A DNA stretch of 64,000 nt, taken from assembly GCA_030704615.1 (NCBI GenBank), contig CM060733.1, positions 26,784,001-26,848,000 of the forward strand. Reading direction: 5' to 3'. The notes beneath the pieces were generated by a model. The model was not told the DNA's origin. It did no database searches and was given only the letters and a program-made list of their open reading frames with translations. Source of the DNA: Takakia lepidozioides. Lineage: Eukaryota > Plantae > Bryophyta. Both the position numbers and the translations under genes were made by a program. Positions within the stretch are counted from its first letter, which is position 1. Each line of letters opens with the position of its first letter. Shown one piece after another: positions 1 through 64,000 of the stretch.

Positions 1-3000
1 CCTTGAGCAGACTCTGCAAGCGATGGCGATCCTTTTGGGCATCGGGGTGCACGGTACCCAGCTTCTCCTCCTTGACTCGTACCACCACTTCCAACAGCTT
101 GATAGCGTCCTCCAGTCTGCATGCCACGGGAGGACATCGACTGTACTTATCGACTGTACTTAAGATTGGCGGTCCAAGTGTAACTAGGCCAAGCAATTAC
201 TCCACTTGAGTGTTACTCTAGACAAGTTAGCTGAATGGCAAGGACATGGCAAGGACATGCTGGAGGATTTTGTTGACTGCACTGGAATCAGTACTTAAGC
301 CTCGCCAAAGTTTGAAATTGTGCAACAGGTACACACTGAAATCTCCAGCTAGAAATCTAGAACAGATCAACCTGATGCGGACATAATTTGCATCCAAGGA
401 ATATGCTCCTCTGAAATTGAGAAGAGCGACTGAGGTGAAATGACAGTTCTTTATCAAGTTATGGTCGCAAAATTAGACCGCGTAAATGCAGCAACGGTGG
501 CGTTGGAGAGGGTACCTTCCAAGCACATCGTAGGCGCCGGCAAGATTACTGCACACATCAATAGTATCAAGATGATGGGCTCCACAAATGTCCTCCAACG
601 CACTCTTGGCCTCCTCAAATAAGGATGCAGCTTGCTGGATCTCCCCGAGCTCAACAAATGTTACACCCGTCTGATTCAATAGCATGCCTAATAGAGCAGT
701 GTTCCTCACCCCTCCATCCCTGAGCTTCAAAGCTGCACTCTTGAATGCATCCAAGGCAAGCGGGAACTGTTTCATCATATGGTAGAGAATTGCCATCTGG
801 GCTTCGATCCCACCCACTGACACTTGCTGACCTATCAATTCGTCATCGCAAACAAGGAAATATGTTAAAAGGAAATACATACATGTGTAAGAATGATTCC
901 TTCACTCCCTTCTTCCAATTCCTGTACTGAACGATAGTGGGTCCGTAGAGATTTTCCAGCTTTTTGCCTTTGTATGTTTCCAAGGGGATATTAAATACTG
1001 CAGGATTTCTCGATGTTCCCGCCGACAATTGACCCTTCTTGCATAATGACTTCTTAGGGAGCGAATGAAAGCTGATCGACGATATAAGGACTGAGATTGG
1101 TTACCTGGCAAGCTATCTTGGATCTTGAGCGCTCGCTGAAGGAGGCGGAGCGCTAACTCCTCTTCATTCAATTGCTCTAGGACGGCGGCAATGCCAGTCA
1201 ATCCTTGAACGATATCTTCAGGGGCATGTTCAGCCTCTTGCTCTCTATAGATCCGCAGTGCACATTCACAGTAGGTTTTTGCGTCTCGAGGTTTGTTGGT
1301 TCTAAGGTAGAGTTCCGCTAACCTCACATAAACAGACGCTGTCAACGCATGATTGTCCCCTTTCAAGGCCTTGAATGCCTCGAGAGCTTTTTGGTAGGAA
1401 AGTTCTGCTTCTAAGTCCCGACCCAGTGCTAGGAGGGCATCGCCAATGCTCGAATTGACAGCAGCCACTTCAATCTACCAACATCACTCGCATTCACAGC
1501 AGACTGTATGATCAGAAGTTTTAGGTTTCCCCTCCTTCCCCTTCCCCTCCCCCTCCCCACACCGCGCCCCACCCCCACCCTAGAAAGTGCAGAACTGAGA
1601 AGATATAGCATTTCTCCCCAAGCTGCAAAGAGGCTCCAATCTTTGATCTAGCCAGTCCTAGCATGCTCGAGGACCAGTTGCAACAGCTGAAGTGAAGCGG
1701 CACGTAAGTGGATAGTAAATTAATCTGCAATGTCTAGACTACCCTCGTAGTACTTTTAATGCATTCTTATGTTTGTCCAGATGGTATCAATGGACCCATT
1801 GATGATGTGATGCATAGCCTACCATACTTCAACCGAAGGCACTGCTACTTGTAAAGATATTTTTGCCTTGAATTAAAGCAAGATCAGACAGATACCTCGT
1901 CTTCATTGGCTAGGAAGGTTGCACTTGCTTGTTCCAAATTGTCCAAAGACTTTTCGTGGTCTCCTTGCGCACTGTAGATGAGTGCCAGGAGTTGGCGATC
2001 ACGAGCTTCCTCAAGAGAACCTACCTCGCCGTGTTCGTTATGAATCGCTAATGCATGCTCACACAAGGCCTCTGCTTCAGGAAATTCCATTGCCTGCACT
2101 CATAACATTGTGCCCACCACTTAGGCTCTCCTTAGGCTCTTTCTCTTGCCAATACGCATGCTAATCGTCCTTGTGAATCTCCTCTCTGGTTAGTCGACCA
2201 CATATGGAGGGTCCACTGGCCTCTTCCGTAACAGCAAGTTCAGCCGGGGAAAGCAGGGGACAACACCACCAAGAAGAGCAAGAGCGGTGCACCAAACCAA
2301 ATACCAGGCAACACTAGTGAGAATCAGATGCAAACCTTTAGCTACATTCACAGCCAAAACCGGGTGCTTAGAATTTATTTGGGTACTTGATCAAGCAGAG
2401 ACGTCAACCTTGAGCAAAAGTTATTCTAGAGCTCAATCTTCCCGCCAATGTGCTCTCTCGTTGTGACAGGCATCAATATGCTTTCAGTTACAGTTGAATC
2501 ACATTTACTTCTGAAGGTAATGGACCTCCTTCTTTCATGGTCAACAGAACTCCTTCAGACTGTAGCTCAAGGACCCAGAAAAAACCCTGGCGCCAACCTC
2601 CATAGATGGTAACGTAGTTCGATATAGAAAGTCTAGAATTCCGGTTAAGGCAATCCAGTAGGTATTTATATTGTATTTATACTTAAGCAGAAGGCGTTAG
2701 TTATATGCAGCATCAGAAAAGACTGAGATGAATACCCATTCTAATCAAGGGATTTTGTACAATGGAAGGACGAACTTTAGAGCAAGAAGAAGGGGGCAAC
2801 AAAAGGAGCCAACTGATGGCTCACTGACCTGCAAGTGAGCTTCAGCAATGTAGTGGCAATTCTCTCCGACCCGAGGATCCAAATCTCCCAGTATCACCTT
2901 CTGGACTTCCAAAGCAGCATGATAGGATTGCAATGCGGTTCCCTGTTTTCCAACTAAATTCAATGTATCACCAAGCTGCATATGCCCTGCGAATTTTGCT

Positions 3001-3983
3001 AGGGCGTGCTCCTCACCTTCATTCAAGTCCGGGATAGTTACCGAGTGCTGAAGAAGATGAACGGCATCTTCATATTGGCCAAGCCGGCAATGCAAGGCTG
3101 CTAATATATGAAGGCTGAGAACCAGGTCGAGGCTCGAACTTGCATTAGAGTATTTCTCATAAAACTTGACGGCCCGGGTGCTGTACTGAAGCGCCTTGAC
3201 TGGATTATCTCCCGAGGCATACAGTTTTGCAAGCTTGAGCAAATATGGACCCAGGTGGGGTATATCTGACAGAGTGTCATCATCTTTCATGTACGCATCG
3301 ATAATGGAAATGGGTATCAACTTTCGGGGCGCAGTACCTGGACTCACAACTTCATCATCGCTCTTGCTATCACTGAGACTGGTTGCTCTCCTTTGTGTGA
3401 CTCCCTGCCGGACCTTTGTAGAAGGACTTTCGGTCGTTTGGTTCCGGAGCATCCGGTCAAACTCCTGCCTCTTTGCAGCATCTTCAAAGGATGCTGCCTC
3501 CCAGGGGCCTGTTGCAAATGAGTCTTCCGCATACTCCTCTAGTGACCCCGCTACTTCTTCGTCCTCATTCTGGGATCCGTCGGTCTCGGGGCCAAATTGC
3601 TGCAATTTTCTGGGAACAAATTGTGATGAATGATGTGAGCCATTGGTCTTTCCATTGGAGAACAATTCGGTCTCACACACACCGTTATGTTGCTTTTCTT
3701 GCGCGATTTCCTCTGCTGGAGGCGCATTCTTTTTTCCATTTCTAGACACTTTTGCGGCCAAGCGTGGTACCTTAGCAGATGACAGTGATTTTTGGGCGAA
3801 CTCTGGGGATTTCTTTGGAGAAACTTTGGTGAATGTCCTCCAGGTCTTGCCCTGCGCTTTCGAGGAAGCACGTGAGATTGATTTTGTGCCCTTGCTCTTT
3901 CCATTGATAGCTGCAGGGGCCGATACCGTAAAGGCGATATCACTCTTCGTTGCCGGGGATCTCTCCATCACGAGGGGTGGCAT
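1..3983 (-). CDS. Kinesin light chain-related TPR protein (KLCR/CMU-like), multi-exon, 3' end beyond window edge
   Basis: GT-AG exons at 3983-2829, 2093-1896, 1474-1105, 831-516 and 116-<1. A disordered N-terminus is followed by KLCR-type TPR sequence (HLGPYLLKLA, LHILAALHCRLGQYEDA, FAGHMQLGDT, HALTASVYVRLAELY, HHLDTIDVCSNLAGAYDVLGR, EEKLGTVHPD). Confidence 0.9.
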
Positions 3984-5564
3984 TGCTCAAGTTCGAAGTT
4001 ATCGGATACGAAACAATTCCAGCCCCACGCACAGACCTCAAGGGAACACGGAAGAGAGATGGACCGACAGATCAAGAACTCACATGATCACAGCCAGAAA
4101 ATAAGGTACGTTGTTTGCACAGACTCAAAAGATCTGCAAAAGTTCGTGCGGCCAAACCCAAATATATCGCCCTCTTAACTGCAAAAGCTATCACATCATC
4201 GTCAATCACACCAACTAAGCAGCTTCGACAAGAGCGGAAGAGATCCTGGGTAACCAAATGTGCAACACTCATGCAATTTACCTCACAAGCACTGATTCTT
4301 ATTAGCGGGCAATGTTCATATTCATGTCCACGTCTGCCTGTTGCTGTACTCCACAGAAGCAATTCCCCCCCTCAATCTTTGTTGGATTTTGTTCACTTAA
4401 CAAATCCGCATCAGACCTCGTGTGACCTCTCGTAAAGCAGGTCTACTACTCTCACACTCATTGAATGATATGTATCATGCCCAGAATCTGTCCTATACTA
4501 TATTGCAGGTTACAGTAGATCAGTTTATCAACCAACCCGGGTCTTGTCCACAGCCCAAGTAACTCAGGCTTTGGGCATAATCACGAAAAGGTAACGGACC
4601 CACCTCAGTGATCCTTCGAAAAAATTTCTCCAACCATGCATTGACCCCTCCATGGGTTGTGCATCAGTTCTTCGTAAATTTGCTTGTGTTTAAAAGTTAT
4701 AGAAAACGGTATGTGGATCGATGGTCTGGTTTGGAATCAGTGGCTTTCCGCGTACTGAGTGCAGAACACGATGAGGATTGAGAGAATGATGGGAAAAAAC
4801 AAAGATACCGACAATGTACGATTGTGACAGCGAGAAACGCAAGAATCAGAATGATAGAGAGTGGCCCAGCCTCGGCCTTCGCATAATGTGGCCCGACTTC
4901 CATACGGTATAATGCATCGCAATGGGCCCAGTCACCAAACATGTCAGCCATTTTGGATCGGAATGTTGGAGTCAACTTTGAAGTGGCGGCAGTGGATAAA
5001 GTCCTGAGTGTATACAAATACAAAGGGGGCTACCCCACACTTGTAACTAAGAACCTGAAACCAGTTCCACTAAGGGCCTCAGTAGTAAGGGGCTTCACGT
5101 CTATGAGCATCCAAAATCATGGAGTCCTTCCTTTTGAGCTTTGTTCATGAGTTGTAAAAGATGGTGGGGCTGCCGCCCAATCATTCCCTTGGAAACAATA
5201 ATGAAGTGAGCGTGTGTAACCAATCAAGTGAATGTTTTACTAGGTAGCACAATTTCGAACCTACTTTCGAATTGAGTAGACAAAATATGCAATCATTTTG
5301 TGGGAAGTATGATGTATGGAGGATGCGAAGCTTAACTTTGGTCTCAAGTCTCAACTTTCGTTCGCAAGGGATACTATTTTCTGCTCTATGGTAGCTTCTA
5401 TTTTGTGGGGGATTTGCTTAGTAAAGCTTTGCCTTGCCACAAGTATGGAACCTACTATAGTGGGGGCCACAACACATCCACCAACCAAGAATAAGATCAC
5501 ACCATCACAAAGTAGCATCCACAACACATCCATTTTGCGATAGTTCACACAAAACTACACTTAA

Positions 5565-6398
5565 CCCCTAATGGACGAGGCGACCGTTTCGGATCGTGTC
5601 AGGGTCGTGTCAGAAATCATCCACGATGGCAAATCGTTGGATGACCTTGGATGAAAAAACTTTCTGAACGAAAGTTGTGCACCTTGATGTCATGCACCTG
5701 CCCGTCTTTATGGCACCCTAAAATAATGAAAGTCCTGCCGTCAGTAATTTTTTTAGTGTGCACGGGTGCCCAAAATTGGTCGTCCAGCAGCTTTGACTTA
5801 GTGACGTGGCAGGAAGAGGTGACAACAACGCAAAAGTACAAATGGAAACAAATGCAAATCTGTGCCTGAATTTTTATTAGAATTCTGAATTTCTTTTTGG
5901 AGGTAGTAGTTCATCATTCAAGGAACACTTTCACCGCAGCAATTGTGATTCCAAGGAAATTTAGACCCCCTAAGCCTGAATTACATGTCATTTGAGCTTC
6001 ATGGTGTGTTTTGACCCCCCTGTTTTTCCATACAAAGCAACCTTATCAAGATTTTGGAATTCTGCTTTGAAACTTTGGGGCAACATGCTTTAGGTGCCAC
6101 ATAATTGGAATCTGGATGGGATCTTGCGAGGAAAAAATATTTTGTCGATCCAATTTGCTGGTCAAACCATTTTTCCACTCTAAATTTGGAGTGTACCCCA
6201 AATTTGGGGCTTGCAGATTTCTTATAATCTTCGAAACGACACGGTGGAATGAGCTAAAATTTTCACAGAATTGGATGAAGTAGATAGCCTCCCATTCATA
6301 CGGTTCATCCTTGTGGATGTTAATTTCCTGAGAGATATACCCTCATCCGAGGGTATGTCCTGAGGGGGCCCACCAAAAACTGCCTCGTCCATTATGGG
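5565..6398. mobile_element. piggyBac-like non-autonomous element (MITE), 834 bp
   Basis: TTAA at 5561-5564 and 6399-6402. 17-bp TIRs CCCCTAATGGACGAGGC / CCCATAATGGACGAGGC (1 mismatch). No convincing ORF inside. Confidence 0.8.
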
Positions 6399-7039
6399 TT
6401 AAAAGCGTGCAAACTGCAAACATCGGTGGATTAAGTTGGAAAATACAAGCTAATCTTAATGGCCAAGTGAATGTCTCCATAGGCTATATCGATTATCACC
6501 ATCATCTTTCACACATCCACTCCAACTAGATAGTCCAAGTGACTGTAAACATGGGACATATTAGCCACCCTTTCATTAGATCTATGAGAAAAGTGTGTTT
6601 TACGGTAAAAACCGAATCCAATGCACTAATATTAATATTAATATTAATATTAATATAATATATACTATATGACGCCTCCTAAATAAAGCGTAAATTATGG
6701 TGTCACTTGACCCCGAAGGGCTACTACCTTCCAGGAGGAAGGTGGACACCTTTGTGACACCAATAGGTGAATTGAATCGACAAGTGGTTGTCGAAGTAGA
6801 TGCAACATTATGGATTGCATAGAACAAAAGATGTCTGCAAATGACTCCAAAATGATTCTAGGGTTCTTTTGCTTAGTAGAGCTTCCCTTCTCCATCCTCT
6901 AGGGTAGAAATACCAATCATGGCGCACCAAACCAGTTAAATGAGCATAAATTGTTCTGATTTTTACCTATAAAGCCATATAAGATATTAATAAAAAAAAC
7001 CCTTCAAATAGGCTAAATTTCGTAAAGTATCTTGTATCT

Positions 7040-8183
7040 TCCAATTATGAGCTTTCACGACCCTAAGATCAGTGTTTTTTTATGGCAAGTGGCCAACACG
7101 GTTCTCAAGGTGGGCCAGTTTCTAAATTTCAATGATGCACTCCTCTGCCATTGTTGTGCCAACCAAACCATAGAAACTCTTGAGCACTGCCTTTTCCATT
7201 GTCTGGCACCCTCAAGCGTTTGGCCTCTCGCTCAAGGCTTTTACAGGTCTTGGGAAACCATGCACTTTGGATCCCTGGCAATTCTTCTTAACTACAACCA
7301 TAGGCAGAAATCCAAAGCTTCAGAATGTCCAGTTTTTGAAGCTCTAAGATGGTCTGTTCTCTGGAACATATGGAAAAGTCATTGCGCATGGTTCTTCAAC
7401 AAACAAAACACCTCGGCTACAGATATACTGTCTCTAGTTTTCTTTGATCTAACAATTGTGGCTTAAATAGCTTGGGCTTCCTTGTGTGTAGTGGCGGCCA
7501 AGAAGCCAGAACGTCTGCCCGCCCTCATCTCCAAGTTCAGGGCCACTTGGGGCAACAATGGGATCATTTGTTCATGCTCCAGTGACCTCACCTATGTTTG
7601 GGTAGACAGAAATCCGCCTTCATGGGAGGGACATAGAAATCCCCTCTTCGGCCTCCCCTGAATTCGACAGATCTGAGATCAACTAGGAAACATGTTCGGT
7701 CATCTTCAGCAGCGCGGCTCCACTTCCACCATTGAATTCCCCTTCTTGCTTGCTTTATTCCCTCCTAGCTACCCCCTCTCCCTCTCAACCCCCTGCTCCG
7801 TCTCTCTATGTTGCACGCCATTCCGTTCTACTTCTCCCTCACTTCCATCTCCTTAGGATTCCTCCCCACTAGACCCCCCTGCATAGTATAGACTTGGTTC
7901 CATTTGTCACACCCACGGTCAAGGCACTTCCTCATGGTGATCACTCATTATTTCAGGCTATAGGCCTTTGATCTTTTGGTGTCGACTATAGGCCCAGGCG
8001 CATAACTCTCGGATATTGGTCTTAGTTATCCGGCACGACATCCATGCGAACAGCCTTATGGCAATCTAAGGGTTTTAATTTTTTTCCCTTCAATAATTTC
8101 TCAATAAAACAACATCCAGGGCCGATGTCCCAAGTTCATTAAATTTATTAAAAAAATAAAAAATAAAAATAAAAATAAAAAAA
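7040..8183 (+). mobile_element. 5'-truncated L1-type LINE remnant (zf-RVT domain, 3' UTR, A-rich tail)
   Basis: ORF 7032-7466 has the zf-RVT pattern KISVFLW...CHCC...ETLEHCLFHC...VW...LWNIWK. A-rich tail at ~8149-8183. Confidence 0.75.
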
Positions 8184-8380
8184 CCATAGTAAGGGGGGTC
8201 AGTGGTTGCATATGGCCCACCTGACCCTGTCAATGTGGTTCAAAGACAACGAGTCACCGTGGTGGGTTCTATGCCAGCGCATTTTTTATTATATGTTTGT
8301 TCGAGTACTGAGTAGATTGCTCCCTTTGCAGCTTAGTGTGTGTCAATGATAGTTTAAAACATGATATGCAAAAATAACTA

Positions 8381-8673
8381 GCCAAGCATTAGATGGGGCC
8401 CTGGAGTTGAATGCGAGGGGCCCGGTTCCGCCAGCGTGGACCCCCCCCCCCACCGCTCCAACGCCTGCACACTGCGGGGCTGCTGCCGCACGACACTCCC
8501 TCCCGCGCCTCATGTTCCCGCTTCCAGGACATGAGACGTGCCCTCTCCCACATTCCCATCCCTCCTCCCATCCTGCCCTATGCATGGCATCGCCCTCCAT
8601 ACCCCATGCATGCCTTCATATTCCCCATGCTACATGGCATCCCAAGCATACATCATGCCCTCTTTCAAAAATC
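8381..8673 (+). repeat. Left TIR of Pack-MULE
   Basis: Reverse complement of 15168-15468 with scattered substitutions and small indels. Confidence 0.9.
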
Positions 8674-9041
8674 ATTCTGACATCTATTCAAATTTCAAAT
8701 GGCAAATCTGAAGAAAGAATGGACGTTGGGATATATGTCATATCGTCACATACACTCCAACCCTAATCCAGGGTTCTGCTACCCTCATCGTGCATTTCCT
8801 TGTACAATAGTTCTCTCCATGCCTTCCAAACGCGTCCCCACCCTGGCACTCTACGTTCACCTTCCATATTGAATTGTGTTTGTATAATGTTGCCTACATG
8901 AACATGTTGCATTGCATTGTAAGTTGCAATCGTGTGGATGTCTGGCCCACATGAAGAAGTTTGTGCTTGCATAGGGTCCAATTTGTTGTCTGATGCATGA
9001 ATTTCCATTGCAGCTATACATGCCCACAATCTGCCAGCACC

Positions 9042-11276
9042 ATGTGGTTGAATCTATGGCTGCCCAGGGGCCCACTGGTGGTTTTCACAGAGAAGTCCAA
9101 GATCACCAGACTTCAAACATAAGTGCGCAAAGGAGGCACGTTGGATAGCAGGTTGGTTGAACCCTCCTTGGGTGAAAGCAGAGCTGGCTGCCATGATACA
9201 AGGTCTAGCACAATGTGGTGATGCAAGGACACTATGTATGGCAGGGCGACTGAAAGACGCGGTGCACATTTTGAACTGGCCAAGATATTTCGGCAGACTC
9301 CGACACTTACGTCCGTCTCTTGGTGGAGTGCATCAACATGCAAGGCCTAGAAGAAGGAAAGCAAGTGCATGCCCACATTATCCGAACTGGGTTCAAGCCA
9401 AAAGTCTTCTTACTTAACACCCTTATGAACATTTACGCCAAGTGCAGGAGCGTGCTGGATGCACGGCAAGTGTTTAACAACGTGCCTAAACGAGTGATAT
9501 TTACCTGGAATATAATGATAGCAGGATATGCCAATTATGGGTGCGGGAGGGAGGCAATTGAGATGTATGAGCAAATGATGCAGGAAGGGACGACACCTAA
9601 TAAGGTGACATTCATATGCATTGGCAAAGCATGTGCCTGTCTAGCATCCCTGGAGAAGGGCAAAGGGGTCCATGCCGACATTATCAGAGCTGGGATTGCA
9701 CCAGATGTGATTCCTGGAGACTACCCTTGTTGACATGTATGCCAAATGTGGGAGCATGCAGTATGCGCCTCAAGTGTTCGATAATTATACTCATCATGGG
9801 TGTTGTATGGAGGCTTTTGAGATGTATGAGCAAATGATACAGGAAGAGGTGACTCCGGACAAAATAGCTTTCATTTGCGTTCTCAGGGCGTGTGGCAGCC
9901 TGGCAGCCCTGGAGAAGGGCAAAGAGGTTCATGCTAACATTATCAAATGTGGAATTCCACCGGATATCATCCTGGAGACTGCCCTCACAAACATGTACGC
10001 CAAATGTGGGAACATGAAGGATGCGCTTGAACTGTTTGACAACATGGCTGAGCGTGATGCTGCATCATGGAGCGCTATGATTGCAGGATATGCTCAGAAT
10101 CATTGTGGTAGGGAAGCTTTTGGCATCTATGACCACATGATCAAGGAAGGCGTGGCACCAAACAAGTCACATATACTCAATGCTTGTGCCAGCCTTGCAA
10201 GCCTGGAAAAGGGCAAAGAACTGCATGCTGAGATAATCAAAGTTGGAATCCCAGCAGATGTCATTCTAGACACTGCCCTTGATAACATTATGCAAAATGT
10301 GGGAGCATGGAGGATGCCATTCAACTGTTTGACAATATAGCTCAACGGAATGTGGTTTCATGGAATGCAGTGATTGCAGGATGTGGTCAGCATGGTTGTG
10401 CCAGGGAGGCCCTTCAACTATTTGAACAAATGCAAGAGAAAGGGTTGAAGCCAAATAATGTCACCTTTATTTGTGTTCTCTCTGTATGTAGCCATTTAAG
10501 GCGAGTGGATGAGGGTTGTCACTACTTTGATTACATGAATCAAGTTCATGGCCTTGCTCCTACAGTGGAGCATTCTGGCCGCATGGTGGACCTTTTTGCG
10601 CGTGCGGGAAAATTGGTTGATGCGGAGGAGTTTTGCCAACAGAATGTCTATCAAATCAGGTGCTTCAGTGTGGGGGGCCTTGCTTGGTGCCTGCAGAATT
10701 CATGGCAATGTGGAGGTAGCCGAACGTGTGGCAAAATGCCTCCTGCAGTTGAATCCGCAGGAGGCTGTGACTTATGTGTTGCTATCAAACATCTATGCTG
10801 CAGCTGGCAGGTGGGACGATTCAGCAAAAGTGAAAAAACTGATGTAGGACAGAGGTGTGAGAAAAGAACCAGGGCACAACTACATTAAGGTGGACAACCG
10901 GGTGCACACATTCGTTGAAGAAGAGAATTCGCATCCACAAATTGAGGCAATCCATGCCGAGCTGAAGAGATTGTCTATGTGCATGAAAGAGGCTGGGTAT
11001 GTACCTGACACACAGTTTGTATTGCATGATGTGGAGGTGGAGCAAAAAGAAGTTTCTCTTTGTCACCACAATGAGAAGCTGATGATTGCTTTTGGGCTCA
11101 TGAGCATCCCCCCTGGGATGCCCATCCATGTCATCAAAAACCTACGGATGTGTGGTGACTGCCACACCGCTACCAAATTCATATCAAAGATTATTGGTCG
11201 TACAATTGTTGGGCGTGATACCAACCGCTTTCACCACTTCCAAGATGGGGATTGCTCTTGTGTGGATTATTGGTGA
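9042..11276 (+). pseudogene. PLS-class PPR-E-DYW RNA-editing factor, disrupted
   Basis: PLS motifs (VVSWNAVIAG, CASLASLEKGKELH, MYAKCG), E domain, PG box (RKEPG) and a full DYW domain ending CSCVDYW. Several frameshifts, an internal deletion near 9785 and an in-frame TAG at 10845-10847. Start position approximate. Confidence 0.9.
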
Positions 11277-12429
11277 AAAAAGCAGCAAACGTGTTGCCTC
11301 AAGCAGGTAATAAACAAGTGTTTCATTGAAAACGTCTCAACTGTCCCTGTGAACTACCCATATGATCTCTTTACCACCAAAAACTTTAAAGTGATTCATT
11401 CATGGTGAATATTGCCATCCACGTGCAACACTGAAGTGCCATATTTATGGCAGGCCTTATTGCAGAGCAGTGTTGATTCATCCATGCCAACGATCACAAT
11501 CATAGACATTATCGAACAGCGGGAGTACCAAACTGACGGGAAGCTTCATTGCAGGGGAGAATGAATCACCAAACAGCTGAAGTATTGGATTGCAAGGTGT
11601 GTTAGTCCATCATGGTGATAGTCACCATCTGTGTACATCTTCAAACAGCTGGAGCACCAAATTCGCGGAAAGTCTTATTGGGGCAAAATATTGATTTATT
11701 CATGGTGATGATCACCATCCGCGTACATCAGTCAACAGCTGGAATACTGAATTCGTGGAAGCCAGGTGTTACCAGCTTCCACAAGAAACATGTTATGGAG
11801 TTGAAAGTTCTTTTACCAAAAAAGGTTGAACAATGGGATCACAAAATCATTGAGGATGCAAACGCACACATTCCTAATTGCTGAATGTAAAACGTCCTTT
11901 CCTTTTTGTTGCCAGAATCTGAAAAAATGCCTAGAATTGATAACAGAACCGACATTCTAGTAATATAGTCATGTACCATGTTCCAGTTTGCGTTTGGAAG
12001 TTCCATATACCCTCTTCTGCCGGCTGCCCGAACCGTTCCTATTCAAATGCCACCCAATCAAGTGACAAGGACACGTGTGCAGCCCAATCCCTTCCTACAC
12101 AACACGTGTACACTTTGGGATGGATGCATGCATGATTGTTTTTTCATGCAAGTTGGAGCAACTTTGGGATGTATGAACTGTCATGGATGAAGGTTAAAAG
12201 TTATCATGCTATGAATGAAAACACATACAGAAAGTATGAGTGCATATGTGCATATAGACTAAGTGCCTGTACAAGGGAATGATTCCATTAGTCATGAATG
12301 GTATCATGAAACCATAAGAGTGTAATACCATTCCCATCCCCAATGGGAGGAATGCATGCATGCAAGGTTTGAGATGGAAGTTGGACCCACTTTGAAGAAA
12401 ATATGGATATGCACTCTGTTGCATTCATG

Positions 12430-14720
12430 AAATTTCTAGGGCGTCCTAGGGGTCGTGCTGATGAGCCCAAAATCAATGGCCAGCTTCTCACTTTGGTGAT
12501 AGAGAGAAAATTCCTTTGGCTCCTCCACCACATCATGCAGTACAAAACGTGTGTCAAGCACATACCCCGCCTCCTTCACCTACCTAGACAATCTTCTCAG
12601 CTAAGCATGGATTTCCTTAATTCTGGGATGCAGTTTGTCATCTACAACAAAGGTGTGCGCCCTGTTGCCAACCTCATTGTAGCAGCGACCTGGCTCCTTC
12701 CTAACCCCTTTGACCTTCATCATTTTTCTCACCTTTGCACTATCATCCCCGCCTCCTTCATCTGCCCAAACAATCTTCTCAGCTAAGCATGGATTTCCTT
12801 AATTCTGGGATGCAGTTTGCCATCTACAATAAAGGTGTGCGCCCTGTTGCCAACCTCAATGCAGCAGCGACCTGGCTCCTTCCTAACCCCTCTGACCTTC
12901 AACATTTTTCTCACCTTTGCACTATCATCCCACCTGCCAGCTGCAGCATAGATATTTGATAGCAACACATAAGTCGCGGCATCTTGTTCATCCCACTTGA
13001 GAATAGATGTTGCAGCACGTTCAGCCATCTCCACATTGCCATGGATTCTGCAGGCACCAAGCAAGGCCCTCCAAACCATAGCATTTGGTTTCATTGGCAT
13101 TTCGTTAATGAGCTCCTCTGCCTCATCCAATTCCCTATATGTCCAAGAAGGTCCACCATGCAGCCAAAGTGCTTTATTGTCGGAGAGACACCATGATCTT
13201 GACTCAGGGAATCAAAGTAGCGTCTTCTTTCATCCAGTACAGTGTGGCTGCATGTAGAGAGAACACATATAAAGGTGATATTGTCCAGCTTCAAGCCTTC
13301 CGTTTGCATTCCTTCAAATAGTTGCAGGGCTTCCCTATGACAACCATGCTGGGCATATCCTGCAATCATAGCATTCCAGGACGCCACATCTTGTTCGACC
13401 ATATTGTTGAACACTCCCTTTGCATCCTCCATGCTCCCACATTTGGCATACATGTCCACGAGGGCATTGTTCAAAGTGACATTTGGTACAATACCAGCTC
13501 TGACGATGTCACCATTGACCTCTTTGTCCTTTTCCAAAACTGGCAGGCTTGCACATGCATTGCAAACACGAACAAACGTGATGTGGTCGGGCTTCACCTC
13601 TTCCTGCATCATTTGCTCATATGTCTGCAAAGCCTCAGTCCTGCGCCCTTGCTATGCATATCCTGCAATCATTGCATTCCACGACACCACCTCACGTTCA
13701 GCCATAGTGTCGAACACTCCATTTGAATCTTCAATGCTCCCACATTTGGCATACATGTCGAGAGCTACCAAGCTTGCACATGCCTTGCAAACACAAACAA
13801 ACATGATGCGGTCAAAATCACCCCTTCCCACATCATCTGCTCAAAGGTCTCCAAAGCCTCCATCCCGCGTCCTTGCATATCCTGCAATCATCGTGTCCAT
13901 CCATCATTTGTGACATTTGTTCCATATTGTCAAACAACCCCTGTGCATCTTCAATGCTCCCACATTTGGCATACATGTCCACCGGGGAAGTGTTCAGAAT
14001 GACGTCTGGTACTATTCCAGCTTTGACGATATCACCATGGACCTCTTTGCCCTTTTCCAAAGCTTCCAGGCTCGCACACGCATTGCAAACGCAAACAAAC
14101 GTGATATGGTTGGGCTTCACCCCTCCGCGCATCATTTGCTCATAGGTCTCCAAAGCCTCCATCCCACACCCGTGTTGTTCATATCCTGCGATCATCGCGT
14201 TCCATGACACCACATTTTGTTCAGCCATGTTGTCGAACACTCCCTCTGCATCTTCAATACTCCCACATTTGGCTTACATATCCAGCAAGGCAGTGTTCAG
14301 AATGACATCTGGTACCATTCCAGATCTAACAATGTCACCATGGACCTCTTTGCCCTTTTCCAAGGCTGCCAGGCTCGCACACGCATTGCAAACGCAAACA
14401 AACGTGATGTGGTTGGGCTTCACCTCTTCCTCCATCATTTGTTCATATGTCTCCAAAGCCTCGATACCACGCCCCTGCTCTGCATATCCATCTCCTGCGA
14501 TCAGTCTGATGAGTGGGCAAATCAGGCTGAAATAGATTGAACAAGAAGGTTCCCTCACCACATTGTCCTTGACTTTGTGTCATGACTGATGGAGGATTCA
14601 ACCGACCATCAACCCAAAAGGACCTCTTGTATATGCTGCTTGTGTCCATGGTGGGGTAATGTCCGATTGGTCTGTAAGAACCACCATGGTGCAGCTGAGT
14701 AGCCATAGATTGAAACACGA
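12430..14720 (-). pseudogene. PLS-class PPR-E-DYW (truncated DYW), disrupted
   Basis: PLS motifs in ORFs 14274-14561, 13833-14240 and 13091-13630; E domain 12783-13130. DYW remnant [13 protein letters not shown]...[18 protein letters not shown] lacks CxxC and the terminal DYW. Contains stops and frameshifts. Confidence 0.9.
12568..12931. repeat. Tandem duplication (~182-bp period) of E-end/PG-box segment
   Basis: CTAAGCATGGATTTCCTTAATTCTGGGATG occurs at 12601 and 12783. Confidence 0.9.
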
Positions 14721-15167
14721 CCTCCTAAGACCAAGTTGACCCTCCTAAGCACCTTATAAACACCACAGAAAAATACCAAATCGTGATACTAACAGGAAGA
14801 GCCAAACTTCTTCACCTCATACATTAAGAGAAAGCCACACCTTGCGATTACGGTTGTCCCACCATCGTGAAGGATCTTTAAAGAACTCATGCCAGCTCCG
14901 CTCCGTGCTCCAAGGTAGACTTTTGTGCCCGAAAATCCGGCAGCATCAACATTTTGCCAAGTTCCTTTACGGAGGGGTGTTAGTGAGCTTTCAACAACAT
15001 TCATGCTGGTAGGCTTTGGGCTCCATTGGAGTCTCCACAATGAGGACATACGAACATGTCCAAATGTACACAGATGTTAAACCAGCTTATGTCTGCAGTG
15101 TGGAGATTTTGGAGTGGTCTCTGAAAACTAGCAGGAGCAACTGAGCAGCGCCAGTCTTTGGGGACAC

Positions 15168-15468
15168 GATTTTTGAAAGAGGGCATGATGTATACTTGGG
15201 ATGCCATGTAACATGGGGAGGATGAAGGCATGCAGGGGGGATGGAGGGCGATGCCATGCATGAGGGCATGATGGGAGGAGGGATGGGGATGCGGGAAAGG
15301 GCACGTCTCATGTCCTGGCAGCGGGAACATGAGGCGCGGGAGGGCATGCCGCACGGCTGCTGCCGCGCGGTGTGCAGGCATTGGAGCAGGGGGTGGGCGT
15401 GGGGGGGGGTCCACGCTGGCGGAACCGGGCCCCTCGCATTAAACTCCAGGCCCCATCTAATGCTTGGC
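15168..15468 (-). repeat. Right TIR of Pack-MULE
   Basis: Reverse complement of 8381-8673. Confidence 0.9.
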
Positions 15469-15866
15469 AAATAACTAAAACACCTTAGCCAGAATAGTAA
15501 TCAGAAACACAACTTTGATATTGTGGCTGATTTAACTTATCTGTTACAACTGAGCCAGTACAGCTAGGCCTACCGTGGCTCTCACCCATCTGCTCAATCG
15601 AAGTGCATCAAGTCTACTGGCTCTTGCCATGGTCTCTTCTGTAGTACTTCGCCTTAATTAAATTAGGCTTGTATGCATTATCAAGCAACACACCACCTCT
15701 AAAGAACTTAATGAAAATGTCATCTTCTTCCTTATACCACATATTTCATTTTGTTTCTTCTTGCCTGGCTACAATTTTCGCTTCTCTCTCAAGTCGACGA
15801 GTAGTTGCTCTAGGCATTTTTCTTTGATCCGCTGTCAACACTTTTTGTGCTTTCTTGATCTCTCTT

Positions 15867-16080
15867 CATAATCAAAGTAGTCTTAAGATTGCTAACAATC
15901 CAGTTTCATGCCAGGACTAAACACATACAAGTTCATTATCATTACATTCGAGAGAGGACATGAACAAGGAAGTGGACTTACATCATATCCACTCGAGAGC
16001 AGTTAGCTGATTTCTTTACGAAACCCTTAGGGCGCACAAGGTTTGAAGAGATGAAAGACAAACTAGAAATCAGAAGTGCG
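15867..16080 (+). mobile_element. Ty1/Copia RNase H C-terminal remnant
   Basis: Degenerate translation NQSSLKIANNPV(F)HARTKHIQVHYHYIRE...EQLADFFTKPLGRTRFEEMKDKLEI. Confidence 0.8.
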
Positions 16081-17089
16081 GCCAATCTTCACGAATCAGC
16101 TCAACTCACTTCATTAGATTAATGTATATAGGATAAATAAGGTGTGAGAGGAGGTGTAGAAAATACACACCTTTATTTATGAAGTATATAGGTAGATAAC
16201 GCGTTTTAGGCCAGTCTGTACATTGAAACATTCTGCGTATCAGAGTGATTGTAGAGTGATTGTAGCTAACTCTGATTTTAGAGCATGCCCAGCGTAGGCT
16301 CACTAAACTGCCGCGCTATCCGTATGCTGGTGAGGCATATGGTGAGGTAGGCACGTTAGTTAGAGCGGCGGCTGGCAAGAGGCCCCCCCCCCAGCAACCC
16401 ACCATAACCGAAGGGGAGTAATGGCGTAGGCTGAGGTGACCGTGGGCCCCGTCGCCCCACTCTTCATTACGTGTGAGGCTGAGCGGTAGGTAACAGGGGA
16501 GAATGCCACACACCAAAGGGCAGGAAGCTAGAGCGGGAGGGCGACTATTTTTGGTGCCAACCTGTGTCGGGCGCTTATGGGCGGGGATGGGGGAGGTACG
16601 CAAACACAACGCTCGTAGGCACTATGCCATTTTTGAAGCTTGGGTGGGTTGGGTGGCTACAGTAGAGGGGAGTGTAGGAAATTGGTAATTTGGTTGGAAG
16701 TGGAACACCAAAATTTGTCGAGTATATTTTTTGTAAGCCAGCTGTGTGTTGGCTAAGCGAGGAATTGTAGCATGCCTCATGTGGCTATCTGTAGCACATT
16801 TGGGCACTAGAATGGCAATTTTGCCAGCTGCGGGGTGGGTAAAGTCACGGCAACATAAGCATGAACACATCATTCCAGGCCAACGATTTCTCTAACACTG
16901 TAGAGCGATCAACTATTGCCCATGCAAGGGCATATCTCAATGCAGAAAGCAACAGAACCCATGTTGCAAGTCAGTCTTTTTCAAAGCTCTCCTCATGGAC
17001 ACCTGAATGAAGATTATGTGCTGGGTTTGAAGTACCTCTGGCCAATTGTATACCCGACAAGAAGGTGTGGGACGGTGGTAACTGTGCAG

Positions 17090-17260
17090 TGTTGGTGTAA
17101 TGTGGGTGCATCGAGGATGCAAATGGAGTGTTCAACACTATGGCTGAACGAGATGTGGTGTCGTGGAGTGCGATGCTTGCAGGGTCTGCACAGCAGGGAC
17201 ATGGGATGGAGGCTTTGGAGACCTATGAGCAAATGATGTGCGACGGGGTGAAGCCCGGTC
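17090..17260 (+). pseudogene. Isolated PPR fragment (about 1.5 motifs)
   Basis: Translates as CGCIEDANGVFNTMAERDVVSWSAMLAGSAQQGHGMEALETYEQMMCDGVKP, closely similar to the neighbouring PPR copies. Confidence 0.8.
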
Positions 17261-17592
17261 CATGCTCATCCAGAACATACACTATAACCTCATGATTGTG
17301 TAAATAAGAAATCTGAAGTCCACCATCCTTTACAGTCAAATCTTTAAAGTTGCCAGATGGCTTTCCCCATTTTCGGTTCTAGCTCTAGTACCTAGGTCCG
17401 CAGCTATGGAAGTGCACTGGAAATAGACGGGCAATCCTTATTTAGTCATTAGTGAGGCTGTGAGCTGAAATCTCCCACAAGCAAGTACAGCTTTCCAGCA
17501 AGCGTGCTTCGAAAGGGTGACATTGGGTTCCACGGGACCACCACATTGCAAGCTGTGGTTGCTCTTGCATTATTACGACTTTGTATATGCTC

Positions 17593-20308
17593 TCAAACTG
17601 CAACTGCAGTACCCCGCCATGAGGAAAGGGGTGGGCTGGTAGTGAACTGCCATGTGTGCTTCATCACATGACCTGCATACCGGTCACCTGCAACCTCATC
17701 AATTGGCACAGCCGCTTCAATCTCTTCTATGTCCTTCTCCGTAAGTGAGACTTTCAGAGCTCCAATGTTGGACACCAAATTGGTCTTCTTGGTTGTCCCT
17801 GGGATGGGTACCACATCAGCCCCCTTGTGCTGAACCCAGGCAAGAGCCAATTGATTTTAATGTACACTTTTTCTTCTCGGCAATCTCAGTAACTCGATCC
17901 CGCAGTGCTACATTTTTGGCCAGATTTTCTCCCGGTGTCATCCTTGGATGAGACTGCAGAGAGAGTTTGGCATGAGAATAAACCTCCAACAGGTACACAT
18001 TAGATATCTTCTGATTTCCCCGGGAGTGGAGAGAGAGTCCAAGTACACCGCCATCTTCCCACTCAAGTTGATCCTAGCCTTGGTAGGCACCACCCTATCC
18101 CAATCTGCATGGTGTGAGAACCAAATTGAAGGTGCCACCAAGGCTCTGATAAGGGATGCAGTGAGCTTCTCAGGGAGGCAGAAAGGCATGAAGAAAAGAA
18201 AGATATTATTACATCCACAGGAGGGAGCAGAGAGAGAGGAAAGGCCGGGGGCAATGGGTGGAGGGCAAAACTATTGACATTTCTTCCCGAAAGCACTTAA
18301 TGTCAGTATTCAACAACAAGTTACAGACAAAAGGAGGGTCGACCAGCTTGAATGCCTCCAATCGACTGGGAAAGAAGGTCCGGTGGCTTCTTTTTTATCC
18401 CTCCCTTCCACCCACCTGCTTACATTACCGTAGAAAGGTAATATAACAAACTAACACAACAATAATAACAGACTATAACATACATATAGCATACATAATA
18501 ACATAATCTTTAGTTTCTTTACCCTGGGACTGAGGCTGGCAGGGGCATTTAGCTGATCCCTCAGGCCAGGCACGAGAGAGAGACACTAAGTAAAAGGCAG
18601 ACCTGCCGATGGTCACCCGGACAAGCCTCCTCGGGCTTAAAACCAGCGAAGAAGCCTCGACCAAGAGGGCTGTACGGGACAATCCCGATCCCCAACTCTC
18701 TGCACACACAAATCATCCCCTTCAACAACAGCTCACCTCTCCTTCAGATCATACATTGGTAATGCATTAGAGCTACCATGTGAATGCTACTTCAATGTTG
18801 TCAACCCACTGCCAAACTCCGTACAGTGGGATTCTGGTTTCAACAGACAACCCAGTTGCAAGTCTAATGTGGACATTGTCCTATGTGCTCCACCCAGCAG
18901 CAGACGACCAAAAGCCCACCACATCTGGTACCTCAATTCACTGTCTAGGAAAAATATTAGGTCAAAAGTTAGTCAGTCAGCATTACAAATGCCACCTTTG
19001 AAGAGGGGCAACAGCTCAGAATGTCCATGAGACATAATATCTCAGTCTATTTCAAGGTTCACTTTCTTCTGCAGCTGGTTAAGGTTGACACAATGAATTG
19101 CCACTGGATTTATCATATGCCTCCCTAGAGGGTCACAACAAGAGTTACGTGTTCCCCACTACCATCCTAATGTATAAATTTAGTGAACTATGCAACTCTC
19201 ACTACAGCTTGGTACTTCATTCTTGAGAACATCAGGTCGCATTCGACCCACAGTTCATACCTGCAAGTACGAATGATGTCCTCTTCCACATCACGAGACC
19301 AGAGAGACCACTCAATCTGGAAGGCAGTGATAGGGTGCACAGCATGAGCGCGCCGAATATCAGAGGCACATGCCTCCGACAATCCCAAATACTTCACCTT
19401 CCTCTCCTCCACTAGCTTCATATAGCACCTACCTGAACACAGAGACAGCATAGGATGCCAGAGATGGCTTTATATCTGAAATTTCTCCCAAGTTTCTCTA
19501 GGGGTTTACGTTCTCTCGAAGTTCTAGTTTCTCCCACGTGCCCTGTCGAACCCGCTTGCCGTATTCAATTCCTTTCTTATTACCAGCATCATGTCGATGC
19601 GGATCCTCAAAATCAGCACTCAATCTACCCTGTAATCTTATTTTATAATCACAGCGGTGGCCTAAGTCACAGAGGTTGGACAACAAGAGACAGATGCGTA
19701 CTGTGATTTCAATAGGAACGTTGGGATCCACGCGATGCTGGTAGTAGAGATCAATGTAATCTACATCCAACCTCTTCAAGCTCGCTTCGCAAGCTTCACG
19801 CACGTACTCTGGGTCCCCTCGAATTGTCACAGTGAAGGCTCCGTCCACAATACTTATAATATTTGCGAATTTGGTAGCCAATTGCACTTTGTCCCGAATG
19901 CCTTTGATCGCCTGCAATAAACCCATTTCCCTATGCCTATCTGAGTCCCATGCCCCTGTGGTCGGAAAAATCATGTGTCAATTTACCAAATCAGAGCAGC
20001 TGCATGAGGTGAAAGAGGAGAAGTGGAGGAAGAGATATAAGGATATAGAGACCTTAAACCAAAGAATCGTGGAAAACCATCACCTTTCCAACAAGAACCT
20101 CGTTGGTATGAGGCCCGTACATATCGGCAGTGTCAAGGAAAGTTACCCCACTCTCCACAGAAAACTTAATGAGGTCAATCATCTCGTCCTTAGGCTTGGG
20201 AATTCCATAGAACATGGACATGCCAATGCAGCCCAAGCCCAATGCCGATACTTCCAGACCCTGAGAACCCAACTTCACTTGCGGGATGGTGGGGATCAGA
20301 GACACCAT
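17593..20308 (-). CDS. Aldo-keto reductase (auxin-induced/perakine reductase-like AKR13 type), multi-exon, with 1-bp frameshifts (pseudogene or assembly error)
   Basis: [101 protein letters not shown]. Indels near 19420, 18690 and 17857. Confidence 0.85.
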
Positions 20309-20787
20309 AATTGATCTACCTCCGAGCTTGATCTTCCAACCAGTGGTGCCCAAATGGGTCACAGAGTCGAATTGCCTAGACGATATCACCCATACAATCC
20401 TTGAGCTGAAAACTGTGCCCAAGGTGCCAACGGACAGACAGTGGCTCCTCTACGTGGCAATGCATAGTTGCTGGCTTTTATGATCGTTAGAGAGGAGACT
20501 GACTGCGACTGCAGAAACTAGAATTAGCCTCATCTGGGAACGACGGAGAGACTTTTATGTACAGTAAATGGGAGCCAAATCCCTCTGATCAAGGGATCAA
20601 TATATGATGCAAGGTTGTTTGTTTGTTTGTTTATTTTGTTTTGTAGCGTTGAGATCAGTGTTTGTCTTTCCTGAAAGCTGGTATCAACGGTATCAGGGAC
20701 CAGACCAACCTGGTCTCAAGTTCAACATGCCAGGTCATATACCAGACCAGGCTGGTATCCATTTTCTCATACCAGCCACAATATACC

Positions 20788-23090
20788 GGGAGATAATAGG
20801 AATAATGTAAGAACTTAATGCAAGCGCGTCAGGACGGTCCAGCCCTGACACCCGTACCGCCGGTTCTTCGCCTCCGGCAGACATCGAAAGGCAGCCGGCT
20901 GGGCTCGGTCAATCCCTCCCCACCCCCGCCCTCATCCCATCGGCGTCGTCGCCCCAGGCGCGTCGTCGCCCCCTGCGTCCTCGTTCTGCGACACCAGTCC
21001 ACCGCTTCCAGCAGTCCGCCAGTTCCTGTAACCCCCGCCCCGGGTTCAACCATCACCCCCATGTAACCCTCTGTAACTCCGCCGAGTGTAACCCACATTA
21101 CCATGTAACCCTTTGTAACCCATATAACCCCATGACCCTCTGTAACCCATGTAACCCTCTATAACACCGCAGAGTGTCACCCCCACCCCTATGTAACCCT
21201 CACTACATGTAACCCTCTGTAACACTTTGCAACCCATGTAACCCTATGTAACCCTCTGTAACACCGCAGAGTGTCGCCCTCACCCCTTATGTAACCCTCA
21301 CTCCATGTAACCCTCTGTAACCCATGTAACCCTCTGTGACCCTTTGTAACCCTCACCACCATGTAACCCTCTGTAACACCGCAGAGTGTCACCCTCATTC
21401 CATGTAACCCTCTTTGACCCTCTGTAACCCTCACTCCATGTAACCCTCTGTGACCCTCTGTGACCCTCTATATCCCTCACCAGGTGTAACCCTTACCTCC
21501 ATGTAACCCTCTGTAACACCGCAGAGTGTCACCCTCGCCACCATGTAACCCTCACTCCATGTAACCCTCACAAACCCTCTGTGGCTCTGTAACCTATGTA
21601 ACCCTCTGTAACACCGTAGAGTGTCGTCCTCACCCCTTATGTAACCCTCTGTAACCCATGTAACCCTCTGTGACCCTTTGTAACCCTCACCACCATGTAA
21701 CCCTCTGTAACACCGCAGAGTGTCACCCTCACCCCTATGTAACCCTCTCTGACCCTCTATAACCCTCACCACCATGTAACCCTCTGTAACCCATGTGACC
21801 CTCTATATCCCTCACCAGGTGTAACCCTTACCACCATGTAACCCTCTGTAACACCGCAGAGTGTCACCCTCGTCACCATGTAACCCTCCGTAACCCTCAC
21901 AAACCCTCTGTGACACCGCAGAGTGTCACCCTCATCCCCATGTAACCCTCACTCCATGTAACCCTCTGTGACCCTCCGTGGCTCTGTAACCCATGTAATC
22001 CTCTGTAACACCGTAGAGCGTCACCCTCACCTCTTATGTAACCCTCACTCCATGTAACCCTCTGTAACACATGTAACCCTCTGTGACCCTTTGTAACCCT
22101 CACCACCATGTAACCCTCTGTAACACCGCAGAGTGTCACCCTCACCCCTATGTAATCCTCACTCCATGTAACCCTCTCTGACCCTCTGTAACTCTCTGTA
22201 ACCCATGTAACCCTCTGTGACCCTCTATATCCCTCACTAGGTGTAACCCTTACCACCATGTAACCCTCTGTAACACCGCAGAGTGTCACCCCCATCCCTA
22301 TGCATCCCTCACTCCTTGTAACCCATGTCCTCTGTGACCCTGCGTAACCCGTGTAACCCTCTGTGACCCTGTGTAACCCATGTAACCCCATGTAACCCTC
22401 ACTCCATGTAACCCTCTCTGACCCTCTATAACCCATGTAACCCTCTCTGACCCTCTATAACCCTCACCAGGTGTAACCTTCACCACCATGTAACCCTCAG
22501 TAACCCTCTGTAACACCGTAGAGTGTCACCCTCACCCCTGTGTAACCTCACTCCATGTAACCCTATGTGACCCTCTGTGACTCTCTGTAACCCTCACCAG
22601 GTGTAACCCTCACCACCATGTAACCCTCCGTAACCCGTTTATCCCTCTGTAACACCGCTGAGTGTAACCCTCACTCCATGTAACCCTCCCATGTAACCCT
22701 ATGTCACCCTCTGTAACCCATGTAACCCCATGACCTTCTGTAACCCTTTGTAACCCATGTAACCCTCTGTTACTCCGCGAGGTGTAACCCTCACTCCATG
22801 TTATCCTGCATCGTGTAACCCCAATGTAAGCTTGTATCATGTTATCCCATATACCCCTCTCCGTGTAACTCCAGTTCCTCGTAACCCCATCATCCCTGTA
22901 ACCCTCTGCACGTCAGCGCTTTAGCTCCGCCTCGTGTAACCCTCATTGTGCAACTCTCACATTGTAACCCCACCATGTAACCCCGATACTGTATCAATCC
23001 CCCCCGTGTAACCCCCGATTGTGTCACTCATAGCTCGTGTCACCCCGGATCCTTTATCCCCAACGCATGTCACCCCTGTTCGTGTAGCCC
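20788..23090 (+). repeat. Left arm: ~270-bp GC-rich terminal sequence plus higher-order TGTAACCC arrays
   Basis: Very dense CATGTAACCCTC / TGTCACCC repeats; mirror image of the right arm. Confidence 0.9.
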
Positions 23091-23308
23091 CTTAGTGCCC
23101 GGCAAAAATTGGCGGGCTCCAAGAGGTGTCAGATATTTTGAATTCAAACCTGGGTTACACGATTCGGTGACATCAAAACCCACGTGTAACTCCATTATCG
23201 CTCGTCATTTTCACCAGGTGCGTAGACGACGTGCAGTCCCGAGGGCTCCGCTGCGTTGCCCGCGTGTATTATGCGATTTGTACTGTACTGGTGGTATTGT
23301 TGCTGCTA

Positions 23309-26300
23309 ATGGCATGTGCTGCCGCGAAGGTGCTAGACGAGGAACGCAAAGCAGCATTGGAATCAAATGGTTTGAAAGATGAGGCGGGAGAACTCTGTCA
23401 TTTGCAGCATTTGGTATCTCATTTGAAATGCATCCTACAGCTGCCCATAGACGGGCTTTTCAATCACACAAACCTCCGTTGGATACGCCAGGTTTCCCAG
23501 GGAAAAGGGAAACGGATATCCATCGAAGTAGCTGTCGTTCCATGGTCTCGCATTCCTGACTTTCTGGAGGGAGAAAGGAGTAGAGTGGATGGGAAGACCC
23601 AATTTTATGTTCAAGATCGAAGGTACCGTGAGTTGCCAGATTTGACAACACCGCGTGCAAACAGTTATCGTCAGTGGCATAAGTAAGTCACTTATGAGGG
23701 TTGTATAACATTCCCAGCCCCACTTCTTTCTGCTAGTCTAGCAAAGTCGTATATGGCGATAACCCTCCTCGCTTTATATGCTTTTTTTGCAGGTACCACT
23801 GCTGCTACGGCCCGATAGATAGGCGCACGGACCCGCCGATTGTGAAGAAAAAAGAAAAACCGATAGCAGCCTCCGATAATCAAACAGCAGTCAAGCGAAT
23901 CAGACGTAAGGCAGCGGATTTCGGAGAGTCATACAAACGTGGGTGTACGTGTAGCTTCAAAGTTGGCCAGTGTTTTCTAGATTCAGAGTTGGCAATCATC
24001 ACATACTTCCAGAAACAGCATGTGGATGCAAAAGGAAAGCCATGTCATGGTTCAGCTGACCCCTTTCCCATTTCTCGCGATTCGTGCATGCCCCTCGTCT
24101 CAGCCAAGATATGAAACAGTGGATCGTCGATAGTCTTCGCAGTGGCCTATCTCCAGCTATGATTATGACACAACACACTCAACAACTCCAGGAAGCTTGT
24201 GCGTCTCAGCCAGGCATGGAGTGGAGTCGCGATTGTTTCTTGTTCGAGTACGACGTGAGAAACATTGCCGACAAGCTTGCGATTGAGAGTTACAAAAAAC
24301 ATCCAGATGATGCACAAAGTGTACGTATGTGGGTCAATAGCAATCCTGAAAGCGTCTTCTTCTACCATGAAGAGACAGCGCCAGTGGCGGGTGATTTGAA
24401 GTTCGTAATTGGAATACAAACGGAGTGGCAAAAACAGAAAATGATCGACTTGGGACACAACCGTGTGGTATCCTGCGATGCAACATTTGGGACCAACGAA
24501 AATAAGGTATTCGTGTCACGCTTTACCTTTCATTGCATTCTGAAATGTGAGTGCCATGCAACTGTTGCCAATATTTTAACGCTCACCTTATTCATTTTTG
24601 TACCATTGCGACATTGCAGTTCCCAATGTATACCATGATGGTGTTCGACGAATGGCTCAACGGCATACCTGTTGCTTATATTATATCAGCGAGAAACAAA
24701 ACGACTGACTTGAGCCCCTGGATGAAACGTCTTCGCGACCGACTTCTTCAGAGCAAACCAGATTGGAGGCCAAATGCTTTTGTTGTCGACGATGCAGACG
24801 CAGAAATCAATGCTATCAGGTACACGGCTAGAAGTTACAATGTTCTGAGTCACACTACAAGTTGCATGCACGAGGGGTTTCATGGATCGGGCTACACTGC
24901 TGCTAGTTACACTGAGAATCACAGTAAGAGTTAAACTGCCAGTTACACGAGGGGGTGCATTGCTGCCTGTAACACTTGGAGTTACACTGTCAGTTGCTCG
25001 AGGGGTTACATGGATTGGGTTGCAGTGCTGTCTATTACACTGAGGGTTACACTATCAGTTAGACAGATGGTTATACTGCCTTGAGTTGGACGGAGGGTTA
25101 CACTGCTGTGAGTTAGACCGAGGGTTATACTACTGTGAGTTAGACCGAGGGTTACACTGCTATGAGGTAGACAGAGGGTTACACTGCGAGTTACACAGGG
25201 AGTTACACGGCGTGTCATCCGCAGTCCTACATGGATTAGGTTGCACTGCTATAGCATGTGAGTTACACTGGGAGCATCGCAGAGGGTTGTATGGGTTGGG
25301 TCGCTCTGAGAGTTACACGGTGTAACATGGATTGCGTTACAGCGCTGCGAGGGGTTATATGTGTTGGGTTACACTGCTGTGAGTTTCACTGATAGTTACA
25401 TGACCAGATGCACGAGGGGTTACATGAGTCACACTACTAAGAGTGACACTTTGAAGAGTTACACTTCTACGAGTTACACTGCGAAGAGTTCCTCTGATAA
25501 GAGTTACACTGACAAGAGTTACACTGATGGATTGGGTGGCATTTGATGTGTGTGCGTGCAGGGAATCGTTTGGGGACGTAGCAATATTTCTATGCCTTTG
25601 GCATGTTCGCCGCGCTTGGCTGAAACATTCGTGGCGTAAGATGCCCGATCCATACACTCGCAATGCTGTTTTGAAACAGCTTGGCGACGTAATGTACGGC
25701 ATTAACGCCTGTGTGGGAGTCACCCCAGAAGAGTGGGCGCTGGAGCGACTGGAAGATTTGAATTATTCCTATCCGCTTGCGCGTGACTTCCTACGTTACA
25801 TCAGAATGGAATGGGTCCCAAAACTGAGCATGTGGATCACGGGGGCTCGTTATATTCCCCACGCAAGTCAGGATACTAATGCCGCAATTGAATCTTGGCA
25901 CGGAAATTTGAAGGCTCGTTTACGCTCGGGAAAGCAAAGGCTTGATGGCAGGAGAATCGATTGGCTGATCAGCGAACTCGTGGGTCCTGTTCTAACCCAC
26001 TATTGGTATAGAGATAACTTGAAATCGAAAGGCTTCAAAAGGAATGTACGACAGGAGGAATTTATCAGTAATGTTGTTTGGACTGCAAGGGAGATCCCTG
26101 ATGTCAATGTTCATTTGCCCACTGTTCCTGGTCATCCGGCGATTGTGGATAGTGTTCAAACGGCCGGTCGAAGCTACACAATCTATGCACCTGCGACCAC
26201 CTGGGCTTGTTGCGATTGTCCATGGGCTTTGAAGGGTAACTTGTGCAAACATCAAATCCGCGTTCTTCAATTGATGAAGCCAAATCTGAAGGAAGGGCTT

Positions 26301-26708
26301 ATTGTGAAGCTCTGTGGCACAAAGCTCGGGACCATTCATGGAGGTCTTCACATGTTGATGAAATCGGAACTTCCAGATATTGATGCAGAGGAGGAAGTTG
26401 TGAATCTAGCAGAGCCTACGGAGTGCTCAGCATCATCCCGGCGTGGTCGGCAGGAGCCATCGGATGTTTCATCAATTGAATCTGAGATGAAGTCCCTGTC
26501 GCTTCTTGGCAATGAGAGTGAAACAATGCGCAAACATTTGCTTGCCGAGCTTCGTTGTGTTCGTGGGAGGCTGTCCACTTTACAAGTTAGAATCGACAAA
26601 GGTCTGTTGCACCCTCTTCAAGCAGTTCCATTCATAAAAAATGATGATGGAAACAACATGTCCCTTGCCAGGAAAGTAGATTTTGTAGACCGGTTCCGTA
26701 GTAAGTGA
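23309..26708 (+). CDS. MULE DDE transposase with SWIM zinc finger
   Basis: Exons 23309-23682, 23793-24506, 24620-24819 and 25562-26708. D in SCDATF, D in VVDDADAE, CxxH in CLWH, E in TNAAIESWH; SWIM CDCPWALKGNLCKH. One frameshift near 24060-24085. Confidence 0.9.
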
Positions 26709-28057
26709 CCATTGAGTCCATTGGCAATGACACTTACTTTGTGATCACCAAGTTTAATATGAAGTACATGTCTGTTCATGGGTTGTTATTCACTTTGCCA
26801 TTCCATCCACATTCAACCTATGTAACCCACTCAATGGGACACCCATGGGCCGGGGTGACACACCGCAGGGTTACACTGTCTGGGGTTTCATAACGTAACA
26901 TAGCTCTACTTAGTGTAACTTGCATCTGTGGTACTCCACACAGTGTAACACAGATGAGTGTGAACCTCTTCAGTGTAACTCATTGTGGTGTAACTCCAAG
27001 TGTAACTGCAATGTAACTATCAACAGTGTAACCTAGTATGTAACCCCATAGAATATTGCTGTCAGTGGTGTAACTCTGAGAACAATGTGACTACAATGTG
27101 ACTACAGGGTCTGGGTTAGTCTGCCGGGGTTACATGACCCTTCAATACAGAGTGGGAAGATGTTGAAGTCGAGCACCTTTAGTCACCAACACTAGCCCCT
27201 GTATGTGTAACCCCTCTATGTGTAACCCAATTTGTGTGTAACCCATGGACGTGTAATCCATGAGATAGATAATCATTCCGTTCAACCTATGTTATGGACC
27301 AGTGTAGCCCTCCGGAGTGTAACTTGTTGTTGTGTAACCCCAAGAAGTATGTATCCCGACCATATGTAACCCCCATTGATGTCACCCCATCGCATGTAAC
27401 CCATTGTACAATTTGGGGTGCACGCTATAAACCCCGATGCTACATCACCCCATCTTATGTATCCCCACGACACGTAGCCCTTGTATAGGCAACCCTGCCC
27501 ACTTTCATTGTGCACAGTGTAACTTAGAACTGTGTAACCCTCTTGAGTGAGTGTAACCCAGAGTGTTGTAACTCCAAGAAGTATGTAGCCCGACCAGATG
27601 TTACCCCCACACTATTGTGACCCCATCGTATGTAACCCATTGTACATAGCCCTCATGTATGTAACCCCATGTAGTATAAATCTGAGAACTTCAGTGCACA
27701 AACACTTCAGTGCGAAAAAAATAAAAAATAAAACAAATGCGCATAGTCGAGGTGGGGTTACATGCCACGAAAGTATACTGTTTCAGCAACGTGACCCTGA
27801 CATAGCCAGGTATGTAACCCATAAGTGTAACCCCACGTTGTGAGACCCGGCATGGTGTAACCCATCACTTATGTGTGAACCCACAGAGTGTAAGCCCATT
27901 GCCCCAGGGCCCAAAGGTGTACCCAAGTACTTGTCTATGATTCCACTTCATGTAACCTTATAAGGTGTAACCCCATGTAAGCCCATTGCATGAAACCCAA
28001 ACTATGAAGTGTTACGAACAAACCACATAGAAGCAAAAATGCATCAAGAGACGCTAT

Positions 28058-30180
28058 TTATTTCTTTGGCCATCTGACCAAGTCTTTGTCCATCTCGTCA
28101 CACAGCCAACTAATCATATGAGTACGGGAAGCTATCATGGTTGACTCGTTGAACCAACTTGCAGTAAACGCCCGCCTATGACGGGTTCGATCTTCTGTGG
28201 TTTTCACATTGAACTTCCACTCCAAGTAAAATTGCACAAAACAAAGTGCATAATAGCCGCACTCCCAACAGCTCCGTTGTTGGGGGACACTGGCCTCAAA
28301 CCATTCCATCCTCTCCATGACGTAACTGAAGTCATCAGATCCAGGCATGAAATCAAAGAACGCTATGGCAAAATTTCGCAAAATTCCTTCAATGAGTTTG
28401 GGTCGGGCAATGGTTTTATGGGAGTCCAAATGTACTATCCGACCTCGGCGCTCTAAAACAGCTACACTCCAGTGATCACTGCAACACAAACAAAGCCGTT
28501 ACGTCAGAATAGAAAAAAACATCTCCAATGAAACCCATTGTGGTGTAACCCAGTAGTGTAACCCTTTGTACTGTAACTCTAAACGGTGTTACACAACTAG
28601 TCAGCAGTCACTAGTGCAACTCAGTCTAGAATAGAGGAGTGTAACCCAACATGCTCAGTCAATGCTGAAATTACTTACTCGAAGACAATAGGGATGACAA
28701 CCACGTCCACAAGATCTCGATTCTTTGTGAACACCATCCCTCGGGCATCCTGAGTGTACCATTCTTGCACCAACCCGAATAGCGTCTGCAGATCGTTACC
28801 ATTGGTACGCATGACATGCCATTGAAAAGGAGCACAGATGACAAACTCAGGTGCGATAGCCTTAAACAATTTGGCCTCCAGAAGTTTGTTGTAACCCGAG
28901 AGCAATGCATCTGTGACAGTTGCTCTTATTTTATACATCGGCTCAAAATCTGTCTCTTCCAAGTAAAACTGTAACGGACTAGAAGCCAGGAAGGCATCGC
29001 CATAATAAAACTTCACTTCGGGCGCCCCAGGAGGGTCCGACACCATTCTGAACTTTGTCAAGTACCGTTGTTTTAGTCTGCACAACAAACCGCACATTAC
29101 GAACATTACGATGCATCATACAAGAGTTATAATCAATATTCAAAATCAGAGAGGATCAAAGTACAATGAGGTACCTCGAACGCTCCCGCAAGTGCTTGGC
29201 CAGGACCTCTTGCTGCTGGACAACGTCAACCTCCGAGACCCCTGCACTTTTGCCTTTCGGTTTGGTTCGCTGTTTTTTGGGTGCGACAAGAACAGATACT
29301 TCTTTGTCAGCGCTAGGGGGTTCAGCCAACCGCTTTCTTTGAGCAGGCGGCCGTTTTGACCTCCTGGGATTCTCTGCAACCCTGACAATGCCGCCGATAG
29401 GGGGAATTTCTGAGCCAGAGGTGCCTTGTTCTGAGTTTGCTGCAAGTGCTGAAGACTGCACTCCCTCGTCTGAGACGTGCTGGGAAGGTGATTGACCAAG
29501 GGCAGAAGTGTCACAGCTCACCTCCTCGGTGCTACCCCTGTCAGTGTAACCCTTCTGTTCAAACCCCTTGTCACGCTTCTTAGTGTCACCCTTCTCTTCG
29601 GCTACCTCCTCAGTGTCACGATTCTCAGTGTCACCCTTCTCAATGTCACCTTCTCTTCGGCTACCTCCTCAGTGTCACTCTTCTTAGTGTCACCCTTCTC
29701 TTCAGCTACCTCCTCAGAGTCACGCATCTCAGTGTCGCCCTTCTCTCCGGCTACCTTCTCAGTGTCACCCTTCTCTTTGGCCGCATTATCAGTGTCACTC
29801 TTCGCAGTGTCACCCTTCTCATCGGGTTCCTTCCCAGTGTCACTCTGCTGAGTAACAATCTTAGTGTGTCACCTTTGCAGTTCCACTCTTCTCAGTGTTA
29901 GATGCTCCGCAACATCTTCTCTTCGTGACTCTCCACAGTGAAACGCTTCTCAGTGTGACCCTGCTTTGTGTCACCCTTCCAACTGAAAACCTTTCCTCGG
30001 TGCACCTTCCCCGTGTCACCCTGTCGATGTCACTCTTCTTTGCATCAACCTCCTCAATGCCATCCTTGTTGTGTCGCCCTTCTCAGCACCCTCCAAAGAC
30101 CATGTTGACTAGCAGAAGACCGTCATCCGTCGCGACTAGTGGCCGTGGCAAAGGGTGTCACCTTCCACGACTAGGGTAGT
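28058..30180 (-). CDS. Ulp1-like (peptidase C48) SUMO-protease domain protein, MULE cargo
   Basis: Exons ~30180-29175 (acidic EKGDT repeats, frameshifted), 29077-28679 and 28478-28058. Catalytic H (DHW), D (HLDS), Q (VPQQ) and C (ECGYY) are present, preceded by VVIPIV. Confidence 0.8.
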
Positions 30181-30589
30181 GGAATAATTACATCCATGAC
30201 AGTTTTGTTACACTCACTGACATCTACATGTGGGTTGGCTGTGGAGTGTCACCCCTATCAGTGTAACCCATGTCAAGTCACTCTCAACGGAAGTTGCAGT
30301 GTTCACGGGCAAATGGTGTGTCACCCACGACAATGGTCCCTCACGACATTGTCAGCCACACCGGTATCGTAGTGTCACCCTGAGGGTGCAGTGTAACCCT
30401 CCTTCCCTGTTGCTCCTCTGCTGCACAGTGTAACCCTGAGGTGCAGTGAAACCATCCTTCCCTGTTGTCCTCTCTGCACAGTGTCACCCTGAGGTGCAGT
30501 GTAACCCTCCTTCCCTGTTGCTCCTCTCTGCACAGTGGCCCCTGAGGTGCAGTGTAACCATCGAGTTTCAGGGCATCCTCCCTTTGCCA

Positions 30590-33500
30590 GAGTCACCCTG
30601 CGCATCAATGGGACCCACGAAGGCTGGCTGGGTCATTATGAGAGAGGTTGACCACATGACTGAAAAACTAACTTACATTGCTGCATCGAGGGGTTCAACC
30701 CAGCATCTCCAGATTCAAAGTCATACACAGACTCTGGGTCAAGAGGGGTCCCCGATTCTTCGATTAAGACCTTCAAAAGAAATGACGGGGGCTGCGGACA
30801 AGGAGGTTCGCACTTGGGTATGTTCCACCTTGATGTATCATCTTCAGTATCAGTATCAGAAATCATGGGCAAATCCCGCGTCAAGTCTGCTAGGTTCACC
30901 CCTAAGTGCAGCTGGGTTGAGTACAATTCACCAACCTGCGACAAAGATAAACGGCAGATTGACTTGGAATGATGTCCTCGTCATGTACATCGTCGCTCTG
31001 CGGGCGGCGGAATTGGCCCATCGCTCGTCTGCGCGCCCCCTACGCCCCCTGTATCGCATTGTGGAGGGGCCCCATACACAACTTCGTGAAGCTCACGTTG
31101 AGCCTCAAAAAGGTTTTTGAACGCATTGGCGAACTTGCTTGATTGGTCATGAGCTCGGACTCATCTGCATCGGGAAAAAGACAAAGGTTTTTTGTCGTGG
31201 GAACGAGGTTTTTGAAAGTGCAAGGGTTACACTATGTAAGGGTTACACTGACTAGGACAAGACAGTGGTTCGGTACACGATATGGGTTACACCACCCTGT
31301 TAGAGACAGTAGTTTGCAATGGGTTACATACCATGGGTTACACTACTGAGATTACACAACGAGTGAGGGTTAACAAATCTAGGTTTACACACGAGGGGGG
31401 GTACCATTAGGGGGTACACTGATTACAGGGTTACATACTCCGAGGGTTACACTGATTTACACACAGCGAGGGTTACACTGAGTACAAGGTTCCACATAGC
31501 GAGGGTTACACTGATTACAGGTTACACACAACGAGGGTTACACTGAGTTACAAGGTTCCACATAGCGAGCGTTACAATGATTACAAGATTACACACAAAG
31601 GGGTTACACGACGAGAGGGGTGACAGTGGATGGAGTAACACTTACAGAGATACCAAGGCACTACAGACCCAAGGTCTCTCATATACGGATGCCCAAACGC
31701 GCATTGAAGTCCATTTCTGTTGGTGATTCGCTGAAGAGGCCACAACACCAAAGCTGGATAAACGATTCTCTCTGTTGGATCGCAAAAGTGATGGGCGGCG
31801 CGACGACGGCTTGCCTTGCAAAATTGTATAGCTCCGTTGATCTAATTGACCGGTCACCCCACTCTTCTGTACTCAAACTCGATCTTAAGTCTTCGAGCTC
31901 AGAATCCAAGGTCGCAATTCCGTCACCAGGGGTGCAAAGTACATCAGACTAAAGCGTAATACTCATCGACCAGGTCCTTCACCTTTGAGGCCGTAAGAGC
32001 ACTTTCCAGAAGTTCAGTCGTGAACCCCAACCTGGGATGCGTTGGGAAACTGACCTGCCCATGATTTCTTACATCGTTGTGGGCTACAATTCTCAAAAGA
32101 GAGTGGTGGCGGTCCAATGTGCGGTTTGGTGAGATTCTCCATTTGACTGATCAATCCTTCGGCAAAACCACGAGTGAATTCCAACGGATGTGGAACAACC
32201 AACCTTTGATCCATCTACAGTAATAGTGATGACAAGAGGATTTGAAGTTCTGGCATCGTCAAGGTCGTATTGACAACAGCTAGTTCGTTCCATCGTGTCA
32301 TCATCATGTGAGGCTTGGCTCTCTCGATGGACTCGTGTAAGTCTCCCACCTTTTTCTTTTTCTGCTTTGGCATGTCAGGATGCCCAATGCTCTCTAAATA
32401 CCCTTCACCCGATTCAATTCCTCTATCATTAACGGACCATGATCCGGCTGGGCAGTAAATGCCTTGTGGCAGCAACAACACTTGTCCATATCATCGCTTC
32501 TAAGATGATATCGACCTCCCTGCGCAATACAGCGTGAGGGGTTACACCAGAGAAAAATGTTACAGCACGAGGGGGTACACATGAAAATGGGTTACAAACA
32601 AGATGGGCTACACGGGGTTACACAGAGGTGGGTTACACACCATAGGGTTTTTAAAAGGGGTCCTCTGTAGGTGGTTACACTCTGGGTTACACGCCACAGG
32701 AGAGACAGGGGGGGGTAACACAAAGGGTTACATGGATAGACAACAGCCCCCAAAATTTGAAACAGAGAAATGGCAGGGAATCCAACTTGATTGTCTGTCG
32801 ATAGAACCCAACTTGATTTTGCAGCTGTCGCATGGACTGCGCCCTCGCCTCGCGCAACAAATTCTTGGAATGACAGCCGGCAAAACCCCTTCTCATTGAA
32901 TTCGGAAATGGGAACTGAGGAATAAGGCCATGCGGTAGCAGAAGGATTGAGCTGGAGTTCTCTTTCGCAAGATGAACCTTGAGCTCCGGTTTCCCCGGTT
33001 TGCAATGTTGATTTTCTTTGCAATAGGGACAGGTAGAGGCGGGCTTCAATCGCCGCCTTGTCTCTCTCGTTAGAAACCTGCCGAATAGAAGGACCAGGGA
33101 CAGAAACAGCAGGAGCACTAGAAGATGGAACCTCTGTAGCAGAAATAGCCGAAGAAGGTACAACAGCAGGCACTTCAATAGGATCTGCAATCTCACCCAA
33201 AGCCACCCTATTTTGCAGAATCCATGCATGATATGCATCAACGAAGAAGCTGGAACAGAATTCATCACATTTTCAACAGCCATGGCATGCTTGAGCTCCG
33301 CATCAGGAAACGGTTTTGTTCCTTTCGGTCTGGCCATACATGCGGCCGTTCCATCGACAATATGCCGATTCAATCTGCTCTTATCTACCTTTACTGCCCC
33401 ACAATAAGGACATTTGAACTTAGGCCGGCCCTTTGCTCCTCCACCTTGGCCTCTCTACACCCGGGTGGTGGCAGTACGCGATCATTGTAGCATGCTCATG

Positions 33501-33593
33501 CTCAGTGTACCAAAAGCGAACTCGTTCGCCATCCCTTTTCAAGTGATCAAATGGAATAGTAGCCTCTCCAGGGAACAAATAACAATCAGCCAT
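30590..33593 (-). CDS. Unknown spliced ORF with N-terminal C2HC-type zinc-finger-like motif (separate gene or 5' half of the Ulp1 gene), disrupted
   Basis: ATG at 33593. After a 1-bp indel it reads FKCPYCGAVKVDKSRLNRHIVDGTAAC. Probable exons 33593-~32787, 32520-31646 and 31164-~30590, separated by motif-filled introns. Contains frameshifts and stops. Confidence 0.5.
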
Positions 33594-34909
33594 GACAAAG
33601 AAAAAGCTGACAGAAGAGAAGAGAAGAGCAAGAGCAAGAAAAGACAAGACAAGAAAAGACCAAGACTTGTGAGAATTCCGAAGAATGCACAACAGGGAGC
33701 ACGCACAGCAAGGAGTGCAGGAAGAATATGAATGGCTGCGAGAAGGGGAAAACTGAACAATGATCAAAGAACGAAGAACGAAGCTAGCTAGATGTCACCC
33801 GTAAGGCACGTCGGTTAAGCGAAAGACGGCGGTTCATTAAAATCTGGCGGCTTGCAATCAATTATATCCGCACTGACTCACACGTGTATGAGTTGCAATC
33901 CCGTGTCACCCGGAATAGCGGAGTGTAACCCGTAACCCTACACTTGTGAGCGCGACAAACCGGCCAGTACTCGAATGCCAGGCACGTCGAGTGTAACCCT
34001 CCGTCAGGTACCCAGATATGATGTAACCCTTCGTCACAACCTCATGTACCCCTAGTCTATGTGACTCCCGAACACAACATCGATGTAACCCTGTCATATC
34101 AAACCATTAGTATGCAACCTCCAGGTAAACATGGTCAATGTAATGCCCCACCCATGTAACCCTAGCCTATGTGGCTCCGCGAGCGCAACATCCACGTAAC
34201 CCATCAAACATGTCAACCCATCTAACCTCCATTACTAAAACCGTCTACCAAGCTAGCATGTATTGAGAAAGAAAACACCGTGTAACCCCTGTGTGTAACC
34301 ATACCACACGTGAGGTAGTCATATAAACCATCAGACATGTAACCGGTTGACAGTGCTTGCAAAACACGCATGATTCGATACGTATTGCATCCATAATAGC
34401 GATGAGTAGGCTGCCCCGGCTGGTGTGTGAACAAAAGATACACGAGAGGAGAGTGAATGGGCACCCCGTCAAATGAGCGGCTGTTTGCATGGCTAGACCG
34501 AAAGAAACAAAACCCTTTCCTAATGCGGATCTTAGGAATACCATAGCCATCGGGGACGGTGACAAAACAACAAGAATGACATTGAGAAAGAAAAAGGATA
34601 GAGACAACCGTATCAATCGTAGAGAAAACCGTGGTAATAAATTTGACGGATCGTTGCACGGAAAGAGTTGTCTTGTATGTTGCTGGGATGACGATACTGA
34701 ATTGAATGAACTACAAATCTTTCGCATTGATGTGTGAAGCCGATTGGGCACCATGGGAATTGCAGAAAGCTGATGCCCCAAAGCAAAAAAACGAGCGAGC
34801 TAAGAATCTGGAAACGGATGGAGAGAGCAAATTAGGGTTTCGGCCTCTATTTAAACCTCCATTCGGCGTCGGATAGTTTACACGTGTATGATGTACACGA
34901 GGCGGTGAT

Positions 34910-37235
34910 ACTGAGGGTTACATGGTGGTGAGGGTTACAGAGGGTCAGAGAGGGTTACATGGAGTGAGGGTTACATAGGGGTGAGGGTGACACTCTGCGG
35001 TGTGTACAGAGGGTTACATGGTGGTGAGGGTTACAAAGGGTCACAGAGGGTTACATGGGTTACAGAGGGTTACATAAGGGGTGAGGACGACACTCTACGG
35101 TGTTACAGAGGGTACATAGGTTACAGAGCCACAGAGGGTTTGTGAGGGTTACATGGAGTGAGGGTTACATGGTGGCGAGGGTGACACTCTGCGGTGTTAC
35201 AGAGGGTTACATGGAGGTAAGGGTTACACCTGGTGAGGGATATAGAGGGTCATAGAGGGTTACATGGAGTGAGGGTTACATGGTGGTGAGGGTTACAGAG
35301 GGTCAAAGAGGGTTACATGGAATGAGGGGTTACATACGGGTGAGGGTGACACTTTGCGGTGTTACAGAGGGTTACATGGTGGTGAGGGTTACAAGGGTCA
35401 CAGAGGGTTACATGGGTTACAGAGGGTTACATGGATTACAGAGGGTTACATGGAGTGAGGGTTACATAAGGGTGAGGGCGACACTCTGCGGTGTCACAAA
35501 GGGTTTGTGAGGGTTACGGAGGGTTACATGGTGGCGAGGGTGACACTCTGCGGTGTTACAGAGGGTTACATGGTGGTAAGGATTACACCTGGTGAGGGAT
35601 ATAGAGGGTCAGAGAGGGTTACATGGAATGAGGGTTACATAGGGGTGAGGGTGACACTCTGCGGTGTTATAGAGGGTTACATGGTGGTGAGGGTTACAAA
35701 GGGTCACAGAGGGTTACATGGGTTACAGAGGGTTACATGGAGTGAGGGTTACATAAGGGGTGAGGGCGACACTCTGCGGTGTCACAAGGGTTTGTGAGGG
35801 TTACGGAGGGTTACATGGTGGCGAGGGTGACACTCTGCGGTGTTACAGAGGGTTACATGGTGGTAAGGGTTACACCTGGTGAGGGATATAGAGGGTCACA
35901 TGGGTTACAGAGGGTTACATGGTGGTGAGGGTTATAGAGGGTCAGAGAGGGTTACATGGAGTGAGGGTTACATACGGGTGAGGGTGACACTCTGCGGTGT
36001 TATAGAGGGTTACATGGTGGTGAGGGTTACAAAGGGTCACAGAGGGTTACATGGGTTACAGAGGGTTACATAAGGGGTGAGGACGACACTCTACGGTGTT
36101 ACAGAGGGTTACATAGGTTACAGAGCCACAGAGGGTTTGTGAGGGTTACATGGAGTGAGGGTTACATGGTGGCGAGGGTGACACTCTGCGGTGTTACAGA
36201 GGGTTACATGGAGGTAAGGGTTACACCTGGTGAGGGATATAGAGATCACAGAGGGTTACATGGAGTGAGGGTTACAGAGGGTCAGAGAGGGTTACATGGA
36301 ATGAGGGTTACATACGGGTGAGGGTGACACTCTGCGGTGTTACAGAGGGTTACATGGTGGTGAGGGTTACAAAGGGTCACAGAGGGTTACATGGGTTACA
36401 GAGGGTTACAAAGGGGTGAGGACGACACTCTACGGTGTTACAGAGGGTTACATAGGTTACAGAGCCACAGAGGGTTTGTGAGGGTTACATGGAGTGAGGG
36501 TTACATGGTGGCGAGGGTGACACTCTGCGGTGTTACAGAGGGTTACATGGAGGTAAGGGTTACACCTGGTGAGGGATATAGAGGGTCACAGAGGGTTACA
36601 TGGAGTGAGGGTTACAGAGGGTCAAAGAGGGTTACATGGAATGAGGGTGACACTCTGCGGTGTTACAGAGGGTTACATGGTGGTGAGGGTTACAAAGGGT
36701 CACAGAGGGTTACATGGGTTACAGAGGGTTACATGGAGTGAGGGTTACATAAGGGGTGAGGGCGACACTCTGCGGTATTACAGAGGGTTACATAGGGTTA
36801 CATGGGTTGCAAAGTGTTACAGAGGGTTACATGTAGTGAGGGTTACATAGGGGTGGGGGGTGACACTCTGCGGTGTTATAGAGGGTTACATGGGTTACAG
36901 AGGGTCAGGGGTTATATGGGTTACAAAGGGTTACATGGTAATGTGGGTTACACTCGGCGGAGTTACAGAGGGTTACATGGGGGTGATGGTTGAACCCGGG
37001 GCGGGGTTACAGGGAACTGGCGGACTGCTGGAAGCGGCGGACTGGTGTCGCAGAACGAGGACGCAGGGGGCGACGACGCCGATGGGATGAGGGCGGGGGT
37101 GGGGAGGGATTGACCGAGCCCAGCCGGCTGCCTTTCGATGTCTGCCGGAGGCGAAGAACCGGCGGTACGGGTGTCAGGGCTGGACCGTCCTGACGCGCTT
37201 GCATTAAGTTCTTACATTATTCCTATTATCTTCCC
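34910..37235 (-). repeat. Right arm: GGGTTACA arrays plus terminal sequence
   Basis: Reverse complement of the left arm; higher-order unit number differs. Confidence 0.9.
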
Positions 37236-38208
37236 TTTCTGAGCACCTCAAGCAAATTTATCATTTAAGCTTCGATCCATCATCCACCCTCTGTTCGGGG
37301 TGAGATACTCTCTTGTGAAGTAAGACCAACTCACGAGACAGATTACAGTGACGCCATTTGGCATAGTGAACGCACCCCAGTGGGCTCCAGAGTATGCTTG
37401 CATAAACGGTGATAATAAGGGCCAAATACTCCCCGTATATCAATAATACATCAGCCTTCATCCTCCACTTGAATTGGATTGAAGCATCAGCTGGAGCCGG
37501 AAGACTCATAGTCCATGTCGAAGGTGAATGACGGATTCAGCCTCTTTGGCTCTGGCACTTATGCTCTAATTTCACAACACTAGATATGAAATGTAAGGCT
37601 TGTTATGGAGTGATACACATATCAAATTGGTCAATGCGCAACTTGTAGAATCCAGTACATTTGCTATCATAGACAAGAAACGCTGCGATTTCACAAAGAA
37701 GAACCAGGGGTCAGTTTTTCATCAAGAAACTTTACGCACACAATGCATCTAACAGTCGACCAAGTCTATAGGAAACACTTCCAAAAATGGTTAGCATGCA
37801 GTAAGAGAGTGACACAGATATATGTATGCATCTTCAATTCTATTTTATTAGAACCCAATCAGTTCCTGCCTATATTTGCCTAGTAACATAAGCTCATCGT
37901 TTCTTAAGATCTATGCGATCATGAAGCCATATCTCCATATTGATGTTACCTTTCTACGTCGACTAAAGGATGCCGAGTCCGTGAGCCTGGAAATGTGGGA
38001 AGGTACAGGTTCAGACAAACCCAGGTATTTGGGTGAGCAGGTGGTTCCAAGGCACTAGCTTGCAATAGTGATTGCCACCACTAGCTTGAGCTGCGAATAC
38101 TTCGTCAGCTACTTCTATTGGCCAGACTCAAAGTGTTCAACTCTAAGAAGACCGGCAGTTTTTCGCAACTCTCAATGGTAGGTGAGCATGCAGTGTGAGT
38201 ATATTATT

Positions 38209-41200
38209 CTAAGCCAGTGCCATAGAATTGAGCACTGTTTGATGTTGTGTCCAAGACTGTGGGAGTTCCTGCTCAAACAGAGAAGGCCCCGGATGGGACA
38301 AGATACTAGCACCCAAGCAGACATCACCATCATACAATACTAATGCTTGGCCTGGCGTTACAGCTCTTGCAGGGCTTGCAAATCGCACCTGCCAACACAA
38401 ACCCACAAAATGTCCCCTTCCAGTGCATTTCTCACTGTTTCAAATGAATGAAAAAAGGTTCTTTATTCTTCGGGTAAAGTGAGTGAAGTTACTCTCCTTG
38501 ATGGTCATTATATTTGCAATTTGGTTGTCATGGACCTTTAGGGTATGCAAAGACACTAATCCTTTTCAGAAAATCTCTGAAAACGCTGAGAAAATTAGAG
38601 GACTTCGCTTTCATAGTCTTCTGGCTGTAGACCAGTGCTCAAATGAAATGGAGTAAGGAAGGGAGCAGAGAGAAAGAAAGAGAAGAAATCAAATCAAATC
38701 AAATGGTACTTTATAATGTCCACGGAGAAAAAAACCTTGAAATCATCCACATTGACAAGGGCACTGGGACAAAGTAAAACAGTAAGGAAAAACCAAACTA
38801 GATTGTGAGAGAGGAGGGGTTTTAGTAAGGCTGACCGGCATACAAAAATGGGCACACACCTGTAACTGCTGCTTCTCCTGAAGACTGGAAGATTTCGTAG
38901 CATCAAAGGCTGTGGTCTTCTGAAGTCGACAGAAGGTGCTGGGAGCAAACTCAACCGACTGGGTGCCAACCAAACCCATGCCAGCATTAATAGCATCCAC
39001 GTGTGTCGAGTCTGAGAAAGTAACTACACACTCCTCTAACTGTTGCCGATAGCGTGCTTTAAACATACATGTTAATGGCCTCCCATCCTGAAGGGCTTTG
39101 GGGGCTTCCCCAGAAATCCAGAATGGAGAATCTGCCACATATGCCAGGAAAAAGAGTTTCAAGATGCTGCCACATCCAAGTTACATGTACCAGACATGGA
39201 AATTGTAGTAAGTTGGGATTTCTCCTTGCGCATGAATGGGGTATACTCACGTGTCTTTGCAAGCAAACATGTCTACTTTTTCCTGTAACCATGCAATTTT
39301 TCGCATTGAAAATGAAAATCGAAGAGAGAGTAGTAGGCACATGCAGAAACAAGGACATTGAAGAGATAAATACCTGCAACGGCAGTAGTGCAGAAGAGAG
39401 CAGGGTGATCAGCACCCGGTGCAACAAACACAATATTATTAGGCACATCCTTCCCTACTACATAGAAGGCTTCTGGAACCCCACTGATGCCAGCTCGTTG
39501 GCCATGTGTATATGCTGCAATGCCCTCATGCATACTCACGAGGGTCTGGCCATAAACAGACACAAATGGGCCGGGGTTCATCTCAACATACTCAGATATG
39601 AAGTCACGAAAATGGCGCCTCCCAACAAAGCAAATTCCCGCACTGCTGCGTTTGGTTGCTATTTTAAGGCCTTCAGCTACTGCCAGTTTACGAACTTCGG
39701 ATTTCAGTAAAGATCCCACTGGGAAAAGAACCCTTTCAAATGCAGCAGCGCCCTGGCCAGGGTGAAAGATACAGTTAAAACACTACACCATGCAGTTTGA
39801 GTTGACCACCTAATGGCACTTGAGAAGTGCCTGAGACATGTACAACTACCTAACAATGATGACAGGAGATGTCAGGTTGGACTAGATGGACTAACACCTG
39901 AGAGTTCAAAAAAGAAGAAACTTACAACGGAAGCCAAAAAATACGACTGGTCTTTGTGATGGTCTGTCCCACGAAGCAGCTCCACATTGCCTCCATTCAG
40001 GGGCCGATGAAGGCGAGCATAGTGCCCGGTAGCTAACTTGTCAGCTCCCATTTGCACGGCATGCTCCAGCAGTGCATCAAACTAAAACCCAGCAGATCGT
40101 AAATCACATTTGCAGAATAGTAAACCCAATCATGCCCTTCTGCAAAATGCTCTGAGGAATGGTGATGGTGAGCATACAAGCAGATAGCAGGTTCTGTCCC
40201 CCTTCTCCTGTAAGACCATTAGACATAGAAAGCAGTAGTTTACCAAATGGAAAGGATTGGATTCACTAAAACACGAAGGTAAAATTCCCAGAAATCATCC
40301 ATTGAGCCAACTGTATTGAGGATGGAAATGAGGGGAGAGGGAACACCTTGATGCACTGATTGCAGGCAAGATCAGGGTTGGGGGTGAAGCCCATGGCAAA
40401 CTTTTCTGTGAAATTCTCAAACACCTCAATCCAGTAGCGCTTTTGGTAATCCACCTCAAATAGCTCTATTCCTACACACCAAAAAATTTGATCAACTGAA
40501 ATGCATCATTAGACTCTGCTTGCAGTAGCCAAGGGCACGACATCCCAGAGCCCTGTTTGGACATGAAAGAGAAGGGGAAAGGAAAAAGAGTGAGAGGAAC
40601 TTTAGACCGAGAAGAGGAGAGACACAGTGAGTAAGGGTTCAATGTATCTGCTCCCCACAAAAGCATTTAACCGGAGAGAGATAAAGAGAGAAAGCAACCA
40701 ACGAACCAAGGTCTTTGCAGACCATTTCGGCATCCTGGAAGTCTTCGTCAGCCGTGCAATTACCCCCACCTGCCTCATCGCGTGAGTCCCAATTGCGCAT
40801 GTATAATCCAAACACCTTGTAACCCTGAAACAAATGCTACACTCCATTATGCAAAAGCCTATCCACCAACATAGACATGGTGACCTTATTAACGATTTAA
40901 GGTTTTAGAAGAGAAATCCCCGGCTAGGATTAAACTCCCCACCTTAGCAGGAGTGGAAGCAGGTTGTCGGAAGGTAAAAAATGGAGAAAAATCGAAACAC
41001 CGTAGCTGTGTGCAGGAGAACTGCATTCTGGAATGAACTTCAACCCTCAAAGCAACTCTCTTTCATAACAAACGAAAATGAACCTGGCGTTGGAGTAACA
41101 GCGCTGCAACCGAAGAATCCACACCTCCGGACATTCCAACTGCAACAACACCCTGACTGCTTCTTCCTTTTTCTTCCTCTGAAACAATTGTTTCTCTCAA

Positions 41201-41443
41201 GTTGCCAAACCTCCTACACTGGAAATAATTTATTCCACGATCTTCGGGAAAAACATAAATGGAAGAACATATCACTTCTCCGTTTCTTCTCATTCCAGTC
41301 ACAGTATTGTCTGAACCCAGGGTGGGTTCTCGTTTCTGTAAAGTGCATGAATTTGCCCGACCCATTTCACATTTTTCCCCAAACAATAGACACCTCCTTG
41401 CTAATCTTTGGAAAGGAGGGAACCCACATAAACCCCTTCGCAT
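38209..41443 (-). CDS. mnmA: tRNA-specific 2-thiouridylase MnmA/TRMU, organellar, multi-exon
   Basis: PP-loop [74 protein letters not shown]-terminal extension consistent with a transit peptide; exons appear intact. Confidence 0.93.
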
Positions 41444-41681
41444 GGCCGGATGGGTCCAAAAGACAAGGGGAGTATGAGGGGGTCAGTCACTGCTTACAAG
41501 GCTTGCTCGTAACAAATGCCAGAGACAACGGAGCGTGGGAAGCCCCGCAGAAGGCGAAGACCTGTAGAGACTGGAACCCATCAGTGGCTCCACTCATCCA
41601 GACCCCTCTACTTCTGGTACTGCGTGCAAAACCTTTACCATCAACTCTCCCTGTCTTCCACCATACCCACTATACTGTATG

Positions 41682-41714
<33 letters not shown>

Positions 41715-43750
41715 GTCGGTGGCTGACCTCTCAGTCCCTCCTCTATGGGCATAGAGGTTTTGTATTTTCCTTTTTTGGGTCTTTCTGTGGGGGTACAACA
41801 CACTGCCACCAGGGACAGTTGATGTCTAATACGACCCCCTTTCCGATTACGGTTGAGCTAATAAAGTTATCCTTAAAGTAATGCCCTGTTTGGTCCCCTC
41901 TAACTTGTGTTTCATCCCCAGTTTGAGTGCAGACGTAAAGTCAGCAAAATTGGGCATGAGTTTGCCAAACTGGGCACGAGTTTGTGAAAATTGGGCATGA
42001 GTCTCGCAGCCGCTGCACTTTCTCACGCCCGTGCAGTGATCTCGCAGCTTGCTGCTCGCAGGTCGCTCGGTGTCACGGGCGTTTTGCTCGGCACAACCCA
42101 CAAACTGGGTAAGAAACTAGTTTGACCACCAGTTTTGATGCTCAAACTAGTTTCATCCCGTGTTTTTTGGCTCTCTTGTTTTTTGGCTCTCTTGTAGAGA
42201 GAGACTGTGCGGAGACGTGCAAGTCAATGGAGAAAATGTGGTCAAAGTACCTTACACCATGTCAAGGCGCTGATTGGTCTGTTGTACTGAGTCATGCTCC
42301 CTAGTCTAACCTTCCTGTTATGTTATGCCAAAGCAAAGCAAGAGAGCCAATTGCCGTTTGAGGCTTGTTTCCTTTGTATGAGTTTGGTCCCGGGTTTCTT
42401 AACTCGTCCCCACTTTTGGCCAAACTGGGGGTACTCGTCCCCAGTTTTTGACACTTTACGGATAACTTTAATGTATAGTGGCCCATTTGCACCTGCGGTA
42501 AAAATGTCCAAGTTGGTGAAAGAGGGAAACGGTGATCGGGAAGTCATAGTGGCCCATTTGCACCTTATGAGTAGAATTAAGCGGGTCCAGAGAGCCGAGA
42601 TTCAAAGGGGGAGCTTGAGATCCTAGTCTGGTGGGGACTACCTTCACGTCTTCGATCCGACCAATTGCGCTCTTTAGTTCTGAGATCACAACTTTTAGTG
42701 GATTAGACAAGTTTGTACGCAAGCAAGAAAGTGAGACAACTCGTTTTCAAGTGTAGATATCCGATTGGACTCTCTCGCTATGGACGATTTGACTGCGAAT
42801 CCGCACTTTTAAAGCTTGGTGTAGGCAGCCATGAAGAGCCGGTAAACTGAATTGCGAGGATGTCTGGTGCCGACGTGCCCAGATGAACTTTACATCACTA
42901 ACATATAAATTTGTGAAGCAAATTACAGAGACAAAGGTATGATCGCAGCTAGCACCAACTTTCAAAATCCTTCAAGCTTCAGATCTCTTTTAGCGATGAT
43001 CCCAAAACAGTCTAGAGTGACACTCCAAAATCAGTATTCCTGTTCCTTTCTCAAACTCGAGCTGCAGTCGAACTTAAAAAAGTCACTCCAACCAAAACAG
43101 CAACTGATGCTTTTCTGGTCCATAAAATTACATGCCTGAAAGAGTCTCCTGTAAGTTTTAAATAGATTGCAAAAGGCTAGCTTTCAAGACCCAACTATTT
43201 AATTAGGTTACATTCCTGGGCAGAAAGTCTATGTCACTCCTGGACCAGTAAGTCTGACCTAATTCTATACATTGCTAGGCGCACACCCAAAATTGCTCTT
43301 GCACAGGGGTTATCAGCAACTGAAGATACCAAATTTTAGCTTTTTCTTGGTTCAGACCTACCCCATACCCCATCACTGGTGGCAAAATATCTTTGGTCTT
43401 CCTCCATTACTAAATAATGTTCCATGGCCGTCTTGGAATTGTGGGAAAAAGCAGAGATGTTGTTGCCCACATAGATTGGATTTTGTGAAAACAATGTGCG
43501 CACTCACGCTTCCCAATGTCCACGATGGGTTGATGAGGCCAAACGAACGTCACCTTTGCAGTGTGGTCCCGATAGCAACCCTAGTTTTTTGACAGAATAG
43601 CAGCACCTGTCATCTTTGAAGCAGCCAAGACCTGGCCCCTTTCGCAGACCTGTCCTTACAGTATTGTCCCACCCCAGAATAGAGGTTCCATAGCAGCATC
43701 TACCTCATCTTAGCAGCAGCAAAGAGGTGGCTCCTCTCATAGACCTCTGT

Positions 43751-44210
43751 CTTTCATCAGTTTTCTCACCTTTGCAATATTATTGCGCCAGCCAGCCACA
43801 GAGTAGATCTGCAATAACAGCTTATAGGCTATAGGTGATAGAGCATGCTTTTGCCACATATTCTCCCAGCTTGACATTGCCATGAATTCTGCAGGCACCC
43901 AAGCAAGGTACCCCACACTGCAGCATCTGGTTTGAGTGGCACTTTGTTGATGAAAGCCTCGGCCTCATCCAATTGCCCTGTCTTCATCAGTTTTCTCACC
44001 TTTGCAATATCATTGCGCCAGCCAGCCACAGAGTAGATCTGCAATAACAGCCTATAGGCTATAGGTGCTAGAGCATGCTTTTTGCGACTTATTCTGCCAG
44101 CTTGACATTGCCATGACTTCTGCAGGCACCAAGCAAGGTACCCCACACTGCAGCATCTGGTTTGATTGGCACTTTGTTGATGAAAGCCTCGGCCTCATCC
44201 AATTGCCCTG
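43751..44210. repeat. Tandem duplication (230-bp period) of E-domain segment
   Basis: TTTTCTCACCTTTGCAATAT at 43761 and 43991; AATTGCCCTG at 43971 and 44201. Confidence 0.9.
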
Positions 44211-46824
44211 CACAGCCAAGAAGGTCTACCATGCAACCAAAATGCTCTACTGTAGGAGTGAGGCCATCATCTCGAGTCATCGAATCGAAGTAGTGAAGGC
44301 CTTCATCCACCAGTCCCAAATGACGACATACAGAGAGGACACATGTAAAGGAGATAGCATCTGGCTTCAAGCCTTCCTGCTGCATTTGTTCAAACAGATG
44401 CAAGGCCTCCATGCCACACCCATGTCGAGCATACCCTGCAAGCATCGCACTCCATGAGACTGCATCTCGCTTAGTCATCTTATCAAAAACTTGGCGAGCA
44501 TCATTTATATTCCCACATTTGGCATACATGTGAACAAGGGTATTCTCCAGATTGACATTAGGCACAATACTGGCTTTAATGATGTCAGCATGGACCTCTT
44601 TGCCCTTTCCCAGGGTTCCCATGCTGGCACAAGCATGGAGAAGGCTAATGAACGTGACTTTGTCTGGCATAACTCCTTCACGTATCATTTGCTCATAGAT
44701 CTTGAAAGACTCCCTTCCACACCCATGCTGAGCATATCCTGCGATCATTGCATTCCATGACACCACATTTCTTACAGCCATGCTGTCAAATACTGTACGC
44801 GAATCTTTTATGCTGCTGCATTTCGCATACATGGCCATCAGAGCAGTGTCAAGAATGATATCTGCCAATATTCCGACTTTGATGATGTCGGAGTGGACCT
44901 CTCTGCCCTTGTCCAGGGCTGTCGGGCTTGTACACGTGTTGAGAATACAAACGTGACACTGTCAGGCGTCACCCCTTCCTTTTTCATTTGTTCGTAGATT
45001 TCAAATGCCCTCTTACCACACCCATGCTGAGCATATCCTGCAAGCAGTGAACTCCAAGACACCACATCTCGTTTAGCCATGTTGTCAAATACTTGATGCG
45101 CATTCTTCATGTCCCCACATTTCGCATACATGTCGACAAGGGAATTGCCCAGAATAATAGTTGACTCAATTCCCATTTTGTCCATGTCAGCATGGACCTC
45201 TTTGCCCTTTTCCAGGGCTGCCAGGCTGGCACATGCATTGAGAATGCCAACAAAAGTTACCCAGTTGGGTATCACTCCTTCCCCTATCATTTGCGTGTAC
45301 ATCATCAAAGCCTCGCTTCCACACCCATGCTGAGCATATCCTGTCCATGAGACCACATTTCGCTTGGCCATATTGTCGAACACTTGATGTGCATCCGTCA
45401 TACTCCCACATTTCGCATATATGTCAGCAAGGGCATTGTCCAGAATGATATCTGGTCCAATTCTTGCTTCTATCATGTCAACATGGACCTCTTTGCCCTT
45501 TTCCAGGGTTGCCAGACTGGCACACACATTTAGAACGCAGGTGAAAGTTTGTCCGGCATAACCCCTTCCAGTATCATTTTCTTGTAGGTCTTGAAAGCAT
45601 CTGTACCACGCCCATGCTGCGCATATCCTCCGATCATCACGATCCATGAGACCACATTCCGACGAGCCATATTGTTGAACACTCGACAAGCATCGTTTAT
45701 GCTCCCACATTTAGCATACATGTCAACAAGGGCAGTGTCCACAATGATGTCTGACACAATCCCAGCTTTAAAGATGGCGCTGTGGACCTCTATGCCCTTT
45801 TGCAGTGTTGTCAAGCTTGCACATGCATTGAGAACACAAATGAATGTGACTTTGTCAGGTGTCACCCCTTCGCATATCATTTGCTCGTAGATCTACAGGG
45901 CCTCCCAACCACACCCGTGCTTGGCATATCCTGTGATCATCACAGTCCATGAGACCACATTCCGTTGAGTGGTACTGTCGAACACCCGACGGGCATCCTT
46001 CATGCTCCCACATTTGACATACGTGGCAATAAGGGCAGTGTCCAGAATGACATCCGGTTCAATTCCAGCTTTGATGATTTCAGTGTGGATCTCTATGCCC
46101 CTTCCCAGGCTGGCACATGCATTGAGAATGCAAGAGAATGTGACGCTGTTGGGTGTTACTCCTGTCCGTATCATTTGCTCATAGATCTCGAAGGCCACCC
46201 TGCTGCACCCTTGCTTAGCACTGCGATCATCGCCCTCCATGTGAATAATTCTCGCTCAGTCATCTTGTCAAACACTTGACGAGCATCCTTCATACTCCTA
46301 CACTTGGCATACATGTCAACGAGGGTATTCACCAGAATGATATCTGGCTCAATTCCAGCTTTGATCATGTCAGCATGGACTTCTATGCCTTTTAACAGAG
46401 CTTCCAGGCTGGCACGCGCTTTGAGAAGACAGGAGAAAGTGACATTGTCCGGTGTCATCCCTTCACGTAGCATTTGGTCATAGATCTTGAAAGCCTCCCT
46501 GCCACACACATTCTTGGCATATCCTGCTATCATTATATTCCACGTAAATATATCTTGTTCAGGCATGTTGTCAAACACTAGGCGTGCATCAACCATGCTA
46601 CCAGACTTAGCATACATGTTGACAAGGGTGTTGTGTAGAAAGATGTCTGGCTTGACTCCACTTTGGATAATGTGGGCATGCACCTGCTTTCCCTCTGCTA
46701 GGCTTTTCATGTTGGTGCACTCCAGCAAGAGGGAGATTTTAAGTGATGGAGTCTGCCAGAATGCCACCTTGGTTCAAAATGTGCAGAGCCTTTTTCAGTT
46801 GTCCTGTATTACATAGTGTCCTAG

Positions 46825-47214
46825 CATCCCACGTGCCAAAAGACTTCTTGTGAATCCCCTCTCTTCGTTTGGAGGTGTCTGATTGAAAAACTTGTGCTGC
46901 TCCTCCTTCCAGCTGACCATCTATCCATGCAGGTTTCTTGTAGCTTTCAATCCACAGTGCCTCCTCAGTACCCTTATGCCTGAAATCTGGTCCTCTTGTA
47001 TTGTTCCACACCCAAACTCTCATTTTACGTACTGTCCTCACATCCCAAGAGCCAGAAGACTTCTTGTAACCTCTCTCTCTTCGTCTGGAGGTATCTGATT
47101 CACAAACAACTGTGCTGCTCCTACTTTCAGTTGACCATCGACCCATGTAGGTTTCTTGTAGCCTTCAATCCACAGTGCCTCTTCCGTACCCTTGTGCCTG
47201 AAATCTAGTCCTCT
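46825..47214. repeat. Diverged tandem duplication (~217-bp period) in PPR N-terminal leader
   Basis: DFRHKGTEEALWIE(S/G)YKKP(A/T)W(I/V)DGQL is encoded twice. Confidence 0.85.
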
Positions 47215-47579
47215 GGGATTGATCTGCACCACACTCCAGCCCCCCCTCACTCAGCTCTCCCTCCATCCACAGAATTGACAGGATAGATCCCCCCCCCGCC
47301 CCACGTACTTGACAAGCCTGGTATCTCAGAGGATCCATCACAGAGTACAAGACCCTCCAATCATTTTTTAGTAACTAGCTGCCAAGACTCTGCACAGGAA
47401 AAGAACCTCTGAAAACAATGAGTAAGAAACCTGTACATAGAACCATGCTCACTTGCAAGAGATGTAGCACGTGCAAATGTGGTTGCACTGCCAGTCACAG
47501 TGTTGGGGAAAGACACAATTTTTTTCTGTCCATAGGAGATGCCAACACTCCTAGACAATAAAGCAGAACCAGAGAAACT

Positions 47580-50173
47580 GACGCGCCTTCGAGGCAGGCG
47601 GCCAGTGTTGCTCCAAAAGGTCGAACATTCCCGTAGTAAGCGTCTGCTGGCCTGCAGCAATGGTTGAATTTGTCAGAAACGCATGGCTCGAAGCTTGAAT
47701 GTGACAGTGACGGTGATAGTGACAGTGACAGGCATTCTGCTCTACAACACTACTAGGTACTATCTGAGAGAAAAAGGAAGAGGGGCTTGCCTGAATTGTT
47801 CGGTTGCTTCAGCTCTTCCATTACTCAGACAAGGCTAGTGTAGAGCTGGAAAGATTCAAAATGGAAGAGGAAATCACCTGTCCTTGAACTGATGGCACAC
47901 CACCGCTGCCTAAGGAGAAAAACCCTTTTGTGCCTCTGTAAGCCTGCAAACCATTCTCATATTATTCTGTGATATGAGAGTGAAACTAATCACAGAATGT
48001 GAACAAAGGGCTCAATTCCATTGGGAGAACAGTTTATAGACATATTGCTGTTTTTTGGCGATGTTTACCTCGTGGTATTTCAGGCTCATGGGTTTTTCAG
48101 GCTCTGGAAGCTAATCTAAAGTCCAGATGTTCAAGCATCTGAGGCAGTGAACGTCACGTCTCGGGACTGACAAATGAAGAAAAGGACAGATTGGTGAAGG
48201 TGTGTGAGATGGGAAGGAGGACACTTACATATTGGACTTCATTCTGCATGTCGTCCTCTGTAACTCTTTTGGGCTTGATATAAACTTCTTTGGGAACTGG
48301 AGGGAAGGGGTGATCGTGTTCCACATTCTTCGGGCTCATCATCTGCTTCAATCAGAGCAAAGATGTTATAGGCTTACGTACCCATTTTGGCCTAGATGAA
48401 ATCCTTTGTTTGGTATTCAAACTTTGTTTGCCCCTCTCTCATGCCTATTAAATACATTCAGTATATCACGACAGCAAGAGCTTTCTTTCTACTGCCCTGG
48501 GTATCCCGACCATCACCAGCGAGTGATCACATCACACAACTAGCTCGTTGCACAAACATCTCCCTAGCTCTTTGGGGTAGATAGTATTCTGGAATTTAAA
48601 AGCACGACATAGTAATCTCTTTCAACTTTCAGAATTCACTGGCAAAGACCTTGAATACATGTACGCAGCTGAAACACAGAACAGAAAGAGCATTTTCATT
48701 TCCTAGGAACGGGTTAAGGGGCTTCTTAGGCCAACCGTTTTGGGGTACTTGTCAGGGTTTTCCTTATCCGATTCAGGCTTCACGTGCCCAGGGTGACCAC
48801 ATTCCAAATGATGCTGCTCCTGAAACTCCTTCTCTAGTCTTTTCCAACGTTCTTCTTCCTCTTTTCTTTCTTGTTCTTCCTTCTCCCTTCTCTGAATACA
48901 AGATCACTTGCAGAGATGTGATGGTACATGATGATGAGTCCTTATTTGCAGTGTCACTATGGCCATATAGCTTGCCTGTGTTAAGCGCCTTAAGTCTGGA
49001 GGGAGTGCTATATACACCAATAACAAGGAACCCAAAAGAATTGACTAATCCCACGTTACTCTCAAACAAAAGGATGAGCTGACCTTCGCATACTCCTCAG
49101 CAGCGATAACTTCTTTCTCGGCTCCTTCATGTATCTTTGGTGGGGAGGGAGGGAGGCCAAGGGAGAAACAGTCAGTTAACAAGAAGGAAAGCTTCACAAC
49201 GGACAACAGTAAGCAACAGACATGCATTATCGTGGGACTTACCACTCCGCACCTTTGGTACATAATAGGAACGCCAAACAGCTATGCTGGAGGAGCTGCA
49301 GCAGGAGCATGCTAGCTTTGTGGGCCAACAAATGGGTGCCAGAGTTTCCTAAAAGACTTCCAAGGAAAGTTCTGCAAGAAACTGGAATACAATGACCAAT
49401 TCTGCACGATTAGCTGCTTCAACAGTTATCAAGCTGACATTTCCTTCTAGTAGCACGAGGGAGCTTCAAGTAACTCATAAGTGCTCTGAACAGACTAATA
49501 GTAGCGTTGTTGTTAGGATAGATTGTGTCAAAAGGTCAGTGGAGCTGAAGGGCGATAGCACTTTGCAGCTTAGTTGCAGTTCGTGTGTGAATAGGGGATT
49601 CGGTGTCAAAGTATGGGGTGAGACAAGGGCACCTTGTTTCTCAAGAAGCTCATGTCAGAGTAGCTGGCGTCGTAGGTCACCCTTGTTGGGAAGCCCTTCC
49701 GGTACTTAATAAGGATCATTTGTGTCCATTGGCAATACCTCCATATCCCACCCTTCTGGAATTTTGATTCTCGAGTACTCTACAATGCAGATTGCAGTCA
49801 TTGATTCAGCCTTCAGGAATTACTTATTCTGATAGTACAGGTCTACACATGCCAGCATTCAACCAAAACGAAAACTCTTTTCTAAGGGAGAATAGACAAA
49901 CTATCCCCAGTGCTGTGGAGGCCAGGTAGAAGACGAAAGAAACATACTCGTAAAGTGTAATGTCCGTTTTGAACGGGAAAACATTTCTCGGTGCTTTGTT
50001 TGGATGTCGAAGCCAACCACCGCCTTCCTTCGGCCCTGAGTAGTCTTTGGGGTCTGGTATAGTATACTGGATTGGCAACAAGAGGGACATTTTAGAACAT
50101 CAACTAACCCCCCACGTGCATATTACAGATCAATACAGAGAGGAAGACAGAAGAAACCTTGCCTTGTAGCCAT
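47580..50173 (-). CDS. Unidentified multi-exon gene (Pro/Lys-rich)
   Basis: Short open segments, several ending at GT donors: MATRQ (~50173), PIQYTIPDPKDYSGPKEGGGWLRHPNKAPRNVFPFKTDITLYE, GLPPSPPKIHEGAEKEVIAAEEYAK, KQMMSPKNVEHDHPFPPVPKEVYIKPKR. Family not recognised. Confidence 0.45.
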
Positions 50174-50278
50174 GGACAGACTAAATTGAGGTTTCTCTCT
50201 ACAATCTACATAAAAGAGGGGATAGAGTGCAGGATGAGAACACACAGTCGGGGAATGTGGGGGATGAGGGGCTGGCTA

Positions 50279-51704
50279 GGGAATTCCAAAAGGGTCTTGA
50301 TGTGAAATGCATCGCAATTCACTTGATCACCCCCTAAAAGTGCGCAATTCTATTGAACTGCTAAAACTAGCTTGAAAACAACGCAATTCAATTGAATTGT
50401 ATACCGACAATTCAATTGAATATAGTTTTTAACTTATTTCTTATATAATGTATATATGTGTATATATATGTATATTTAAATTATACATGTATGCATACAA
50501 AAATATAAGCTGAAAATACATGTTGCCCGTCTATTCTTGCTGCCCATCTCTCTATCATTTGTCCGTGGTAAGGCTTGAGCACGAGATAATTAGCCTAAGA
50601 GAGAGCGAGAGAGAGAGGAAGTCACGAAGCGCTTGCCCTAAAAGCGGGATTGTCCCTCTTTGTGAATGTTGGTGCCAATATATGGCTATCTACATGTACC
50701 AAACATGATACCAATGTAAGAGTATCAACGTATAAGAGTTTGATATACTAAACTCTGTATGGAACACACATCCCAACTTCAACATGATACCTTTGTAAAG
50801 GTATCGAAACAACATTATTTTCGATAATTCTCAAGATATCATTTGTTTTCTTTGGGGTTGTATCCAGGGCAGATACTAGTGTCAGGGGACTACATGATGA
50901 TGCAGGGGAAGCCTTTCAACAATTGTCAGGTTTGATTGTGTCTGTTTTTTTTCAGAGCTAGTCATGTATCTTTTGCCAGTGGATCACGAGAAGCTGTTGA
51001 TCTCTCTCCCTCTCTTGCTCCCTGTCTGGCTCTCCCTCTCTCGTTGAGGCTGGCTTCACAACTCCACGATATCCTCATGGCACAAGATAGAGGGGCAGCA
51101 AGAATAGACGGACAACATGTATTTTTAGCTTATACTCTCATATGTGTATAAGTATAACTTGGATATATACATATATATTATATATATTATATACAGAAAT
51201 GAGTTAAAAATTGTAGATTACAATTCAATTGCCAAATTGCGAGTTGACAATTCAATTGAATGGTAGTCAACAATTCTTTTTTTCTTTCTTTTTTAATTTT
51301 TAAAGGGAAACACCTCAGAGCGACAGCTCATAAATCAGGCCCTTGATAGAGAGAGGAGAAAATAACCTCTTTGGTAACCTCGCCGTAAGGCTTTCTGATG
51401 CGACACTTGTGTGCAGGGAAGGGGGAGAAGAGCTTACCACACCCGTCAAGTAGCAGGATTTGACCCCAGGGTCATCCGGATGGCACTCAGTGCACTTTAC
51501 CGACTGAGCTACTGACTGTTGATAATTCAACTGAATTGTTCAATTGAATTGTCAATTCAATTGAATTGCAAATTAGGGTTGTTTTCAAGCTAGTTTTCGG
51601 AGTTTAGTTGAATTGCAAGGGCAATTCAAGTGAATTGTGCACTTTTAGGGGGTTGATCAAGTGAATTGCCATGCATTTCACATCAAGGCCTTTTTGGAAT
51701 TCTC
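50279..51704. mobile_element. Non-autonomous foldback/MITE element with long inverted arms
   Basis: GAATTCCAAAAGGGTCTTGATGTGAAATGCAT... at 50281 is inverted at ~51530-51702. The inner arm 50430-50555 is inverted at 51085-51200. Palindromic CAATTCAATTGAATTG repeats. TSD not evident. Confidence 0.75.
51277..51518 (-). mobile_element. tRNA-derived SINE inserted in the right arm of the MITE
   Basis: Pol III box A TAGCTCAGTCGG (51511-51500), box B GGGTCAAATCC (51466-51456), unique body and A-rich tail. Confidence 0.75.
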
Positions 51705-52209
51705 GTGGCGGGCACGATAAACTTGTAACCCTTCACATGTTAGCATACCATAGACCAGTTATACTATGAAGGAATGCTCCCATGGATGTGAAAGGAAGGC
51801 CCCCATCCTCCGGCCTATTATCCTATACATTAGAAGTTCGTCGACAAGTTATGTTCAAGCCCACGAATGACTTACGTCTCGTAAAGAACTGGCTCAAATT
51901 TCTTAGTGTATGTGGAGGGTACCTTACTGGGCGTAAAATATCAGGGGTGGGATCTATGGGGTGTTCAAAATATTTAGACATAGTAGTTTTACTTTGTCAC
52001 ATGGTATTTTCTTGGGCTCATGTGGATGTAATAAAGCTTTTACCTTTTTTTGCTATTAGGGAGAGGGCTATGGGGGCAGTGGTGGACAACATTATAGTAG
52101 TGAAATGGCATGCTAACCCTGAAATCAATATCCAAACAGCACTATATCCTCCATGTTTGTGCCAAAAAACTGTCCCAAGTCTAGTAGCATCAAAATCTTC
52201 TTTTCCCAC

Positions 52210-52740
52210 CATACCAGCCCTTATGTTTGCGGATGATTTTGCAGGCACGGGGAAGACTCCTTCCAACCTCCAGGAGTTGATTGATTGCGCGAAGAGATAC
52301 TTTGACATTTGGGGGCTAGAGGCTAATGGACAGTAAATGTGCAGTGGTGGAATTCAACAACCAAGGAGAGGAAGTCATCTCAAGTGGCAGTGGGGTAGCC
52401 AAGAGATTCCGGTCCTCCCTTCCTACACATACCTGGGCGTTGAGTTTTCCTCCAAGTGTAATTGGGATGCACATATTCAGAAAGTTGTTCAAACTGGCAA
52501 AGGCAAAGTGCTGGGTCTCACTAAATTTTCCCACTGCACAGGGATCAACTCTGAGGTCAAGAAAATCATGTTTTGTTAGACCTGCCCGGACTACACATCT
52601 GGAATATGGGTTGATAACTCCAACCAGACTAAGTCTCTATAATCCATTCTTAAGGAATGCATGTCAGCCTGCTCCATAACAACCAATGTGGCTGTTCGGG
52701 GTGAGTTTGGCATCCCTTCCTTAAGCTCCAGATGAGATGA
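52210..52740 (+). mobile_element. LINE reverse transcriptase remnant (RTE/RTEX-like)
   Basis: ALMFADDFAG...LQELID...WGLEAN..KCAVV...YTYLGVEF...WDAHIQK, frameshifted. Confidence 0.8.
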
Positions 52741-52849
52741 ACTTGTGGGTCACAATAGTTTCTGAAATCCCATACAGATTGTGAGCATCATACTCCAGAG
52801 CCCAGTGTAGTGTCTCACATTCATTGCCACTGTCTTTTCTCCACTATTC

Positions 52850-53927
52850 ATGAATTGGCCCCACTAATCAATTTTGTAGGGAGGGTTATCCCACTTTGTA
52901 GTACAAGATAGCACGTGTTCATATCTTTGAGTGGAACAATTCCATCAAATGAGCAGGTACTCCCGCTACAGAAGTTGGAAGCTTCATTCATGTCAATCCA
53001 TAGGCCATCAAAGGGAACCTTCTTGTGGAGATCTGCCACCTCCATGCTCCACCATGACTGTGTCTTGGGGTGAAGAAAGTCAGGATAAGAAAGACAGGAC
53101 CAGGCCAGACTCGTGCAAGGTATTTTCCCCTAGTTCGTCCTTCAGAAAAAATAGCATCCTTCAGGCCACGCTCCAGTGTGGTGTAGTTCTTGTGGTTGAT
53201 GCTGATTGCTGGGAACAGATACAGATGCATAGAACGTCAAATGACATCACCCATGTTTATTCCTAGAAAAGCTCTTCCAAGCTCTGTGGGTAAATTATAA
53301 GACCCTCCTCAAATGTTGTATAAGCCCCACTTGTTTGTTTGACGAAAAGCTGAAGCCAACTGATATACTGATCTGATGGAAAGGGTGAAGAAATGATACT
53401 ATAAAATACTTTTTAAGAGAAAGAAATAAAGATTTTATTGCCGTTCCAAAGTAAATATCCCTGGAAGTGCAAAGACAAGTCCAAACTTAATAATTTAGGT
53501 CGTAGGGAAAGATAGATCATATCCACGGCAATAATAGATGCTCTTTGAAAGAAGATAATGAAAACCGTAATAAGACTTTAGAAGACCTTATGACTGCAAA
53601 CAATTCAGCCATTTCTGACTGACTTGTAAAACTCCCCACCGGATTGATAACCCATCTATATGGTTCACGAATTGTTTCCTAGTGTTCCTTGTGTTGCACC
53701 TGAAACATGAGGATTTTCAGCTATGGTGCAAGAAGGAAAGTGTGTCACCAGGATCCAGGATCACAACATACTGTTGTCCATTGGCATGGAGGTCCTGTAC
53801 AAACTCTATTAATTTGTGCTCCGGATAGTTTACTGGGTCAAGAGTGAAGTCCTTATAGGCCTCCATGTAGTCAATGTCATTCCAGATAGTATCCAGTAGG
53901 ATGTTGGCCTTCTTGTAGCTGTCTACA
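52850..53927 (-). pseudogene. Glycoside hydrolase family 31 alpha-glucosidase/xylosidase internal fragment
   Basis: [25 protein letters not shown]...YVVILDP, intron, then RVWPGPV and [17 protein letters not shown] (nucleophile motif). N- and C-terminal parts absent; frameshifts. Confidence 0.85.
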
Positions 53928-56198
53928 GTAAGATATGCCCTCCCATCCCTTAACTACAACATTCAGAGCACTACATTTCTACTATGATAAGAAAGAGGAG
54001 AAGAACACTCAGCAATTCTCTCTTGGCCTACTTCCTACTCATGGTGTGGCAGCCTCTCGTCCATCAGTGAAGATAACCCTTGATCCCTTAATGACAGAAT
54101 TCAGATCACTATACTACTATGATAAAAGAAGGGCAGTCACACTCATCGATTCTCTCTTGCATACTTCCTACTCACGGTACAGTAGCCCCTTTTCTGTCAA
54201 TGAAGGTAAGGCCCTATCTCAACTCCCCTTTCTCCATTCTAATCCCTTGAATGCATAATAAGAAATCACAATCCTACCACTATCGTGACAGCCCCCGTAA
54301 ATCCAAGAACAACAGCCCTTCATGCATACTAATGCTTCGTACAAGACAACATGACCTGAACTATACTGTAAGTAGCATTTCCAGTTTTAGTGTTACAGAT
54401 TTCCTTAACCAGCACTCCATGTGACCACACATCATCTCACATCCTCACTACCACCACCTTTGGTTTAAAAATCTTGCTAGTTTCATTCCATTTTTCAAAA
54501 TTCCTTTATCTTTCCAGGGTTTCTCTCTAAAACATATCCGCCACATCGTAAAAAAGTCCTAAGTAGAAGAAGAAGTGTTATGTTTAAAGTCCCCCCCTTA
54601 ATAAGCCTCTGTATGCTACTAATGTCGCCGACCTCTGCTATTGCTGTGTCACCATGTCAAAGCCACTTGAAGAACCCCTCATTAACCAAAGCCGTCGGCA
54701 ACTTATGCTACATCAAGCCCCCATCACACCAGCACTGGCCCCCAGACCAGCTCCTTACTCTGCCGTCTTTCCCACAGTGCACCGCTTCAGAAGCTCGAGC
54801 CCCCAGGCCACCCTCATCTCCTTCATAACTATGGCCGTCACTTGCACCAGAAACCCACAAGATCAAGCCCTTCTCAAATCACCATAACTGCTGCCGTCAG
54901 CTAGCCTAATACTACGCAAAAGGCCACAATTCAACCCTGCGCAGCTGGCCACCCCCATGCTTATGTGCGTGATTTTAGATCAACAAGTGTCGAACAAAGC
55001 TGACATCCACGCCCTGGTGGATAACATCGTCCATTCAAAAAAATTGAAAAACAATCAAGTAGCTACATCCACTCCCCTCCCCACTATCGGAATGAATCGG
55101 GAAGGGACAACTTCAATGTTTTGTACGAATCAATCACGAGAGTTTGCTCCCGAAGAGTTGAGCGTAGATCGGGGAAGACTTTTAGTGCCTCAACGCAATA
55201 CTCGACGGCTGCATCCAACGCCTCAAGGGTTTGGAAGAGTGACGTTTCATCTCCCGCTAAGATGCATTCCCTTGACAGCTGCTTGTATTCCTGAGCAAAC
55301 ATCTTCAACACTTTGGCCCTCATCTCCAAGATAACACAACAAGCATTGTGAAGTATTCTATTACGTTTATGTTACTTCCGGAAGCAACACACGAAAACTC
55401 AGCCGTGTTGATGGCTAGCATGAAAAAAAAATGAACAAACAACAAAACCAAAGACAAAGGGAGAAAATGAAAAGAAAGATCAACAAGGGAACAAGGTTAA
55501 TGAATAAGGACCCGGAATTAAAATTAAGAGGTCAACAAAACTTACAATGACCTCTTCGGCGACACTAGCATGGAAAAGTTACATTCCATCGTCTGCTTTC
55601 TGTCCCTGCCTCCTCACAGTCCATTCGAGGACTTCGGCCGCACAGATTCGGATGTTCTTTTTGCTCTGCCACTTTGCTAAGTTCTTCAAACCATTTATCT
55701 CCCCCCACAATTTCTCTTTTATCCCCAACCATTCCCCTCTCAAGGCGGCAATTTCCAATTCTACAGTTGTTCTACTCGGGTTTCCCATACCAAGGGAAGG
55801 TGATGGTGAGGACAGAGACGATGACGGTGCTATGAACGAAGGAAAGTTGTCAATCTGTGCACACAAGACCACGAGCATTCGGGTACAAAGGTCTACACCT
55901 AGATTGTTGAAAAACGTAGATAGAACAACAGAGAGGAAAGAGGATTGTATAAAAGCTCCCCACCAACCATAGAAGCACACAACATGAACAATTGATATGT
56001 GGCTTCTTATATAGTTCTAGCTAGGCTAAAAGCAATCACTAAGACTTTCCTTTTAGACCTACTTTTACTATATATGTTAAGTAGTCCCATAATGGACTAG
56101 CTTTAAGACAAAAGCCTCTCTAAATATAGAGTTACTTTTAATGTCTCTAACTTTATCTACAAGTAAAGCTGTAGATTATGGAGTTGTTTTCCAACATA

Positions 56199-56981
56199 CA
56201 GTACTTACCTAGCTTATTAGGCACTTCCGCACCTAATAATTAATAAAAATAGAATATTATTAGGCAGATTCGTTTTTATCATTTAGGCACCTCAACTAGG
56301 TAATTTCCAAATATTAGGCATGTATTTCAGTCGACCCTGGATAATGATGAACAATTATTTTTGACCTCCCTCAAAAACTATGGTTGAGGTTATTTTATTT
56401 AAAAAACACATAATGTTGGTTGTATGAGTCTTGGGTGGCCAACAGAAGATGATTTTGTCAAGTTGGAGATTTTGTGGAATTTTACGAGCATTGAAGATGT
56501 CTTTCAAGGTGAGGCCATGAGAGCCAATTTTACATTTTCTTTGTTTTCAAACCCAAACACCCAAGTGGAAAGAGATCTTGCCATGGAGGATGTTCCTGAT
56601 GTCTACCTTGATGGAAGTGTCATTGAGAGCATTAGCTGATGTCTTGCAAACATGCATATCGAGGATCGTGATGTTCCCGACCTTAACTTTCTCTCAGAAT
56701 CAAAAGATTCACATGAGGTAGGCGATGAGACTTATGAAGATGTTGCAGGGCACTTTGAAAGTTGTATGGACATGAAAATCTAAATTGTAGGCATTTTTGC
56801 CATTTTTTGGACTTAAAATAAAATAATTTAGGCATTTTTTTTGGACATTTTGGATTTTTGAGCAATTAGGCACTTCTCAGGAGTTTTTCCAGGTTTTAGG
56901 CACATTTTCCAAAAATGTTCTAAATATAGTTAGGCACCTGATTTTGAATTAATTATTGCCTAATAAGCTAGGTAAGTACAG
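56199..56981. mobile_element. Tc1/mariner-superfamily (pogo-like) MITE, 783 bp
   Basis: 25-bp TIRs CAGTACTTACCTAGCTTATTAGGCA (1 mismatch); TA at 56197-56198 and 56982-56983. Confidence 0.85.
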
Positions 56982-57183
56982 TAGATCCTCTCAAATCACA
57001 GAGACCAAGGGCACTCACAAACAAGAATTTACTCGTCACAAATCAGGAAAAGCCAAACATACACAAGGAAGATACTATGAGCAACAATAGAGGGGGGACA
57101 ACATTGTACTGTCAACAGAGCCCAACAAAGGCAATCATGATTGAGAAGATGAGTCACTTTCAAGCGGGGGGAGACAGATGCAC

Positions 57184-59290
57184 CTCCTTTACTTCAGCCT
57201 CCAGCTTGTCCCAGTCCCTCGCTATCATTTTACTGGATGTCGGGTACTTGGTGGCCTTGCTCTCCACAGGTTCTGTGATATTGGTGCACCATCTTCAATG
57301 TGAGGAATGCAATAGAGATCCTTGCTACTTTAATTCGAGGAATAAGAGCCACAGAGTGAACTGGCGATAGCAGACAGAGAAGGGGAATTAACCTTTTGGC
57401 ACAGCCAAGGGTTGCAAAAATACAAGCTCCTTGAGGTCAAACTCAAGCTGCTTCCAGTGGATGCTCTCTACCTTGGCAAACTTTATCTCCACTTTGGTAC
57501 TCAACAAAGTATGTCTGCATTGTGGTGGAATCACCTGCACAATTTGGTCCAGGATAACATGTTCAGCGTCATCACCATCATCTGAAGCGGCAAACATCTC
57601 TCTCTCTAGTGGTTCTTTCCAAAATCGACCTGGAGATTCTCTGCTTTGATGCCCTTACCAAATATCCAGACCACCACGTGACTTGCAATCTGATACCATT
57701 CATGCCTACCAGACCACAGATAGCAAAGCCAAGTTGATCAACATAGATCCGAACTGAACAACAACAAACAAGAGCTCCTCAAAACATGAATTATGCAAGG
57801 CTCTGCAGTTTATTCCTTCAATATGACAAGCAGCATGTCCTAGCACAGCATTGGCTGCGATCCTAAATTGGCATGGCTAGCTAGACCACCATTTGATCAA
57901 AGGGAAGGAGGCTGGACTCCACACATGCATCAAGAAACTTCTCAAACTAAATGGTGACTATATTCTGCATATTCAGAAACCCAGACCAGAGTTGCTTACT
58001 AACTGCCAATGGAAGGCACAATGAGTTGAAGGACTTGGTCTGTAGAAAAATAGACACTTTCCATTCCTAGGTATCAATATGAAAACAAATGCCGAAGAGC
58101 TTTGTTGGAAGCAAAGAGACGATAATTATACTTGAATTTGGGTGGGCCATGGGGCAACAGTAGCCAGCTCCACAGACTCATGCTCAACTACCACCGGGGG
58201 CATCTCTGCAACAGTTTCCATCTGTGCTTGCACCTGACTGGTATCTGGGGCTGACACCGCTCCTGCATCTTTCCCAACCACATTGTCTTCCTCTGCAAGC
58301 CAATACAGCACACAAATGGCCTAATTCCCTACATTTGTCCAACAAAACCATGTGGACCATGATAGCTCATGATATCCCTTGACCACTATGTTGCGGTACA
58401 ACGTCGCAAATTTGGTAGCCCTTCAGGGACTACTCCAAAAGCACATGTAGATCACCAAGGCTCAGGTGTCCCATTGGGACGCTGGCTCACATGTATATTC
58501 CCCGAGAGAAAGTTTCATTGATGTCAAGTGCTTACACAGAAGCCTGTATTATTGGGTTGGAGCTTAGATCCAGCCAAGAATGCCACCTTTGCAGTCTGGT
58601 ACTCCTCCAATCAGAAGCAAGCAATGTTGTCCCCGACATAGCACCACAACACAAATTCCTTTCTATTCAATTCCCAATGGAAGATGATCTCACACAATCT
58701 CCATGCATTTGAAAGCCATATGAAAGATCCTAGGACCAAACATTCATAGGCCATATGAAAGCTTCTTGCAAGGCTACCAATCAGAAGCAATTACCCACAA
58801 ACAATTTGAGCTACAAAGAGAACCTGGGAGGGGAAAGATCTTCCCTCATAAAAGGGTTTCTAAACCTGTGCACATACATTGGGTACTTACCCAATATGTC
58901 AATCCCAGCATAGTTACTACATTTGAGTTGGCACTTGTATTAGGCTTGCACGGGATAAGACAACCTAAAATGCATCAGATTACTTTTCTGGCCCTTCCAA
59001 GTTTACTAACACCATTTTCACTAACCCTAAACCCAAGGAATGTACTCATAAGACATTGTTTGTCGTAGTCCTAAACCCAGAGAGAGAGAGAGTTCCAAAG
59101 CTATATGATTACTTCCGCAATTACATCGTTTAAAGCGTCTGGAGTATCAGCGGACACAAGGTTCCTGGAAATATAGCATCAAATCAGAAGAGGCATTAAC
59201 GGAATCCATCTTTACCCTTTCCGCAGATATCCCTTGGGAAGATTCGGATTCAACTCAATTGCTTTGTTCGCATCTGCCACCGCATCTGTT
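57184..59290 (-). pseudogene. SGT1: SGT1 (TPR-CS-SGS co-chaperone) truncated, degenerate copy
   Basis: DAVADANKAIELNPNLPKGYLRK (TPR), HEWYQ...LLSTKVEIKFAK...WKQLEF (CS), YPTSS...DWDKLEAEVK (start of SGS). First TPR exons and the rest of SGS were not found. Confidence 0.8.
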
Positions 59291-59784
59291 CCCCAGACCA
59301 TGTTTCATCTATCAAGCTCATTCACGACCTTTCATTCACTAACTGGCGCTAGTTGCAGATTTATCACGAGAAATTCACACAGCAGAAGACTGTGACAAAA
59401 AGTCTTTCATTAAAACATCATATCTGTACCAGAAGCATTATTCCTCATCATAGTCCTCATCCACAAAGGCCGCATGGCCCTTCTTCTCCAACTCTTCCGC
59501 GATGCTTTCTCTCTCCCTCCTCTCTCTCTCTGCGCAATCTCGAATAGCAACGGCGACCCTTCTCGTTAAAGGCAGGTGTGGTGTAGTCTGCCACTTTATG
59601 AATTAGGCCTAATTGGCCACCCAGGGTGCCGACTCGGCAGGCAGAATCGGCAGGGACGGCCGATTCTGCACCCCGAATGGCAGCAATTACCTCCTATCAG
59701 ATTGCGCCAGGTAGCCGCGAGAATACGCCCCACCCTGCTTTTAACGCTAACCGGCCTCGCCCACTGCCGCTTACAGGGCAGAAT

Positions 59785-59809
59785 CGGCCCTACCCGGGCC
59801 GTTCTCTAG
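59785..59809 (+). mobile_element. Possible Helitron 3' terminus
   Basis: GC hairpin CGGCCC-TACCC-GGGCCG followed by TTCT-CTAG|T, at the end of a GC-rich block starting ~59600. Confidence 0.35.
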
Positions 59810-61925
59810 TACGTTTCCATCCATCGACGAAACACATATTTGTCGTTGCAATTCTCCGATGGAATATGTACTAATCGTTGCTGACGGCCGACAGAACAAA
59901 CAGTCGTTGCTTCCAACAGTCGATTACAATGAACACTCATTCATTCATTTCGATGAATACTGTTGGGTTTATTTATTTGAAATTGAAATACACAATATTT
60001 GTTTGTAAGTGCAGAAGTGCAGGGGTTCAAAGCTGGGGACTCAAATTTTGTCATGGAGGCTAATTTCAAAGTTGGAGAGAAGGTCGGGCATGCAAAGGAG
60101 GAGGCTGCGAAAGTCGAGGTAGGCGAGGCCAAAGCTTTGGGGATCCGCTTCGTTGGTCACATGCGACCACGCCGTCGAGTTGCAGCACGTCCAAGCCCTT
60201 GCAGGATGCGACGCGGTGGAGAGTGTGGATCGAGGGTCGGTTTATGCATGTTGGAGTTCAAGGTTGGGGCCAGTGGACATTACGCGTAAGATCCCCCGGC
60301 CCGCGTAATATCCCCCGCTTACTGTTGACGTGACATTTCGCCAGGTAAGCTCCCTGAAAATACAAAGAGGAAAAACCCGTTCGTTTTTACGATTTCGTAA
60401 TAAGCCTCACTTGGGGCACTTCTTTATGCAGGAGAAGGGCCCGCATGTCCGGCCTTCCGCCATTTTCGGGACCTGGCCAGGTCCCGTCCCCGTTTACGAC
60501 CCTCGAATGGCGGAGGGCCTGAGTTATTCATGGCCACACCGAACAGGCCATTGAGGGTATTATCTATTTGTGCCCACACCGAACTTACTAATAATCCTTA
60601 ACACCTTAAACCATCTACAATAGCCTTGAGACTTCACATATACATAGATTGGTTCTCATAGTAGAAGGTCAATGCTAGATTTACAGCAGAACTAATCGTC
60701 ATCCCACCCTTCTTGGCTGTTTGGCTATTGCTCTCTCATGTCCTTCATTTGCTCTACCAAAAGTCTACTTTGTGTTGGTTTTCGAGTAATAAGGGTAGCC
60801 CCTTGCTGACTCCATGATCACTGTCAATTACCTCAAGGAATCGCTCCTCCATGTCACTCACATTTTAGTACTAACATAAGAGTGTCCAATTGGTCGTGTT
60901 AGTGTAGTATAGTGAGGGTAGTATGTTAATACCTAGGCTTGGGCTTCGTTTAATTGGTCTTGGACGCACTAACATGATGATTAATATTTAAGGATGATGG
61001 CTTTTAAGTTGGATGAAAAGAAGCATGTATCATTACCAACCACTATGGACATGGATGATGCAAGATGAAATGCCATTAATATTTGACCTCAAGTGTGGAT
61101 AGGTTGGGTCATAATGAATTGTATAAGGGTATTTTGAATCTTATGTACTTATTTATTAAGATTTGACTACACACTTGGATGACCTGTTCTAATTGACATC
61201 TCTTTATGGACTACCAACTAACTATAGTCCGTCTAATATTTTGAAACAAAGTGTCTTGAAAACAGATACTTGTAAATACCATCCGATGAATATATCTTTT
61301 TTGATGAGGCTATATGAAATGAGGAATGTGTGGCAATGTATTGTTGGGAAGCATATGATATGCATGGTTGCACCCTTTGTGCCATAGTTCATTTTGGGTG
61401 AGTAAACTCTTGAGGTGGACGTTTATTGGGCGACACTTCAAGAACTTTTTCCATCATGTAAATGACTATGTTTCCCAAGTATGGTGTAGTTTTGGGGGCA
61501 AGATTAGTTCCCTCAGCATCCAAGTTATGGTGAGTTCCATTTTTAGAGGTTGTGCGCTTCTAATTCTACATGACCGCATATTTTCACCAATTGCATGCAC
61601 AAACCAATCATAAGCTCCCTACAAAAGTAACAAGCCTCAAATGGCCATGGTCTCTATGCTTGGGCAAAACATAAGGGGGAGGCGAGACTATGCTATGGCC
61701 TCGCGAAAAAACTCCGTTGCCCCTTTGTGAAGGAACGGATTTTGGGCCCGCTGATCATTGCTAGCCACATCAACGACTAAGGCCGGTCCAAAAACAAATC
61801 CTTGGTCCCGACCAGTGTTGGATGGGCATTACTTTTTCTAATACAAGTTGGGTCATGATGTTTATTTTTTCTTAAATTTTCAATACAAGCCAATTCCATA
61901 GTATTAGAATGTTCATAAACTTTAA

Positions 61926-62735
61926 CCCTTAAGTTCCCAAGCCCTTTTTTGATTTTTTACCAATTTTGGGTACCCAGCTGCAGTAAATTGCCCCTAGAAA
62001 CCTACCGAAAATCATCCAGAGATTCCAGCCTTATATGGGCCCAGCTCATTTATGCATGACATACCAAAAAATGAGCCAAGTCCACCATGGAAATTGTGAG
62101 ATTATAGCGTTGGCCCGGACCTCAAATATCAGGTCCCAAAGAAAAAGTGAGAAAGAAATTGGTTTGACCAAATTAAAACCTAGCTTTATCCAATTTTGCT
62201 TGCCCCAGGACCCACCATTTCCAAATCAATAGTGGAGTGGCTATGACCCCACTAAATTGCAGGGCCAACAGATTTTTTCACCTATGCTTGCTTTGCATGC
62301 AATTACATGGGGGTTGAAATCTCAAAATTGACAAGAGAAAATGTGCCTCCAAATGAAGTACTTTTTTTTCTACAAAGTTTTTAAAAGCCAATGGTGGATA
62401 TATGTATGTAATGCTCACACACCACAAGGTGAAGTGTTTTTTCCAAAATTGCTAATTTTATGCCAAAAATGGCCTTTGGAGTGCAATCTGTTTTGGGCTT
62501 GGTGACCTGCCACGTCAGCGGTCAACAAGCCCTTTTCAGGCCCCAAAATGTAAATGAGAGATCTAAGATATTTTTTGTAGGTAGGAGCTTTTGTTTTTTT
62601 TTTATAAATTTTGTTTTTTCATCATACTCGAGACAAATCCCTTGTCATTAAAGCTTCAGGAGTGGGCCCCATCAGATTAGATCTGCAAAAATTAGGTCAA
62701 ACTGCAAATTCAAAGTGAGCTTGGGAACTTAAGGG
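61926..62735. mobile_element. Second piggyBac-like MITE, 810 bp
   Basis: Perfect 17-bp TIRs CCCTTAAGTTCCCAAGC. TTAA on the left (61922-61925); the right flank is TTCT, so the TSD is only half preserved. Confidence 0.7.
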
Positions 62736-63200
62736 TTCTCAACAGTAGTTTTGCAGGCGGGATTAATTTCGGGACCTTCGAGAAGACATCCACAAGCATC
62801 AACGTTTTACTTCTCAATTTTGTCCTTTGTAACTTCTTGGGTTCCCATGGACGCGATGCTTTTGTTGAGTAGGTACATGGTATAACAAACCGAACGTTAG
62901 GTTGACGTTGTTGAATAAGGATAAGTCCAAACTCTACGTTGGTGAGAATTTGCGGTCAATCTCGGAAGCTTGATCATTTGAGGTGAAACACGTGGTCGAT
63001 TTCTGTGTCATCCAAATTAAAAGCATATGCTACTGTAACAAAGACCATCAAAAAATATAGTCTTTGTTTTCTAGTAGTAGAACTCAAGGCTGATTGCTTT
63101 GCATTATTTTACATCCATGAACCAAATGTGTCCATCCGTTCGAAATCAGTACTTCACTATAGTTCTCTCACTAAATAGACATCAAGATAATAATTGAATA

Positions 63201-63692
63201 TTATGTTGCCAAAATATCACCTAATTTGTTCTTCAAAACATAGGTGTATGCAAAAATCCCAACAACCGTTGATACAACAAGAAATACAAAGGAGATATAC
63301 ATGCGAATGAAAAAGTAGTTGCTATCCAAATACACCATCGTGGGATGGTGGATGGTCGGAGATTTTTTCAAAAAACTTTGTTTTTTGGTCATTCCTCTGG
63401 TGATTGCCCCCTCCTGATTCTCACTAGTATGAGAATATATCTTTTTAGGCAGGGCTACCTCATATGCATGGGGAGGGTACACTGGGTAGTCTACCTCCGA
63501 ATCCGTCGTCGGCAATAGCCGTAACGCTGCTGTTTTTCGGCGAGTCATTATAATGTTGGATAACGGTGGTGGCGTCACTTTTTGCGGCACCGTAGCCGAA
63601 GGAATGGTTTGAGTATAAGATGTTGTGACAGACTCCCACTCTTGGGAGAATGCGCTGGTTCCCGGAGATGTTGGTGTGGGTTGTTGTGCCAT
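63201..63692 (-). CDS. Orphan ORF, Thr/Pro-rich with C-terminal hydrophobic helix
   Basis: Uninterrupted ~163-aa ORF from ATG 63692. C-terminal YISFVFLVVSTVVGIFAYTYVL followed by KNK. Confidence 0.3.
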   Translation of the reverse strand: MAQQPTPTSPGTSAFSQEWESVTTSYTQTIPSATVPQKVTPPPLSNIIMTRRKTAALRLLPTTDSEVDYPVYPPHAYEVALPKKIYSHTSENQEGAITRGMTKKQSFLKKSPTIHHPTMVYLDSNYFFIRMYISFVFLVVSTVVGIFAYTYVLKNKLGDILAT

Positions 63693-63825
63693 TGCAAAGC
63701 CCCTCAAACTTCCATCTTCTGCCTACAAATCCTGAAAATTTGATGTTGTAAGTAGCTAAGGAAGTTATCCCCAAATAATTGAAAAATATGAATATCTTTG
63801 TGGTTACGCTGGCTTCGGCCGGAGT

Positions 63826-63914
63826 CTTCTCTTTCTCTCTTTTAGTTTTTTAGAGAAAGAGAAACACCTGGGAGCCAAATCAGGCCCCTTCATAATGAGA
63901 GGAGAAACCGCGAG

Positions 63915-63952
<38 letters not shown>

Positions 63953-64000
63953 TTTTTTATTCTTTTAGAGAAAGAGAAACACGGAGCCAAATCAGGCCCC
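63826..64000 (-). repeat. Two tandem retroposon-like 3' tails related to the SINE at 51277-51518, with (CT)n
   Basis: GAAACAC...AAATCAGGCCC(...GAGAGGAGAAA in the first copy) next to T-rich runs matches the SINE 3' end at ~51300-51360. Confidence 0.6.

Follow-up and report, generated by a model that had tools for sequence, protein, structure and literature searches.

Land plants have organelle RNA-editing factors by the hundreds to thousands, and how these families were built is an open question that is usually answered with retroposition. Near-complete PPR-DYW genes carried by a family of DNA transposons would provide a second, testable route, and the locus described here, from the moss Takakia lepidozioides, raises the question of whether such carriage has taken place. 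The locus lies within the 64-kb stretch of DNA that we analysed (hereafter the window), and a preliminary description had read it as a Pack-MULE carrying a pair of PPR-DYW genes. Our analysis makes it very probable that the locus is a DNA transposon of the non-autonomous Mutator-like kind (Pack-MULE-type), present here as one decayed copy, and that it moved as a unit. The features on which this reading is based are collected in Table 1.

Table 1. Parts of the TIR-flanked element and of its PPR cargo, with positions in the window.
Feature	Position	Strand	Basis and remarks
Left TSD, AAATAACTA	8372..8380	.	Direct reading; same as 15469-15477
Left TIR, 293 bp (62% GC); contains a poly-C tract and the CATGGCATC motif twice	8381..8673	+	
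Left sub-terminal region, non-coding	8674..9043	+	No Pfam match; unrelated to right counterpart; multi-copy in reads
Copy A, PLS-PPR-E-DYW pseudogene	9044..11276	+	ORF map, frameshift-aware alignment, Pfam, N-terminal frames
Spacer between the 3' ends of copies A and B	11277..12438	.	No protein domain or poly(A) trace; short internal repeats; low-copy in reads
Copy B, PLS-PPR-E-(half DYW) pseudogene	12439..14718	-	ORF map, alignment, Pfam
182-bp tandem duplication in the E/E+ region of copy B, two copies, 94-95% identical	12565..12928	-	
Right sub-terminal region, non-coding	14719..15167	-	
Right TIR, 301 bp	15168..15468	-	
Right TSD, AAATAACTA	15469..15477	.	Direct reading

Without its TSDs the element measures 7,088 bp. 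When the left TIR was aligned with the reverse complement of the right TIR, 270 of the 292 aligned bases matched, with 22 mismatches and four indel events (7.5% different; JC distance K = 0.079). The terminal 20 nt, GCCAAGCATTAGATGGGGCC, are identical at both TIR ends and occur exactly twice in the 64 kb, in inverted orientation, where shuffled sequences lead one to expect no occurrence. The 9-bp sequence AAATAACTA is repeated exactly, directly outside both termini. The TIRs of about 300 bp and the exact 9-bp TSD that had been claimed for this locus are thus both confirmed, at 293 and 301 bp for the former and in direct contact with both termini for the latter. The inner edge of the TIRs is sharp (8673 and 15168), and the two arms align again only in the PPR coding parts. 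Each TIR also contains two CATGGCATC motifs and a 21-bp sub-repeat, which could be candidate binding sites.

The two PPR copies are convergent, tail to tail, with both pointing inward, and PPR homology begins ~370 bp (copy A, ~9044) and ~450 bp (copy B, ~14718) inward of the TIRs. This arrangement agrees with the preliminary description, in which two PLS-PPR-E-DYW copies each start a few hundred bp inside a TIR and point inward. The statement that they make up almost the entire interior does not hold, as the copies fill ~69% of it; a spacer of 1.16 kb separates them, and sub-terminal DNA of 370 bp (left) and 449 bp (right) lies between them and the TIRs. Pfam matched none of 14 ORFs taken from the spacer, the sub-terminal DNA and the TIRs, and hence gave no transposase domain, in line with the claim that the element carries no transposase; an Rfam search of 7000-17000 returned nothing. 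The spacer has a repeat structure of its own (11380-11760 and 12116-12394): a ~90-bp unit that carries small palindromes (GGTGAT..ATCACC) is present in ~three diverged copies, and a 51-nt repeat pair includes CATGCATG. Four of the five sites of CATGCATG in the 64-kb window fall within the element, where the TIRs and the spacer hold two each.

The surroundings of the insertion site contain features of other kinds. An ORF at 7032-7466, 0.9 kb upstream of the insertion site, encodes a zf-RVT domain (the zinc-binding region of reverse transcriptases, E = 6e-6) and looks like the remnant of a non-LTR retroelement. A 412-aa ORF with TPR repeats (TPR_12 and TPR_10) lies at 2745-3983 on the reverse strand. 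When the two flanks were joined into a virtual empty site, no open frame ran across the junction, so coding continuity supplies no independent proof of the insertion.

Copy A retains most of the architecture of an editing factor. Pfam identified PPR repeats, an E motif and a full DYW_deaminase domain (profile 1-93 of 93, E = 1e-39) in which the motifs HxE (HNE), CxDCH (CGDCH) and CSC..DYW (CSCVDYW) are all retained. Its 3' end is the native stop that follows ...CSCVDYW, and no poly(A) was found after this stop. Frameshift-aware alignment to a full-length relative (P0010) placed frameshifts near 9722, 10288 and 10643 and a stop at 10847. Two in-frame deletions have removed 15 and 3 codons, and the N-terminal part contains at least one additional shift near 9300. 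Since about three close relatives among the contigs lack the extra base at 10631, beside the frameshift near 10643, this lesion appears to be private to this copy. The neutral expectation for copy A derived from K = 0.079 is ~3 new stops and ~13 indels, compared with the one stop and ~6 indels observed; the estimate presumes that the TIRs were identical at insertion, which need not hold, and the dating is therefore rough. The lesions of copy A may be the product of neutral decay since insertion, in which case the gene may have been open on landing.

The damage is heavier in copy B, which lacks the catalytic half of the DYW domain. Here Pfam again identified PPR repeats and an E motif, but the DYW domain is halved (profile 1-42 of 93) and ends at 12439, and the coding sequence has suffered at least seven stops, at least six frameshifts and a 26-codon deletion. 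Contigs of paralogues continue beyond the end of copy B, exactly at this point (12440), with the expected IKNLRVC coding sequence, which identifies copy B as 3'-truncated. At 13763-14474 copy B contains a repeat with a period of 303 bp (2.4 copies, 81% identity), which we read as a young intragenic duplication of PLS triplets.

Neither copy has an uninterrupted reading frame, and only copy A has a complete DYW deaminase with its HxE and CxxC zinc ligands. Both are pseudogenes, and the locus today encodes no editing factor. The cargo announced as a pair of PPR-DYW genes is accordingly not what we found, since both copies are multiply broken and copy B is in addition truncated at its 3' end.

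The relation between the two copies was assessed against a third PPR-DYW copy in the window (copy C, ~43.5-47.2 kb), which is also broken, has no TIRs and lies ~30 kb away. In the best 1-kb alignment copies A and B are ~72% identical, and the identities of A with C and of B with C are 70.5% and 71%, respectively. Because A and B are no closer to each other than either is to copy C, they are different members (paralogues) of a very large PLS-E-DYW PPR family. A foldback structure or a recent inverted duplication was rejected as the origin of the pair, given that the arms cannot be aligned between TIR and PPR and that A-B identity equals A-C identity. The divergence of 28% between A and B far exceeds the 7.5% between the TIRs, so the element most likely already carried both copies when it inserted here.

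Copy C itself is a PLS-PPR-E pseudogene on the reverse strand (43500-47200) in at least six ORF pieces, and no flanking inverted repeat was found around it. Where copy B has its 182-bp duplication, in the E-motif region, copy C likewise has a tandem duplication, of 230 bp (43753-44210, 97-99% identical). Outside the element, this TIR-less paralogue is one candidate for a parental sequence, at only ~70% identity; a second is a contig ~96% identical to 9995-10288, which comes from a run guessed to be RNA.

The mechanism that we propose is read from the anatomy of the TSD and TIRs. The element, having no enzyme of its own, would depend on a partner outside the window to provide transposase in trans; this transposase would recognise the ~300-bp TIRs, excise the element and reinsert it, and a 9-bp staggered cut at the target would be repaired to give the TSD. 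The cargo, sequence from two members of the PLS-E-DYW family lying tail to tail, would have been aboard before this insertion. Gap repair is the accepted route by which Pack-MULEs capture host sequence. No autonomous partner with the same TIR was found within the 64-kb window. The only autonomous MULE in the window, a giant element at 20788-37235, has an unrelated TIR and was for that reason discarded as the source of the transposase. This MULE, 16.4 kb in length and 5 kb away, has TIRs of ~1.5 kb that are 92-99% identical and made of short GTAACCC-type repeats.

The abundance of the element type was assessed with Logan contigs of public runs from the same organism, at least 80% alike, which were placed on 8100-14090 (5,991 nt, from the left flank into copy B). 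In the DNA run X1 the summed contig depth, which by the caveat of the tool is not a copy number and does not count loci, was 89 over the left flank (8100-8299), 8115 and 4974 in the two TIR bins (~55-90x flank), and 3517 and 5354 in the left sub-terminal bins (~40-60x flank). Over the PPR repeats it ranged from 15,000 to 1.3 million, and over the spacer from 359 to 1492 (~4-17x flank). Set against the flank, these values suggest that dozens of loci share the TIR together with the left sub-terminal DNA and the 5' part of copy A, and that a handful share the spacer. Because the depth on the TIR and the sub-terminal DNA is far above that of the single-copy flank, it indicates that the two together form a family of several dozen copies in this organism and that the element type has been amplified. 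Variant contigs show that a C missing from the left TIR at 8579 is present in most other TIR copies. Together with the long TIRs, the exact 9-bp TSD, the lack of a transposase and the host-gene cargo, this multi-copy TIR family leaves the Pack-MULE reading of the locus well supported.

Two runs guessed to be RNA yielded contigs of relatives of two parts of the element: the spacer (~92% identical) and 9995-10288 (~96% identical). These RNA-guessed contigs barely reach the TIR and sub-terminal region, paralogues swamp them, and they give no sign that this very copy is transcribed.

Searches beyond the organism were made in collections that do not contain the source genome. Ten ORFs of the element had no match in a collection of 15 billion proteins, and an ORF running through the TIR had no relatives in protein collections. 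With a 201-aa PPR piece as query no protein exceeded 54% identity, and with the DYW piece none exceeded 65%. The loci of the best DYW matches (L002 and L003) contained no TIR-like sequence and were set aside. The top DYW match itself (P0001; L003 10001-12979, assembly GCA_000150535.1) is a 652-aa predicted protein to which the query matched in 12 separate stretches, suggesting reiterated DYW pieces, and it adjoins a normal PPR-E-DYW gene. A 22-nt core of the TIR, scanned against metagenomes, gave one GC-rich bacterial contig (L001), which we regard as a chance match.

The arrangement of the locus could also have arisen in other ways. The PPR copies might have reached a small non-autonomous MULE only after its insertion here, through retroposition or ectopic repair, in which case they were never carried by the transposon. 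The extreme abundance of PPR-DYW sequence (tens of thousands of contig pieces fall on the PPR parts) and the unrelated sub-terminal regions of the two arms speak for such late entry. We nevertheless consider it improbable: with no poly(A) trace following copy A, it is less likely that retrocopies landed in an element already in place, no separate repeats surround either copy, and two independent insertions into one 2-kb target would be improbable in themselves. Moreover, depths are similar (~40-60x flank) from the inner TIR through the sub-terminal DNA to the PPR 5' region, which suggests that these parts are contiguous in many loci. It is harder still to credit that the boundaries have no common origin, with two independent solo TIR fragments flanking a resident convergent PPR pair, or that the TIRs belong to an element of another superfamily, and we give these variants the least credence of all. 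The exact 9-bp duplication at both outer edges, for which the chance is ~4e-6 at fixed positions, argues by its direct contact with the termini for one insertion of one element. As regards the superfamily, there is no transposase or autonomous partner that would link the TIR to Mutator, and our assignment, made on TSD length and TIR length alone, is a textbook comparison in which a 9-bp TSD and ~300-bp TIRs fit Mutator and not hAT (8 bp), CACTA or PIF (3 bp).

A different kind of explanation concerns what the inverted pair might do. MicroRNAs can, in one model, be born by inverted duplication of their target genes, and by analogy a read-through transcript that folded the two arms together could serve as a hairpin source of small RNAs that dampen PPR-DYW genes. 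The arms are 72-79% complementary over ~2 kb, exact complementarity is seen in 36 21-mer matches and in runs as long as 26-29 nt, and the TIRs would contribute a stem of ~290 bp. Such a role would nonetheless seem very improbable, as the overall complementarity is low, the pattern of decay looks neutral and the TIR and sub-terminal region are almost bare of contigs guessed to be RNA. A decayed, non-autonomous Mutator-like element that inserted with its PPR cargo thus remains the preferred reading.

A single dead copy on its own demonstrates movement of sequence, not spread of function. That such elements expanded the working repertoire of editing factors, or shuffled editing specificities as the preliminary description proposed, is a plausible and testable idea, though we consider it rather unlikely. 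In the literature that we searched, no paper connected capture by Mutator-like elements with PPR or DYW editing factors. The expansion of PPR genes in early land plants has been attributed to retroposition, and for Takakia lepidozioides a total of 2,016 PPRs was reported, with dispersed duplication predominant and limited features of retroposition (PMC13386178, Mol Biol Evol 2026). Carriage by DNA transposons could help to explain these dispersed PPR duplicates with few retroposition marks. In its strongest form, the proposal would be that a Mutator-like family in Takakia took up complete PPR-DYW genes without introns and multiplied them as intact pairs between TIRs, and that cut-and-paste transposition, beside retroposition, contributed a real share of the ~2,000-gene PPR expansion and new editing specificities. 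We put this forward tentatively and regard it as rather unlikely; if it were true, amplification of intact pairs would explain why PPR duplication in this moss is dispersed and bears few retroposition marks.

The retroposition model (PMC13386178) and transposon carriage have in common that both yield dispersed, intronless PPR copies; unlike what that model describes, the present element lacks poly(A) and has the hallmarks of cut-and-paste transposition, TIR and TSD. The closest resemblance is to the Pack-MULEs of rice, maize, Arabidopsis and Lotus, with which it shares long, GC-rich TIRs, a 9-bp TSD and the lack of a transposase, as well as an interior of host-gene sequence from more than one locus that includes a truncated fragment, in this case copy B. 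It differs from them in that both cargo pieces are long and come from one gene family, and in that the host is a moss. Furthermore, whereas typical Pack-MULE cargo consists of short exon fragments, copy A extends to its native stop codon.

Follow-up and report, generated by a model that had tools for sequence, protein, structure and literature searches.

The question raised by this locus is why a plant transposon should carry hundreds of copies of one short DNA word in its non-coding parts, and which protein would read them. The element occupies positions 20788-37235 of the window, by which we mean the whole 64,000-nucleotide stretch of Takakia lepidozioides DNA analysed here, and is a 16.4-kb Mutator-like element (MULE) with inverted arms of ~2.2 kb (Table 1). 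Its TIRs end at 20788 and 37235, with 98% complementarity over the last 173 nt. The arms match each other in blocks at 99%, the right arm being longer than the left by roughly one ~335-bp higher-order unit. It encodes a MULE/SWIM transposase (+), a Ulp1 protease (-) and an ORF with a single CCHC finger (-). An earlier note on this DNA had described a 16.4-kb TIR element with a transposase (+), a Ulp1 gene (-) and an ORF bearing a CPYC-x12-H-x7-C motif (-), a layout with which both the TIRs and the domain matches agree.

Table 1. Features of the 16.4-kb element, in window coordinates.
Feature	Position	Strand	Remarks
Left terminal TIR segment	20788..21026	+	Word-free; 64% GC; CpG observed/expected 1.06
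Left arm	21027..23020	+	Tandem arrays, units of 10, 16-17, 36-37 and ~335 bp; 97 TGTNACCC, all on the + strand
Transposase gene	23791..26705	+	Three exons
Transposase exon 1	~23791-24545	+	Zinc-finger-like N-terminal part, CxC...H; frameshift near 24066-24084 relative to relatives
Transposase exon 2	~24596-24819	+	MULE-domain match, weak
Transposase intron, word-filled	24820..25561	+	GT..AG; arrays of 27-bp and 15-bp units
Transposase exon 3	~25562-26705	+	SWIM
Spacer, convergent gene ends on either side	26706..28060		23 words
Ulp1 (C48) protease gene	28061..30100	-	Catalytic exons and upstream coding repeats
Ulp1 catalytic exons	28061-28478, 28679-29115	-	Motifs HW, LDS, Q..ECG present
Ulp1 intron	28479-28678	-	GTAAGT..CAG; 3 words
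Region of word clusters and word-free blocks	30101..32740	-	Three clusters alternating with two blocks
Finger ORF	32690..33593	-	Single CCHC finger; broken in the window copy
Spacer, finger ORF to its head-to-head fragment	33594..34430		8 words
Finger-ORF partial copy, inverted, decayed	34435..34551	+	51% identity over 39 aa; stop codon immediately before the aligned stretch
Right arm	34911..36995	-	105 words, all on the - strand
Right terminal TIR segment	36996..37235	-	One TGTNACCC; 64% GC; CpG observed/expected 1.03

The window copy has a transposase frameshift, a broken finger ORF and no TSD (no direct repeat of 8-11 bp, one mismatch allowed, within 20 bp of either element end), and part of its frame breaks may be assembly errors. 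We regard it as one copy, perhaps a defective one, of a Mutator-like lineage of bryophyte type, the core layout of which is a TIR, the transposase (+), a putative opposite-strand module of CCHC finger, helical part and Ulp1, and the second TIR. The termini of a neighbouring Pack-MULE are unrelated to those of the 16.4-kb element. Between the Ulp1 gene and the finger ORF, word clusters (30101-30620, 31201-31620 and 32531-32740) surround word-free blocks (30621-31200 and 31621-32530) that contain only short broken ORFs, possibly relics of the helical-domain exons found in relatives; a search for a helical-domain homologue at 30.6-32.5 kb of the window returned only non-collinear matches at E > 1, and Pfam was empty.

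The 8-bp word TGTAACCC has 223 matches in the window against 2.26 expected from shuffles, an enrichment of about 100-fold, and all except 2 of them, which fall in the remaining 47.5 kb, lie inside the element. TGTNACCC has 284 matches within the element and 7 beyond it. The orientation of the word is polarised, left-arm copies being on the + strand and right-arm copies on the - strand, and its density falls from 49-50 per kb in the arms to 9-33 in introns and spacers and 0.15 in the flanks. No copy of the word falls in the finger ORF, in any transposase exon or in the Ulp1 catalytic exon, and the other Ulp1 exon has one. These per-compartment counts, made in the window, agree with the earlier claim of a motif amplified in arms, introns and spacer and rare in exons and flanks. 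The further claim that it is rarer in most exons holds for the conserved exons but needs amending upstream of the Ulp1 domain, where the variant TGTCACCC sits in coding repeats.

Tandem repeats of a motif in non-coding DNA, rare elsewhere in the window, are a feature of the VANDAL/VANC type. Here the word is present in at least 8 separate compartments, in units of 10, 15, 27, 33 and 53 bp whose sequences differ. Its flanks differ as well (CCYA-word-TC in the arms, CAG-word in the interior), so that the 8-mer alone is common to both, which argues for selection on the word and against one spreading satellite.

Spliced gene models were searched one exon at a time, with the sequence as it stands. 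In the window exon, the Pfam match to the MULE-type DDE domain (PF10551) is weak (E 0.038), and the last transposase exon has 48 protein matches with E down to 4e-99, most of which carry PF10551. SWIM (PF04434), at 18.8 bits and E 0.0011, falls short of its cut-off of 19.6, and its CxC...CxH pattern is kept in the relatives. Splicing out the word-filled intron restores both frame and homology, and the relatives' coding sequence is continuous at the same place. The protease matches Peptidase_C48 (PF02902) at E 9.6e-5, with 22.7 bits against a cut-off of 20.7; in-silico splicing joins IPIVF-D/DHW, and the His, Asp, Gln and Cys catalytic motifs are all intact (HW, LDS, QQ..ECG). The upstream part of the gene comprises a basic stretch and EKGDT-like coding repeats with a 15-bp period, made up of TGTCACCC.

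The finger motif, C-x2-C-x12-H-x7-C with KGRPK just before it, fits the CCHC/C2H2 spacing C-x2-C-x12-H-x3-8-C/H and falls just below the Pfam cut-offs for zf-Di19/C2H2 (zf-Di19, 26.0 against 27.5). The ORF of the window copy is disrupted by 1-2-nt indels, and an intact 300-aa protein, P0001, is encoded in independent reads (on L001). The AF2 model of P0001 has a pLDDT of 42, and only the finger region looks folded, residues 57-87 forming strand, strand and helix at a pLDDT of only ~60. This model was too poor for a fold search. Fold searches with the model of a 476-aa relative were empty, and a sequence search of all PDB chains at E up to 10 gave C2H2 fingers only, so homology of the finger protein to VANC was rejected. 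A look-alike search of the ESM Atlas gave unnamed clusters only, and no run on record as RNA contains the stretch. A further run, of unknown kind, has reads on the finger exon only (32731-33691, depth 22), which would fit a transcript and proves nothing.

P0053, from the same sample, is a paralogue of P0001 at 31-32% identity (E 9e-4 in a search of 1.8 billion proteins), and it adjoins a different word, CAGTCYGC. Both are probably homologous to the 476-aa finger family, to judge from profile comparison of the sequences (E 1e-4 to 3e-4, hhalign probability 41-55%). That family comprises more than 120 clusters in which the finger is nearly invariant and holds the same position and orientation beside transposases of 38-45% identity; we therefore rejected the reading of the ORF as a captured host fragment. 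Across lineages, the zinc ligands and core residues are invariant and the predicted base-contact positions vary. In one lineage (L006), the finger ORF is followed immediately downstream by an ORF with a Ulp1-like domain. The words sort by lineage, with TGTAACCC in the window and L001, CAGTCYGC beside P0053, TGTAACATG in L002-L005 and CAGTGTCAC in L006. The matrix of words by lineage (window, L001, L007, for which no transposase sequence was available, L002-L005 and L006) is nearly diagonal in this small sample, and the word indeed differs between lineages with different finger paralogues, the co-variation that the earlier note had proposed to check. New here are the conservation of the finger ORF across lineages, its intact form, a paralogue with its own word, relatives each with theirs, and the Ulp1-like domain next to the finger ORF of one relative. 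L008, a 674-kb contig with a 37%-identical transposase, was dropped, as no TIRs, finger ORF or word were seen there.

A private word, a zinc-finger gene and a SUMO-protease gene together make this moss element look like a separately evolved counterpart of VANDAL self-protection. We give about an even chance to the view that the word is a cis target for a sequence-specific DNA-binding protein of the element, with the single-finger accessory protein as the likeliest candidate, and that this keeps the element's own copies active. Tandem-repeat growth would have multiplied TGTAACCC wherever the element tolerates it, in arms, introns and spacers, and the density of sites would make the reader specific to copies of its own element. 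Once bound, these copies would stay transcribed or unmethylated, perhaps through recruitment of the Ulp1 deSUMOylase to their chromatin. From the sequence we infer all three parts of this view: that the word is bound, which protein binds it, and that the outcome is anti-silencing. A single zinc finger normally reads 3-4 bp, so the finger protein would need flanking contacts or multimerisation.

A more specific version, which we consider unlikely, is that this bryophyte MULE clade has independently evolved a word-tethered deSUMOylase, in which the single CCHC finger would dock Ulp1 on the arrays and strip SUMO-dependent silencing from its own family only. The finger would then be fast-evolving, its base-contact residues changing along with the private 8-bp word, and the whole would be a convergent counterpart of VANC/KIU made from unrelated parts.

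The word might instead be read by the transposase, a view that we consider somewhat unlikely. The arrays would then be loading pads that gather transposase at the ends, comparable to the subterminal repeats of Ac, En/Spm and Hermes, and could also allow the transposase to activate itself, as reported for AtMu1c; the finger protein would have a different role, such as that of a cofactor of integration or chromatin in the manner of MURB. Co-variation cannot tell the two candidate readers apart, since both the transposase and the finger protein change with the word. Word density peaks in subterminal, inverted arrays, the arrangement expected of transposase sites, and a zinc-finger-like CxC...H segment at the N-terminus of the transposase is conserved among relatives. 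Furthermore, a core TGTNAC recurs across lineages whose transposases stay 38-45% identical, which could point to the more conserved transposase, and the AtMu1c transposase alone binds TIRs and hypomethylates cognate copies of its own family (bioRxiv 10.64898/2026.08.24.746577). However, the terminal 239 bp of the window element, the usual place of MULE transposase binding, is word-free, and the complete relative L004 has TIRs of ~400 bp without word arrays; terminal recognition is therefore probably independent of the word. Words in introns and spacers far from the ends also have no obvious role in synapsis.

Neutral growth of satellites, a quite improbable account, would have a slippage-prone subterminal repeat expand and spread by gene conversion or internal rearrangement; the word would seem to be excluded from exons only because copies with arrays there are killed. 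Every cluster is indeed a tandem array in one orientation, the arms differ by whole higher-order units, and the low density of words in the relatives (~1 per kb) could partly reflect composition; yet the 8-mer is kept while unit sequences and flanks vary by compartment, each sister lineage has its own private word, and the motif-filled intron arose in an exon position of the relatives with splice signals and frame kept. Very improbable, finally, is a role for the host, be it a factor that reads the word as a telobox-like site (telomere-repeat-binding proteins, repressive marks) or hairpin RNA from the arms that triggers RNA-directed silencing. The word does contain AACCCT, close to the plant telomere/telobox core, and the 2.2-kb arms are 98-99% complementary, but the A required in a telobox follows at only 7% of sites, and unrelated words in sister lineages are unlike the work of one host factor.

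To our knowledge, sequence-specific anti-silencing by transposons has been demonstrated essentially only for Arabidopsis VANDALs and, lately, for transposase/TnpA activators. Here the same genomic signature (private word, fast-evolving accessory gene and Ulp1) is found in a non-seed plant, on an unrelated zinc-finger protein. If the reading of the word as a target of the finger protein is true, it would suggest that the strategy is convergent and general, provide a simple protein-word pair for studies of specificity co-evolution, tie SUMO removal to silencing escape and offer a possible programmable targeting module.

The closest parallels are VANDAL21 and VANDAL6 (VANA, VANB, VANC; Hosaka et al. 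2017, PMC5735166; Sasaki et al. 2023, PMC10398659), which are likewise MULEs with a transposase and accessory genes. In Arabidopsis VANDALs the motifs lie in tandem repeats within introns as well as upstream regions, and the accessory proteins combine conserved with variable parts (PMC5735166). The moss element similarly has one short motif in tandem repeats of introns and non-coding DNA and an accessory protein with conserved and highly variable, repeat-bearing parts; related VANDALs have different motifs, as do the lineages here with diverged finger ORFs. The link between Ulp1 and an accessory module resembles the VANC-Ulp1 fusions described as KIU (PMC13317346). Unlike VANC, for which a PMD/MAIN-like fold (PDB 9LNK) and restriction to dicots are reported (PMC13547354), the candidate reader here is a single CCHC finger without similarity to VANC, and VANDALs have no TIRs whereas the arms here span ~2.2 kb with up to 50 words per kb. 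The function of VANC has been demonstrated, and that of the moss finger protein is a proposed one. The independent anti-silencing system suggested in the earlier note is partly supported, by the independence from VANC, the lineage-specific words and the conserved finger ORF, with anti-silencing itself as a candidate outcome.

Kaonashi/KI-MULEs and other Ulp1-bearing angiosperm MULEs, mostly non-TIR (Hoen et al. 2006 and van Leeuwen et al. 2007, as cited in PMC13317346), likewise have Ulp1 (Peptidase_C48) as an accessory gene. The moss element differs from them in its intact catalytic motifs, non-seed-plant host and putative finger/helical/Ulp1 module. AtMu1 and MuDR belong to the same transposase superfamily, are TIR-bounded and have transposases that bind the TIRs; unlike the moss element, they have neither word-saturated introns and spacers nor a finger/Ulp1 module. 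Published surveys put MULE TIR lengths at 14-500 bp (PMC6446971) or up to 1.5 kb (PMC12973397).

Short motifs repeated many times in inverted subterminal regions are also known from other transposons. En/Spm (the 12-bp TnpA motif), Ac (AAACGG) and Hermes have subterminal repeats that are read by a protein of the element. Unlike their tens of sites, confined to the ends, the ~290 sites here also extend into introns and spacers kilobases inward.

The window contains 223 occurrences of the word TGTAACCC, 221 of them inside the element; dinucleotide shuffles lead one to expect 2.26. When its fourth base is left free, 284 sites fall inside the element and 7 outside it, with A at 223 of them, C at 42, G at 24 and T at 2. 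Words in the left arm are all on the plus strand and those in the right arm all on the minus strand; spacing peaks at 9-10, 16-17 and 25-26 bp. Arm sites are preceded by CCYA and followed by TC, whereas interior sites are preceded by CAG and show a C variant. The earlier note had described this motif as amplified in arms, large introns and spacer and much rarer in most exons and in the flanks, and the densities bear this out (9-50 versus 0.15 per kb), with no word in the transposase exons, the Ulp1 catalytic exon or the finger ORF, and a single one in the other Ulp1 exon.

Features of the element and density of the word
Feature	Window position (nt)	Words per kb
Outer complementary ends	20788-20960; 37062-37234	
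Terminal segments	20788-21026; 36996-37235	
Arms		49-50
Transposase intron	24820-25561	9
Transposase last exon	25562-26705	
Inter-gene spacer		17
Ulp1 intron	28678 to 28479	17
EKGDT repeats on TGTCACCC	29521-29870	
Word clusters	29521-30620	~15
Word clusters	31201-31620; 32531-32740	29-33
Spacer	33594-34430	10
Partial copy of finger ORF	34435-34551	
Flanking 47.5 kb		0.15

The same 8-mer recurs in at least eight compartments, within repeat units that are otherwise unlike, and we infer that it was multiplied independently in all of them. Together with its exclusion from conserved exons and its replacement by others in sister lineages, such multiplication matches what a cis target should show: the word would be bound by a sequence-specific protein encoded by the element, and specificity would be gained through site density. 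Set beside this pattern, neutral satellite growth of the arrays seems improbable.

The replacement extends to several relatives. L007, the contig carrying the paralogous finger protein P0053, lacks TGTAACCC arrays; its own word, CAGTC[CT]GC(TG), occupies the non-coding gap that follows the finger ORF and recurs in the next ORF. Among loci whose transposases are 38-45% identical to that of the window (L002-L006), TGTAACATG is present in 7-11 copies in L004 and L002, mainly outside ORFs, and CAGTGTCAC in 13 copies in L006; the most frequent 8-mers number 13-20, and shuffled sequences give no more than 8. The matrix of words by lineage is nearly diagonal, the exception being the interior sites of the window, whose prefix and C variant resemble the L006 word.

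Searched exhaustively with HMMER, 1.8 billion representatives yielded one true homologue for the intact finger protein P0001, namely P0053 from the same sample (E 9e-4, residues 9-98, 31-32% identity). L002-L006 have a finger ORF at the far end of the locus and on the opposite strand, encoding CxxC-x12/13-H-x4/5-C followed by P-x-P-[DN]. The 476-aa family of these proteins comprises more than 120 clusters, and this kind of finger is found in 117 of the 119 members retrieved; the finger region hardly varies and the C-terminal part is conserved, with a variable, proline-rich middle between them. Because profile comparison relates P0001 and P0053 to this family (E 1e-4 to 3e-4, probability 41-55%) and position and orientation are common to both, the two groups are probably homologous. 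The predicted base-contact positions (-1, 2, 3 and 6, the first counted by hand and the others by script) read D,S,R,R for the window lineage, while P0053 has D,I,Q,R, the 476-aa family S,L,R,D and L006 N,L,M,V; all the compared lineages keep the zinc ligands, K at finger position 1 and L at position 4.

From these sequence patterns, we consider the chances about even that the arrays serve self-recognition by an accessory protein, probably promoting expression, and a little under half of the weight of this reading falls on the finger protein specifically. The word is probably not an end-recognition site, because neither the terminal 239 bp nor the TIRs of the complete relative L004 contain it, and this makes an accessory reader more likely than the transposase. 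This preference is mild because the AtMu1c transposase alone binds and hypomethylates its own family (bioRxiv 10.64898/2026.08.24.746577), a precedent for the transposase as reader of the word here, which we nevertheless regard as rather unlikely given the same absences. That a host factor reads the word, or that the arrays trigger silencing, appears very improbable. The arrays might recruit the Ulp1 deSUMOylase, as gene linkage and the KIU forms, which are VANC-Ulp1 fusions (PMC13317346), would suggest.

The earlier note had called the layout of the element VANDAL/VANC-like; the element resembles that system in its proposed mode of action but does not belong to it. VANC targets show the same pattern of multiplied, non-coding, lineage-specific motifs (PMC5735166), and VANC itself is reported to have a PMD/MAIN-like fold (PDB 9LNK) and to be dicot-specific (PMC13547354). 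Membership was rejected: the finger protein showed no similarity to VANC in PDB sequence searches, where only C2H2 fingers matched, and fold searches with the model of a 476-aa relative returned no matches. We found no description of bryophyte elements of this kind in the literature.

L004, from an environmental assembly, is complete at ~10.4 kb; it has ~400-bp TIRs (91-496 and 10073-10467, 80% identity), lacks word arms and carries four ORFs, which encode the transposase, products of 154 and 304 aa and the 476-aa finger protein. It would be a useful outgroup for the clade. Immediately downstream of the L006 finger ORF lies an ORF with a helical N-part, weakly similar to the counterpart ORFs in L003 and L007, and a Ulp1-like C-part (HW, LDS, ECG) that matches the window Ulp1 at 1e-5, which indicates that the finger/helical/Ulp1 module is old in the clade.

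The element is confirmed, and its ends lie where they had been placed, the outer 173 nt being 98% complementary. Pairing between the arms falls into blocks 145-289 nt long, at 95-99%. The terminal segments (239-240 bp; left without words, right with one TGTNACCC) have 64% GC, ~100 CG per kb and a CpG observed/expected of ~1.05, against 0.46-0.50 in the flanks; these TIR ends are CpG-island-like amid CpG-depleted flanks. Inward lie ~2 kb per side of tandem arrays with units of 10, 16-17, 36-37, ~98 and ~335 bp, and the right arm is longer by roughly one 335-bp unit. No target-site duplication of 8-11 bp was found flanking the element. The ~2.2-kb arms exceed published MULE TIR ranges of 14-500 bp (PMC6446971) or up to 1.5 kb (PMC12973397).

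With exons used singly as queries, the last exon of the plus-strand transposase found 48 homologues (E down to 4e-99, 35-46% identity), most with PF10551. Earlier exons also matched relatives, including a CxC...H zinc-finger-like segment, the counterpart of the WRKY/GCM1-type DNA-binding domain found in MULE transposases. Removing the 742-nt GT..AG intron, which is packed with word arrays and interrupts a stretch that is continuous exon in relatives, restores frame and homology; near 24066-24084 the window copy is frame-shifted relative to two relatives. The minus-strand Ulp1 exceeds the Pfam cut-off for Peptidase_C48 and has the HW, LDS and Q..ECG motifs; splicing of its GTAAGT..CAG intron, which holds three words, links IPIVF-D and DHW. 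Upstream of this domain are a basic stretch and EKGDT-like coding repeats of 15-bp period, made from the TGTCACCC variant. They are paralleled at L007:1468-2703, where the ORF that follows the finger ORF translates CAGCAGACT into QQT repeats, so that word arrays extend into coding repeats in both. The minus-strand finger ORF encodes a single C-x2-C-x12-H-x7-C finger just after KGRPK, and a decayed partial copy lies head-to-head.

On Logan contig L001 the finger ORF is unbroken, encoding the 300-aa P0001, with 11 mismatches and 20 gap openings against the window across 1.55 kb; the L001 indel states are common to contigs from four other runs. L009, from the same sample, is 100% identical to window 25133-26728. 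At ~30.6-34.3 kb the window differs from independent short-read contigs chiefly by single-base indels and may be a locally unpolished long-read consensus; natural decay of the copy may also explain these indels, but the gap-to-mismatch ratio is odd for it. Two small runs of unrecorded library type from one study cover essentially the finger exon only (X6, 32731-33691; X8, 33272-33701). X8, from a second species, has ~98% identity to that exon, and such coverage would be consistent with expression and with presence in a sister species.

Elsewhere in the window, AAATGTGG, ACATGTAT and like words recur at ~300-bp spacing (9500-10300, 13400-14450 and 44500-46650). The two arms of the neighbouring Pack-MULE carry them in opposite orientations, and near 44.5-46.6 kb they form a tandem array. 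They are a second repeat family, with no relation to the TGTAACCC element.
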